A DNA stretch of 41,976 bases, taken from positions 1-41,976 of the forward strand of contig CAYHXN010000004.1 in assembly GCA_964360605.1 (NCBI GenBank). The letters run 5' to 3'. The notes beneath the pieces were generated by a model, which was given only the letters and a program-made list of their open reading frames with translations, had not been told where the DNA came from and ran no database searches. The translations under genes were made by a program, and so were the position numbers. The first letter of the stretch is position 1; each line of letters starts with the position of its first letter. This document shows positions 1 to 41,976 of the stretch, piece after piece. Source of the DNA: an uncultured Candidatus Saccharibacteria bacterium (lineage in GTDB: Bacteria > Patescibacteriota > Minisyncoccia > UBA6257 > WO2-44-18).

Positions 1-64
1 AAGAGTTGGCAGTGCCAAGATCAATGCCGACATTTTTATTGAGAATACTGAAAGGGAGTTTCAT
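1..64 (-). CDS. mreB: MreB-family rod shape protein, N-terminal fragment (runs off the window)
   Basis: Manual translation from ATG at 64 gives MKLPFSILNKNVGIDLGTANS, with the MreB phosphate-1 motif GIDLGTAN. Not in the ORF track. Confidence 0.85.
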   Translation of the reverse strand, partial: MKLPFSILNKNVGIDLGTANS

Positions 65-70
65 GAAAGT

Positions 71-157
71 CTTACGAAAGTACGAAAATTTACGAAATTA
101 CGAAAAGTTTTTTTGTTTCGGTTTCGTACTTTCGTATGTTTTCGTATTTTTCGTAAG
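71..157. repeat. Inverted array of heptamers (4x TACGAAA followed by 4x TTTCGTA)
   Basis: TACGAAA at 73, 81, 91, 99; TTTCGTA at 122, 130, 140, 149. Fills the proS-mreB intergenic space. Confidence 0.85.
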
Positions 158-163
158 TTTAAA

Positions 164-1393
164 TCATTTAATCTTCTTCAGCAACTCTTCTAAATTCACT
201 AATTTAGCGGTCTGGGAGTCACGGGCTTTGAGCTCAATCTGGTCACCGGTTTTCTCGCTTACTACCGCGCGCCATGGAATGCCCAAGAGGTCAGCGTCGG
301 CAAATTTCTGGCCGGCGGAAACATCGCGATCGTCATATAAAACTTCCACTCCCGCTTCTTTCAAATTTTTATAAATTTTCCTCGCTCTACTCTCTACTCC
401 CTTTCCTTTTATTTCTATTAAATGCGCTTGGTATGGGGCTATAGATTTTGGCCAAATAATTCCGCGTTCATCATTATAAACTTCTACCAAAGCGCCCATA
501 ATACGCGATGGCCCGATTCCATAAGAACCCATTACTATTAGCTCCTGAGAACCATCTGGTTTTGCGTATCGCAAATTAAACGCCTCGCTGTATCGGGTGC
601 CCAATTTAAAAACATTGGCGACTTCAATACCCGCCGATTCTTGGATTTCTCCGGAGCCGCAAGTCGGACACTGAACCCCCTTTTGAACAACGGCAATTTC
701 TTTATTTTGCGAATATTCGCATTTGTTGCAATAAAAAATCGTGTCTTCTCCGGTCGGATGTAAAAGCTGAAATTCGTGAGTGTATTCTTTGGTAAAAGCG
801 CCGCCGGCGGCTTCGGTAAGTTTTACTTTTAAAGACAACCGCTTAAAAATCTTCTGGTAGGCCTTGATGACTTTTTGATAATATTCTTCCAAATTTTCCT
901 TGTCGGTATGAAAACTGTAAAGGTCTTTCATTAAAAATTCCCGGCCGCGAAGAAGTCCGTTTTTAGCCCGCTGTTCGGCGCGAAATTTAGTTTGAATTTG
1001 ATAAACCGCTTTGGGTAAATCCTGATAAGAATTTATAAAATGTTTGGCAATGGCGGAAATCACTTCTTCATGAGTCCATCCTAGCGCGAACTCTTCGCCA
1101 AACGGAGATTTAAATTCATAGGCGACGTTAGTGTGCCAACGTCCGGATTTTTCCCAGTATTCTTTGGCGACTAAAGACTGCATCAGCAATTCTTCAGCCC
1201 CGATAGCGTTCATTTCCTCGCGGATTATATTTTTTATTTTATCCAAAACCCGTAAGCCCAGTGGCAAAAAAGAATAAACGCCAGCGGACATTTTTTGCAC
1301 AAAACCGCCCTTAATAAGGTATTTGGCATTAACCGCTTCCTCGTCGCTGGGGAAAGTTTTAGAAGTTTTAGAAAAAAGTTCTGATTGCTTCAT
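164..1393 (-). CDS. proS: Prolyl-tRNA synthetase (short form, no INS editing domain)
   Basis: Class II motifs YQIQTKFRAEQRAKNGLLRGREFLMKDLYSF and MGSYGIGPSR; anticodon domain GQKFADADLLGIP; only 409 aa. Confidence 0.95.
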   Translation of the reverse strand: MKQSELFSKTSKTFPSDEEAVNAKYLIKGGFVQKMSAGVYSFLPLGLRVLDKIKNIIREEMNAIGAEELLMQSLVAKEYWEKSGRWHTNVAYEFKSPFGEEFALGWTHEEVISAIAKHFINSYQDLPKAVYQIQTKFRAEQRAKNGLLRGREFLMKDLYSFHTDKENLEEYYQKVIKAYQKIFKRLSLKVKLTEAAGGAFTKEYTHEFQLLHPTGEDTIFYCNKCEYSQNKEIAVVQKGVQCPTCGSGEIQESAGIEVANVFKLGTRYSEAFNLRYAKPDGSQELIVMGSYGIGPSRIMGALVEVYNDERGIIWPKSIAPYQAHLIEIKGKGVESRARKIYKNLKEAGVEVLYDDRDVSAGQKFADADLLGIPWRAVVSEKTGDQIELKARDSQTAKLVNLEELLKKIK

Positions 1394-1489
1394 AAAAAAA
1401 CATAATCCGGATTACACGAATCGCTATCCGAATCTAGCGAATAAATCAGTATTATTCAGAATTATATTAAAATTTCTCTCTTGTGTAAA

Positions 1490-2515
1490 TCAAAAAAGCC
1501 GCGCGACATCCCGCACCGTGACTGCAATCATCAGGAAAATTAAAAAAATGAAGCCAGCGGCATTGGCGGAACGTTCAAATTTTGGCGAAAGCGGCGAGCC
1601 TTTAATTTTTTCAACAATAATAAAAAGCAGTCGGCCACCGTCTAACGCCGGGAATGGAAAAATATTGAGAGCAAAAAGGTTTAAAGAAATGAGGCCAATA
1701 AGCTGGAGGAGATAAGCGAAGCCGAAAGATCCGGCCTGATTCGCCACTCCGAAAATACCAATCGGGCCTACAAAGTTCGCCATTAGAGGAGCGTTGGTAA
1801 AAAGTGCCAATAACAACTGGCCTAAAGAAATAAAAATCGCGCCCACAATTCCAATGCCGGCAGTAAAACCTAAGGCCAAACTTTCAAAAAAAGGCTTTTT
1901 ATCAAATCCGGCTTCCGTGAAGACAACGCCTAAAGCTCCCTGCCCTTCAGGAACTTCCGCTCTGGGCGTTATTTTAAAACTTAATTGTTCTCCGACCCGA
2001 TTCACAGACAAAGAAATTTCCTTACCGCGGTTCGCTTGGATAAAAGAAGAAAACTCCTCTCCGCTTTTAAAATCAGCAAGAAAATCTCCGGCTTGAAGGC
2101 CGACAGCCGCCGCCGGCGTTCCAGGTAAAACATCGCTGATAACAACCGCCTTGGGAGCGCCAAGCATAAACACCGAGGATAAAATCGCCCAACCCAAAAG
2201 GAAATTCATCGCCACGCCAGCCAGAATGATTATAATTTTTCTCCATGTCTTTTGCGCGTAAAAACTTCTTTGCTCTAATTCCTTGTCTTTTACGTCATCA
2301 ACCCTATTTTCCCCATATATTTTTACGTATCCACCGAACGGCAGAAGATTGAAACTGTAAATAGTCTCGCCAATTTTTTTAGAAAAAATCCGTGGCGGAA
2401 AACCGAATCCAAATTCTTCTACTAATAAGCCGAAGTATTTGGCGGCGATAAAATGGCCCAATTCGTGGACTAAGATTAAAACAGAGATTCCAATTACTAC
2501 AAAAAGGATAATCAT
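1490..2515 (-). CDS. rseP: RseP/RasP-like site-2 zinc metalloprotease (M50) with PDZ domain
   Basis: HELGH, LLPFGGYV and NIFPFPALDGG motifs; PDZ-like SDVLPGTPAAAVGLQAGD. Confidence 0.93.
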   Translation of the reverse strand: MIILFVVIGISVLILVHELGHFIAAKYFGLLVEEFGFGFPPRIFSKKIGETIYSFNLLPFGGYVKIYGENRVDDVKDKELEQRSFYAQKTWRKIIIILAGVAMNFLLGWAILSSVFMLGAPKAVVISDVLPGTPAAAVGLQAGDFLADFKSGEEFSSFIQANRGKEISLSVNRVGEQLSFKITPRAEVPEGQGALGVVFTEAGFDKKPFFESLALGFTAGIGIVGAIFISLGQLLLALFTNAPLMANFVGPIGIFGVANQAGSFGFAYLLQLIGLISLNLFALNIFPFPALDGGRLLFIIVEKIKGSPLSPKFERSANAAGFIFLIFLMIAVTVRDVARLF

Positions 2516-3060
2516 TCGTTAATTTCTTTGATTTTGGAAACCAAAAGGTTTTCTAATTCTAGATTAGATTTGTCCACTGCTTTTTGAATTTGGTCACGAA
2601 GTTTGAATTTTTGATCTTCGCTAATTGTTTTCGCTTTAAAATCGGCTTCTACTCTTTTGTTGGCGTCGTCTCGTGACGCGCGAATCCTAATTTTTGTTTG
2701 CTCGGCGATGGATTTTATTAGTTTAATAAGTTCTTGGCGGCGTTCATCGGTCAGTGTCGGCAAATTTATCCGGATTAAATTACCTTGCGTATTCGCTGTA
2801 AGTCCCCGGCCGGATGCCTCAACGGCTTTAATCACGGCGCCCAGCGCTTCCTTGTCCCAAACGGAAATATCAATTTCTCTAGGCGGAACAATCGTGATTG
2901 ATCCTAATTGCCGAATTGTTAATTGTTGGCCGAGATAATCAACTTTAATATCTTCAACTAATTTAGCGGTGGGACGGTTGGTTCTAATATTCAAAAACTC
3001 CTGCCTTAGGCCGTCAACAAATGTTTTGAGTTTTTGTTCTAAGTCTTTGGCTATATCCAT
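2512..3060 (-). CDS. frr: Ribosome recycling factor
   Basis: IRTNRPT, IKVDYLG, IRINLPTLTDERRQEL; 182 aa. Confidence 0.95.
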   Translation of the reverse strand: MDIAKDLEQKLKTFVDGLRQEFLNIRTNRPTAKLVEDIKVDYLGQQLTIRQLGSITIVPPREIDISVWDKEALGAVIKAVEASGRGLTANTQGNLIRINLPTLTDERRQELIKLIKSIAEQTKIRIRASRDDANKRVEADFKAKTISEDQKFKLRDQIQKAVDKSNLELENLLVSKIKEINE

Positions 3061-3103
3061 TTTAAGTTTATAAAGTTTGTAAAGATATAAAGTTCTTAAA
3101 GTG

Positions 3104-3187
3104 CTATAACTTGCACACTATAGGTAAAAAGTATATCAAAATACCCAAGAAAACCGCGAGTATTAATAATGCGAAGGCTTTATCCAT
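3104..3187 (-). CDS. Putative 27-aa single-pass membrane microprotein
   Basis: Manual translation MDKAFALLILAVFLGILIYFLPIVCKL*; co-oriented and fills the gap between holB-like and frr. Confidence 0.4.
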   Translation of the reverse strand: MDKAFALLILAVFLGILIYFLPIVCKL

Positions 3188-3218
3188 TTGATTTTATAAA
3201 AGATGGGCTTTAAGGACT

Positions 3219-3953
3219 TTATGAACTTTTAACTTGCTGGAGCATTGTTTCTAACTGCAACCTTTTATTGGTGTTGTATCTTTTGATCATTGACCAGCGG
3301 TGTAAAACTTCTTTAATCGCCTTCCAGTTTTTAATAATATCACGACGGAGCTCGCTTATTAAGCCCGCGATAAATTCTTCCAAAATCTTATCTTCTCCGG
3401 TTTCTTTTACTTGATCTACTAATTCTTTGATGATTTCTTTGCGCCGACTAACCGAGGATCCAAAAAATTCTTTGAGTCTTGGATTTGTCTCGATGCCTTG
3501 ATTAAGAATCTCGGATTTCCCGTGCACATATATTTTTTGAAGGCGCGATACGAGGGTAGGCAACAAAACCTCCTCGTTTTTAGCTATCAAAATAATCAGC
3601 GCGTGGCTTGGCGGCTCTTCCACGGTCTTCAAAATCGCGTTTTGCGCTTCGTCCGTTAAAGAATCGGCATCTGGTACGATTAAGGTTTTCCGTGCCGACC
3701 TAATCGGTTTCTGCCACAAAAAAGCTATTCCTTGGCGCACATTATCAATTCCGAAGCCCGACAAAATTAAAGAGTCTAGCAAAACCGCGTCGGGTTTTTC
3801 TCGCCATTTTTTTGATTCTAAATAATTAATAAATTCCTTCGCGAAATTCACCGCTTCGCCGCTGCCTTCTCCAAAAAATAAGTATCCATGAAAAAGGGAG
3901 TTTTTATCCGCTAATTTTTTAAAATCTTTTTTTAATTCTGCGATAACTGCCAT
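3219..3953 (-). CDS. holB: DNA polymerase III delta-prime-like clamp loader subunit
   Basis: HGYLFFG, ADSLTDEAQNAILKTVEEPP, LLPTLVSRLQ; Walker A degenerate. Confidence 0.85.
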   Translation of the reverse strand: MAVIAELKKDFKKLADKNSLFHGYLFFGEGSGEAVNFAKEFINYLESKKWREKPDAVLLDSLILSGFGIDNVRQGIAFLWQKPIRSARKTLIVPDADSLTDEAQNAILKTVEEPPSHALIILIAKNEEVLLPTLVSRLQKIYVHGKSEILNQGIETNPRLKEFFGSSVSRRKEIIKELVDQVKETGEDKILEEFIAGLISELRRDIIKNWKAIKEVLHRWSMIKRYNTNKRLQLETMLQQVKSS

Positions 3954-4001
3954 AAGTTTATTATAACAAAGTTATCAACATCACAATTTTCGCGTTTCTT
4001 G

Positions 4002-4027
4002 TATAATAAATTTATTGTTCTTTAAAA
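4002..4027 (+). promoter_or_regulatory. -10 element followed by boxA-like motif
   Basis: TATAAT at 4002-4007; TGTTCTTTAAAA at 4016-4027 resembles boxA (TGCTCTTTAACA). The -35 match is weak. Confidence 0.5.
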
Positions 4028-4224
4028 CAAATTTGGTGTCCCCTTCGGGGGACACCATTAGAATCCTCTGGTAGCCGCGTTCTCGCGCTTGCCGGCTCTA
4101 GGGGAAAGGGGCTCTCACGAGTCTCCCAAACGACGCGCCAGCGACATTTCTAAGTCGCCGATCCTTCGGGACACGGAGGCAAGCGGATCCCCGGACATGT
4201 TAACCACTGTCCGGGGCTTTTTTT
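4014..4224 (+). ncRNA. Candidate ~210-nt structured ncRNA, family unknown
   Basis: 10-bp stem with cUUCGg loop (4034-4057), second cUUCGg hairpin (TCC-TTCG-GGA), CGCTTGCC/GGCAAGCG long-range pairing, and a terminal intrinsic terminator. No credible ORF. Confidence 0.6.
4189..4224 (+). terminator. Intrinsic terminator
   Basis: CCCCGGACA/TGTCCGGGG stem followed by C and T7. Confidence 0.8.
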
Positions 4225-4237
4225 ATTTATTGGGAAT

Positions 4238-4265
4238 AAAAAACCCCGAGACCGAAGTCTCGGGG
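4238..4265 (-). terminator. Intrinsic terminator
   Basis: Minus strand CCCCGAGAC-TTCG-GTCTCGGGG-T6. Confidence 0.9.
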
Positions 4266-4880
4266 AATGCCAAAATTTTTCCTATCCGCCATGTTCACTT
4301 TCCGAGCAAAGCTGAAGTACTATCTAATTATTGTAGCCATTCAGTGCTCGCTCGGCGGCTGGATAGAAATAGTGGGCTTTTTCCGACGACAGTGAGGCGT
4401 CCCTCACTGTCGTCGGATAGGACGCCTACCGTCTAAACGGCAGGCTTTAGCCCCCAGAGAATCCAAGATGGATCGGTTGCGCGACCGTCCATCCTACCAG
4501 CTCAAAAGCGGGCAACCCGCCGGCCAGTCATGCCCGTATCGGGCTGAACTCTCCTTCGAACCTTCAAACCAATGTTTTTCACAAAGAGCAAGGGAGGGGG
4601 CTTGAGGTAACCGGCTTAGACAATCGCCGACGTGTTTTAGCACTCCCTCAAGCCCCCTGCTTCAGAAAACCATTCGCAATGATTTGCTGGAGCAGGGGGC
4701 CGATGGGCACAGTACATCCTGTACATTAAGTGCTCCATCGGCCGGTTGTTTTTTCAAAGGTGCTGTGTTTCACCTCTTCTTCGGAGGCGCGCGCTTTTTG
4801 GTTAACTGAGCGCGATCCGCACCCGAGCTTGGGATGGCCTTGCGGCTGTCCCAAGCTCGGGAGCTGATTATCAGTTTCGC
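4238..4880 (-). ncRNA. Candidate ~640-nt large structured ncRNA, family unknown
   Basis: Bounded by a consensus promoter and a UUCG terminator. Nearly continuous GC-rich helices, two boxA-like motifs, and no minus-strand ORF of 60 aa or more in the track. Confidence 0.7.
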
Positions 4881-4886
4881 CCTGCT

Positions 4887-4914
4887 ATTATAGCAAACCC
4901 ACAGGATTTGTCAA
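4887..4914 (-). promoter_or_regulatory. Consensus sigma70 promoter with extended -10
   Basis: TTGACA-16 nt-TATAAT with TGn directly upstream of the -10 hexamer. Confidence 0.9.
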
Positions 4915-4921
4915 GGACTTC

Positions 4922-5196
4922 GGAAACTCACTTTTCGGAAACAGTGTGGCTGATCTCCTGCGGATCGGCCCACTTCTTATCTCGGCGCGTTGCCGATCGT
5001 AAAATTTGATAACGATCGGGCCAATCCAACGCGCCTCCGATACGTTCCGAAAAGTGAGTTTCCTACGTTTTTGGGCTTGGAAATTGGAATTTATGTGCTA
5101 ACCCCGCCTGATGCCCTATTGGATATCCCTCAAAAAGAGGGTTTTATTAAAATGTGCTATAGGGCATCGGGTGGGGCGGGGAGACTTACGTCTCCC
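4922..5196. other. Structured non-coding element(s): multibranch stem plus long hairpins
   Basis: 19-bp inverted repeat GGAAACTCACTTTTCGGAA/TTCCGAAAAGTGAGTTTCC (4922-5063) enclosing two hairpins; 18-bp stem at 5102-5176; hairpin at 5177-5196. Confidence 0.6.
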
Positions 5197-5422
5197 CATT
5201 GGACTTTTTGTTGTCCTCGATCGCCTTTTCTATGACGGCGATCTGGGCGATGGTTCGCTCCGGCGCCAGACGGGGATTTAGGACCCACTTTAGGTCCGTT
5301 TCCATCCGGCCCCTTCGGAATCGCGGAACGGTTCCTGGAGCCACCTCCAGCCCCAAATTACGGAGCTGGTTTCTGGCCTTCCGAGCCAGAAACACCTCGG
5401 AAACCTTCATTTGTTTGGTCAT
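5186..5422 (-). CDS. Small basic hypothetical protein (78 aa)
   Basis: Start re-called to ATG 5422 (MTKQMKV...), with GGAGGT Shine-Dalgarno at 5427-5432 and its own promoter; 16 Arg/Lys versus 9 Asp/Glu. Confidence 0.75.
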   Translation of the reverse strand: MTKQMKVSEVFLARKARNQLRNLGLEVAPGTVPRFRRGRMETDLKWVLNPRLAPERTIAQIAVIEKAIEDNKKSNGET

Positions 5423-5444
5423 ATCAACCTCCAATTCTGCGTCC

Positions 5445-5472
5445 ATTATAGCATATCTACAAATTTTGTCAA
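5445..5472 (-). promoter_or_regulatory. Consensus sigma70 promoter with extended -10
   Basis: TTGACA-aaatttgtagatatgc-TATAAT. Confidence 0.9.
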
Positions 5473-5506
5473 GAGCCAAAAAATTCGTTTTGGATTTAAG
5501 TAAATC

Positions 5507-6514
5507 CTATCTCTTATTTAAAAGCGTTCTCTTATAAACGTCCAAGTGATTTAAAATCAAGCCAGCCCCCTTAGCAACGCAAAAGAGCGGTTCTTCGGCA
5601 ACATAAGTCGGGACGCCAGTCATCCGTTTGAAGAATTCATCAATGTAATGGAGGTGGGCGCCGCCGCCGGAAAGAATAATTCCCTTTTCCATAATATCCG
5701 CCACTAATTCCGGCGGAGTGCTATTAAAAACACTTTGCACAGAAGCGGCAATATCCATAAGATGCGGGTTCAAAGCTTCGGCGATTTCGTTAGAATTCAA
5801 AACAACGTCGCGAGGAAGGCCGTTCACAAGATCGCGGCCGCGAACCTTGACCTCCATCCGGTCCTTTGTCGTCAGCGCCGCCCCAATTTCAATTTTAATA
5901 TGCTCCGCCATTTGCTCTCCAATCGCCAAAGAATACTTTCGTTTTATATAGTCCGTAATCGCTTGGTCAAACTTATTACCAGCCACTCTTAAACTAGCCC
6001 AAGCCACGATGCCACCCAAAGAAACCACCGCTACCTCCGAAGTGCCACCACCAATGTTAATAATCATATTTCCTGAATGGCTGTTAATTGGAATGCCGGC
6101 TCCCAACGCGGCCAGAATTGGCTCTTTAACGATGTAGGCCTCTTTTGCTCCCGCTTCTCTGGCGGCGTTCATTACCGCCCGTCGTTCCGTTGGCGTAATT
6201 CCGGCGGGAACAGAAAGCACTACCTCGGGTTTAAATAAATTAAAAGGCCCCACTGCTTTCGCAATGAAGTATTTAAGCATTGCTTTTGTAATATAATAAT
6301 CGGCGATCACGCCGTCCTTGAGGGGCCGATAAGCGACGATATCATCCGGCGTACGACCAATCATTTCCTTAGCTTCCCTTCCAACCGCTAAAACCCCGTT
6401 ATCGGGAACGCTTAAAGCCACGATGGTCGGTTCGTTAACGACAAAACCTTTATTAGGAACAAAAACAATAGTATTGGCGGTTCCTAAATCTATGCCTATT
6501 TTTCTAGTAAACAT
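5507..6514 (-). CDS. mreB: Rod shape-determining protein MreB
   Basis: GIDLGTANT, RPLKDGVIAD, NIGGGTSEVAV, GIILSGGGA. Confidence 0.96.
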   Translation of the reverse strand: MFTRKIGIDLGTANTIVFVPNKGFVVNEPTIVALSVPDNGVLAVGREAKEMIGRTPDDIVAYRPLKDGVIADYYITKAMLKYFIAKAVGPFNLFKPEVVLSVPAGITPTERRAVMNAAREAGAKEAYIVKEPILAALGAGIPINSHSGNMIINIGGGTSEVAVVSLGGIVAWASLRVAGNKFDQAITDYIKRKYSLAIGEQMAEHIKIEIGAALTTKDRMEVKVRGRDLVNGLPRDVVLNSNEIAEALNPHLMDIAASVQSVFNSTPPELVADIMEKGIILSGGGAHLHYIDEFFKRMTGVPTYVAEEPLFCVAKGAGLILNHLDVYKRTLLNKR

Positions 6515-6558
6515 GGTTTCATTCGCTTAAATTAAAAAACTAATTTCATTTTCAGTTT

Positions 6559-7848
6559 TTACTTTCTTATAATGTTAGCCCCTAATTTTTGAAGCCGTTC
6601 GTCAATTTTTTCATATCCCCTGTCTAATTCTTCAATTCCATCCAAAACAGACTTTCCTTCGGCGACCAAAGCGGCAATGACGTGAGCGATACCGGCTCGC
6701 AAATCACGCACCTGGAGATTAGCGCCACATAATGGCGTGGGGCCAAAAACTTGAGCGCTGTGTTGAAATCCGCTTTTTTGGAACCTACAGGCCGAATGAC
6801 CGACGCACTCTTTCAATACTGTAATTCTCGCGCCCATTAAATTCAAGTCGGCGGCGTAGCCAAACCGGTCTTCATAAATCGTTTCATGAATTGTAGAGGT
6901 TCCATCCGCTTGCGTCATTAGTACGGCAAAGGGTTGTTGCCAATCGGTCATAAAACCCGGGTGTGGTTCGGTTTTAATATCAACGGCTTTCAACTGCCCG
7001 CCACTGTAAAACAATATCCCGTTGTCTTGAACTTCGTATTCGCCGCCCGCTCGCCGAAACGCGCTTAAAAAAGTTATGAGATGTTCTTGCTGGGCGTCTT
7101 CCACAAAAATTTTGCCGCCCGAAGCCGCCGCCAGACACGCGAAAGAAACTGCCTCATTGCGGTCTGGCAAAATACTATGAGTGACACCCCGCAAATGGTC
7201 TACACCTTCAATAGTAACGCGGCGAGCGTCAATTTCAATAATCGCTCCCATTTTATTCAGCATTTTGATTAAATCAATAATTTCCGGTTCCACCGCCGCG
7301 TTTTGAATAATTGTTTTGCCTTTTGCCAACACCGCGGCCAAAATAGTATTTTCAGTAGCCCCAACGCTCGGATAACGCAATAACAACTCCGCGCCGCGAA
7401 GACCTTTGGGGGCGGTAGCGATATAACGATCTGGAAAAACTTGAATCTCCGCGCCTAAGGCAGAAAGGGCGGCAACGTGAATATCCACCGGCCGGGGCCC
7501 TATTTTGTCTCCTCCTAAAATTGGCACCTCCGCCTCTCCGGTTCTAGCCAACAAAGGCCCGATGGCTAAAATTGGAATTCTATTTTTACGAGTTAAAGAT
7601 ACGACTTTGGAATTAGTTATTTTGGGAGTATGGAGTTCGGCTATTTGGTTTTCTATAACTACCTTACTTCCTAATTGACGACAAAGTTCCGCGGTGATAT
7701 TTACATCGCCGATGCCGGGAAAGTTTTCTAAAAAACACGGCTCATCAGTTAAAAGAGTGGCTATCATTGCTTTAGTAGCGCCATTTTTGGCGCCAGCCAG
7801 TTTAATGCTTCCTTCAATTTTTTCCCCTCCTTGAATTAGAAATTTCAT
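6559..7848 (-). CDS. murA: UDP-N-acetylglucosamine 1-carboxyvinyltransferase
   Basis: GAKN, GGDKIGPRPVDIH (Asp at the usual Cys position), SVGATEN, HPGFMTDWQ, DLRAG, LDRGYE. Confidence 0.96.
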   Translation of the reverse strand: MKFLIQGGEKIEGSIKLAGAKNGATKAMIATLLTDEPCFLENFPGIGDVNITAELCRQLGSKVVIENQIAELHTPKITNSKVVSLTRKNRIPILAIGPLLARTGEAEVPILGGDKIGPRPVDIHVAALSALGAEIQVFPDRYIATAPKGLRGAELLLRYPSVGATENTILAAVLAKGKTIIQNAAVEPEIIDLIKMLNKMGAIIEIDARRVTIEGVDHLRGVTHSILPDRNEAVSFACLAAASGGKIFVEDAQQEHLITFLSAFRRAGGEYEVQDNGILFYSGGQLKAVDIKTEPHPGFMTDWQQPFAVLMTQADGTSTIHETIYEDRFGYAADLNLMGARITVLKECVGHSACRFQKSGFQHSAQVFGPTPLCGANLQVRDLRAGIAHVIAALVAEGKSVLDGIEELDRGYEKIDERLQKLGANIIRK

Positions 7849-7906
7849 GTTAAAACTAGGAACTTACTGGCATTATAGTTAATTTTTGCTAAACTGGAAA
7901 TATTCA

Positions 7907-8893
7907 ATGACTCGCAAATCTCGTTTTTGGATACTTCTAGTTTTAATTTCGCTTTTCGCGACTTCCGCGCCACTGGTTATTTTGTACGCTCAAGGATGGC
8001 GAATTAATTTAGAGAGTTTGCGGATTGAAAAAGTAGGCGGAATCTTTCTAAGTCTTCAAGACGCTGATGTAACGATAAAGCTTAATGGTCAAATTATACC
8101 GCCAGCCAGCCCCAATATTTCTTCAGGAATATTTATCAGTAACCTGCTTCCTAAAACCTACGATATTGAAATAACTAAACCGAACTACCAGGCTTGGAAA
8201 AAAACGTTTTCCGTAAAACCGTCGCTGGTTACCGAAAGCATACCAATTATTTTGGTTCCCGAAGAGCCTAAACTAACCTTAATAAGAAATGGGGTTACGG
8301 ATTTTCAGTTTCAAAACGACTTTCTTATCTGGCGCGATTACAACCAACATTTTTTTCTGACTAGTCCTGAAAACTTAGATTCCGCCCTTAATCTGACCCT
8401 CCTCTTTAATCACCTGAAGCAAACCCAATTGGAGCTTCTGGGTTTTACTAATTTAACGGAAATATTCCAGAAATCGGCTAACGAATTTTTAGTTAAAACC
8501 CAAAAGGCTCGGTATCTTTTAGACACCAAAAAACTAACCTTGGAAAAAACTTCTGAACTGCCGACACCGGCCGTATCCGACCTTACTTCGCCAAACCAAT
8601 CTAAAATCGCCACCTCTACCGATAACGGTTTGGCGCTATTAGTAGATAGAGTCCGCTATAATTTAGAGTTCCCCAACGCTTCTTCAATCCGGAGCTTTAA
8701 TTGGTACAAAGATTCTGAACACCTTATTTTAGAGTATCCGAAGGCGTTATATTTAGCTGAACTAGATACGCGATCCACGATTGGAATTTTCAAACTTTTT
8801 TACGACGTACTGAAATATCATTACGATTCGGAAAACGATCGGCTGTATGTTTTAACAACTAGCGGAGATCTGTCTTATTGGAACTTTGAATAA
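7907..8893 (+). CDS. Membrane-anchored PEGA-domain protein with probable C-terminal beta-propeller-like region
   Basis: N-terminal TM helix followed by YAQGWR; PEGA-like ISNLLPKTYDIEITKPNYQAWKK. ATG start at 7907 preferred. Confidence 0.7.
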   Translation: MTRKSRFWILLVLISLFATSAPLVILYAQGWRINLESLRIEKVGGIFLSLQDADVTIKLNGQIIPPASPNISSGIFISNLLPKTYDIEITKPNYQAWKKTFSVKPSLVTESIPIILVPEEPKLTLIRNGVTDFQFQNDFLIWRDYNQHFFLTSPENLDSALNLTLLFNHLKQTQLELLGFTNLTEIFQKSANEFLVKTQKARYLLDTKKLTLEKTSELPTPAVSDLTSPNQSKIATSTDNGLALLVDRVRYNLEFPNASSIRSFNWYKDSEHLILEYPKALYLAELDTRSTIGIFKLFYDVLKYHYDSENDRLYVLTTSGDLSYWNFE

Positions 8894-9323
8894 CTTCGCC
8901 AACGTCGTTTTTTTTGCTAAAAATGAATGCCGTAACCAGTACGGCACCTCCTATTAAATCCGTTAGAAGGTCGCCTAAGGTGTCCTGAAGCCCGCCCTGA
9001 AGTTGCCAAAGGGTACCGCGAGTTTTAAAAACGCTGTCTAAAATAAATTCAAAAAATTCCCACCCCACGCCCACCAGAGCCACAAAGGAAACCGTGATCA
9101 AAATAGTCAGCCAGTAAACAGAAATGAAATTAAATAATAAACGCTGACGATTGGCGAAATATAGAAAAACACTGGCCGCGACTACGCCGCCGGAAAAATG
9201 AAGCAGTATGTCTAACCACGGTAATTTCCAATAACCGAAAAAAATCGTAGCCAGCGCGTGAACGAAAAAAACCGCTATAATTGCCAACCAAATAAAGTAA
9301 GGGGAGATTAAAATACGATGCAT
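8859..9323 (-). CDS. Integral membrane protein (DUF2238/VanZ-like)
   Basis: About four TM segments; WLDILLHFSGG, GVGWEFFEF and DTLGDLLTDLIGG motifs. Confidence 0.65.
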   Translation of the reverse strand: MHRILISPYFIWLAIIAVFFVHALATIFFGYWKLPWLDILLHFSGGVVAASVFLYFANRQRLLFNFISVYWLTILITVSFVALVGVGWEFFEFILDSVFKTRGTLWQLQGGLQDTLGDLLTDLIGGAVLVTAFIFSKKNDVGEVIQSSNKTDLR

Positions 9324-9327
9324 CGCT

Positions 9328-9780
9328 TTAACGCTTTGCCCATTGAGGAGCTCGGCGGGCTTTTTTCAAACCGTATTTCTTACGCTCCACCATTCGTGAA
9401 TCACGAGTCAAAAAACCAGCCTGTTTAAGATTGCGCCGAAAAACAGGGTTTAGTTTTACTAGCGCTCGAGCGATAGCGTTCCGAACAGCTTCGGCTTGAG
9501 CATTCAGACCGCCACCGGAAACCTTAATAGAAGCGGAAATTTTATCAACCAAACTAATGGACTCAATCGGCTCCATAACTCGCATCTGATTTCCGGAAAT
9601 TTTAAAATAGTCGGTGTAATTTTTTTCATTAACTACGATCCCGCCTTTTTTATTAAAAACCCGCGCTATGGCAACGGCGGTTTTCCGCCCACCTTTGGCA
9701 ATAAAATAGCGGTCGCTTTTTATCTCCTTTTTGGGAGCTTCCGCGATTGGTTTAGTTTTAGATTTAGATTTGACCACCAT
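9328..9780 (-). CDS. rpsI: 30S ribosomal protein S9
   Basis: GGRKTAVA, GGGLNAQAEA, LTRDSRMVERKKYGLKKARRAPQWAKR. Start at 9780 or 9792. Confidence 0.97.
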   Translation of the reverse strand: MVVKSKSKTKPIAEAPKKEIKSDRYFIAKGGRKTAVAIARVFNKKGGIVVNEKNYTDYFKISGNQMRVMEPIESISLVDKISASIKVSGGGLNAQAEAVRNAIARALVKLNPVFRRNLKQAGFLTRDSRMVERKKYGLKKARRAPQWAKR

Positions 9781-9784
9781 AATT

Positions 9785-10123
9785 TTATTCAATAATAAGA
9801 TTCTTTAATCTTTTATCCCGAAGCCAATTCTGGGGCAACATTCTTTGGACCGAAAGACGTAAAACTGCCTCGGGAGATTTCTCAAAAAATTGCTTGTAAG
9901 TCCGTTTTCGGAGATGGCCCATGTAGCCGGTATGGCGATAATAAATTTTCTGGGTAGCTTTGCGACCGGAAACGACTATCTTATCAACATTTTTAATCAC
10001 TATGCGATCCTCACCGGTTAAACGCGGCTCATAATCAGCATGAAGCTTGCCCTGTAAAATATGAGCTATTCTGGAAGCAAGGCGTCCTAATTTTTGATCT
10101 TTTGCGTCAATTGTATGTGTCAT
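9785..10123 (-). CDS. rplM: 50S ribosomal protein L13 (short)
   Basis: IDAKDQKLGRLAS, YYRHTGYMG, RMLP. Confidence 0.95.
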   Translation of the reverse strand: MTHTIDAKDQKLGRLASRIAHILQGKLHADYEPRLTGEDRIVIKNVDKIVVSGRKATQKIYYRHTGYMGHLRKRTYKQFFEKSPEAVLRLSVQRMLPQNWLRDKRLKNLIIE

Positions 10124-10131
10124 TTGATTTA

Positions 10132-10464
10132 TTAAACAAACTCAATGATTGCCATTGGCGCCGCGTCCCTTTTACGACGTTTGGCTTCTTTAATAATGCG
10201 GAGATAACCCCCAACTCTTTCTTTATAGCGTGGCGCGATTTCATAAAATAACTTCTGAGCTGATTCTTTGGGTAATTTAGACAAAAGCAAACGCAGAGAC
10301 GGCAATTGCTGTTTCTTCGCAATAGAAACAAGGCGCTCCACAATCGGGCGTATTTCTTTCGCGCGAGCAGTCGTGGTCTCAATTTTTTCCCTCAAGATTA
10401 AGTTGCTGGCTAATCCCTTAAAAAATGCTCGCCTTGGTCCTATTTTTCGGTGAAACTTACGCAT
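10132..10464 (-). CDS. rplQ: 50S ribosomal protein L17
   Basis: IETTTARAKEIRPIVERLV, GGYLRIIK, RDAAPMAIIEFV. Confidence 0.96.
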   Translation of the reverse strand: MRKFHRKIGPRRAFFKGLASNLILREKIETTTARAKEIRPIVERLVSIAKKQQLPSLRLLLSKLPKESAQKLFYEIAPRYKERVGGYLRIIKEAKRRKRDAAPMAIIEFV

Positions 10465-10466
10465 GA

Positions 10467-11240
10467 TTATTTCTTAGCTTTCTTTGTTGTCTTTTTCTTA
10501 GCCTTTTTTTCTTCTTTTTCCGCAACCGCTACAAGTTCCGGCTCTTTGACTTCTACTTGGGAAATTTTAGCAAAATGGTCTTGTAAAATATTGCTCGCTT
10601 TACGTAAAGCCGAAGAAGGGGTGATACTCCCGTCGGTAGTAATATGCAAACGCAAGCGGTTGTAGTCAGTGCGATCCCCTACGCGCATGTTTTCCACGGT
10701 GAAATTTACGCTGAATACCGGGGAGAACAAAGAATCTAAAGCGATAACTCCCAAAGGAAGCTTCTCGCCTTTGCGGGCGTCTACCGGAACATATCCAAGG
10801 CCTTTTTCCACGGTAATTTCCATATTTAATTCTGTGTTTTTATCGGTAATGGTAGCGATATGAAGATCGGGCGTTACAATTTCAACTTGGGCATTAGTCT
10901 CAATATCAGAAGCTTTTACTTCCCGCTCGCCCTTCACTCTTAAAGTCAAAACTTGAGGTTCGTCAGTGTGAATTCGAAAACGAAGCTTTTTTAGGTTCAA
11001 GCTGATTTCCACGACATCTTCAACAACGTTTTCCACGGTTGTAAATTGATGTCCAGCGCCACTGATTTTAAATTTTGTAATTGCCGCTCCCGGTAACGAA
11101 GAAAGCAAAGTCCGACGGAGAGCGTTGCCAATAGTAAGACCGTACCCGGTATAAAGGCCCTCAATTTCAAAGACGCCTTCGTTATTGGTTTCGGAAATTT
11201 TTTTAATTGTCGCTGTTTCACTTAAGTATTGGTATTGCAT
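10467..11240 (-). CDS. rpoA: RNA polymerase alpha subunit (N-terminal domain only, Lys-rich tail)
   Basis: GYGLTIGNALRRTLLSSLPGAAI, GLGYVP, VENMRVGDRTDYNRL; 257 aa. Confidence 0.95.
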   Translation of the reverse strand: MQYQYLSETATIKKISETNNEGVFEIEGLYTGYGLTIGNALRRTLLSSLPGAAITKFKISGAGHQFTTVENVVEDVVEISLNLKKLRFRIHTDEPQVLTLRVKGEREVKASDIETNAQVEIVTPDLHIATITDKNTELNMEITVEKGLGYVPVDARKGEKLPLGVIALDSLFSPVFSVNFTVENMRVGDRTDYNRLRLHITTDGSITPSSALRKASNILQDHFAKISQVEVKEPELVAVAEKEEKKAKKKTTKKAKK

Positions 11241-11248
11241 GGTGAAAT

Positions 11249-11866
11249 TTATTTATTATAGTAGTCTACGACCAGGTTAACGTCAAAGGGAATTTCAAAG
11301 TCTTTTGGCAAAGAAACTACCTTCCCTTCCAGCTTTTCTTTATCCATTTCCAGCCATACCGGAGGCTGATAAGTCTTTAAGGTGATGGCTAGGTCTTTAA
11401 AAGCCGGATGTTCTTTAGATTGCGGCCTGATGGTTATGACCTCTCCCGATTTCACCCGAAAAGACGGAATCGTTACTCGCCTGCCGTTTACCATTATATG
11501 CCCGTGTCCTACTAACTGCCGGCCAACTGATCTAGAGGGAGCGAGGCCTAATCGGAATACCACGTTGTCTAAGCGCCGCTCCAGATAACTGATAATCATC
11601 TGACCGGTGACGCCGGGATTTTTGGCGGCGGCGGAAAAGATTAATTCTAGTTGGGTATCCCGAATGCCATAAGTGAATTTAATCTTTTGTTTTTCTTTAA
11701 GCTGCTGGCTGAATTCGGAAGGCTGGCCGCGACGACGCTTACCGCCGTGAAGTCCTGGACGCTGGGGACGTCTGATAGTAACGCATTTTGGGGAATTGCA
11801 ACGATGCGGCTTTAAGAAAAGCTTGGTGCCGAGCGATCTTTCTTTTTTTTCTTGGGTATTAAACAT
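11249..11866 (-). CDS. rpsD: 30S ribosomal protein S4
   Basis: QLKEKQK, LERRLDNVVFRLG, RQLVGHGHI. Confidence 0.97.
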   Translation of the reverse strand: MFNTQEKKERSLGTKLFLKPHRCNSPKCVTIRRPQRPGLHGGKRRRGQPSEFSQQLKEKQKIKFTYGIRDTQLELIFSAAAKNPGVTGQMIISYLERRLDNVVFRLGLAPSRSVGRQLVGHGHIMVNGRRVTIPSFRVKSGEVITIRPQSKEHPAFKDLAITLKTYQPPVWLEMDKEKLEGKVVSLPKDFEIPFDVNLVVDYYNK

Positions 11867-11872
11867 AATACA

Positions 11873-12325
11873 TTACACTCGTCGTATTTTCGGTGGTTTC
11901 GGACCATTGTGTGGAATCGGAGTCACGTCTTTTATGGATAAAATACTGAATCCTTGATTCGCGAGCGATCTTAAAGAAGAGTCTCGGCCTCCGCCGACGC
12001 CACTAATAAAAACTCTTACGTTAAAGGGACCGGATTTTCTAATCTTTTCCGCGAGAGCAGATATGACTTTTGAAGCGGCAAAAGGGGTAGCTTTCTTGGG
12101 ACCGGCAAAACCTAAAGCTCCCGCCGAACTCCAGGCCACTAAATTACCTTTGTCATCGGTTATAGAAATTAAAGTGTTATTATAAGAGGCTTTAACGTAA
12201 ACTCTCCCATTCTCAAATTTCTTGGAAGCGGACTTGCCCGATTCTTTTGCGACGGCGGCTTCAACAGACGCGGTTTCTTTCAACGCGGTATCGCCCGTTT
12301 GAGTTGTTACTTTCTTTTTACCCAT
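11873..12325 (-). CDS. rpsK: 30S ribosomal protein S11
   Basis: ASYNNT, KKATPFAA, DVTPIPHNG. Confidence 0.97.
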   Translation of the reverse strand: MGKKKVTTQTGDTALKETASVEAAVAKESGKSASKKFENGRVYVKASYNNTLISITDDKGNLVAWSSAGALGFAGPKKATPFAASKVISALAEKIRKSGPFNVRVFISGVGGGRDSSLRSLANQGFSILSIKDVTPIPHNGPKPPKIRRV

Positions 12326-12331
12326 GGTTGT

Positions 12332-12715
12332 TTACTTTAACTCAACTTTCCGTTTACCGCTACCGGCGGTTTTTCTAACATTACCGCGAACGGTGCGCGA
12401 ATTAGTTTTGGTCCTTTGGCCGTGAACCGGTAAACGTTTCATGTGGCGAGTACCACGATAGGCACCCATTTCCTTAAGTAAATTAATGTTTTGTTTAATA
12501 ATCTGACGAAGCTCTCCCTCTACTTTATAATTCTTATCAATAAATGTTTTAATGCGACCCGCTTCGTCTTGGGTCAATTCTTTCGTTCTTTTGTCTGGAT
12601 TAATTTTGGACGCTTCCACAATCTTTTTTGCCAGAGAAGGTCCGATACCATAAATATAAGCCAACGCGTAAGGCACTTTTTTATTATCTGGAATATTTAT
12701 ACCTAGAATTCTCAT
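12332..12715 (-). CDS. rpsM: 30S ribosomal protein S13
   Basis: YIYGIG, YRGTRH, LPVHGQRTKTNSRT. Confidence 0.97.
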   Translation of the reverse strand: MRILGINIPDNKKVPYALAYIYGIGPSLAKKIVEASKINPDKRTKELTQDEAGRIKTFIDKNYKVEGELRQIIKQNINLLKEMGAYRGTRHMKRLPVHGQRTKTNSRTVRGNVRKTAGSGKRKVELK

Positions 12716-12724
12716 TTTATGTAT

Positions 12725-12841
12725 TTAACCTTGCCGTTGTTTGTGTTTTGGATTTTTCTTACAAATAACATAAATCCGACCGCCGCGTCTAACGGTCTTG
12801 CAATTGATACAAATAGTTTTTACTGAAGATCTTACCTTCAT
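12725..12841 (-). CDS. rpmJ: 50S ribosomal protein L36
   Basis: Manual translation [38 protein letters not shown]; below the ORF-track size cutoff. Confidence 0.97.
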
Positions 12842-12853
12842 AAGGTTACGAAT

Positions 12854-13069
12854 TTACAAACGACGCGTGATTCGGCCACGTTTCCGATCCGGACTTAATT
12901 CTATGATCACCCGATCGCCCGGGATAATTTTAATGTAATGAAGGCGAAGTTTGCCCGCTATATGCCCCAAAATCATTTCACCGGTTTCATCCAGTTTGAT
13001 TCGGAACATTGTCGCCGGTAGAGCCTCCTCTACCCGGCCGGTGGCTTTCACTACGTTCTTATCGGGCAT
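12854..13069 (-). CDS. infA: Translation initiation factor IF-1
   Basis: EALPATMFRI, GHIAGKLRLHYIKIIPGDRV, GRI. Confidence 0.96.
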   Translation of the reverse strand: MPDKNVVKATGRVEEALPATMFRIKLDETGEMILGHIAGKLRLHYIKIIPGDRVIIELSPDRKRGRITRRL

Positions 13070-13100
13070 TAGATTAGGATGTTAACATAAATGATTGCCG

Positions 13101-14705
13101 CTAGTCAACAGCTATGTTTATGCGCCCAATATCGGATGGAGATTTTTTAACCCAGAACGGCCAAAGGGAGATTTGAGCGCTTTCTAGTCCCGGAACGGCA
13201 AAAAGTAGGGCCTTGAGATCATTTTCGTTCTTATTGGCTAATTTTTGCCTCAATTCATCGATGTTAACTGTCCGTACTATTTGGGCTTTAAAATCAATTG
13301 GAAAACTCATTAAATCACGGCCGAAATCAGTCCGGGCCTGGCCATAAGAAATTTCAAAGGATTTAATCCCGAAATTTTCTCCCTTATCACGCTTAATTTT
13401 TCTGATCATTAAATCTTTGAGGTCGTCGTCTTTGAAAGCCATTTGTTCAATACTAGCTTCTCCAGAAACGGTAAAATTGCCTTCTGTATTCACGCTGGTG
13501 TTTACCACCGGTTTCCCAAAAACTACTTCATTGGAACCGTTAATACTCTTGAAACCGGAAGGAATTTGTTTGGAGATATCGGCCAGCAAAGTTTTTTCTA
13601 ATTTATCAACCAATTCAGATTTCGCTTTTTTTAAATCCGCGTCGCTCGGGAAAACTACTTCTCCGATAAAACCGCCGGTCATTGGCGCTTTAGATTCACC
13701 GTAAAAAGCGTTGTATTTTGGCGTACCCTTAAATCCAGGAATGGTAAATTTAGAAACGGGTCCGATGTTGAAACTTTCCCCTGCCTTGTCAGCCGTCACT
13801 ATGGTTTCAATACTGGAAGGAACAATCCGTCCTTCAATAATCTGCGCTTCCGGAACGGTTATTTCTTCACTCAACCGAAAAAGCTTTCCGTCGGGCGTCA
13901 AAAATCGGGTGGTGGAAACTAATTTTTGAGGACTGGAACTATAAGCGTTGTAAATAGTAATTTTACCGCTGGCTTTTTCCTCAACGATTTTCTTGGCGGA
14001 AGCTGGAAAAGAAAGTTGGAGGTTTTGTTTAAGAGAAAAAATCTGTCCGGGAATTTTAGAACTAATAGGATCTATTCCCACCGCTAATTTGTCCACCACC
14101 ACGGAATTATTGTAAATCCATGGTTCTTTTTGAGTGATAATTAAAATTTCGGCTTTAGGTAAAACCTTGACCGCTAGAAACAAGAAAACTCCTAGGCCAA
14201 CGGAGGCCAAGGCAATAAATGTAGTTTTTTTAATAGTCGGCAGACGAGGGCTTAGTTTTTTAAAACCGCTTAAATTCATCCTTGACGCGTTGTCGCTTCC
14301 GGCGAACCCCGATTCTTGCGAGTCTCGCTTTTTACGAATCGGCTCAATTATCGGCTCCACCAACCCTTCAATCACCTCTCCGGTTTTCCCCCGACTGGTC
14401 TTCTTTTGCCCAACTACGATATCAGAAAATTGCCGGCGGGAGCGGATGAAGAACGGGTTCAACGCTTCCAGTTTAGCCAAACTAGCCAGCTCAATAGCCT
14501 TATCATCAACGGATTCAATAATAATCTTTTTTTGTAAGAATTCCGCTTCCCGTTTGATTAAATGAAAGTTCGCTAATGAATCTGCCAGCTTGGAAAACCT
14601 GGGAATGCTTAAAATAATTTCGTCCGCGTCTGAATCAATAATTTTCTCTACAACCAAAGCCGGTTCATCGCTTTTATTGACGCTTAATTTTTGAATCTTT
14701 TTCAT
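13101..14705 (-). CDS. Single-pass membrane protein with baseplate-J-like extracytoplasmic region (CPR-type)
   Basis: Cytoplasmic N-domain, one TM, then KASGKITIYN...LVSTTRF...VTADKAGESFNIGP, resembling the baseplate J/gp47-like family as recalled from CPR genomes. Confidence 0.6.
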   Translation of the reverse strand: MKKIQKLSVNKSDEPALVVEKIIDSDADEIILSIPRFSKLADSLANFHLIKREAEFLQKKIIIESVDDKAIELASLAKLEALNPFFIRSRRQFSDIVVGQKKTSRGKTGEVIEGLVEPIIEPIRKKRDSQESGFAGSDNASRMNLSGFKKLSPRLPTIKKTTFIALASVGLGVFLFLAVKVLPKAEILIITQKEPWIYNNSVVVDKLAVGIDPISSKIPGQIFSLKQNLQLSFPASAKKIVEEKASGKITIYNAYSSSPQKLVSTTRFLTPDGKLFRLSEEITVPEAQIIEGRIVPSSIETIVTADKAGESFNIGPVSKFTIPGFKGTPKYNAFYGESKAPMTGGFIGEVVFPSDADLKKAKSELVDKLEKTLLADISKQIPSGFKSINGSNEVVFGKPVVNTSVNTEGNFTVSGEASIEQMAFKDDDLKDLMIRKIKRDKGENFGIKSFEISYGQARTDFGRDLMSFPIDFKAQIVRTVNIDELRQKLANKNENDLKALLFAVPGLESAQISLWPFWVKKSPSDIGRINIAVD

Positions 14706-14738
14706 TATTTAATTTTTATTAATAACTTTCGGTCAATA

Positions 14739-15929
14739 TCATATTAAACTTAACCAACGCACTCTTTTTTTCGCCATTTGACTCATTTTATCATACTGCG
14801 GTAAAAATGTAGCTTCTAAAACAGCCGCGAGTGTGGAGAAACCCGATTGGCGGTCAATTCCTTTAGAATATTTGAATTTAAATTGGTAATGCTCGTTTAA
14901 AAACTCTTCGTTGAGCGGTAAAACTTTCACGGCTGAACGGAATTTACTACGAAAGTTTGGCGCGAACACTGGTCTCGGCATTTCAAAGCAAGTATTCAGA
15001 TATAAGACGCCGACGGCGCGATTAGAAAATGCGCCGTTGACCTGACCCGCCCAATCCGAAAGCTCCTCCATTAAAAATCCTTCTAATTTTTTCTCAAAAT
15101 TAGGCGAGGTGTTCTTTTCTAGGTATCGCCCGATAACGGCTCTGGCAGTCGCGGGAGATATTTTGAGAGTTTCAGAAATAATACCCAAAAGATTGTTTTC
15201 TCCCCAACTAAGGTCGGCGTGGTGGCCAAGCCGGAACCCTTCTCCAATAAATAATGAGGTTTGCCCAGGAAAAATATTAGCGACCGCGAATAATTCGTCT
15301 TTATGAATCCGAGAAACCAAGTGCGACCAAGCTGTACCGGCCTCGGTAATAAAAGATACCGACCCTACCGGCAAAACTTTTTTAAAATCGTTCAGCGCCT
15401 GACGGGTGGTAAAGGTTTGGTTAAGCTGGACCTCCACGGAATGGGCGCGAAACCCTAGGGGGTTCACAACTCGATGACCGTCTAATTTTATGTTTCCTAT
15501 ACGAACGTCGGCTAAAAGAACATCAAAGTCGTTAACTCCGATTTTAGCGGCAATTTTTGCCCGTTGACGATCAAAAAATTTCCAGACCGCCTGCGACAAA
15601 AGATTATCTAAATCGCTTTCGTCAATCGGATCGCGCGGATTATCTCTTACTAAAACTACGGAGGAATAGAGGGTGCTGGCAATCTTGGAATCCAAAGCAA
15701 GAATAATCCGATGCCGACCGAGCTTTCCGAAGTGTTTTAAAGTCTTAGTGATTAACCCCGGGTCCCGTCCTATGACAATTCGGGATTTCACGAGCTCTAG
15801 TTCTTTATTCTCTAAATCACCGTAAACTAGGGAAATTTGGGTCAAATGAGGTAGAATTTCAATCACTAAAAAACTCTCTTTTTTAACGAAGATCCTATTA
15901 AAAAGAGTATTTAATGATTTTATCAGCAC
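14739..15929 (-). CDS. Divergent FtsA/actin-fold-like protein
   Basis: IKLDGHRVVNPLG resembles FtsA subdomain 1C; later ANIFPGQTSLF...WGENNL is a degenerate phosphate-2-like region. Confidence 0.5.
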   Translation of the reverse strand: MLIKSLNTLFNRIFVKKESFLVIEILPHLTQISLVYGDLENKELELVKSRIVIGRDPGLITKTLKHFGKLGRHRIILALDSKIASTLYSSVVLVRDNPRDPIDESDLDNLLSQAVWKFFDRQRAKIAAKIGVNDFDVLLADVRIGNIKLDGHRVVNPLGFRAHSVEVQLNQTFTTRQALNDFKKVLPVGSVSFITEAGTAWSHLVSRIHKDELFAVANIFPGQTSLFIGEGFRLGHHADLSWGENNLLGIISETLKISPATARAVIGRYLEKNTSPNFEKKLEGFLMEELSDWAGQVNGAFSNRAVGVLYLNTCFEMPRPVFAPNFRSKFRSAVKVLPLNEEFLNEHYQFKFKYSKGIDRQSGFSTLAAVLEATFLPQYDKMSQMAKKRVRWLSLI

Positions 15930-15986
15930 TTGTTGTAATTATACCATTAGTAGGCTTAATTTTTTAACTATTTACGCCTATTAAAT

Positions 15987-16017
15987 AAAAATCCTTCCGA
16001 TGCTCATCGGAAGGATT
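15987..16017 (-). terminator. Intrinsic terminator after the beta-oxidation cluster
   Basis: AATCCTTCCGAT/ATCGGAAGGATT stem with a minus-strand T tract. Confidence 0.75.
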
Positions 16018-16024
16018 AAGTTAT

Positions 16025-18154
16025 TTATAAGTATGCTTTCAAAACTTCTTTCGCAATAAGAAGCAGTTGAACTTCGCTGGTTCCTTCAAAAATGCGGTTT
16101 ACCCGAGAATCTCGGTAAAGACGGGCAATTTTGTATTCTTCAATATATCCGGACCCGCCGTGAATTTGTAAGGACAAATCAATTGCTTCGTCTAAAAGTT
16201 CTGCGGAAACATATTTAACGATTGCCGCTTCTTTTCTGACATCGCGTCCGGTTTCGTAAAGGGCGGCTGTCTGGTAAACAAGCGTCGCAAGTTGGTATCT
16301 TATTGTTTCAATTCTTGCCAGATAGTTTTGTATTCCCTGCTTCATATAAAGCGCTTCTCCAAAAACCTGCCGGTCTTTCGCAAACTTCAATGCTTCATCC
16401 AAAGCGGCCCGAACGGCTCCGATACATCCAGCTCCCAGACTAATTCGCGACTGATTAAAAACATTCATCGCTATTTTAAATCCCTGCCCCGCTTGACCAA
16501 GCAAATTCTCATCTGGCACAAAAATATCGGACATGGCAAATGAACTGGTGCAGGAAGCATGCAGACCTATTTTTTCTTCCGTCACTTTGGTTATTTCAAA
16601 TCCCGACGTCTTGGTATCCACAATAAAGGCGGAAAGGCCGTTGTGGCCTCCGAACTCATCCGTTTTCACAAACACGATGATAAAGTCTGCAACCGCGCCA
16701 TTGCTGATAAATTGCTTGTTCCCGTCAATCCGCCAACCTCCGGCGACTTTTTTAGCCAGAGACTGAATTCCCGCGATGTCCGAACCAATGTTCGGTTCAG
16801 TAGTCGCGTAAGCGCCGATTTTTTCTCCTTTAATGGCCGGAACTAAATACCGCTGTTTTTGGTCTTCATTTCCAAATAGATATACGGTCGCGGCCGCTAG
16901 ACTAACATGCGCCCCGACGAAAACTGATGTTGAGCCGTGGCAGTAGGAAAGCTCTTCCATTAAAATACAGAATCCTGTTTTTCCTAAACCGATTCCTCCG
17001 TATTTTTCCGGAAACGGCACTCCGTAAAACCCCATTTTTGCCATTTCGGAAACTAGTTCCGGCAAAATCCGGCGCTCCTTTTCCATTTGAGCGATTTTGG
17101 GGTTAATTTTTGTATCAGCAAAATCTCTCGCTAGTTCACGTAAAGATTGGCAATCTTCGCTTTCCCAGAACGGTGCCCAAATCTTTTTTTCTTCCTGTTT
17201 TAGGGCCGAACAAGACGGTCCGGTATTTTCGTTGACTAGAACCGGCGCTTGAATCGGACGGTTTTCTTGTCCAATAACGCCGCTGGGAAAATTTGCTTTG
17301 CGCTTGGTTAAAAAAGCCCTCAACCCTTCCTTGGCATCCTCTCCAAAGAGAAGGTCTAAAAAGATGCGTTGCTCCAGAATAAGAGCTTCATCAATGGGAA
17401 ATTTCGCGCCCTCATTGACGGCTTCCACAATCGCATTGACGGAAGAATTCGGTTTACCTTTTGCGAGCTCTGAACACTTCAGAACGTCCTCTTGGGTAAT
17501 TTTACTGAAAGTATTTCTGTCTACATTAACGGTTCTTAAAAAATTTTTGGCGCTGCTGAGAAGTTGGTCTCCAGCTAGCTCATCTACAAGGCCGATATTT
17601 TTGGCTGTTCGGGCGTTAACTTTTTTATCCAATCCGCTGAATAAAATTTCCAATGCCGCTTTGCCGCCAATCAGGCGCGGTAAACGCTGCGTCCCGCCAA
17701 GCCCAGGAATAATTCCTAAACCCACTTCCGGCAAGGCAAAAACCGCGTTTTTGCTGGCAATACGATATTGGCATGCGAGAGCCAGTTCAAACCCGCCGCC
17801 AAAACAAAATCCGTTTACAGCTATCGCGGTTTTCTTTTTACATTTTTCAACAGAAAGAAAAAACGCGTGGAGTCCGCTTAACGCTTCCTCGCCCTTTTTC
17901 CGGTCATCGGAAACAGCAAGCTGGTAAATTTCTTTTACATCAGCCCCTGCGGAAAAAACTATGGAGCCCTTCGCCGTAAATATTATGGATTGCACGGCCG
18001 AATTGTCCCTTAATTGAGAAAACTTCTCCTTCAGTTCCGTAAAAAGGTCAAAAGATAATTCGTTAACGGGAGGCTTATCTAGAGTAAGGATTCCGAATTC
18101 TTCGGAAATTTCCATCTTAACCAATTCCTTCTTCGCAGTCGTTGATTCAGACAT
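16025..18154 (-). CDS. Fused enoyl-CoA hydratase (crotonase) + acyl-CoA dehydrogenase
   Basis: N-terminal FSAGAD, GGGFELALAC, LPEVGLGIIPGLGGTQRL; C-terminal TEPNIGSD, GNKQFISNG, QIHGGSGY, RIFEGTSEVQ. Confidence 0.92.
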   Translation of the reverse strand: MSESTTAKKELVKMEISEEFGILTLDKPPVNELSFDLFTELKEKFSQLRDNSAVQSIIFTAKGSIVFSAGADVKEIYQLAVSDDRKKGEEALSGLHAFFLSVEKCKKKTAIAVNGFCFGGGFELALACQYRIASKNAVFALPEVGLGIIPGLGGTQRLPRLIGGKAALEILFSGLDKKVNARTAKNIGLVDELAGDQLLSSAKNFLRTVNVDRNTFSKITQEDVLKCSELAKGKPNSSVNAIVEAVNEGAKFPIDEALILEQRIFLDLLFGEDAKEGLRAFLTKRKANFPSGVIGQENRPIQAPVLVNENTGPSCSALKQEEKKIWAPFWESEDCQSLRELARDFADTKINPKIAQMEKERRILPELVSEMAKMGFYGVPFPEKYGGIGLGKTGFCILMEELSYCHGSTSVFVGAHVSLAAATVYLFGNEDQKQRYLVPAIKGEKIGAYATTEPNIGSDIAGIQSLAKKVAGGWRIDGNKQFISNGAVADFIIVFVKTDEFGGHNGLSAFIVDTKTSGFEITKVTEEKIGLHASCTSSFAMSDIFVPDENLLGQAGQGFKIAMNVFNQSRISLGAGCIGAVRAALDEALKFAKDRQVFGEALYMKQGIQNYLARIETIRYQLATLVYQTAALYETGRDVRKEAAIVKYVSAELLDEAIDLSLQIHGGSGYIEEYKIARLYRDSRVNRIFEGTSEVQLLLIAKEVLKAYL

Positions 18155-18183
18155 ATATTTCCCCTTTAAAAAAACTGAAAGTA

Positions 18184-18231
18184 TTTTAACAGATTTTTCA
18201 GAAAAATCAAAAGCCCCGCTGTTGGCGGGGT
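18184..18231 (-). promoter_or_regulatory. Terminator followed by promoter with an internal 17-bp palindrome
   Basis: Minus strand CCCCGC/GCGGGG hairpin plus T tract, then TTGATT-16-TAAAAT; palindrome GATTTTTC-A-GAAAAATC at 18192-18208. Confidence 0.55.
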
Positions 18232-18237
18232 TGAAAA

Positions 18238-19413
18238 TTATACCGGGAAACGGCCGTTGGTTTTAGCCATTTTTTCCAAAGCGACGCAGGGATTCTTTAA
18301 ACGCATAAGTATTTTGGAAAGTCCGGTTTCGTTCGCCCAAGCCAGCGGGCCGGATTTTGACATTGGAAACCCGATTCCAAGCAAACAGCCCTTTTCAATG
18401 TCTTCGGCCGAAGCCACGCCTTCTTCTAAGCATATCGCCGCTTCGTTCACTAAAGAGTTCATCTCGTCTTCAAAAACCTCTTTAGCCGAGTCAGCCGAAT
18501 TATCAGGTTCGCCTAGAACCGAAAGATTGTTCTTAATCAAGGATAGAACGGGTTCCGCTTCTTCCGCGTAAGAATAAAATCCGGACCCGCTCTTTTGGCC
18601 GCGCCGGCCTTTTTCCACCAGAAGTTTTAAAATTCGGGACGGTCTGAATTGGTCCGGATAAGCATCGCACAAAATTCCCATCACCTCCAAGCAAACATCC
18701 AAACCCAACGCGTCCATTAAAAGAAATGGTCCGGCCGGCCAGCCAAAGCTAGTCGCTTCTTTGTCAATCAATTCCGGCTTAATAAGTCTTTGCTCTAAAA
18801 TCGCCAGCGCCGGTTTGAGGTATGCCCCCAATAACCGGTTCATTAAGAATCCCGGGCAATCTTTGACCCGAATCGGCGATTTTTGTAAATCCATCTGAAC
18901 AAATTCTTCCGCCTCGGAAACCAGGTTCGGATTGGAAAATTCGGAAGAAATAATTTCCACTAATTGCATTCTAGTTGGCGGATTGAAAAAATGAATTCCC
19001 AAAAGCCGGCTTTTATTTTTTAAGCCCTTAGCGATTTCTTTAATAGGCAGCGAGGAAGTATTGGAAGAAAAGATCGCGTCTTCTGGCAACTGTTGTTCCA
19101 ATTCTGCAAAAATCCTTTGTTTCAAATCCAATTTTTCCGGCACTGCTTCAATTACTAAAAGCTCTGGTTCATCCAATCCGATAAAATCGTGCGTAACCCG
19201 CAAAAGAGATTTTTGCGTATTGGCTTCCTGTTCATCTATTTTGCCCGTAGTCAGAGCTCTATCAATGCCGGCATAAACTTTTTCTTTCGCTTTCTCCGCT
19301 AGCTCTTCATTAAGTTCTTTAATAACTGCCTGACGATTTACTTTAACAACAACTCTGGCAATATCCGCGCCCATTGTTCCGCCGCCAACCACCAAAACTT
19401 TGTTGATAGCCAT
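18238..19413 (-). CDS. 3-hydroxyacyl-CoA dehydrogenase (FadB-like duplicated C-terminal domain)
   Basis: VVGGGTMG, IEAVPE, SNTSS, GIHFFNPP, PGFLMNRLL; second helical repeat EAAICLEEGVAS...GIGFP. Confidence 0.92.
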   Translation of the reverse strand: MAINKVLVVGGGTMGADIARVVVKVNRQAVIKELNEELAEKAKEKVYAGIDRALTTGKIDEQEANTQKSLLRVTHDFIGLDEPELLVIEAVPEKLDLKQRIFAELEQQLPEDAIFSSNTSSLPIKEIAKGLKNKSRLLGIHFFNPPTRMQLVEIISSEFSNPNLVSEAEEFVQMDLQKSPIRVKDCPGFLMNRLLGAYLKPALAILEQRLIKPELIDKEATSFGWPAGPFLLMDALGLDVCLEVMGILCDAYPDQFRPSRILKLLVEKGRRGQKSGSGFYSYAEEAEPVLSLIKNNLSVLGEPDNSADSAKEVFEDEMNSLVNEAAICLEEGVASAEDIEKGCLLGIGFPMSKSGPLAWANETGLSKILMRLKNPCVALEKMAKTNGRFPV

Positions 19414-19440
19414 TTAAATGCCTCTCAAATATCCGGCTAA

Positions 19441-19491
19441 ATCATAAAGCAAAAAACGGGGCTGGTCAACAAAAAATCCCCCGAAGGGGAA
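19441..19491 (-). promoter_or_regulatory. Terminator followed by sigma70 promoter
   Basis: Minus strand TCCCC-TTCG-GGGGA-T6, then TTGACC-17-TATGAT. Confidence 0.6.
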
Positions 19492-19492
19492 A

Positions 19493-19530
19493 TTCATGCT
19501 TCATGCTTCATGCTTCATGCTTCATGCTTC
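19493..19530. repeat. Perfect tandem heptamer (TTCATGC) x5.4 across the thiolase stop codon
   Basis: Units start at 19493, 19500, 19507, 19514, 19521. Confidence 0.95.
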
Positions 19531-20710
19531 TTATTACCATCGCTCCTCCTTGTCCTCCGCCGATACACATAGAAACAACGCCGAGGTTTTTCTTTAAATC
19601 CTTAAGTATATAAATCAATTTCGTGGTCAGGATTGCACCGGTCGCGCCGACCGGATGTCCCATTGCTATTGCGCCGCCCCAAGGATTAATTTTTTCAAGA
19701 CCCACGCTGCCTAACGGACTATCTAGCTTCCTCTGGCAAGCCAAAACTTGGGCGGCGAATGCTTCGTTGATTTCAAAAAAATCAACATCCGTACGCGTGA
19801 TTCTGGCATTAGCTAAAGCGTGCGGAATCGCGTAAGCCGGGCCCATACCCATAAACGCTGGGTCGCACCCCTTAAATTCGTATCCGAGAATTTCCGCCTC
19901 CGGTTTGATTTTATAAAGTTCCGCCATTTCCATTGTCATTACAACCAATGCCGCCGCTCCATCAGAAGTCGGGCAACTGTTACCATAGTGAACCGAACCG
20001 CCTTTTTTGAAAAAATACTTTTTGGACGTCGCGGCAAGAACTTGGGCTTTTAAATTAGGAATAATACCTTCATCTTTAGCAATGATTGTCTCGCCAACCC
20101 GTATCGGAACGATTTGGGACTTAAACTTTCCTTCACGACTCGCACGAAATGCTTTTTGATGGGAACTCGCGGCAAACTCATCCTGGTCTTCACGGCTAAT
20201 TTCTTCTTTTTTAGCAAGGTCTTCTGTTAACTCCCCCATCGATTCTCCAAGAATCGGGTCTCTAAGCCCCTCCATTAAAGCGTCTACCAACTTAAGATCG
20301 CCGTACTTTTGCGCTTCTCGCGATTTTCGCAAAACCCGTGGAATATTAGACATGCTTTCCGTCCCGCCAACTAAAACCACCTTGGCGTCGCCGGCTTTAA
20401 TCATCTGGCAAGCCGAGACAATCGGCTGAAGACCCGTGCCGCAATTTCGCTGAACCGTAAACGCCGGAACTTCTTTAGGAATTCCGATTTTCAGCGCCGC
20501 TACTCGCGCGATATTAGGGGCATCCGATGATTGGGCGCATTGCCCGGCAATAACGTGATCGATCCGATTTAGGTCCGGTAAACCGCTACGCAGTAAGGTT
20601 TCCTTAAAACAAATCGTTAAAAGATCTAAAGCAGTAAAATCCTTGAGCTGTCCTCCCAGCTTTCCCATTGGCGTCCGGCAAGAACCGGCAATGACGATCT
20701 TTTCAGACAT
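19508..20710 (-). CDS. Acetyl-CoA C-acyltransferase (thiolase)
   Basis: VQRNCGTG (catalytic Cys), EINEAFAAQ, GHPVGATG, CIGGGQG. Confidence 0.95.
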   Translation of the reverse strand: MSEKIVIAGSCRTPMGKLGGQLKDFTALDLLTICFKETLLRSGLPDLNRIDHVIAGQCAQSSDAPNIARVAALKIGIPKEVPAFTVQRNCGTGLQPIVSACQMIKAGDAKVVLVGGTESMSNIPRVLRKSREAQKYGDLKLVDALMEGLRDPILGESMGELTEDLAKKEEISREDQDEFAASSHQKAFRASREGKFKSQIVPIRVGETIIAKDEGIIPNLKAQVLAATSKKYFFKKGGSVHYGNSCPTSDGAAALVVMTMEMAELYKIKPEAEILGYEFKGCDPAFMGMGPAYAIPHALANARITRTDVDFFEINEAFAAQVLACQRKLDSPLGSVGLEKINPWGGAIAMGHPVGATGAILTTKLIYILKDLKKNLGVVSMCIGGGQGGAMVIRSMKHEA

Positions 20711-20736
20711 TATTCACTAATCAAAAATCTGCTTAT

Positions 20737-20765
20737 ATCGTAAAACAAAACAATACTTATATCAA
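20737..20765 (-). promoter_or_regulatory. Putative thiolase promoter
   Basis: TTGATA-17-TACGAT, 26 nt upstream of the ATG. Confidence 0.5.
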
Positions 20766-20905
20766 CCATAAAGACTCAAAGGTTTTTAATGCTTAATGCT
20801 TAGTTCTTGGTTCTTAGTTATCGATTATTTTGTTATTTCTTATTTCTTATTTGTTCTTTCTCCTTTACCCCCCCCTTGTCCTTTACCCACTTTGTTCTTT
20901 GTCCT

Positions 20906-20945
20906 TTACCCACTTATTCCAGCCATGGCTGGAATAAGTGGGTAA
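20906..20945. repeat. Perfect 40-bp palindrome with adjacent direct repeats
   Basis: TTACCCACTTATTCCAGCCA|TGGCTGGAATAAGTGGGTAA; TTGTCCTTTACCCACTT is duplicated at 20876 and 20899. Confidence 0.9.
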
Positions 20946-20970
20946 GGAGAATTAAACTAAAAAATAACAG

Positions 20971-21522
20971 CTATGGGAGATGAAAACGCTGTTTAAGATG
21001 AAGTTCATTATCAATACGATTTGCAATAATATAACGCACAAACGGACGCAGGTTGTAGATTTCTATTATAAAATCAATTTCGTCTCTGCATTCGTGAGGA
21101 AAAATAAAAAGGCTTTTTTGAAATTGATAGAAACCTAATCTTTTTAAATGAAACCGAAGGGCTTCTCTTGCCTTTTTAAGCCGGTGAGGAATATCAAAAC
21201 AAACTAAACGCCATTTTTTATCCCAAATCTTTGGAACTGTAATTTTTAAGTCGTCTAATTTATAAACTAAGGTTTTTTGTTTACCCTCTTCATTTAAAAT
21301 GATACTAATAGTGCCGTCTTTCTTTTCTTTATAATCAATAAGTTTGCTTTTATACAAAGCGTTGATAGATTTTTGTAAAGCTTCTCTGTCTATTTTCTCC
21401 CACTCTTTGTGAAATAATCGCCAAGTTCGTCTACGTTGGCCGTAGGAATAAACAAAGCCCAAACTTAATCCTAGCGCTAACAGCAATAAAATTTTCTTTT
21501 GTACCGATCCTATTTTAAGCAT
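20971..21522 (-). CDS. PaaX-like transcriptional regulator (winged helix + Cas2-like ferredoxin-fold domain)
   Basis: WDKKWRLVCFDIP...REALRFHLKRLGFYQFQKSLFIFP; upstream wHTH-like segment SINALYKSKLI...ILNEEG. Confidence 0.8.
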   Translation of the reverse strand: MLKIGSVQKKILLLLALGLSLGFVYSYGQRRRTWRLFHKEWEKIDREALQKSINALYKSKLIDYKEKKDGTISIILNEEGKQKTLVYKLDDLKITVPKIWDKKWRLVCFDIPHRLKKAREALRFHLKRLGFYQFQKSLFIFPHECRDEIDFIIEIYNLRPFVRYIIANRIDNELHLKQRFHLP

Positions 21523-21566
21523 AGTTTTATCCTCACTATAAAATCATTATTACATCGTTATTCCTC

Positions 21567-21596
21567 CTTATTCTAGCCATGGCAAATATAAGTAGG
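21567..21596. promoter_or_regulatory. Degenerate copy of the 40-bp palindrome core, upstream of the PaaX-like gene
   Basis: CTTATTCTAGCCATGGCAAATATAAGTAGG matches CTTATTCCAGCCATGGCTGGAATAAGTGGG at 24 of 30 positions. Confidence 0.7.
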
Positions 21597-21627
21597 TTAA
21601 CGAATAAATTTGAACTTTTGAACTGTA

Positions 21628-21657
21628 GAAAACCACGGCCCTAAGGCCGTGGTTTTC
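21628..21657. terminator. Terminator-like hairpin
   Basis: GAAAACCACGGCC-CTAA-GGCCGTGGTTTTC. Confidence 0.65.
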
Positions 21658-21698
21658 GTTCGAAGTTCGGCACAAAAAAAGACAGCGAAAATGCTGTC

Positions 21699-22046
21699 TT
21701 ATCTTTTTTTATATTTTTCTAAAATCTCTTTCTTTAAATTTTCAAGTTCTTGCTTCGCACTTTCTTGCGTGTTTTCCATAGATCTGTCTGCTTCATGTAA
21801 AATTGTCTCTAAACTCTTAAAAGTTCCGTCTGGACGGCCAAACAAAATCAATTCGCCATAATTTCGGTCTGTAATCATAATATCGGGCAGAGAATCGCCA
21901 TTAACATCTTTTAAGATCGCAGTCCTTTTTTTGGCTTCCGCTTCCTCACGCTCTTTAAGAGTACTAGAAATAACTAATACAGCAATTACTCCGATTATTC
22001 CTACGACTGAGAAAGATGCTACAAAAATTTCCTTAGCTCTCGTCAT
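21699..22046 (-). CDS. Small membrane-anchored protein with DxNGDxxPD Ca-binding-like loop and coiled coil
   Basis: N-terminal TM helix, DVNGDSLPDI, charged C-terminal helix. Start at 22046 or 22082. Confidence 0.6.
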   Translation of the reverse strand: MTRAKEIFVASFSVVGIIGVIAVLVISSTLKEREEAEAKKRTAILKDVNGDSLPDIMITDRNYGELILFGRPDGTFKSLETILHEADRSMENTQESAKQELENLKKEILEKYKKR

Positions 22047-22130
22047 TACGATACCTGTCAAAAAACTGGCTTCATTATACAAAAAAGCCTATTTAATGCA
22101 AGAGGCGAAACTAATAATTTAGGGTGAGTA

Positions 22131-23849
22131 TTACGGCTCTATTATTGCGCGAGTTCTTCGCATTCCAGCCCCGACGGCTTCTTCTTTAAGAATCGTAAAC
22201 TTTCCGACTTCGCCGGTATGAGTAACGTGGGGACCGCCACAAAATTCTTTGGAAAAAGCGTCGTCCAGTGATTTCCCTATGTAATAAACTTTTACTCGCT
22301 CCGGATATTTTTCCTTAAAGAAATATAAAGCGCCGGTTTTTTCCGCTTCGGTTTTGGAGAGCTCCATAAAACCAACCGGCAAATCTTTTTGGATTACTTC
22401 GTTAACTAAGCTTTCAACTTTCCCTAATTCTTCTTTAGTAACTTTTCTTGGAAAATTAAAATCAAACCGAGTGCGCTCCACAGTAATGTCCGAACCGTTT
22501 TGACGCACTTCTGGACCAAGAATCTGACGGAGCGCGGCATGCATTAGATGGGTGGCGGTGTGAAGCCGCGTAACCTTGGCAAGCTCCGAAGGGTCTTTAA
22601 CGGTAACTTCGCCGGTTTTTAGATAAATTCCGTGGCCGCCGAACTTTTTTTCCGCTCCCGCTCGGGAAATTTCTTGATGTTTTGCAAATTCTTTATCAAA
22701 GTCATCGCGCTTTAATTTTTTTGCTTTTGCGCCGCCCATTTCTTTAATAGTTTCAAAAGGCAGGCCGAAACTTTCGTAAAGTTTGAAAGCGGCGATGGCG
22801 TCAATTTCGGAAAGTCGTTCTAATTCTTTTAAGCCCGTTTGCAAGGTTTTGGCGAATCTTTTTTCTTCTTCTTGAAAAATATCCAAAATAATCTTTGAAT
22901 CCAATGCTGGATAAACGCCGTCGTATTTTTCGGTGACTTCGCTTAATAAAGCGGAGATGGGGTGCGGATCATAAGCAATCAACCGACGTATCAGGCGACG
23001 GAGGACATAGCCAGCTTCTTTGTTGGATGGCCGGATACCGTCGGCAATAAGAAAAGCAATGCCTCGGGCATGATCGGCAAAAATCCGCTTTTTGCGCTCA
23101 TCTATTTCCTTTGGTAAAAGAGCAAATAATAGTAAGAACAAATCCGTTTCAAAAATCGTCGAGGTTTTTTGAACGGCCATTGCCAAACGCTCCAATCCCA
23201 TCCCCGTATCCACCCCTTGAATTGGAAGCGGTTCCAAAGACGAATTTGGTTTCTTGTAAAACTGATTAAAAACGATGTTCCAAATTTCAACGCCGTTTAC
23301 ATAAATCTCAGTAGTTGGGCCGCACGGACCTTCACTGCCGGTGGGACCCCAAAAATTGTCCGCGCCTTCGCGGCGGATTTCCACATCGGGAGCGATTTTT
23401 TTCCAAATATCGTAAGATTTTTTGTCAAAAAGTACGCCTTTTCGCCAATCGCCTGCCGAAATTTTTTCTGGATCAAAAACGGTAACATAATCAATTTCTA
23501 ATTTCATTACCTTAGTTATGAATTCATGGGCATATTCAATGGCTTCTTTTTTCCAGTAACCACCAAAGCTGAAATTACCGAGCATTTCAAAAAAAGTGAG
23601 GTGGCTTTCATCTCCAACTTCATCAATATCAGAGGTTCGAAAACATTTCTGGACGGAAGCGATGTTTTGAGCGCCGAAATCTTTTTCAGCGTCCAATGCT
23701 CCGGTGAAATATTTTTTAAACTGCTGCATTCCGGCAGTCGTTAAAAGTACCGAGGGGTCGTCGGGTAAAAGCGAGGAAGAAGGCACGATGGCGTGTCCTT
23801 TACCTTTAAAAAACGAAAGGAAAGATTTACGAATCTCGTCAGCAGACAT
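22131..23849 (-). CDS. alaS: Alanyl-tRNA synthetase (lacks C-Ala domain)
   Basis: AGMQQFK, HLTFFEMLGNFSFG, DTGMGLER, HTATHL, EFCGGPH; 572 aa. Confidence 0.96.
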   Translation of the reverse strand: MSADEIRKSFLSFFKGKGHAIVPSSSLLPDDPSVLLTTAGMQQFKKYFTGALDAEKDFGAQNIASVQKCFRTSDIDEVGDESHLTFFEMLGNFSFGGYWKKEAIEYAHEFITKVMKLEIDYVTVFDPEKISAGDWRKGVLFDKKSYDIWKKIAPDVEIRREGADNFWGPTGSEGPCGPTTEIYVNGVEIWNIVFNQFYKKPNSSLEPLPIQGVDTGMGLERLAMAVQKTSTIFETDLFLLLFALLPKEIDERKKRIFADHARGIAFLIADGIRPSNKEAGYVLRRLIRRLIAYDPHPISALLSEVTEKYDGVYPALDSKIILDIFQEEEKRFAKTLQTGLKELERLSEIDAIAAFKLYESFGLPFETIKEMGGAKAKKLKRDDFDKEFAKHQEISRAGAEKKFGGHGIYLKTGEVTVKDPSELAKVTRLHTATHLMHAALRQILGPEVRQNGSDITVERTRFDFNFPRKVTKEELGKVESLVNEVIQKDLPVGFMELSKTEAEKTGALYFFKEKYPERVKVYYIGKSLDDAFSKEFCGGPHVTHTGEVGKFTILKEEAVGAGMRRTRAIIEP

Positions 23850-23894
23850 TTAAACCTAGTTTACACCGCAATTTCTTATCCGTAAATTCTAACG

Positions 23895-25310
23895 CTATTC
23901 GGAGCTAGCCTCGCCCTCTAAAAAGAATTCAATCGTAACTAAAAGAAGCTTTATCTGGTGCACCGGAATAATCAACTTATCTTTTCCAGAACCATTAGTA
24001 ATCAGCTGAGCTACTTCGCCAATTTTTTTCTCTGCCTCTCTAAAAAGCGCCGACAGTTCCGGTTGGTTTTCTTTGTTAAAACCGGAGTCTGCCGCGATTT
24101 GGAACAAACGGTCATAGTCAGCCGCTAAAATTTTAATTTCAACACTCGCGTCTGGAGAAAAAAGTTGAGCAATCGCGGTTCGAGCCGCGGCGGCGGACGC
24201 GATTGCTTGACCGAAGGCGTTTCCGTAATTTTCCTTAGCTAAAAGTTCGTTGGCTTGTTCAATCTGAAACTTAGCGCGATCCCAAAGCTGTTTCACTGAC
24301 GAAGGAATTGGTTTTATTTCCGCTAAAACCTTTTCTAGCTCCGCTAAGTATTTTTCCGCGATCGCGATCGCGACGGTAGACTCTTCTTCCCCAATTCGGC
24401 CATTAGCTCTTAACTGGTCTATAAAGTGCTGGCGCAAAACGTTAATCTGGCTCTTAAGATCACTATTCGCGATTAATTCCCGCACTTCATCAAGCAAACG
24501 AAGGCGCCTCAAGAAATCCGAACTAGAAACATCAAAGCCCGGTAAAACCAAAACACCGCCAACTAATGATTGGTATTCTAGCCATCCACTAAAACGAATC
24601 AATAATGTTTCTTTACTAATCGCAAGCTGACGCCGTTCGGTATCGCCAAGATATTCTCCCCAGCGTTCAATAATTTCCGCGGCACCCAACTCCCGCAACG
24701 ACTCCAGATAATTGAGCGCGCTCTTTAAAATAGCGTCGGCTAAGCCCTTGTCGTCCGCAGAAACAGTAAAGAGAACGCTAATTGAACGGCCGATTAATTC
24801 TCTTACATTAGAAGCGCTGGCTTGAAAATCGGCGTTTTGGGAAAATTTTTCATGAAGCTCATCAAAGATTTGTTCGTGGAAAAAAAGCTGGTCGGCAGTT
24901 TTAGCCAAAAACTTTTCAATGTCGAGGGTAGATTTAAAACCACGCAAGGCTTCTAGACGAGCCAATAAGACTGCCAAGCTGTCGGCGTAATTATCCGCCG
25001 CTAGCAAAATGGCGGCTATATTTTCATCATTAATCATCTCTAACTTTTTCAACTCGGCTAATTTGCTTTGAGCTATGTCTAAATCCCAACTAGCCTTTTT
25101 AATGACGTCAAAAAGCAAGGCCCGCTTGAATCCGCGTCCCCACTCTTTAATGAAATAGAAAGGATTAGTCGGTAAAAGACCGATGCTTTGGCTAGCTAAG
25201 TCGCTGTCAGAGCTGTTAGTAGCCAAGGCTAAATGCTCCCCAATACCTATAAAAGCCACTCCGGCCAAAATAAAAAAGCCCAAAATGGCTGTTTTAATAC
25301 TCTTTTTCAC
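23895..25310 (-). CDS. Exported helical protein, DUF5667-like
   Basis: Signal/TM segment followed by GLLPTNPFYFIKEW; the rest appears all-helical. Confidence 0.65.
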   Translation of the reverse strand: MKKSIKTAILGFFILAGVAFIGIGEHLALATNSSDSDLASQSIGLLPTNPFYFIKEWGRGFKRALLFDVIKKASWDLDIAQSKLAELKKLEMINDENIAAILLAADNYADSLAVLLARLEALRGFKSTLDIEKFLAKTADQLFFHEQIFDELHEKFSQNADFQASASNVRELIGRSISVLFTVSADDKGLADAILKSALNYLESLRELGAAEIIERWGEYLGDTERRQLAISKETLLIRFSGWLEYQSLVGGVLVLPGFDVSSSDFLRRLRLLDEVRELIANSDLKSQINVLRQHFIDQLRANGRIGEEESTVAIAIAEKYLAELEKVLAEIKPIPSSVKQLWDRAKFQIEQANELLAKENYGNAFGQAIASAAAARTAIAQLFSPDASVEIKILAADYDRLFQIAADSGFNKENQPELSALFREAEKKIGEVAQLITNGSGKDKLIIPVHQIKLLLVTIEFFLEGEASSE

Positions 25311-25347
25311 CTGAAGTACATTATATCACAAAACTAGGAAGATGGGT

Positions 25348-25496
25348 AGATCCCGCCGCCTTTATCTGACGGGACCGGCGTCCATTTGCTCCAGCGGCAA
25401 ATAGCGCCTTATCTCTCGCCCCGTCGCTCCGATGTTCATCGGAGACCAAGCCGTCGGGGCTCCAAGACATCCCGCATGATAAAAGCGGCGGGATCT
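25348..25496 (-). repeat. Nested inverted-repeat element (MITE/REP-like or structured 3' UTR) downstream of rpoD
   Basis: 19-bp terminal inverted repeat AGATCCCGCCGCCTTTATC/GATAAAAGCGGCGGGATCT with one mismatch (a G-U pair on the minus strand), enclosing several hairpins. Confidence 0.7.
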
Positions 25497-25518
25497 TTTG
25501 AAAAATGAATTGGGAAAA

Positions 25519-26718
25519 TTAGTAACCTTCCAAAGATTGGGATTTGGTATGAGCACGGATGCGGGCGAGAGCCTTGGCCTCAATCTGACGAATGCGTTCA
25601 CGAGTTACGGTAAATTCTTTTCCAACTTCTTCTAAAGTATGGGTAACGCCGTCCGAAAGCCCAAAACGCATTTCCAGAATCTTTTGCTCACGCGGAGTAA
25701 GGTCTACTAAAATTTCTTGAATTTTATCTCTCAACAATGCCTGGGAAGCGGTCTGCGAAGGCGTAAGATTGCGTTCATCTTGGATGAATTCGGACAAAGT
25801 TGAATCTTCGTCATCATCGCCAATCGGAGATTCTAAAGAAACTACATCTTGGGAAATTTTTTGAATGTGATGGATCTTTTCTACCGGCATATTCATTTCC
25901 ACGGCAATTTCTTCTGCTAGCGGTTCGCGGCCCAATTCCTGCAAAAGACGACGCTTAGTTTGGGTGTATTTAGAGATAGTTTCCACCATATGAACCGGGA
26001 TGCGAATAGTGCGTGACTGGTCGGCTAAAGCGCGCGTAATCGCTTGGCGAATCCACCAAGTAGCGTATGTAGAAAATTTAAAACCGCGGCGATAATCAAA
26101 TTTATCCACCGCGCGGGACAAACCAATATTCCCCTCCTGCACAAGGTCTAGAATACTCAAGTTCGGACTGCGATTTACATAACGCTTGGCAATAGAAACT
26201 ACCAAACGAAGGTTTGCTTGAATAAAACGGCGACGGGATTCCTCGTCTCCTTTTTCAATACGTTTAGCGAGTTCTTTTTCGTCTTCGGTGGTCAGAAGCG
26301 GCGTGCGGCCGATTTCTTTAAGATACATTTGGACAGCGTCGGGCAAGGTCTCGTCCACGCGCGTGGCCTCTTCTAATTCTTTCTGGCTAATTTCTTCTTT
26401 AGGAATTTCAATTAATTGCTGGGTTTCCAAAACTTTAATGTTGGCTTGCTCCAACCTATTGTAAAGTTCTTCCAATAACCCGATATTTTCTTCAATGTGT
26501 GGGAAAAAATGAAGGACTTCGGAATCAGTCACGAAACTGCGTACCCGTCCGCGGGCGACTAATTCTTCCACCAAATTGTCATCCAGCTCAACGATTAATT
26601 TAGCTTTCTTAGTAGTTTTGACGCCATGCTTATTAACGCGCGGGGATTTTTTTATTCCGCGCTTCTTGGCCCGCTTGAAAGATTTTTTTACTTTTTTTGT
26701 TTTGGATTTTTTAGCCAT
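25519..26718 (-). CDS. rpoD: Primary sigma factor RpoD
   Basis: [54 protein letters not shown]; ATG 26718 preferred. Confidence 0.97.
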
Positions 26719-26783
26719 AAAGCACAATCCGAATGATAAAAACTATATTTTAAAAAGATTCGCGCCACTCAAATTATAGATAC

Positions 26784-28469
26784 CTATAGATTGTGCATTT
26801 CTTTCGTAATTGTGTCAAATTCAGCTTCAGTCTTGGCCACGGCGTCTTTGTCTCCGGCAAACTCCGCTTGGCGAACAGCTTGGGAAGCCGCTGTCCGTTT
26901 TTCTTTCCAATATTCTTTTTTAAGCTCTAAAATAAGGGTGGTGAAATATGGCTCGAACTTTTCTTCTTCCAACGGGATACTAGATAAGCTAAAAACCATT
27001 TCTATTTTAGGATCCACGGATTTTAATCCGGAAGCAATAAGATCTTTGTATTGAACCGGAAAATATTCCAAGTGCGGCTGTAGCCGTTCCAGCCAATTCT
27101 TCTGCGCCGCCAAAGAAACTAGTTGGCGACTAATCAGCACTCGTCGCGGAATTTTTTGTTTATCATTCAAAGAATCTGTTAATGGTTCGGCGGGCGCTGA
27201 AACCATATTTTGTTCCGGTAATTTATTTAACTCTTCCGATAAATCGCTTTCGCGAATACCAGTCTTAATGGAAAGCCGGCGAATCCAGTGCGATCGCTCT
27301 ACCGGACTAAACATAGTTTTAATTTTCCCCAATACAACCCGCAATCCCCGCTTTTGCCGAACTGAATCCGAATCATCAGATAAATGGCGGTGAAAATAAA
27401 ATTCCATTGCCGAAAGCGCGCCGGTAATAACCGCGCTAATTTCTCCTGGTTTTTCCTGAACGAAATCTGCTGGATCCTTACCAGAATCCAAACGCACTAC
27501 CTTAACCGAAAAATCACTCGCTTGAGCAAGATCAATCGCCCGCTCCGTAGCGGCTTGCCCCGCTTCGTCGTTATCAAAAATAAGATGCAAGGAGTCGGCT
27601 AAGCGCCGAAGCGTTGCTAAATGATCGCCAGTAAGAGCTGTCCCAGAAATGGCGGCTAAATTCTTAACGCCGTCCTGCCACATCATTAAAAAATCCATTT
27701 GACCCTCCACTAAAATGGCGGCTTTCGCGTCGCGAATCGCGTTTTTAGATTTATCAAAACCAAAAAGTATTTTGGATTTGTGGTAAATCGGGGTCTCGGG
27801 ACTGTTCACATACTTCCCCACCTCGGCAATTTCTCCGGGCATAATTCTTCCCGTAAAACCAACGGTCTTTCCTAAATGATTATTAATGGGAAACATCACT
27901 CTATTCCTAAAGCGATCCCAATAAGTTCCCCTTTCGGTTTTAGTAACTAAACCGGCCCGTTCAATATCTTCCACCGCGTAGCCGGCGTTTAAAAGATGGC
28001 GCAACAAGTTATCACTGCCATTCGGCGCGAAACCGACTCCGAATTCATTTATCGTTTCTTGTTTTAGACCGCGATTCAAAAGATAATCCAACGGGGATCC
28101 TGATAGGTTTTTAACAAAAAATTCCTGCGCGGAACGATTGATGTCGTAAAGATTGTTAATTTTTTTCTGGTCAGGTGTCGCTATGGAGCGGATTTCCACC
28201 CCAGCTTTCTCCGCCAGCGTTTTTAAAGCGTCAAAAAATTCCACGTTTTCATACTTCATTACAAAACTAAAGATGTCTCCGCCAGCCGCGCAACCAAAAC
28301 AATGCCAGATCTGACGATCCGGAGAAACCATAAAAGAAGGGCTTTTTTCTTTATGAAACGGGCAAAGACCCTTAAAATATTTCCCCGCCGGCGTAAGTTT
28401 TAAATACTGTTTTATAACATCTACCACATCCAGCCGCTCTTTTATCACCTGAACATTATCTTGTTGCAT
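26784..28469 (-). CDS. dnaG: DNA primase
   Basis: CPFHKEKSPSF...CFGC zinc finger, KYVNSPET, VEGQMD, FDNDEAG, KDPAD. Confidence 0.97.
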   Translation of the reverse strand: MQQDNVQVIKERLDVVDVIKQYLKLTPAGKYFKGLCPFHKEKSPSFMVSPDRQIWHCFGCAAGGDIFSFVMKYENVEFFDALKTLAEKAGVEIRSIATPDQKKINNLYDINRSAQEFFVKNLSGSPLDYLLNRGLKQETINEFGVGFAPNGSDNLLRHLLNAGYAVEDIERAGLVTKTERGTYWDRFRNRVMFPINNHLGKTVGFTGRIMPGEIAEVGKYVNSPETPIYHKSKILFGFDKSKNAIRDAKAAILVEGQMDFLMMWQDGVKNLAAISGTALTGDHLATLRRLADSLHLIFDNDEAGQAATERAIDLAQASDFSVKVVRLDSGKDPADFVQEKPGEISAVITGALSAMEFYFHRHLSDDSDSVRQKRGLRVVLGKIKTMFSPVERSHWIRRLSIKTGIRESDLSEELNKLPEQNMVSAPAEPLTDSLNDKQKIPRRVLISRQLVSLAAQKNWLERLQPHLEYFPVQYKDLIASGLKSVDPKIEMVFSLSSIPLEEEKFEPYFTTLILELKKEYWKEKRTAASQAVRQAEFAGDKDAVAKTEAEFDTITKEMHNL

Positions 28470-28522
28470 TATCTTTAAAATACTCTTTATTAAATCAATT
28501 TTCAATTAAAAATCCCCCGTCA

Positions 28523-29083
28523 TCAGGGGATATCAATGATTTGCAAACCTTTTTCTACCGCTTCCTTTTCCTCAGGGAACATAGCAATCGTCCGGAGATC
28601 GGGAACGCCTTTTTCTTTGTCAAAATCTAGAAGGTTTTTTATTTTAGAAACATTAGCTTCGGCCACATATCCCAATCCGCCGGTAGAAACATGAAGTTTG
28701 AAATGTTTTTTAACCTCGGGCCAACGCAACCCGAAACCGTAAATTTTTACTTCTTTCTCTGTATCTCCACGAACCACTATGCCGTCAAATAATTTTTGGT
28801 CTCCTAACTTATTTTTTTCGGCAATAACGATATCGGCGATGTATTGGCCGAGTTCTCCTTTAACCTCATCGTAGAGAACATTCAGAAAAAATTCTTTCGG
28901 GTCAGTCGCTCTTCCAATTGCCGTAACCTGAAAGCCTCCAGGCCACGTCTCATCTTTCATTTTCTCAAAATCGTATGTGCCGCGCCGCTGGAGAATGGCA
29001 ACCTTGCCTTTATCTAGAAGATTAGTGAAAATCTGCAATCCCACAATCTTTTCTTTTTCCAAAGTCGTCGTTTTTTCACTCAT
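28523..29083 (-). CDS. Hypothetical protein, possible degenerate Nudix/IDI-like fold
   Basis: AILQRRG...WPGGFQVTAIGR...EVKGELG resembles the LQRR..WPG..G..EELG pattern. Confidence 0.45.
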   Translation of the reverse strand: MSEKTTTLEKEKIVGLQIFTNLLDKGKVAILQRRGTYDFEKMKDETWPGGFQVTAIGRATDPKEFFLNVLYDEVKGELGQYIADIVIAEKNKLGDQKLFDGIVVRGDTEKEVKIYGFGLRWPEVKKHFKLHVSTGGLGYVAEANVSKIKNLLDFDKEKGVPDLRTIAMFPEEKEAVEKGLQIIDIP

Positions 29084-29179
29084 CGCTTTACCTCAAAAAA
29101 CCTTAAAGATTATAGAATATTGTTCTTGTTTAATCAAGAATTCGCTTATACAATTAAAGAAGAAATTTTGAGGGGAAAA

Positions 29180-29617
29180 ATGCTCTGCCAAGTTGCTGGA
29201 GCGATTGTGAAAAACGATCGCGGAGAATTTTTGACGGTTGTCCGATTAAAAAAGCCGGAAGGAATCGCTATGCCGTCTTTTCATCTCCGCAGTACCAATA
29301 AAATAGAAGCGGAAGGCGATATTTTCCGCCGCCGATTGCAAGAAGAGCTGGGAATTGAAGCCGTGAACATCCGTCGTTTGCCGGAACTATTACTTTTTCA
29401 TCATTCTTGTCGGTACGATTTTCCCCGATTTCGCGAGTCCATGCACGAATGGATGATTTTCCAAGTCCTCACTTGGAATGGTCAACCGGAAAATCGCCAA
29501 TTGGAAAAATACAAAAGCTGGCAGTGGCGCGCCCCGAAAGAAATTAAATCCTTGATTGTTAAAAAACATTTTGACCTAGTTTGGACAAAAATTTGGAAAA
29601 GAATAAACCCCGTTTAA
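29180..29617 (+). CDS. Nudix-fold hydrolase
   Basis: VAGAIVKNDRGEFL, RRRLQEELGI, WNGQPEN...WQW. ATG 29180 follows GAGGGG. Confidence 0.7.
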   Translation: MLCQVAGAIVKNDRGEFLTVVRLKKPEGIAMPSFHLRSTNKIEAEGDIFRRRLQEELGIEAVNIRRLPELLLFHHSCRYDFPRFRESMHEWMIFQVLTWNGQPENRQLEKYKSWQWRAPKEIKSLIVKKHFDLVWTKIWKRINPV

Positions 29618-29627
29618 ACGGGGTTTA
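29604..29627. terminator. Bidirectional terminator/palindrome at convergent stop codons
   Basis: Perfect palindrome TAAACCCCGTTT|AAACGGGGTTTA. Confidence 0.7.
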
Positions 29628-31640
29628 GTTTTCTAAAAATTCCTTCAGTGCTGGCACTAAATCAATAATTTCCTGTGATATTCCATTAAAAGGGATTTTC
29701 TGCGCCTTCACCGGATACACTCCTTCGTATCGGTATCGACGCCATTCGCGAATAATCTTCTGCGGTTTTGGTTTAGGAGAACCCGGAGGCGTCCAGACAT
29801 CCCACCAAGGTCGCCGCTTCGGATAATGGGTAAACATCGTTTCCAAATAGACTGTCTTTTGTTTGCCCCAAATTCGGTAAATCCGTTCCATTACCTGTAC
29901 GATGGAAATTTGATCTAAATCCCGACCGTCATGTAAGTGTACTAATAGCAATTCATTGTTGTTTTCGTGATTAGCGTTGCAAATCGCCACTTTCGGCAAT
30001 CCTAAATTCAAAACATGATTGAGCAAACGCTTCTTAATCCTTTGGTACTCTCGGGACTTAACCATGTAATGATATCGGTTGGCATCATTTTTCTCGTCAT
30101 CCGGGGGATTGTAATAATCTCCGGGGAGAGTGCCCAATCCTACTAAGAAATACTTATTCCTTTCGCAAAACTCCTCCGTAAAAAATTCTTGTAGAAAAGC
30201 GAGGTCGTTATAGGTTCGCCGTACTTCCAACATCTTTTCTAAACCCCTCCCTAATCCGCCAATCATTTCATTTTTTTTCGTCCACTCTTTCCAACATTCC
30301 GGAACATCTAACTCCTGAAAAGAACGCGGTCGTTCGCGAATTTGAGAACGCATTGTTTCATAGGAATCATCCTCTAGATATTTCAGCCACTCCACAACGT
30401 AATTGTCAGGATAGAAAAAGGCTGGCTCACAAACGCCACGACCGGCTTCAGTTTCTGTTACAAAAGCGGAGAATTCCAACCAATTTCTGTTTAAATCATC
30501 GGGGCTCTTCCCGTACTGATCACAAAATAATTTATAAACAATGAATTCATCCCATCGGTCTAAAATTGCCCGATCTTCACAGGTTGTCCAAATTAATCCA
30601 TGCCGTCCGGTATTCCAACGCTTCTTAATATCTTCCCAAAGGGCCAACCCTAAACGATACGGGTTAAGTGATCCGCCACCGCTCTGAACGCCCGCGAAGG
30701 TGTTAGCAAAATGACAAATTTCCGAATCTTCCAAGACTCCCTTGCTGGTCATAATGTCCGCTTCCCAATAAGCGGCCCACCCTTCGTTCATTATTTTAGT
30801 CAAGCCATTACGGTATAAAGAATGCTGTTCTTCTCTTATAATTTCTATAATTTCTTTTTGCCATGGATCCAGTGAAGCGTGTTTGAGACAAAATCCCAAA
30901 ACGTCATAGACTGGTTCGGGGGGGTTAATGAAACCGCGATTAATGTCCTTGCGTCTTTCTTTTTCAAAATCAATAGCTTCCCGTTGGGCATCCAGCCAAT
31001 CTTTGGGATTGACGCACTTATCCATATATTCCGGTAATTTTTCCCTAAACTGTAGCTTAGTAGGATCGTCAGACAACTGTTCCGGTTTTCGGCTATCCAA
31101 TTCATCTAGCTCTCTCGGATTCATAAAATCACATAGAGTCGCGACGGAAAGACAGGCTTCCAGAAAAAGATCTACCTCTTCCTTACCCTCTTTAGTTCTT
31201 AACTCTTCAACTCTTTTAGCATTATCGGCGAATTGGTTATGAAGATCGGTAGGCACCATCCGGCACCAGACATTGTTCTTGAAAAAGTCGGAGTGGCCAT
31301 AAACGTGGCCCATGACCTGTTTCTGAATAACTGAAGGATTTGCGTCCAACAGATAGGCGTAACTTGGATTCGTGGCAATGATCATTTCATAAATAATGTG
31401 CAAACCAAAATTATAAGAGGTTTTAAGCCGCAACGATTCTTGACCAAATAACCAGTGGGAATAACGAACCGGATAACCTGCATAAGCCGCTAGTTCACTC
31501 ATTTCTTCATGATCCACCATTTCAAAACGAATCGGATAAGGATCCAAACCTCTTTTTTTCGCTTCTGCCTCAATCAGATATTTTTCTTTTTTGTAAGGAA
31601 ACTTGGGTCGATTGCCTTGCTCTGGCCGTTTTTCTAACAT
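29625..31640 (-). CDS. spoVR: SpoVR/YcgB family protein
   Basis: YPVRYSHWLFG, IYEMII, HVYGHSDFFKNN, TKIMNEGWA, LNPYRLG. Confidence 0.92.
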   Translation of the reverse strand: MLEKRPEQGNRPKFPYKKEKYLIEAEAKKRGLDPYPIRFEMVDHEEMSELAAYAGYPVRYSHWLFGQESLRLKTSYNFGLHIIYEMIIATNPSYAYLLDANPSVIQKQVMGHVYGHSDFFKNNVWCRMVPTDLHNQFADNAKRVEELRTKEGKEEVDLFLEACLSVATLCDFMNPRELDELDSRKPEQLSDDPTKLQFREKLPEYMDKCVNPKDWLDAQREAIDFEKERRKDINRGFINPPEPVYDVLGFCLKHASLDPWQKEIIEIIREEQHSLYRNGLTKIMNEGWAAYWEADIMTSKGVLEDSEICHFANTFAGVQSGGGSLNPYRLGLALWEDIKKRWNTGRHGLIWTTCEDRAILDRWDEFIVYKLFCDQYGKSPDDLNRNWLEFSAFVTETEAGRGVCEPAFFYPDNYVVEWLKYLEDDSYETMRSQIRERPRSFQELDVPECWKEWTKKNEMIGGLGRGLEKMLEVRRTYNDLAFLQEFFTEEFCERNKYFLVGLGTLPGDYYNPPDDEKNDANRYHYMVKSREYQRIKKRLLNHVLNLGLPKVAICNANHENNNELLLVHLHDGRDLDQISIVQVMERIYRIWGKQKTVYLETMFTHYPKRRPWWDVWTPPGSPKPKPQKIIREWRRYRYEGVYPVKAQKIPFNGISQEIIDLVPALKEFLEN

Positions 31641-31641
31641 C

Positions 31642-32850
31642 TTAGTTACCCTCCGAAAAAACGGCTTGGATGGCTCCCGGAATGTCATCCGCAGTACGAA
31701 GATTAGTCATCCGTACTAATGGATTGTCATGAAAGTAGCTTCTAAGCATCAATCCGAAATTTCCGGCGGGGGAAAATTTCTTCTCAACCGCTTTGGGATT
31801 ACTCATCGCCCAAAGACGAGAAGAGTCAATTTCTAAGTAAGCGTATTGGTTAACTGACGGCAGAAAATCTTTTTCAATGATTTCCATGCATATTTCGTCA
31901 TCGCCTTCTCCCCAATTAAATCCGTCGGAAAAATAAAAAATGTAGATATTCCATTTTTCCGGAGGATATTTCTCCTTGATGAGTTTAAGCGCTTCTTTGT
32001 GACCGCTGGAAGCAACGGTGCCTCCGGCACGGGTAGTGCGGAAAAACTCTTCTCTAGAAACCACGCTCGCTTCTCCGTCGTGAATGATCCATTCTCGCTC
32101 TAAACTACCGTAATACCGAAGAAGTTGAAGTTCCGTAAACTGGCAAAACGAATCAATTACTTTACGGTCTTCTTCCATCACTGATCCGGAAACGTCTTTG
32201 ATATAAATCATAACCGCGTTGTACTGTTTTTTAAGAACCGTTTTTGATTGCCGATAACGCTTATCGTTGCGGATCGGGATCAAACGCGGTTTTTTGGGGT
32301 CAAAGCTTCCTTCAGCAATGGAACGTTTCAGCGCTTCTTTCCAGGTGCGGCGTTTATGAATTAGAGATTCTGGACCAATTCGGCTGACACTAGAATATTT
32401 ATCCGTCTCACTTTTAATGGTTTTGTCACCTTTTGGCTTAATACGCGGCAATTTTAGGATTGCATCAAACAAAATATCGGCAAACTCATCAAGGGGCATT
32501 AAAAGCTCAAACTCTTCTCCGCGTCCGGTCCCGGCAGAACGCTGTCCGTTCTTACCTTGTCCGCCGTTATCTCCGTGAGCGGCTCCCAAGTCGGTTCCCG
32601 GATCGCCTTCTCCTTGGCCGACACCGACGTTTACACCGAATTCATCATCGCCCATATCTTCGTATGGCTTCGGATTGCTAAAGTGTAAAACTGGTATCTC
32701 TATCACGGGAATAGAAATTATTACTCCCCCATCGGGGCCATGAAGCTTAATTCGGGCACGTTGCAAATACTGCATCAGGTCTTTTCGCAAATTACGGTTG
32801 ATAATATCACGGTACTCCTGTTCAGATTTTTTGATGCGTCCTAATCCCAT
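31642..32850 (-). CDS. yeaH: YeaH/YhbH (DUF444) vWA-domain protein
   Basis: GVGQGEG, DVSGS (MIDAS-like), GGTVASS, WNIYIFYFSDG; AAGGAG Shine-Dalgarno before ATG 32850. Confidence 0.9.
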   Translation of the reverse strand: MGLGRIKKSEQEYRDIINRNLRKDLMQYLQRARIKLHGPDGGVIISIPVIEIPVLHFSNPKPYEDMGDDEFGVNVGVGQGEGDPGTDLGAAHGDNGGQGKNGQRSAGTGRGEEFELLMPLDEFADILFDAILKLPRIKPKGDKTIKSETDKYSSVSRIGPESLIHKRRTWKEALKRSIAEGSFDPKKPRLIPIRNDKRYRQSKTVLKKQYNAVMIYIKDVSGSVMEEDRKVIDSFCQFTELQLLRYYGSLEREWIIHDGEASVVSREEFFRTTRAGGTVASSGHKEALKLIKEKYPPEKWNIYIFYFSDGFNWGEGDDEICMEIIEKDFLPSVNQYAYLEIDSSRLWAMSNPKAVEKKFSPAGNFGLMLRSYFHDNPLVRMTNLRTADDIPGAIQAVFSEGN

Positions 32851-32885
32851 ATTAGTCTCCTTAAGAACTACAGCTATTAAACAAT

Positions 32886-32912
32886 AAAAAGCCGCCCTAT
32901 TCAAGGACGGCT
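32886..32912 (-). terminator. Terminator-like hairpin between prkA and yeaH
   Basis: Minus strand AGCCGTCCT...AGGGCGGCT followed by a T tract. Confidence 0.55.
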
Positions 32913-32926
32913 CGTCTTATGTCATT

Positions 32927-35065
32927 TTAACGATGGCGAGGAGATTCTCCGTCGCCTCTAGCAAATACGGAAGCTATTTCTGAAAGAACGTCAGTCGCGC
33001 AACGATCGCAATAACCGAATCTATCTTTCATCCGCTTTTTAATCACTTCAATCTTATCCTGCCCTTCCTTATCTACGACCGAACTGTGCATTGTCGTGAA
33101 ATTAATCGTGTCTTTACGATCGTCAAATAGCTTAAGCTTTAATGCTTGGTAAAGATCGTCATCGGACTTGAAGTCAAAATTTTCTCTTCTTAACGCTTTA
33201 GCGCCCGCGCTTTCCATTAATCGACGCCTAAACTCTACCTTAGAGTTTTCTTCAATTCCGATTTTAGTTTCCACGCCGCGCATCATCCGTTCATCGGAAG
33301 GGACCATATCACCGCGCTCGTTTTTTATTTTGCTTTTCGCCAAAAACGCCTGAACATTGGATATGTATTTATCGAACAACGCCTGGATATCTGATTCGTC
33401 AAACGCGATTGCTTCTTGCACCTCTGCTTTAATGATGCTCTGGAATTCCGCGTGAGCGTCAGATAATTTGCTTGTAAAATCATTAATTTGCTCTGTTTTA
33501 AGACTCCAGTGATTAGCCAACTTTTCTTCCAAAAATTTCTTGACTAAAAACCAGTTTACACAGGGCAATGCGTGACTGGCAGCGTAAGTCTTAGCGTGGC
33601 CGATCATATCTTGAATGTACCGAGGAGAAATCCCGATAAGGCCTTCATCGTTGTGTTCTGCTATTAGGTCATGAATTGCTTCTTCGTTGTATCCTTTTAA
33701 ACGCCTACCGGCATAAAGCTTGGCTTTGTCTATCGCGGAAATTTTGAGGCTAGTCTTTTCTGAAGTGGCTTTAATTCGCGTAAGTACCGCCCACAGGGAA
33801 GCCATTTTAATGGTGTGAGGGCCAATATGAACGCCGCCTTTTTTCCGCCGATAGGTTTTCTCATAAATTTCAGTTTCTTTCTCAAAATTGAGAACGTATG
33901 GTATTTCAACCTCCGACATGCGGTCCTTTAACGCTTCCATATACTCATCTTTCCTCAATTTTTCGTACTCTGGAGTATTGGTAGCCGCGATAATAACTTC
34001 GTCAATATAGCTCTCCGCGAAACGTTTTGGCTTTACCACATGTTCTTGGGTAGCGCCCAAAAAATCGTATAAGAAGGCGTTCTGAAGTTTTAAAGCCTCT
34101 TCTAGTCCTAAAATACCCCTGTTGGCTACTTGAAATTCCCCGCTGAAATCAAAAGCGCGCGGATCCGATTCTCTTCCCAATTCGGCAATTTTTCTATAAT
34201 TAATATCTCCGCTTAATTCAGTGGCATCTTGGTTTTTTTCGTCTTTAGGACGGAAAGAGCCAATACCAATCCGGTCAGCTTCTGAAAAGATCAGCCGGTA
34301 AACCCTGATATGCTTTGTCAACACTTCCCGCCAATTACCATTGTACTTTTTAAGGTATTCGGAATAAATAAAACGGCAAAATGGACAAAGGTCGCCTTCT
34401 ACGTCAATCTGCTCGGTATCCAACCGCTCCCGTTCTCCGTCTTTGGTTTTTATTTTTAATTCGTTCAATTCCTGAACAACTTTCTGACAGACATCCTCCG
34501 GTAAAAGCCTTAGCGGTTCTTCGTGCAACGGACAGCAAGCGTCTTTCTCTCCGGGCGCCAAAGAAATAATCCGGCGATCGTCTTCGGTTTCCGCGACCCA
34601 CTTGAAACTATAAAGCTTTCCCTCTTCCTTTTTCGTATAATCAATCAAGCCTTTTTTCAAAAGCCGCAAAATAGTTGATTTGGAAGAGCCGACTGGACCT
34701 CGCAAAAGCAAGAATCGTCTTTCCTGACCATCTCTAGCCGCAGCCGCGTGAAAAATTCCTACCAAACTCATCAGCGACTTATCTAAACCAAATACCGCGT
34801 CCTTGCCGTTATCAATCGGATCTTCAAAAAATTTGTAGTGTGAGAATTCACGGTTAGCGCGGATGTGTTTTTCTACTCCCCAATACATAATAGAGAAATA
34901 AAGGCGTTGGTGCGCTGAATAAGCGATGGAGGGTTGGGCGTAAACTCGCGATAGATAATCCTCAAAACCCATCTCCTCAAAATATTCTTTTTTGAATACT
35001 TTGGAATTAAATCTATCAAGCCCGTCTTGACCCTTCGTAGGTTCTGAATTCACGGTTCTCTCCAA
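32927..35065 (-). CDS. prkA: PrkA/YeaG AAA+ family protein ('serine protein kinase')
   Basis: Walker A GPVGSSKST, CPLHEEPL, SDPRAFDFSGEFQVANRG, GISPR. Confidence 0.93.
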   Translation of the reverse strand: MERTVNSEPTKGQDGLDRFNSKVFKKEYFEEMGFEDYLSRVYAQPSIAYSAHQRLYFSIMYWGVEKHIRANREFSHYKFFEDPIDNGKDAVFGLDKSLMSLVGIFHAAAARDGQERRFLLLRGPVGSSKSTILRLLKKGLIDYTKKEEGKLYSFKWVAETEDDRRIISLAPGEKDACCPLHEEPLRLLPEDVCQKVVQELNELKIKTKDGERERLDTEQIDVEGDLCPFCRFIYSEYLKKYNGNWREVLTKHIRVYRLIFSEADRIGIGSFRPKDEKNQDATELSGDINYRKIAELGRESDPRAFDFSGEFQVANRGILGLEEALKLQNAFLYDFLGATQEHVVKPKRFAESYIDEVIIAATNTPEYEKLRKDEYMEALKDRMSEVEIPYVLNFEKETEIYEKTYRRKKGGVHIGPHTIKMASLWAVLTRIKATSEKTSLKISAIDKAKLYAGRRLKGYNEEAIHDLIAEHNDEGLIGISPRYIQDMIGHAKTYAASHALPCVNWFLVKKFLEEKLANHWSLKTEQINDFTSKLSDAHAEFQSIIKAEVQEAIAFDESDIQALFDKYISNVQAFLAKSKIKNERGDMVPSDERMMRGVETKIGIEENSKVEFRRRLMESAGAKALRRENFDFKSDDDLYQALKLKLFDDRKDTINFTTMHSSVVDKEGQDKIEVIKKRMKDRFGYCDRCATDVLSEIASVFARGDGESPRHR

Positions 35066-35087
35066 TTATCAAAGATTGTCTATAGAT

Positions 35088-35127
35088 ATAATAGAAAATT
35101 GACTCATAAAGTCAATTGACTTATACT
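35088..35127. promoter_or_regulatory. Overlapping divergent promoters for prkA (-) and rpmB/tRNA (+)
   Basis: Plus strand TTGACT(35099)-17-TATACT(35122); minus strand TTGACT(35115)-16-TATTAT. Confidence 0.55.
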
Positions 35128-35136
35128 AGGAGCATT

Positions 35137-35364
35137 ATGCGTCAGTGTTCTAAATGCGGGAAAGGTTCAATAATGGGCGGGACGCGAAAGTTACTTCGCG
35201 GCCACTATAACCCGACTAATTGGAGTCGTAAGCATCCCAACTTACAAAAATACAGGTTGCCAACCGGCGAGCGGGTTTTAGTCTGCACTAAATGCTTAAA
35301 GACTATTGCAAAATTACCTAAGAAAACCGATACCACTGTTCCGACTGAGCTGGCGGTAAAATAA
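35137..35364 (+). CDS. rpmB: 50S ribosomal protein L28
   Basis: MRQCSKCGKG...PNLQ...VCTKCLKT zinc-binding form. Confidence 0.88.
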   Translation: MRQCSKCGKGSIMGGTRKLLRGHYNPTNWSRKHPNLQKYRLPTGERVLVCTKCLKTIAKLPKKTDTTVPTELAVK

Positions 35365-35368
35365 AATT

Positions 35369-35439
35369 CGGAGTATGGGGTAGTGGTAGCCCGCGTGCAT
35401 GGGGTGCATGCAGCCCCGGTTCGATTCCGGGTACTCCGA
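35369..35439 (+). tRNA. tRNA-Pro(GGG), CCA not encoded
   Basis: Acceptor CGGAGTA/TACTCCG, anticodon arm CGTGC-ATGGGGT-GCATG, T arm CCCGG-TTCGATT-CCGGG. Confidence 0.95.
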
Positions 35440-35448
35440 CTAAAATTC

Positions 35449-35510
35449 TCCCGCCTCCGGCGGGATCCCGCATACTATTAAAATTAGAATTAAGGTACGG
35501 GACCGGCGGA
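35449..35510. repeat. Palindromic REP-like element downstream of tRNA-Pro
   Basis: TCCCGCC-TCC-GGCGGGA hairpin; shares ATCCCGCAT and ACGGGACCGGCG with the element at 25348. Confidence 0.55.
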
Positions 35511-35520
35511 CCGACAAATT

Positions 35521-35546
35521 AAAAAAGACCTCAAAGAGGTCTTTTT
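35521..35546. terminator. Bidirectional intrinsic terminator
   Basis: AAAAAAGACCTC-AAA-GAGGTCTTTTT. Confidence 0.8.
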
Positions 35547-35548
35547 GA

Positions 35549-36409
35549 TTATTTAATTTTCTCGCTTATCCAAGACATAATTTCCTCGGCGGGTTTTTCC
35601 CAACCCGGTTCCAGTTGAACGCAGTGGGCAAAGCGTGGGAAAATTTTTAATTCGGCACGGTCATGAACATTGTACTTAGTATGGAGGTCTTTCGCGAGAT
35701 AGGTCGGCGTAATACGGTCGTTCTGGCAACCAACCACCAACACCGGGCATTCTATAGCGTTGGCGTTGACGGTGACACAACCTTCAAGAATTTCTTTAGC
35801 GGCTCGGCCGGATTCCTCATTGAATCCCGCGTAGTATTTTTGGTGCGCTTGCGACGGTATGCCATTCATAATGAATCGGCGCGCGTCTTCAAAATTTGGC
35901 TTAAACGCCTTCCAGCGGCGCAAGGAACGAAAATAATATTTGGACTGTGCTATTGCTAAACGCCACGAACAAGGATTAGTCGCCCTAAAAATCTTTATAC
36001 CGTTCGGTGGAGCGGAATTAAGAAGGATTAAGCCTCTAACCGGGAAACTTTCTGCTACCCGCTGGACTATCAATCCGCCCATGCTGTGGCCAAGTAAAAT
36101 CGGGTCCCAAGCGCCGGTAATCTCTACTGCTGAATAATCAATGAGGTTTTTTACGTCATCAATATAGTCCAAAAGAGAAACTTCGCCGAGGTTCTTCGGC
36201 TCCCAAGATCCGCCATGACCCCTAAGATTAGCCGCAATAAATAGATGTCCCCGAGCGGAAAAAAAATTTCCATAATTTTCCATCCGTCGGCTACTACCCC
36301 ACATTCCGTGAACCGCGATAATCGGGGCTTTCGCCTGTCCTTGCGGCATGTATATATCAGTCAATAAACGCCGTTCTTTACTCGTGTAAAATCCGACTTG
36401 CTTCTTCAT
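35549..36409 (-). CDS. Alpha/beta hydrolase (lipase/esterase-like)
   Basis: VHGMWG, NLRGHGGS, GHSMGG nucleophile elbow, NDRIT, AHC. Confidence 0.88.
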   Translation of the reverse strand: MKKQVGFYTSKERRLLTDIYMPQGQAKAPIIAVHGMWGSSRRMENYGNFFSARGHLFIAANLRGHGGSWEPKNLGEVSLLDYIDDVKNLIDYSAVEITGAWDPILLGHSMGGLIVQRVAESFPVRGLILLNSAPPNGIKIFRATNPCSWRLAIAQSKYYFRSLRRWKAFKPNFEDARRFIMNGIPSQAHQKYYAGFNEESGRAAKEILEGCVTVNANAIECPVLVVGCQNDRITPTYLAKDLHTKYNVHDRAELKIFPRFAHCVQLEPGWEKPAEEIMSWISEKIK

Positions 36410-37062
36410 TTTTCCCCCTCAAGAAATTTTTCCTCCTCAATAAATCGGATTAAAGAAAAAATAAAACCGAAAGAAGCAACGGTGATAGTCGTATCTTTAG
36501 CGGTAAAACCTACAAAAACGAGACGGTTTTTGGGTATATGCCACATCTGAGCAGTAAGAGCTAACGGCGCCGTTGGCGGACCAAGAACAATACACCAGTC
36601 TATTAATGTTTCTGTCCAGGCATTCGGATTTTTACGATACCTTTTCCAATCTCTCGGACTTTCAGGCGCCTTGAATTCGTTGGTAACTATCCCAAAACCC
36701 CACCGCCCGCAAACATCTTCAAACATAGCTTCTGGCAATCCGCCCTGCTTAAGACGTTCTATAAACGTGTGGTTGAAGAAGGCGTAGGCAATTGTCCGTA
36801 CTCCGGGAATTTTAGAAAGAATAGACATTATTAAAGAGCGCGACCAACGCCAGCTCACTAATAAGCCGAGAAAAAACGCGAACCCCAGCATTAAACCGAT
36901 TTTGATTAATCCGTTCAACCACGGAGATTCTACGAATTGATATTCAATTATTTTCAACGCGCTCCAAATCCAACTGCCCACCAGAAATAAGAATAGTATC
37001 AAAATTAAACTAACAAGACCCAGAAAAACCCGTTTCCAAATGAACCGTAAAACGCTTGTCAA
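36406..37062 (-). CDS. Membrane protein, DUF502-like
   Basis: Two N-terminal TMs, ILSKIPGVRTI, FGIVT, PPTAP; GGAGGTG Shine-Dalgarno before the TTG start. Confidence 0.6.
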   Translation of the reverse strand: MTSVLRFIWKRVFLGLVSLILILFLFLVGSWIWSALKIIEYQFVESPWLNGLIKIGLMLGFAFFLGLLVSWRWSRSLIMSILSKIPGVRTIAYAFFNHTFIERLKQGGLPEAMFEDVCGRWGFGIVTNEFKAPESPRDWKRYRKNPNAWTETLIDWCIVLGPPTAPLALTAQMWHIPKNRLVFVGFTAKDTTITVASFGFIFSLIRFIEEEKFLEGEK

Positions 37063-37078
37063 GAAGCACCTCCGAAAG

Positions 37079-37600
37079 CTAAGCTTTCAAGTAAGCTAAA
37101 AGGTATTTTGCCACAAAAAAGCCCAAAAATCCAGCGGCGGTGCCAGCCAGAATATCTAATGGCCAGTGAACGCCGGCAATAACACGGCTGATGCTGATAA
37201 AAAAAGCGGCGGCCAAAAAATAAACGCCCCAGCGCCAATTCATGGAAAAAATCGCGATGGCTAAAGCAAAATAAAAAGTCGCATGGCCGGACGGCAAAGC
37301 GGCGCCGGGATCATGCGAAAAAAGCGGGGTAATCGGCAAAACCTCAAAAGGACGTGGGCGGTTATAAAAAAATCTCACAATTTCTTTGATTAAGCCGCTT
37401 GATAGAACTACCGACAAAACTACCAAGAAAATTCCGCGCGTCCTTTTTTGAAAATTTTTCTCTCGCCACAAAAGGACAATAAAACCGGCGATCAAAAAAT
37501 ACCCGAGGTATTCGGCGCAAAAAACAAAAAACCAATCAAGAAGCCTGGATTGACCGGCAAAGCCGTGAAAGAATTGGAAAAGAGAAAGATCAAAAGACAC
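37079..37600 (-). CDS. PAP2 family phosphatase (BcrC-like undecaprenyl-diphosphatase)
   Basis: RPRPF, PSGH and SRVIAGVHWPLDI motifs. Confidence 0.9.
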   Translation of the reverse strand: MSFDLSLFQFFHGFAGQSRLLDWFFVFCAEYLGYFLIAGFIVLLWREKNFQKRTRGIFLVVLSVVLSSGLIKEIVRFFYNRPRPFEVLPITPLFSHDPGAALPSGHATFYFALAIAIFSMNWRWGVYFLAAAFFISISRVIAGVHWPLDILAGTAAGFLGFFVAKYLLAYLKA

Positions 37601-37623
37601 TTGAAGATGATTGTTAAATATAA

Positions 37624-37824
37624 TTATCGTCTAACGAAAGGCAGAAGCCCCATAAATCTCGCGCGCTTGATAGATTCCGCGAGTTTTCGTTGGTGTTTGG
37701 CGCAAACGTTGGTGTAACGAGGGTCAATAATTTTTGCCTGACTGGAAACAAACCGTTTTAAAAGCTCGGTGTCTTTGTAATCAATATTTTGAAGATTTTG
37801 TGAACAAAAGAAACAATTTTGCAT
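37624..37824 (-). CDS. rpsR: 30S ribosomal protein S18
   Basis: CFFC, IDYKDTELL, CAKHQR, IKRARFMGLLPF. Confidence 0.96.
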   Translation of the reverse strand: MQNCFFCSQNLQNIDYKDTELLKRFVSSQAKIIDPRYTNVCAKHQRKLAESIKRARFMGLLPFVRR

Positions 37825-37829
37825 GGTAA

Positions 37830-38282
37830 TTAAAATTGGAGGTCGTCTGTTTTAATTTCTTCGTTCAAATCAATAACAGGAATTTCTGTAATAGGAGGCG
37901 CTTCTTGAACTGACTCTCCCACGGAAGCGATGGGGGTTCTGGAGCTACCGCCGGCGGGACGGGGTCCTAACTGGATGCGATCCGCGATTATTTCCGTAGT
38001 ACGACGCTGTTGACCGTCTTTTCCTTCCCAACTACGGGTTTGTAAACGCCCTTCTACCATAGCTAAACCTCCTTTGGTTAAAAACTTGCTTGCTATTTCC
38101 GCTTGCCGCCCCCAAACAACTATATTATGGAATTCCGCGGCTTCTTTTTTTTGGCCGCTCTTGTCAGTCCAGACACGATTAGTCGCTAATGAAAAACTGG
38201 CTACTGGCTGGCCGCCGGTTGTCGTCCGCAACTGCGGATCAGCGGTTAAACGACCAAGAATAAAGACTTTGTTTAAATTCAT
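37830..38282 (-). CDS. ssb: Single-stranded DNA-binding protein
   Basis: LNKVFILGRLTADP, VEGRLQTRSW, acidic tail DDLQF. Confidence 0.96.
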   Translation of the reverse strand: MNLNKVFILGRLTADPQLRTTTGGQPVASFSLATNRVWTDKSGQKKEAAEFHNIVVWGRQAEIASKFLTKGGLAMVEGRLQTRSWEGKDGQQRRTTEIIADRIQLGPRPAGGSSRTPIASVGESVQEAPPITEIPVIDLNEEIKTDDLQF

Positions 38283-38324
38283 GCTTTTAGTTTAATGTAA
38301 AAATTAACATGCGACAACATATCG

Positions 38325-38738
38325 CTACTTTAGAATTTCCTCTAGCTTCTGCGACAACGCTTCGTTGGAAAGTTCGGCCGGTGGACGAGGCTCCACGATT
38401 TGAGGAGCGGTCGGTTTGCCATTAACTCTTTCTCTAGTTTTTCTGGGAACCGGAGGGGTAATGATTAAAAAACGAATCACTTCCGGTTTTAATTTTAGGG
38501 TTCCGTTAATGTTAGCTATCGCGGACGATTCGGATTTGAAATAATAAAAACCGAAAAACGCCGAGACGTGTTTTCCCATTGGGTAAGCGAGTCTAATCTC
38601 CCGAAGCGGCTCCTGATAAGAAACCTGGGCTCCCGCGGCTTTTAAAACCGCGTCAACAGCGGATCGCTCGGCTTCTTGAGTAACCAAAAAAGAAATTTCG
38701 TATTCCTTTGATTGTTTTTCTTCTATAACCGAATCCAT
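38325..38738 (-). CDS. rpsF: 30S ribosomal protein S6
   Basis: YEISFL, RLAYPM, VIRFLII; rpsF-ssb-rpsR synteny. Confidence 0.9.
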   Translation of the reverse strand: MDSVIEEKQSKEYEISFLVTQEAERSAVDAVLKAAGAQVSYQEPLREIRLAYPMGKHVSAFFGFYYFKSESSAIANINGTLKLKPEVIRFLIITPPVPRKTRERVNGKPTAPQIVEPRPPAELSNEALSQKLEEILK

Positions 38739-38788
38739 GTTTGTAAAACCTTAGCACACAACTATTTTGAATTCAACAGGATAAGTCC

Positions 38789-41700
38789 TTATAAGTCCTT
38801 TTCGTTTTCTGCTTCTTGATTTTGGCGAGCGCGAAAACCAGTACCGACCGGAATCAAACGGCCGATGATAACGTTTTCTTTCAAGCCACGAAGAACATCG
38901 GTTTTGCCTTCAATGGCGGCATTAATGAGAATGCGAGCGGTTTCTTGGAAAGAAGCCGCGGACAAGAAGCTTTCGGTAGATAAAGCAACCTTGGTAACGC
39001 CCATGAGAAGCTGAATGGCTTTTGCCGGAGCGCCCCCTTTCTTTTTGACTTCGCGGTTCGCCGCCAAAAATTGGGATTTTTCCAAAACGTCACCGGCTAC
39101 AAAATCAGTGTCTCCGGCTTCTTTAATGCGCACGCGCGCGAACATTTGTCGGACAATCACCTCAATATGTTTGTTGTTGATTGTGGCGCCTTCAGAAAGA
39201 TAAATCCTTTGAACTTCGTTTATAATATAACGCTGAACAAGGGCAACGCCACGAAAACGGAATAGTTCTTTAAGGTCAAGGTTGCCTTCGGAAAGCTGGT
39301 CGCCTTTTTTAATCTGGTCGCCAATTTTAACAAACAATTGAGCAGTGCGAGAAACGGAATATTCTTTTAATTCCTGATCCTTAGAAGGAGCTTGTCCTCC
39401 GGTGGAAACTTTAATTATTTTAATCAGGCCCTGCTCTTCAATATCTTTTATTTCACCGTCCTCTTCCGCTAAAATCGCCTTACCTTTGGGCGGACGAACT
39501 TCAAAAATTTCTTCAACGCGCGGCAAGCCGTGAGTGATATCAGAACCGGCAACGCCACCGATGTGGAAGGTTCTCATAGTCAGCTGGGTGCCTGGCTCAC
39601 CGATAGATTGAGCCGCAACCACGCCAACCGCTTCTCCCAAGCGGATTGGTTTATTACTACCAAGATCATAGCCGTAGCAATAAGCGCAAATGCCATAAAG
39701 AGTTTTACAGGCAATCGGCGAACGAATTTTAATCATATCTAATTCGGATTTATCAAGAATTTCCGCGGTTTCTTTATTAATATATTCGCCGGCTTTAGCA
39801 ACTGTTTTACCGTCAAATTTTACATCTTCCACAGGAACACGGGAGAAAAGACGCAACGCGAAAGTACTGCCTAAGGCGACGCCGTCTTCGCGATGAAGAT
39901 CCATTCCTTCTTTGGTGCCGCAATTTTCTTCCCGAATAATTAAATCTTGGGAAACATCAACCAAGCGACGAGTCAAGTAGCCAGCGGAGGCAGTTTTTAA
40001 AGCGGTGTCAGTGGAACCTTTACGAGCGCCATGGGTAGAAATAAAATATTCCAATACGCTTAATCCTTCTTTATAAGAAGAACGGATCGGTAGCTCAATA
40101 ACTTCGCCTTTGGGGTTAATAACCAGCCCTTTCATGGCCGCCATCTGAACCGGTTGAGACCAAGAACCACGGGCGCCAGAATCAATAATCTGATAAACGG
40201 AATTGTCTGGCTTTAAGGTGGCGGGCACTAGCTTTTCAATTTCCGACTTAGCCTTGAACCAGACCTGAATAACCCGAGCGCGACGTTCAGTATTGGTTAA
40301 AAGGCCGCTTGCGTACTGCTCTCTAATAATTTCAATTTCCGCTTCCGCTCGGCCGAGAATCTCCGGCTTTTGAACGGGGGTTACTAGGTCGTCCATTCCC
40401 CAGCTAATTCCTGATTTAGTCGCGTAGTCAAAGCCAATAGTTTTGATTTGATCTAAATACTGGCTAGTCTCTTCCATGCCGACATGATTAATAATAGCGG
40501 CAACCAGCTTGGTCATTTCTTTTTTATTCAATGCTTTATTGAAAAAAGGAAAATTCTCCGGCAAAGCTTTGTTAAAAATCAAACGGCCGGGAGTGGTTTC
40601 TAAAAGATTTTTTGGGGAACCGATTTTGACAAGAGCGTTTACATCCACAAAACCGGCGTGGTAAGCAAAAAGGGCTTCGTTAATGTCAGCGAAGTGTTTG
40701 CCGGTTCCCAAAGCATCCTTTTGCAGAGAAGTCAGGTAGTAACATCCCAAAACAATATCCTGGGTCGGAATAGCAATGGGATCGCCGGTGGCCGGTTTCA
40801 AGATATTCAAACTGGAAAGCATGAGACGAGAGGCCTCTTCTTGGGCTTCTTGGCTTAAAGGCAAATGCACGGCCATTTGGTCGCCGTCAAAGTCGGCGTT
40901 GAAAGCGGGACAAACCATTGGCGGAATGCGAATAGCTAAATCCTCAATCAAAAGCGGTTGGAAAGCTTGAATGCCCAAACGGTGGAGGGTCGGAGCGCGG
41001 TTTAAAAGCACCTTCCGATTAGTGATTACTTCTTCTAAGATTGCCCAAATTTCCGGAGTGGCGGTTTCAATTAAACGGTTAGCATTTCGGATGTTGTGGG
41101 CTAAGCCGCGTTCAATGACCTTGTTGATGACGAACGGTTTAAAAAGTTCCAGAGCCATTTTCTTGGGTAAACCGCACTGATGTAATTTTAATTCCGGACC
41201 GATTACAATCACGGAACGGCCGGAATAATCCACGCGTTTTCCCAAAAGATTTTGGCGAAAACGGCCCTGCTTTCCCTTCAACATATCTGCCAAAGAACGA
41301 AGCGGACGGCGCTGACTGGACATCTGTTGCGAAGCGCCAAAACGCGCGGAGTTATCAATCAAAGCATCCACGGATTCTTGCAACATTCTTTTTTCGTTGG
41401 TCACGATAACTTCCGGAGCCTTTAATTCTAAAAGTTTTTTGAGTCGGTTATTGCGGTTAATGACGCGGCGATATAAATCGTTTAAATCGGAAGTCGCGTA
41501 ACGGCCGCCGTCTAAAGCCACCATTGGACGCAGGTCTGGGGGCAGAACCGGCAAGACATTCATAACCATCCATTCGGGATGAATGTTGTTTTGTAAAAGG
41601 GAGTCCGCGATTTTTAACCGCTTCAAAATACGCATCTCTTTCATTGGGTCTTTAACCACCTTAAGTTCTTTATGAAGCTCGCTAACCAGTTTCTTTAAAT

Positions 41701-41976
41701 CAATGTTTTCCAAAATCTTGCGTATGGCTTCACCGCCGCTAGCGGCATGGAAAATGTTCGCGAATCGGCGGGAAAGATTATAAAACTCGGTTTCCGGCAG
41801 AACGTTTCCAACATAAAGAGATTCCAAGGCGTGCTTGGCTTCGGTCAAACCGGCGCGAAGATCTTCAACCTTAACCCCTTCTTTGCGGGCAGTTTTGCGT
41901 CGAACATCAAATTCTTTTTCTAAATCTTTGAGAGCCTGGTCGCGAGATCCTTCGTTGACTTCAGTAATAATATAGG
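38789..41976 (-). CDS. rpoC: RNA polymerase beta-prime subunit (5'-truncated by the window)
   Basis: [36 protein letters not shown]. The frame stays open from 41848 to the window edge. Confidence 0.98.

What the first reader, a model, noticed from the sequence alone, without database searches (positions are those of the whole stretch)
4238..4914. Candidate ~640-nt highly structured non-coding RNA with its own consensus promoter, boxA-like motifs and terminator
Seen: a perfect TTGACA-16-TATAAT promoter with extended -10 (4914-4887, minus strand) points into ~640 nt with no credible ORF, ending at CCCCGAGAC-UUCG-GUCUCGGGG-U6. Almost all of it can pair. Helices include a 13-bp stem capped by GCC-GCAA-GGC (4822-4861), GGCCGATGG/CCATCGGCC (4698-4743), two helices competing for one C5/G5 run (4596-4699), a perfect 16-bp stem (4382-4417), GCCUGCCGU/ACGGUAGGC (4424-4445) and a long irregular hairpin (4278-4370). 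Several helices gain G-U pairs only on the minus strand, although a few favour plus. Two boxA-like motifs lie in apparent linkers (GCACCTTTGAAAA 4763-4751; TGCTCTTTGTGAAAA 4590-4576). Known: boxA recruits NusB/NusE to long untranslated transcripts such as rRNA. I see no RNase P (GAGGAAAGUC), tmRNA, SRP or group II intron domain V signature. Inference: an undescribed large ncRNA, kept in an otherwise gene-dense reduced genome.
Basis: partly seen in the sequence, partly recalled or inferred. Interest (0 to 1): 0.88.

Follow-up and report, generated by a model that had tools for sequence, protein, structure and literature searches.

The report
Orphan 640-nt hairpin-rich RNA gene
A strongly folded, non-coding stretch of about 640 bases, framed by a textbook promoter and terminator, sits in a small insertion found only in this groundwater bacterium, so it is probably a young accessory RNA and not a conserved core RNA.

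Summary
Window 4238-4914 (minus strand) has a perfect TTGACA-16-TGnTATAAT promoter, about 640 nt with no credible ORF, and a 9-bp UUCG hairpin followed by U6. Folding is far beyond chance (z -14.3 by the tool, -10.6 by my shuffles; three core CDS controls +0.3 to +0.8). It is the most structured of 78 ORF-free gaps in the genome.

No Rfam family matches. It is single-copy. No homologue was found in 401 genomes of the order, 401 of the phylum, the phage and plasmid collections, or 55 metagenome loci carrying the same promoter.

The RNA is not "kept". It lies in a 1.27-kb GC-rich insertion between mreB and holB that the same-genus relative lacks, and other relatives carry unrelated cargo there. 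The claimed G-U strand bias (19 vs 16 pairs) and the boxA reading were not borne out. No covariation or expression test was possible, because three studies hold identical copies and no RNA run was listed.

Best reading: an orphan accessory ncRNA of unknown role.

Next to it lies a new dispersed three-way-junction repeat with strong covariation. It has 13 copies here and occurs in 73 of 151 order genomes.

The parts
4887..4914 (-). Promoter P2. It is a perfect -35/-10 pair with a 16-nt spacer and a TG extension. The 28-mer is an instance of a consensus promoter found across Patescibacteria.
   Evidence: Identical or near-identical 28-mers occur in 7 of 201 order genomes, 18 genome-contig loci, all Patescibacteria, and 55 metagenome loci. 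None was found in IMG/VR.
4244..4880 (-). The roughly 640-nt non-coding, hairpin-rich transcript body, here called RNA640. The 5' end near 4880 is inferred from the -10 box.
4238..4265 (-). Intrinsic terminator: 9-bp G+C-rich stem, UUCG loop, U6.
   Evidence: A plus-strand-oriented hairpin with T7 lies back to back with it at 4195-4231.
4921..5065 (-). One copy of a dispersed, roughly 140-nt three-way-junction repeat (model R1). It ends 7 nt upstream of the -35 box of P2.
5186..5422 (-). Orphan 78-aa basic ORF with a GGAGG ribosome-binding site. It is the first unit of the same insertion.
   Evidence: The AF2 model is weak (pLDDT 59).
5445..5472 (-). Promoter P1, a second perfect consensus promoter that drives the 78-aa ORF.
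5101..5182 (-). Long imperfect hairpin between the 78-aa ORF and the R1 repeat.
   Evidence: The segment 4915-5185 folds with z -10.0.
4232..5506 (.). Extent of the GC-rich insertion (50-56% G+C against 42% for the genome), judged against the same-genus genome G001.
   Evidence: Logan contigs bridge both junctions: X1 covers 3800-4264 and X4 covers 4852-5599.

Best explanation
RNA640 is a real, independently transcribed non-coding RNA of about 640 nt. A full-consensus sigma-70-type promoter starts it near 4880 and an intrinsic terminator ends it at about 4238-4243. It is an orphan accessory gene, not a housekeeping RNA. It arrived, together with a 78-aa basic ORF and a copy of a dispersed structured repeat, as part of a 1.27-kb GC-rich insertion in a variable spot between mreB and holB.

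Shown: the promoter and terminator frame, the lack of coding capacity, the extreme local helicity, single copy number, and absence from relatives.

Inferred: that it is transcribed, and what it does. My best guess at mechanism is a stable, abundant, RNase-resistant multi-hairpin RNA that acts in trans as a protein-binding scaffold or decoy, possibly with the co-inserted basic 78-aa protein. It does not look like a base-pairing regulator or a catalyst. There are 15 hairpin loops with no recurring loop motif, no long single-stranded seed, and almost all pairing is local.
For: - The promoter is one of only 12 perfect TTGACA-N15-19-TATAAT sites in 641 kb.
- The same 28-mer stands in front of short, terminator-ended RNAs and of ORFs with ribosome-binding sites in other Patescibacteria. 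It is therefore a working promoter type.
- The terminator works only for the minus strand, and no plus-strand promoter lies inside the region.
- No ORF exceeds 49 aa, and no six-frame peptide matched the loci held or the rest of the own genome at E<0.05.
- Folding z is -14.3 / -10.6, against about 0 for core CDS and -4 to -5 for RNase P RNA and tmRNA.
- It ranks first of 78 ORF-free gaps by MFE per nucleotide.
- G+C is 54% in a 42% genome. From general knowledge, that is typical of structured RNA genes in A+T-rich genomes.
- Contigs from three studies carry the stretch without a single difference, and independent contigs bridge both junctions of the insertion.
- Two other Patescibacteria have long ORF-poor, hyper-structured sequences behind the same promoter: L011 (696 nt, z -12.1) and L014 (872 nt, z -8.5).
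Against: - There is no evidence of transcription.
- There is no homologue, so no covariation test is possible.
- It is absent from the same-genus genome.
- Both strands fold equally well and G-U pairs are not strand-biased.
- Many stems are perfect Watson-Crick duplexes of 9-16 bp. That fits DNA palindromes or very young sequence as well as it fits RNA.
- No recurring loop motif points to a defined protein partner.
- The 78-aa ORF is itself an orphan with a low-confidence model.
- The two analogues share no sequence with RNA640, and I did not examine their coding status beyond ORF lists and Pfam.
Confidence: 0.5

Rival explanations
1. There is no function at the RNA level. The stretch is a cluster of DNA palindromes or hairpin-forming insertion debris that piled up in a recombination or insertion hot spot. 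The promoter and terminator are left over from a former cassette.
For: - The site is hypervariable among relatives.
- A MITE/REP-like structured repeat sits directly beside it, and in G004 two such repeats flank the whole cassette.
- Both strands fold equally, G-U pairs are symmetric, and several stems are perfect.
- It is an orphan with no conservation.
- GC-rich orphan ORFs in comparable cassettes are also unusually structured (z about -5), so high structure may be a property of this kind of DNA.
Against: - None of the hairpins recurs elsewhere in the genome or in 401 + 401 other genomes. Real repeat debris, like R1, recurs.
- The promoter is a flawless consensus and the terminator is intact, which is not expected for decayed remnants.
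- The sequence is identical in three studies.
- No transposase of the Y1 or TnpB kind was found in the genome (the assembly is 88.6% complete).
Confidence: 0.25
2. It is not one functional RNA. It is either a precursor cut at its long duplexes (for example by RNase III) into several small RNAs, or a structured read-through 3' region of the 78-aa ORF transcript.
For: - The fold is beads on a string, mostly independent local hairpins.
- No canonical terminator lies between the 78-aa ORF and P2, so transcripts from P1 may run on into the region.
Against: - Its own full-consensus promoter stands directly upstream.
- There are no repeated units or processing motifs.
- Most stems are shorter than the roughly two helical turns usual for RNase III substrates. 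That figure is from general knowledge and was not tested here.
Confidence: 0.12
3. It is a divergent member of a described RNA class: a large Rfam ncRNA such as OLE, ROOL, GOLLD, HEARO or raiA; an ORF-less group II intron; or a TIGR stem-loop guide array as found in Patescibacteria.
For: - Its size and structure resemble the large bacterial ncRNAs.
- TIGR stem-loop arrays are described as tandem units with variable palindromic stems, and TIGR loci occur in this phylum (PMC12045711, passages read).
Against: - No Rfam match at gathering score, and nothing meaningful at E<=10.
- 0 box C motifs even with one mismatch, and CTGA at chance level (3 seen, 2.5 expected).
- No tandem periodicity.
- No Nop-domain protein in the genome or beside the locus.
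- RNase P RNA and tmRNA are encoded elsewhere.
Confidence: 0.03

Closest known systems
Large bacterial ncRNAs of unknown or recently studied function (OLE, ROOL, GOLLD, HEARO, raiA; Rfam families)
   Same: Several hundred nucleotides long, non-coding, very highly structured, and often carried on accessory or mobile DNA.
   Different: No covariance-model match. Those classes are defined by conserved, covarying, long-range architectures found across many genomes. RNA640 is a single orphan sequence made mostly of local, near-perfect hairpins.
TIGR stem-loop arrays (TIGR-Tas, PMC12045711)
   Same: TIGR loci occur in Patescibacteria. The stem-loop arrays are tandem hairpins whose stems vary in sequence yet stay palindromic, and they are transcribed as one array.
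   Different: No box C/D motifs, no dual-spacer loops of regular size, no unit periodicity, and no Tas/Nop protein nearby or in the assembly.
Multi-hairpin protein-sponge RNAs (CsrB/RsmZ type)
   Same: A long RNA made of many stem-loops behind a strong promoter, ending in an intrinsic terminator.
   Different: Only 1 of 15 hairpin loops carries GGA, and no other loop motif recurs.
REP/MITE-like dispersed palindromic elements
   Same: GC-rich hairpin-forming intergenic DNA in an A+T-rich small genome. A true example, the R1 repeat, lies 7 nt upstream of the promoter.
   Different: RNA640 is single-copy and none of its hairpins recurs.

Membership tests
Any Rfam 15 family (including OLE, ROOL, GOLLD, HEARO, raiA, group II intron, RNase P, tmRNA, SRP, 6S) | Covariance-model score at or above the family's gathering score | tested here: not met
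   the only hit in the window is a tRNA at 35369. (E<=10 on 3800-5700): the best hits are microRNA or sRNA models at 15-24 bits against cut-offs of 39-229.
TIGR stem-loop array | [quoted passage not shown] | tested here: not met
   0 box C matches with <=1 mismatch on either strand. CTGA occurs 3 times on minus and 4 on plus, against 2.5 expected. The motifs were recalled and checked against the passages of PMC12045711 read.
TIGR stem-loop array | An adjacent Tas protein with a Nop domain | tested here: not met
   The neighbours are MreB, a 78-aa orphan and HolB. Pfam Nop gives no match in the own genome at E<=0.1. The assembly is 88.6% complete, and a divergent Nop domain could be missed.
TIGR stem-loop array | Regular tandem units | tested here: not met
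   Tandem Repeats Finder gives 0 rows on 3900-5600 at minimum score 30. Hairpins differ in size and loop length.
CsrB/RsmZ-type sponge | Many hairpin loops carrying the same short binding motif (GGA) | tested here: not met
   1 of 15 hairpin loops.
boxA/Nus-antiterminated transcript | A boxA element like that of the organism's own rRNA leader | tested here: inconclusive
   The two strings exist. No 16S gene is assembled in the own genome. The 16S leaders of 3 of 3 family relatives examined (G004, G006, G008) show no similar string. Look-alikes with <=2 mismatches occur at 7 other places in the genome; I read only one in context.
Dispersed repeat (REP/MITE-like) | Multiple copies per genome | tested here: not met
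   Only self-matches in the own genome. By contrast the adjacent R1 element has 13 copies.
Stand-alone bacterial ncRNA gene (generic) | Own promoter, no ORF, intrinsic terminator | tested here: met
Stand-alone bacterial ncRNA gene (generic) | A detected transcript with defined ends | not testable with these tools
   None of the 9 runs listed as holding the stretch is on record as RNA.
Conserved structured RNA | Compensatory base changes among homologues | not testable with these tools
   No homologue was found. Contigs from three studies show 0 differences within 4238-4885.

The most novel reading that the evidence does not exclude
RNA640 is the clearest example of an unrecognised kind of gene in Patescibacteria: fast-turning-over, hyper-structured orphan long RNAs. 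They are expressed from the phylum-wide consensus promoter and exchanged as small cassettes at hot spots marked by the R1 repeat. Unrelated-in-sequence counterparts exist in at least two other lineages (L011 of G185, L014 of G024). Such RNAs would act as abundant ribonucleoprotein scaffolds or decoys, here perhaps with the 78-aa basic protein, in conflicts with phages or in dealings with the host cell of these episymbionts.
Probability: 0.2. Interest if true: 0.75.

Novelty: new member of a known kind. Interest (0 to 1): 0.45.

Why it matters
If it is transcribed and functional, it would show that ultra-small Patescibacteria genomes spend space on lineage-specific long structured RNAs that come and go as accessory cassettes. 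That is a layer of their biology nobody has charted.

As it stands it is one orphan sequence, with no evidence of conservation and none of expression, so its value is as a lead.

The more solid by-products are two. First, a widespread, strongly covarying three-way-junction repeat that is absent from Rfam. Second, a 28-nt consensus promoter shared across the phylum. Both can be used at once to annotate these genomes and to find more promoter-driven small and long RNAs.

Tried and rejected
Homologue searches that found nothing beyond the promoter and terminator:
- BLAST against 41 relatives, 401 order genomes and 401 phylum genomes.
- The phage and plasmid collections.
- nhmmer and blastn against all loci held.
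- 55 metagenome loci and 18 genome loci that carry the promoter.
- tblastn with six-frame peptides.

Expression: no RNA holder was listed among the 9 runs, so nothing can be said about expression. Laying four runs gave no variation inside RNA640.

The 78-aa ORF:
- No Pfam or PHROG family.
- Only itself among 5.8 billion proteins.
- No usable Atlas hit.
- The AF2 model has pLDDT 59, too weak for a fold search.

Ideas rejected:
- RNase P RNA, tmRNA, SRP RNA or 6S RNA in disguise. RNase P and tmRNA lie elsewhere, and SRP and 6S models do not match here.
- CsrB-like sponge.
- TIGR array.
- REP/RAYT or IS605-type element.
- DGR template or a repeat of another locus: no second copy exists.
- Promoter as a hallmark of a phage or mobile element: 0 hits in IMG/VR, and it fronts ordinary small RNAs and genes in many lineages.
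- A 10-base string shared by the 5' ends of RNA640 and L014 recurs in none of the other promoter loci apart from L109, which is the same sequence as L014. It may be chance.

Literature: four full-text searches found no paper on large or structured ncRNAs, or on palindromic repeats, in these bacteria. Of PMC12045711 I read only the passages returned by 'find'. Supplements were not requested.

Full report
WHAT IS THERE. Read on the minus strand, the window holds mreB (5507-6514) and holB (3219-3953), by Pfam. They are separated by 1.55 kb without a long ORF. Inside this gap, in order, are:
- a perfect promoter, 5472-5445;
- a 78-aa ORF with a GGAGG ribosome-binding site, 5422-5186;
- a long hairpin, about 5182-5101;
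- a roughly 140-nt three-way-junction element, 5065-4921;
- a second perfect promoter, 4914-4887;
- the roughly 640-nt stretch of the finding;
- a 9-bp UUCG hairpin with U6, 4265-4238;
- a further structured piece of about 200 nt, 4231-4014.

G+C is 50-56% across 4050-5450, against 42% for the genome.

CHECK OF THE OBSERVATION. The two helices that compete for one G5 run are real overlapping inverted repeats.

The fold is far more stable than that of dinucleotide shuffles: z -14.3 and -10.6 with my own shuffles. Three equal-length core coding stretches give +0.3 to +0.8. The genome's own RNase P RNA and tmRNA give -5.4 and -3.9.

Among 78 gaps of at least 250 nt without an ORF of 90 aa, this one has the lowest energy per base. 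No frame is open for more than 49 aa, and no six-frame peptide matched the loci held or the rest of the own genome at E<0.05.

Two details did not hold. The plus strand folds just as well (z -14.8), with 16 G-U pairs against 19 on minus. The direction therefore rests on the promoter and the one-way terminator, not on the pairs. The boxA-like strings are present, but the 16S leaders of all three family relatives examined have nothing similar. The own assembly has no 16S gene to compare.

WHAT IT IS NOT.
- Rfam 15 gives no family at gathering score and only noise at E<=10.
- RNase P RNA (contig 19) and tmRNA (contig 5) are elsewhere.
- It is not a dispersed repeat. Only self-matches exist in the genome.
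- It is not a CsrB-like sponge. One of 15 loops has GGA and no loop motif recurs.
- It is not a TIGR stem-loop array, the one described system in this phylum built from tandem, variable palindromic hairpins (PMC12045711, passages only). There is no box C, CTGA is at chance level, there is no periodicity, and there is no Nop-domain protein.
- The phage and plasmid collections hold nothing similar.

CONSERVATION.
- BLAST of the stretch or of the whole island against 41 relatives, 401 genomes of the order and 401 of the phylum returned only the 28-base promoter, the terminator hairpin and the junction element.
- The same-genus genome G001 has a 300-nt mreB-holB spacer. It keeps the roughly 200-nt structured piece next to holB but lacks everything from 4232 to 5506.
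- In G006 the two genes abut. G004, G002 and G003 carry other promoter-driven, GC-rich cargo at the site.
- One metagenome contig of a relative joins 3945 directly to 5526.
- The 78-aa protein has no relative among 5.8 billion proteins.
- Groundwater metagenomes of three studies hold the island. Their contigs show no difference within RNA640 and bridge both junctions.

The locus is therefore real and stable in this species, but it offers no variation for a covariation test. No RNA run was listed.

THE PROMOTER. The 28-mer recurs, identical or with one to three changes, in 7 of 201 order genomes, in 18 loci among 185,579 species genomes, all labelled as Patescibacteria lineages, and in 55 metagenome loci. 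It was not found in IMG/VR.

Downstream lie many different things: terminator-ended RNAs of 110-270 nt, small ORFs with ribosome-binding sites, GC-rich orphan ORFs, and in two cases long ORF-poor, highly structured stretches (L011, z -12.1; L014, z -8.5). I read it as the strong consensus promoter of these bacteria, including a conserved spacer. That makes transcription of RNA640 likely, though it is not shown. None of these cargoes resembles RNA640 in sequence.

THE NEIGHBOURING REPEAT. The element at 4921-5065 is one of 13 copies in this genome. Another lies in the window at 25355-25490. A 14-sequence alignment from six genera gives a three-way junction of 41 pairs, and 37 of those pairs show compensatory changes. 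In total 91.4% of cells are paired, against 64.4% in shuffles and 35-50% when the partners are slid. In 0 of 500 shuffles did any measure reach the observed value.

A covariance model finds it in 73 of 151 order genomes, with up to at least 21 copies each. Copies are intergenic and lie in either orientation. A promoter within 10 nt follows 2 of the 13, and a weaker promoter-like site at 21 nt follows a third. In G004 two copies flank the mreB-holB cassette. Rfam has no match. No Y1 or TnpB-type transposase was found. Whether it acts as RNA or as DNA is open, because G-U pairs are rare in it.

HOW IT MOST LIKELY WORKS. I commit, at about even odds, to a genuine accessory ncRNA. It would be transcribed from P2, ended at the U6 terminator, and be stable because nearly all of it is locked in local helices. 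It would act as a protein-binding scaffold or decoy, not by base-pairing or catalysis. The co-inserted basic 78-aa protein is the obvious candidate partner, but that link is pure inference.

The main rival, at about one in four, is that the stretch is palindromic DNA debris of a hot spot with no RNA-level role. Symmetric folding, perfect stems, orphan status and the MITE-like neighbour all fit that reading. Single copy number, the flawless promoter and terminator, and the fixed sequence speak against it.

VERDICT. The boxA argument does not stand. Interest is moderate. The covarying dispersed repeat and the phylum-wide promoter are the firmer findings.

Supplements of papers were not consulted. 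E-values from my model R1 are rough because calibration was short. The own assembly is 88.6% complete, so absences in it are provisional.

Noticed in passing
window 4921-5065 (-) and 25355-25490 (-); 11 more copies in the own genome: A dispersed three-way-junction repeat of about 140 nt with invariant junction and loop bases. 37 of 41 pairs show compensatory changes across 14 copies from six genera (91.4% of cells paired against 64.4% in shuffles). It was found in 73 of 151 order genomes, with up to at least 21 copies each. There is no Rfam match, and no Y1 or TnpB transposase in this genome. Whether it acts as RNA or DNA is unresolved.
   Followed up: yes
window 4887-4914 and 5445-5472; own genome C3:23845-23872; loci L004-L018, L079-L157: A 28-nt consensus promoter with a conserved 16-nt spacer is shared, nearly letter for letter, across many Patescibacteria lineages: 18 species genomes and 55 metagenome contigs, none in IMG/VR. 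It drives small RNAs, small ORFs and GC-rich orphan genes.
   Followed up: partly
window 4014-4231: A structured element of about 200 nt between the RNA640 terminator and holB. It is conserved in architecture, and in short blocks of sequence, in the same-genus genome G001. Read on the plus strand it has a conserved TATAAT box (4002-4007) and ends in a hairpin with T7 (4195-4231), back to back with the RNA640 terminator. The strand and identity are open, and Rfam does not match it.
   Followed up: partly
window 5186-5422 (-): A 78-aa basic ORF with its own perfect promoter and a GGAGG site. It has no relative in any protein collection searched, and the AF2 model is only three low-confidence helices.
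   Followed up: partly
mreB-holB spacer in G001, G002, G003, G004, G006 (loci L052-L056): The spacer downstream of mreB is a hot spot. It is empty in G006, holds 300 nt in G001, and holds unrelated promoter-driven GC-rich ORFs in G002, G003 and G004. In G004 two R1 repeats in the same orientation flank the cassette.
   Followed up: partly
own genome C3:23845-24900 (L017), L005, L012: Orphan ORFs of 242-270 aa with 62-67% G+C in genomes of about 42-50% G+C, behind the same promoter. They have no Pfam or PHROG family. Two of the three, L017 and L005, were folded, and their mRNAs fold far better than shuffles (z about -5), which is unusual for coding sequence.
   Followed up: partly
own genome C20:4805-4938 (+) and 5060-5198 (-): Two R1 copies in inverted orientation stand beside a cluster of DnaA-box-like strings. 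This may be the replication origin.
   Followed up: no
own genome (whole): No SRP RNA, 6S RNA or 16S rRNA was found with the Rfam models in this 88.6%-complete assembly. RNase P RNA (C19:131-523) scores 94.1 bits, just under the cut-off of 100.
   Followed up: no
G008:C2:23565-26069: The 16S rRNA match spans 2.5 kb for a 1.53-kb model, so the gene carries about 1 kb of insertion. An R1 hit (25030-25174, opposite strand) lies inside it.
   Followed up: no
window about 4855-4864 and L014/L084 5' end: RNA640 and the unrelated long structured RNA of G024 share one 10-base string within 30 nt of the predicted start. It recurs in none of the other promoter-bearing loci, so it may be chance (rough odds about 1 in 50 after multiple comparisons).
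   Followed up: partly

Follow-up and report, generated by a model that had tools for sequence, protein, structure and literature searches.

Surveys describe CPR bacteria as devoid of beta-oxidation (PMC9166423, PMC11809585), and a supplementary table lists the acyl-CoA dehydrogenase (ACAD) K00249 for 0.5% of 399 genomes (PMC11608272). One earlier CPR case was found in print, namely Candidatus Parcunitrobacter nitroensis, a single Parcubacteria genome for which the available part of the report describes beta-oxidation genes located together with an acyl-CoA synthetase gene and divergent from their non-CPR counterparts, as well as adjacent ETF genes, a respiratory chain, an FeS oxidoreductase and an ATP synthase; no fusion of enoyl-CoA hydratase (ECH) with ACAD is described there (Castelle et al. 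2017, PMC5220378). Outside the CPR, the relevant systems are the canonical Fad pathway (FadD, FadE, FadB/FadJ, FadA/FadI and EtfAB), the clostridial butyrate module (thl, hbd, crt, bcd and etfAB), the peroxisomal-type acyl-CoA oxidases (ACX4 and the engineered Mco; PMC6017585, in part) together with E. coli FadE (PMC11495604, in part), and the overlooked fadXDEBA set of Staphylococcus aureus, which, according to the portion of the report available, is functional by complementation in E. coli (PMC12369327).

Organization of the locus and comparison with known systems

The window analyzed here, a stretch of 41,976 nucleotides, belongs to a 641-kb genome (hereafter G000), which was analyzed as part of a family sample of 21 genomes, all family genomes being incomplete MAGs (66-100%). 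The cluster occupies positions 16025-20710 on the minus strand. The preliminary description recognized the four adjacent activities and their intact catalytic residues correctly, but counted a separate fourth gene: the hydratase and the ACAD are fused, so that all four beta-oxidation activities are encoded in three ORFs. The features are as follows.

19508-20710, minus strand: thiolase (acetyl-CoA C-acyltransferase, BktB-like), 400 aa, with C90, H352 and C382 (profile match, motifs)
19474-19495, minus strand: terminator-like hairpin 3' of the thiolase gene (consensus match only)
18238-19413, minus strand: stand-alone NAD-type 3-hydroxyacyl-CoA dehydrogenase (HCDH), 391 aa (profile match, motifs)
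18214-18230, minus strand: terminator-like hairpin 3' of the dehydrogenase gene (consensus match only)
16025-18154, minus strand: fused enoyl-CoA hydratase/acyl-CoA dehydrogenase, 709 aa (domain matches, homologous fusions, AlphaFold2)
17288-18124, minus strand: crotonase-fold hydratase domain, residues about 11-289, with E123 and E143 (domain match, alignment)
17177-17245, minus strand: predicted disordered linker, residues 304-326 (pLDDT under 50)
16037-17161, minus strand: acyl-CoA dehydrogenase domain, residues 332-706, with catalytic E690 (domain, motif and fold match)
15990-16017, minus strand: terminator-like hairpin 3' of the fusion gene (consensus match only)

Upstream of each gene, promoter-like sites are about as frequent as chance alone would predict (10 vs 9.9 expected). 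The PaaX-like gene at 20971-21522 was rejected as a regulator, being absent beside the cluster in the loci of 20 relatives and present in a second copy elsewhere in G000.

The thiolase scores 413 bits against TIGR01930 (cut-off 240.55), scores highest against BktB among the named subfamilies, and carries its NEAF motif at 315. The dehydrogenase matches 3HCDH_N (E 4e-49), 3HCDH (E 7e-32) and the entire C-terminal half of FadJ (profile 308-680); it contains GxGxxG at 10-15, and its H141 (HFFNP) and E153 are shared by all 34 dehydrogenases compared. In the fusion protein, ECH_1 covers residues 21-289 and three ACAD domains cover residues 332-704, with no match to an ACOX domain in the scan of the window ORFs. 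Another 61 full-length ECH-ACAD fusions share 39-53% identity with it, and E123, E143 and E690 (IFEG) are invariant in all 43 aligned fusions. The AlphaFold2 model has a mean pLDDT of 91.5, and the predicted fold of the ACAD domain most resembles those of MmgC and butyryl-CoA dehydrogenases (rmsd 1.3 A).

Compared with the canonical Fad pathway, all five enzyme families, including a ligase discussed below, are represented with intact residues, and eight relatives have a FadJ-like ECH-HCDH enzyme. In G000, however, the ACAD carries the hydratase as a fused domain and the dehydrogenase is a separate protein, the FadB/FadJ-type fusion occurring in these eight relatives, and no ETF, ATP synthase or TCA enzyme that could use the products of the cycle was found. 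The clostridial module likewise combines the four activities in one cluster, and the ACAD domain is 40% identical to Clostridioides difficile Bcd (5ol2), its best solved match; unlike that module, the cluster is accompanied by a long-chain ligase, and ETF, PFOR, a kinase and a CoA transferase were not found. The accessible text on S. aureus fadXDEBA describes a multifunctional enzyme that is likewise re-ordered, in a lineage believed to have no beta-oxidation, but there the fusion is HCDH-ECH (as in the version of relative G010) and the host respires (PMC12369327). Compared with Ca. P. nitroensis, the trait spans a family, and the partners reported for that genome were not found.

Host genome and integrity of the locus

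The host genome belongs to the Paceibacteria, in the family that includes Ca. Harrisonbacteria. RpoC encoded on the contig of the cluster is 81% identical to that of G001, from the same genus, and 70-76% identical to full-length family matches; the RpoC tree agrees, and the family proteins bear NCBI Ca. Harrisonbacteria labels. The CPR affiliation assumed in the preliminary description is thereby confirmed, and its concern about the junctions is answered by even read depth over the flanks and the cluster and by one contig that bridges the left junction.

An origin of the cluster by mis-assembly, by contamination or by recent acquisition without function is largely refuted and hardly conceivable. 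The dehydrogenase of G009 is split into two ORFs, and the whole cluster is spanned by no single read contig among those listed, but a chimera is ruled out by the housekeeping genes on the flanks, the even depth, the RpoC identity, ordinary codon usage and same-site orthologues in relatives. In G001, the site next to alaS holds the same thiolase (76%) and the same dehydrogenase (54%), and the thiolase orthologue occupies this site in G009, G013 and G015 as well. Moreover, the catalytic residues are invariant across fusions of 39-56% identity. One read-contig entry joining 20017 to 12689 is absent from G000 and probably combines the rpsM start of another organism with a chance A/T-rich match. 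The nearest named non-CPR thiolases come from KSB1 and Chloroflexi (about 50%), and the nearest named bacterial dehydrogenases from Micromonospora (36-39%).

Conservation, replacement and co-loss in the family

The cluster is not the single-genome oddity that it first seemed but a conserved family trait: the ACAD is present in 18 of the 21 family genomes vs 8 of a sample of 380 genomes from elsewhere in the order. The thiolase was identified in 16 of the 21 (it was not found in G003 or G005). The preliminary description saw neither ETF nor an acyl-CoA ligase in the window, and our scan of its 37 ORFs agrees; the search for fadD that it proposed yielded a FadD-like ligase on another contig of G000 (G000:C10:5993-7681). 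The best match of this protein is PRK05605, below the curated cut-off, and its best NCBIfam match, also below cut-off, is a long-chain-fatty-acid-CoA ligase. A second AMP-binding protein of G000 (contig C1) was rejected as an acyl-CoA ligase because it is an adenylation protein encoded next to AcpS within a glycan locus. Of the 18 ACAD-positive genomes, 15 encode a FadD-like ligase at the tatD-leuS site or next to it (not found in G002, G003 or G016), as do none of the three ACAD-negative ones, and 14 of the 15 ligases form one clade (SH-aLRT 97).

In eight genomes, the conserved site is occupied by the FadJ-like ECH-HCDH, a different thiolase and an ACAD of 627-709 aa (one truncated by the end of its contig), an arrangement characteristic of the breakdown of long chains; versions that are not orthologous have been exchanged at a single site. 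In G014, whose genus is sister to the fusion-bearing G011, all three unlinked sites are empty. The retention of the pathway in 18 of the 21 genomes, the exchange of its versions and the joint loss of three unlinked sites demonstrate that the pathway is under selection. In the gene profiling against G014, 619 kb of about 815 kb were compared, with no whole pathway-positive relative included. Separately, the 79 loci listed in a scan of genome contigs comprise at least one from the CPR.

These data bear on the nature of the substrates. The ACAD domain shows its best sequence and fold matches to Bcd, CarC, MmgC and SCAD, its closest solved relatives being short-chain, ETF-dependent enzymes, and the BktB-like thiolase points the same way, toward acyl-CoAs with short or branched chains (derived, for instance, from amino acids or taken from the host) instead of membrane fatty acids. 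We nevertheless consider such substrates unlikely given that the ligase that co-occurs and is co-lost with the cluster is of the long-chain type, that eight relatives combine the FadJ-like enzyme with a long ACAD at the conserved site, and that no 2-oxoacid dehydrogenase or ferredoxin oxidoreductase that could make short or branched acyl-CoAs was found (PFOR in 0 of 21 genomes; for PDH E1, only cross-matches). Given the association of the FadD-like ligase with the cluster, the best reading is the breakdown of acyl chains obtained from the host, one of the options in the preliminary description.

Missing partners and the direction of the pathway

ETF (PF01012), whose absence from the window had been recorded, was found in none of the 21 family genomes (positive controls, 10 of 14), and tblastn with the ETF of G040 detected nothing in G000. 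Also not found in the 21 genomes were ATP synthase (controls, 14 of 14), PFOR and a PlsC-type acyltransferase; for PDH E1, there are just partial, transketolase-like cross-matches of 22-38 bits, that of G000 being a transketolase. PlsY, the acetate/butyrate kinase family, the succinyl-CoA-ligase/ADP-forming domain and enolase were each found in 0 of 5 genomes. Sweeps of G000 revealed no PlsX, thioesterase, CoA transferase or CoA-synthesis genes, and no catalase or peroxiredoxin, just SOD, thioredoxin reductase and glutaredoxin. Few sinks for acetyl-CoA are apparent: G000 encodes two GNATs, whereas the mevalonate pathway (HMG-CoA synthase in 0 of 5) and a GlmU-type acetyltransferase (hexapeptide repeats/acetyltransferases in 1 of 5) were rejected as candidates.

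This inventory weighs against the two reverse modes raised previously, a butyryl-CoA electron sink and an ACP-independent route to acyl chains, which together we regard as very improbable. The gene set and order do resemble thl-hbd-crt-bcd, and Bcd is the best solved match of the ACAD. However, a sink needs ETF and a source of acetyl-CoA, and neither was found; the terminal kinase (0 of 5) and, in G000, a CoA transferase were not detected, and PlsC and PlsY, the users of the chains, are likewise missing from the genomes searched. The presence of an activating ligase alongside the cluster also argues against reversal.

ATP might instead be made by substrate-level phosphorylation, with an AMP-forming ligase reversed on acetyl-CoA and pyrophosphate, as in Syntrophus aciditrophicus. 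ATP sources appear scarce because ATP synthase (0 of 21) and enolase (0 of 5) were not found; AcsA of G001 is above cut-off, an acetate-CoA ligase of G005 is near cut-off, and G000 has an H+-PPase. Acetate-CoA-ligase-like genes were seen in just 3 of the 21 genomes, however (similar proteins occur in G001 and G002), and neither acetate kinase nor the succinyl-CoA-ligase/ADP-forming domain was found in five genomes, making this source of ATP highly unlikely.

The fate of the ACAD electrons

The same catabolic cycle could operate with the ACAD reoxidized by an unrecognized carrier, be it a non-homologous ETF substitute, a quinone taken up with host lipids, a NirK-ending chain or the ETF of the host. 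In favor of a carrier, the flavin gatekeeper is Thr/Ser in 43 of 43 fusion-clade ACADs, and these retain the Glu of the E-x-K-x-G motif, a residue with a role in ETF contact. A GlcD-like flavoprotein, usually an ETF client too, is encoded in G000, G003, G010 and G014. An NDH-II-like gene and a NirK that scores above cut-off are present in G000, as reported for Harrisonbacteria in the accessible part of PMC5581439. None of the candidates tracks the module, however: the NDH-II-like and GlcD-like genes and the H+-PPase persist in genomes without the cluster; a 136-aa gene beside the cluster in relatives is kept in all three pathway-negative genomes; the ferredoxin of G000 was found in 0 of 5 relatives, with no positive control among them; and the COX1 family is represented by one weak match in 1 of 21 genomes. 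We therefore regard such a carrier as rather unlikely.

With no ETF gene found in the family, transfer of the ACAD electrons to oxygen appears likely. In the parts available, published work describes the reaction of ACADs with O2 as a slow side reaction (PMC6017585) and reports that E. coli FadE, whose ETF partner has not been identified, raises H2O2 in vivo (PMC11495604); the oxidase and FadE pathways would parallel this one in ETF-free chain shortening, possibly with electrons passed to O2. Against this reading, the gatekeeper (Thr/Ser in the fusion clade) is Gly in the engineered oxidase, Phe occupies the W315 position not just in 42 of 43 fusion-clade ACADs but also in 20 of 52 others, and catalase and peroxiredoxin were not seen in G000. 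By sequence and predicted fold, the fusion enzyme is an ordinary ACAD with no clear oxidase signature.

A proposed model of ETF-free fatty acid shortening

Five enzyme families with intact catalytic residues co-occur and are co-lost, and ETF, ATP synthase, PFOR and PlsC were not found in 21 genomes. Our preferred, still tentative, reading is that the three genes and the unlinked FadD-like ligase constitute a full beta-oxidation cycle that shortens fatty acids of the host, yielding acetyl-CoA and NADH, and that the ACAD is likely reoxidized by O2. In its favor, lysolipids are abundant in CPR size fractions and are thought to derive from other bacteria, according to the available section of PMC7242380. 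Phospholipases (patatin and an alpha/beta lysophospholipase-like hydrolase) would free fatty acids from host lipids; FadD would form acyl-CoA, and the pyrophosphate produced could supply the H+-pyrophosphatase. The fusion protein would desaturate and then hydrate the chain, the dehydrogenase would yield NADH, possibly reoxidized by the NDH-II-like enzyme (and NirK where present), and the thiolase would set acetyl-CoA free. No respiratory ATP would come from the cycle; the benefit would be that free fatty acids are removed and that acetyl-CoA becomes available to cells with no recognizable pyruvate-to-acetyl-CoA route.

Several observations run against this model. Acetyl-CoA sinks are few, and genes for CoA recycling or synthesis were not seen in G000; the closest solved ACAD relatives are short-chain and ETF-dependent; patatin, present in 18 of 21 genomes including G008 and G014, is not specific to the module; and FadD or the thiolase was not found in some of these incomplete MAGs.

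A bolder version, which we find doubtful, is a peroxisome-like beta-oxidation in ultra-small episymbionts: the native ACAD would be an ETF-free oxidase, the fused hydratase would strip enoyl-CoA off the flavin site, and fatty acids cut from host phospholipids would be destroyed while lysolipid-rich membranes are built, providing the sole source of acetyl-CoA.

Implications

The family consists of ultra-small, host-dependent groundwater bacteria, and the cluster bears on an open question, how CPR bacteria acquire and handle lipids. With ETF and ATP synthase undetected, the textbook purpose of beta-oxidation cannot apply. Since neither an electron carrier nor an ATP synthase gene was found, these bacteria likely burn host fatty acids via an unrecognized, possibly oxygen-dependent route. 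Enzymologists would also take an interest in an ACAD that is naturally ETF-free or in a fusion of hydratase and dehydrogenase. Because the four proteins are of the soluble type and expressible in E. coli fad mutants, the use of host fatty acids by CPR bacteria becomes testable without culturing.

Organization and catalytic residues of the beta-oxidation genes

The four adjacent beta-oxidation activities placed at 16025..20710 in the preliminary description are all present, but they are encoded by three genes on the minus strand, since enoyl-CoA hydratase (ECH) and acyl-CoA dehydrogenase (ACAD) share one protein:

16025-18154, minus strand: ECH-ACAD protein, 709 aa (ECH domain, residues 21-289; ACAD domain, residues 332-704)
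18238-19413, minus strand: 3-hydroxyacyl-CoA dehydrogenase (HCDH), by ORF calling and profile match
19508-20710, minus strand: thiolase, by ORF calling and profile match

Each of the catalytic motifs named previously was located in these proteins, and the two hydratase glutamates and the catalytic glutamate of the ACAD are unchanged across all 43 aligned ECH-ACAD fusions. In the AlphaFold2 model, both domains are predicted to fold confidently (mean pLDDT 91.5), and the modeled ACAD domain matches the folds of MmgC and butyryl-CoA dehydrogenases with an rmsd of 1.3 A; residues 304-326 are predicted to form a disordered linker which, together with the pTM of 0.60, means that no fixed packing of the two domains is predicted. 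None of the 60 best matches in a PDB sequence search covers both domains.

Five tandem 7-base units at about 19493-19527 overlap the last codons of the thiolase gene; the depth spike and loose ends seen there result from similar letters in other contigs. A protein with a PaaX central Cas2-like domain is encoded upstream of the thiolase (20971-21522, minus strand), with a second copy elsewhere in the genome (L163:2054-2623); no PaaX-like gene was found next to the cluster in relatives.

Host and assembly

The source genome (641 kb in 38 contigs, 88.6% complete, 0.18% contamination) carries the cluster among housekeeping genes (rpsM-rpoA, alaS, rpoD, dnaG and rpoC) on contig C4, which the window comprises in full. 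The RpoC encoded in this contig falls inside the family in the RpoC tree, placing the host within the CPR, with 81% identity to that of G001, a member of the same genus, and 70-76% to full-length matches from the family; proteins matching the family members G003 and G015 carry the NCBI label Ca. Harrisonbacteria. Beside alaS, G001 encodes a thiolase (76%) and an HCDH (54%) matching those of the source genome, and three other relatives (G009, G013 and G015) have the orthologous thiolase by itself at this site. In G009, the HCDH gene is broken into two ORFs (188 and 179 aa; L026:1290-2402), which reflects a pseudogene or a sequencing error.

Four DNA runs belonging to two studies, possibly including the source sample itself, gave even read depth over the flanks and the cluster, with 30, 30, 29 and 27 of 30 bins covered; the left junction is bridged by one contig from the read runs (15759-16306), and the right junction is covered by overlapping pieces of different runs (20343-20865, 20633-20940 and 20911-22317), with no single piece among those listed from the four runs spanning the whole cluster. 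Together with the housekeeping flanks, the in-family RpoC and the alaS-site orthologs, the even depth and the bridged left junction rule out a chimeric assembly; the RpoC placement likewise disposes of the non-CPR host that had been considered. The codon-usage distances of the three genes lie at the 30th, 45th and 61st percentiles among 209 long genes. The cluster is not a recent arrival.

Consecutive genes for a PrkA AAA kinase, a DUF444 protein and a SpoVR-like protein occupy 29625-35065 (minus strand) of the same contig.

Spread through the family

Far from being an oddity of one genome, the pathway is family-wide: ACAD (PF00441) was detected in 18 of the 21 family genomes vs 8 of 380 sampled genomes from other families of the order, thiolase in 16 and AMP-binding enzymes in 17 of the 21. 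Between tatD and leuS, 14 genomes encode a FadD-like ligase with 37-44% identity to that of the source genome (the G011 contig stops short of tatD); these ligases form a single clade (SH-aLRT 97, quick tree); at the same site, G010 encodes a divergent FadD-like ligase with its own cluster. Overall, the ligase accompanies 15 of the 18 ACAD-positive and none of the three ACAD-negative family genomes, counts that do not amount to a statistical test, since related genomes are not independent; it was not found in the incomplete MAGs G002, G003 and G016.

Elsewhere in the order, ACADs occur in unrelated contexts: with ETF and a succinyl-CoA-ligase-like protein in G040 (L041), as three copies with 2-hydroxyglutaryl-CoA dehydratase subunits in G024 (L042-L043), and beside ORFs recognized by eye as isocitrate-lyase-like in G094 (L197) and methylmalonyl-CoA-mutase-like in G076 (L185).

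Interchangeable forms of the pathway

Among the 18 ACAD-positive genomes, seven encode type A, with the ECH-ACAD fusion (split across two contig ends in G019), and eight encode type B, consisting of thiolase, a FadJ-like ECH-HCDH and a long ACAD; two combine the type-A HCDH with a free ECH and a B-clade ACAD, and the G010 set comprises FadD, two thiolases, HCDH-ECH and a long ACAD. Types A and B share one site, close to alr and to a conserved gene of 136 aa, and their carriers are interleaved in the RpoC tree even inside one genus. A single clade of type A and type B ACADs is rejected (p-AU 2e-5), pointing to separate origins, and so is a family type-A clade apart from Yanofskybacteria (p-AU 0.002), the groups for both tests having been named after the ACAD tree was seen and all trees being quick trees.

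G014, from the sister genus of type-A G011, lacks the thiolase beside alaS, FadD between tatD and leuS, and the cluster at the third site. That all three unlinked sites are lost together indicates that the genes form one functional module.

The ECH-ACAD fusion beyond the family

At least 61 other full-length fusions (39-53% identity) are among the best 120 protein matches; their labels comprise eight from Patescibacteria (Harrisonbacteria, Yanofskybacteria, Parcubacteria and Paceibacterota) and one reading 'bacterium', with no non-CPR label on full-length fusions in this set. Among 1.84 billion cluster representatives searched, 12 of the 150 top matches extend over both domains, and the sole named cluster among those looked up is from Parcubacteria. 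None of the 78 non-CPR genome loci among the matches listed encodes ECH and ACAD in one ORF, and the type-A ACAD clade (43 rows, SH-aLRT 98) consists exclusively of CPR-labeled or unlabeled sequences. The three genes recur in identical order on a Yanofskybacteria contig (L044). In this analysis, the fusion was found only in Paceibacteria-labeled or unlabeled sequences.

A second kind of ECH-ACAD fusion (870-887 aa; P0066, P0067, P0245 and P0249, one labeled Yanofskybacteria) contains a long ACAD that belongs to a different clade. A 47%-identical HCDH fragment labeled Nanoarchaeota (P0425), on a 1.2-kb contig, was either transferred to DPANN or wrongly binned.

Comparison with published CPR genomes

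The full-text literature yielded no paper pairing Harrisonbacteria with beta-oxidation, although texts with the eszett spelling, subscription reviews and supplementary tables of CPR surveys may hold some, and, judging from the records listed, no description of the ECH-ACAD fusion. One Parcubacteria genome is described in PMC5220378 as encoding beta-oxidation together with ETF and respiration, which were not found in the family; in this same respect the family differs from Fad beta-oxidation, the enzymes being alike. The portions available of other reports find no beta-oxidation in freshwater CPR groups (PMC9166423) or Patescibacterium (PMC11809585), leave CPR out (PMC10811913), or hold nothing on the pathway (PMC7906910, PMC7304191, PMC9698310 and PMC5079060); PMC11608272 mentions fadBDN abundance, and one supplementary row lists K00249 for 0.5% of the CPR genomes it covers. 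NirK and NDH-II have been described in Harrisonbacteria (PMC5581439, where the text available gave no match to 'fatty'). Excerpts of further papers report lysolipids in CPR fractions (PMC7242380), lysophospholipase transfer (PMC12455944) and the S. aureus fad operon (PMC12369327). The beta-oxidation cluster is real, CPR-borne and family-wide.

Metabolic partners

All family genomes are incomplete MAGs, so that the following negatives mean 'not found' rather than 'absent'. The lack of ETF noted within the window extends genome-wide, to all 21 family genomes, with 10 of 14 controls detected, as was the ETF of G040, the only one of the eight ACAD-positive genomes outside the family to have it; ETF was not found in the Yanofskybacteria genome of L044 either. 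ATP synthase, PFOR and PlsC-type acyltransferase were each found in none of the 21 family genomes, and PlsY, acetate kinase, the succinyl-CoA-ligase/ADP-forming domain and HMG-CoA synthase in none of five; hexapeptide repeats occur in one of five. The COX1 family gave one weak match in 21 genomes. Matches to the PDH E1 profile in 19 of 21 are considered cross-hits because all are partial and low-scoring (22-38 bits) and that of the source genome falls inside the transketolase gene. Enolase was not found in five genomes, so that the PEP needed by the MurA-type (EPSP synthase domain) gene at 6559-7848 (minus strand) and by two NeuB genes elsewhere would have to come from outside.

Pfam scans of the source genome covered 591 ORFs outside the window (E 1e-12 or 1e-9), with 150 unannotated ORFs rescanned at 1e-4; most of the ribosomal operon, gap-containing ORFs and a number of short ORFs were excluded. 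Within this scope, no Fab, TCA, CoA-transferase, thioesterase, catalase or peroxiredoxin genes were found; H+-PPase, patatin, an NDH-II-like protein, NirK, SOD, a GlcD-like fragment, ferredoxin and two GNATs are present. NirK is a copper nitrite reductase above the cut-off, and an NDH-II-like gene adjoins PGK (L128:7440-8663 and L162:4303-5517). A group at L144:7470-12213 (class-III aminotransferase, saccharopine-dehydrogenase-like gene, aldehyde dehydrogenase in two ORFs, and ferredoxin) possibly serves polyamine or amino-acid catabolism.

Lipid-related genes include patatin (L146:17070-18035), found in 18 of 21 family genomes and frequently on a contig with FadD, a ceramidase-like gene (L148:1716-3032) and an Mpo1-like (2-hydroxy fatty acid dioxygenase-like) gene (L161:5253-5822). 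Possible lipid processing is also suggested for two minus-strand genes of the window, a lysophospholipase-like alpha/beta hydrolase (Hydrolase_4, 35549-36409) and a PAP2 phosphatase (37079-37600). AcsA is above the cut-off in G001 (L312:6011-8095), and acetate-CoA-ligase-like genes in G001, G002 and G005 (L228, L230; L313:6399-8207 in G005, inside a glycan locus) adjoin a gene that appears, by eye, ketopantoate-reductase-like.

Direction, electron exit and physiological role

The cycle is most likely catabolic: its genes are accompanied by a long-chain activating ligase, and no gene was found that would feed the reverse direction with acetyl-CoA or electrons, or make use of new acyl chains. 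The butyryl-CoA sink and acyl synthesis proposed earlier are not supported, and degradation of host acyl chains is the favored reading. Medium or long chains are suggested as substrates by the kind of ligase and by the type-B replacements, whereas the nearest solved relatives of the type-A ACAD are short-chain enzymes.

The exit of ACAD electrons to O2 has a somewhat less than even chance of being correct. According to the sections available of PMC6017585, ACADs without an acceptor complete no cycle and react slowly with O2; according to those of PMC11495604, E. coli FadE, for which an ETF partner has not been identified, raises H2O2, and ACAD leak to O2 is greater without enoyl-CoA. Given the latter, the fused hydratase may favor the O2 reaction by removing enoyl-CoA, although product release only after flavin reoxidation (PMC6017585, same sections) counts against such a role, and the Thr/Ser gatekeeper retained in type-A ACADs counts against the O2 exit itself. 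Among type-B ACADs, 14 of 15 have Asn at the position that maps, via the primer sequences given in PMC6017585, to the oxidase-promoting E377N; this Asn may be inherited from non-CPR relatives. Reoxidation by a carrier that has escaped recognition is less likely than the exit to O2.

With no ATP synthase found, the catabolic cycle would yield no respiratory ATP; the remaining gain would be the removal of free fatty acids and the supply of acetyl-CoA and NADH.
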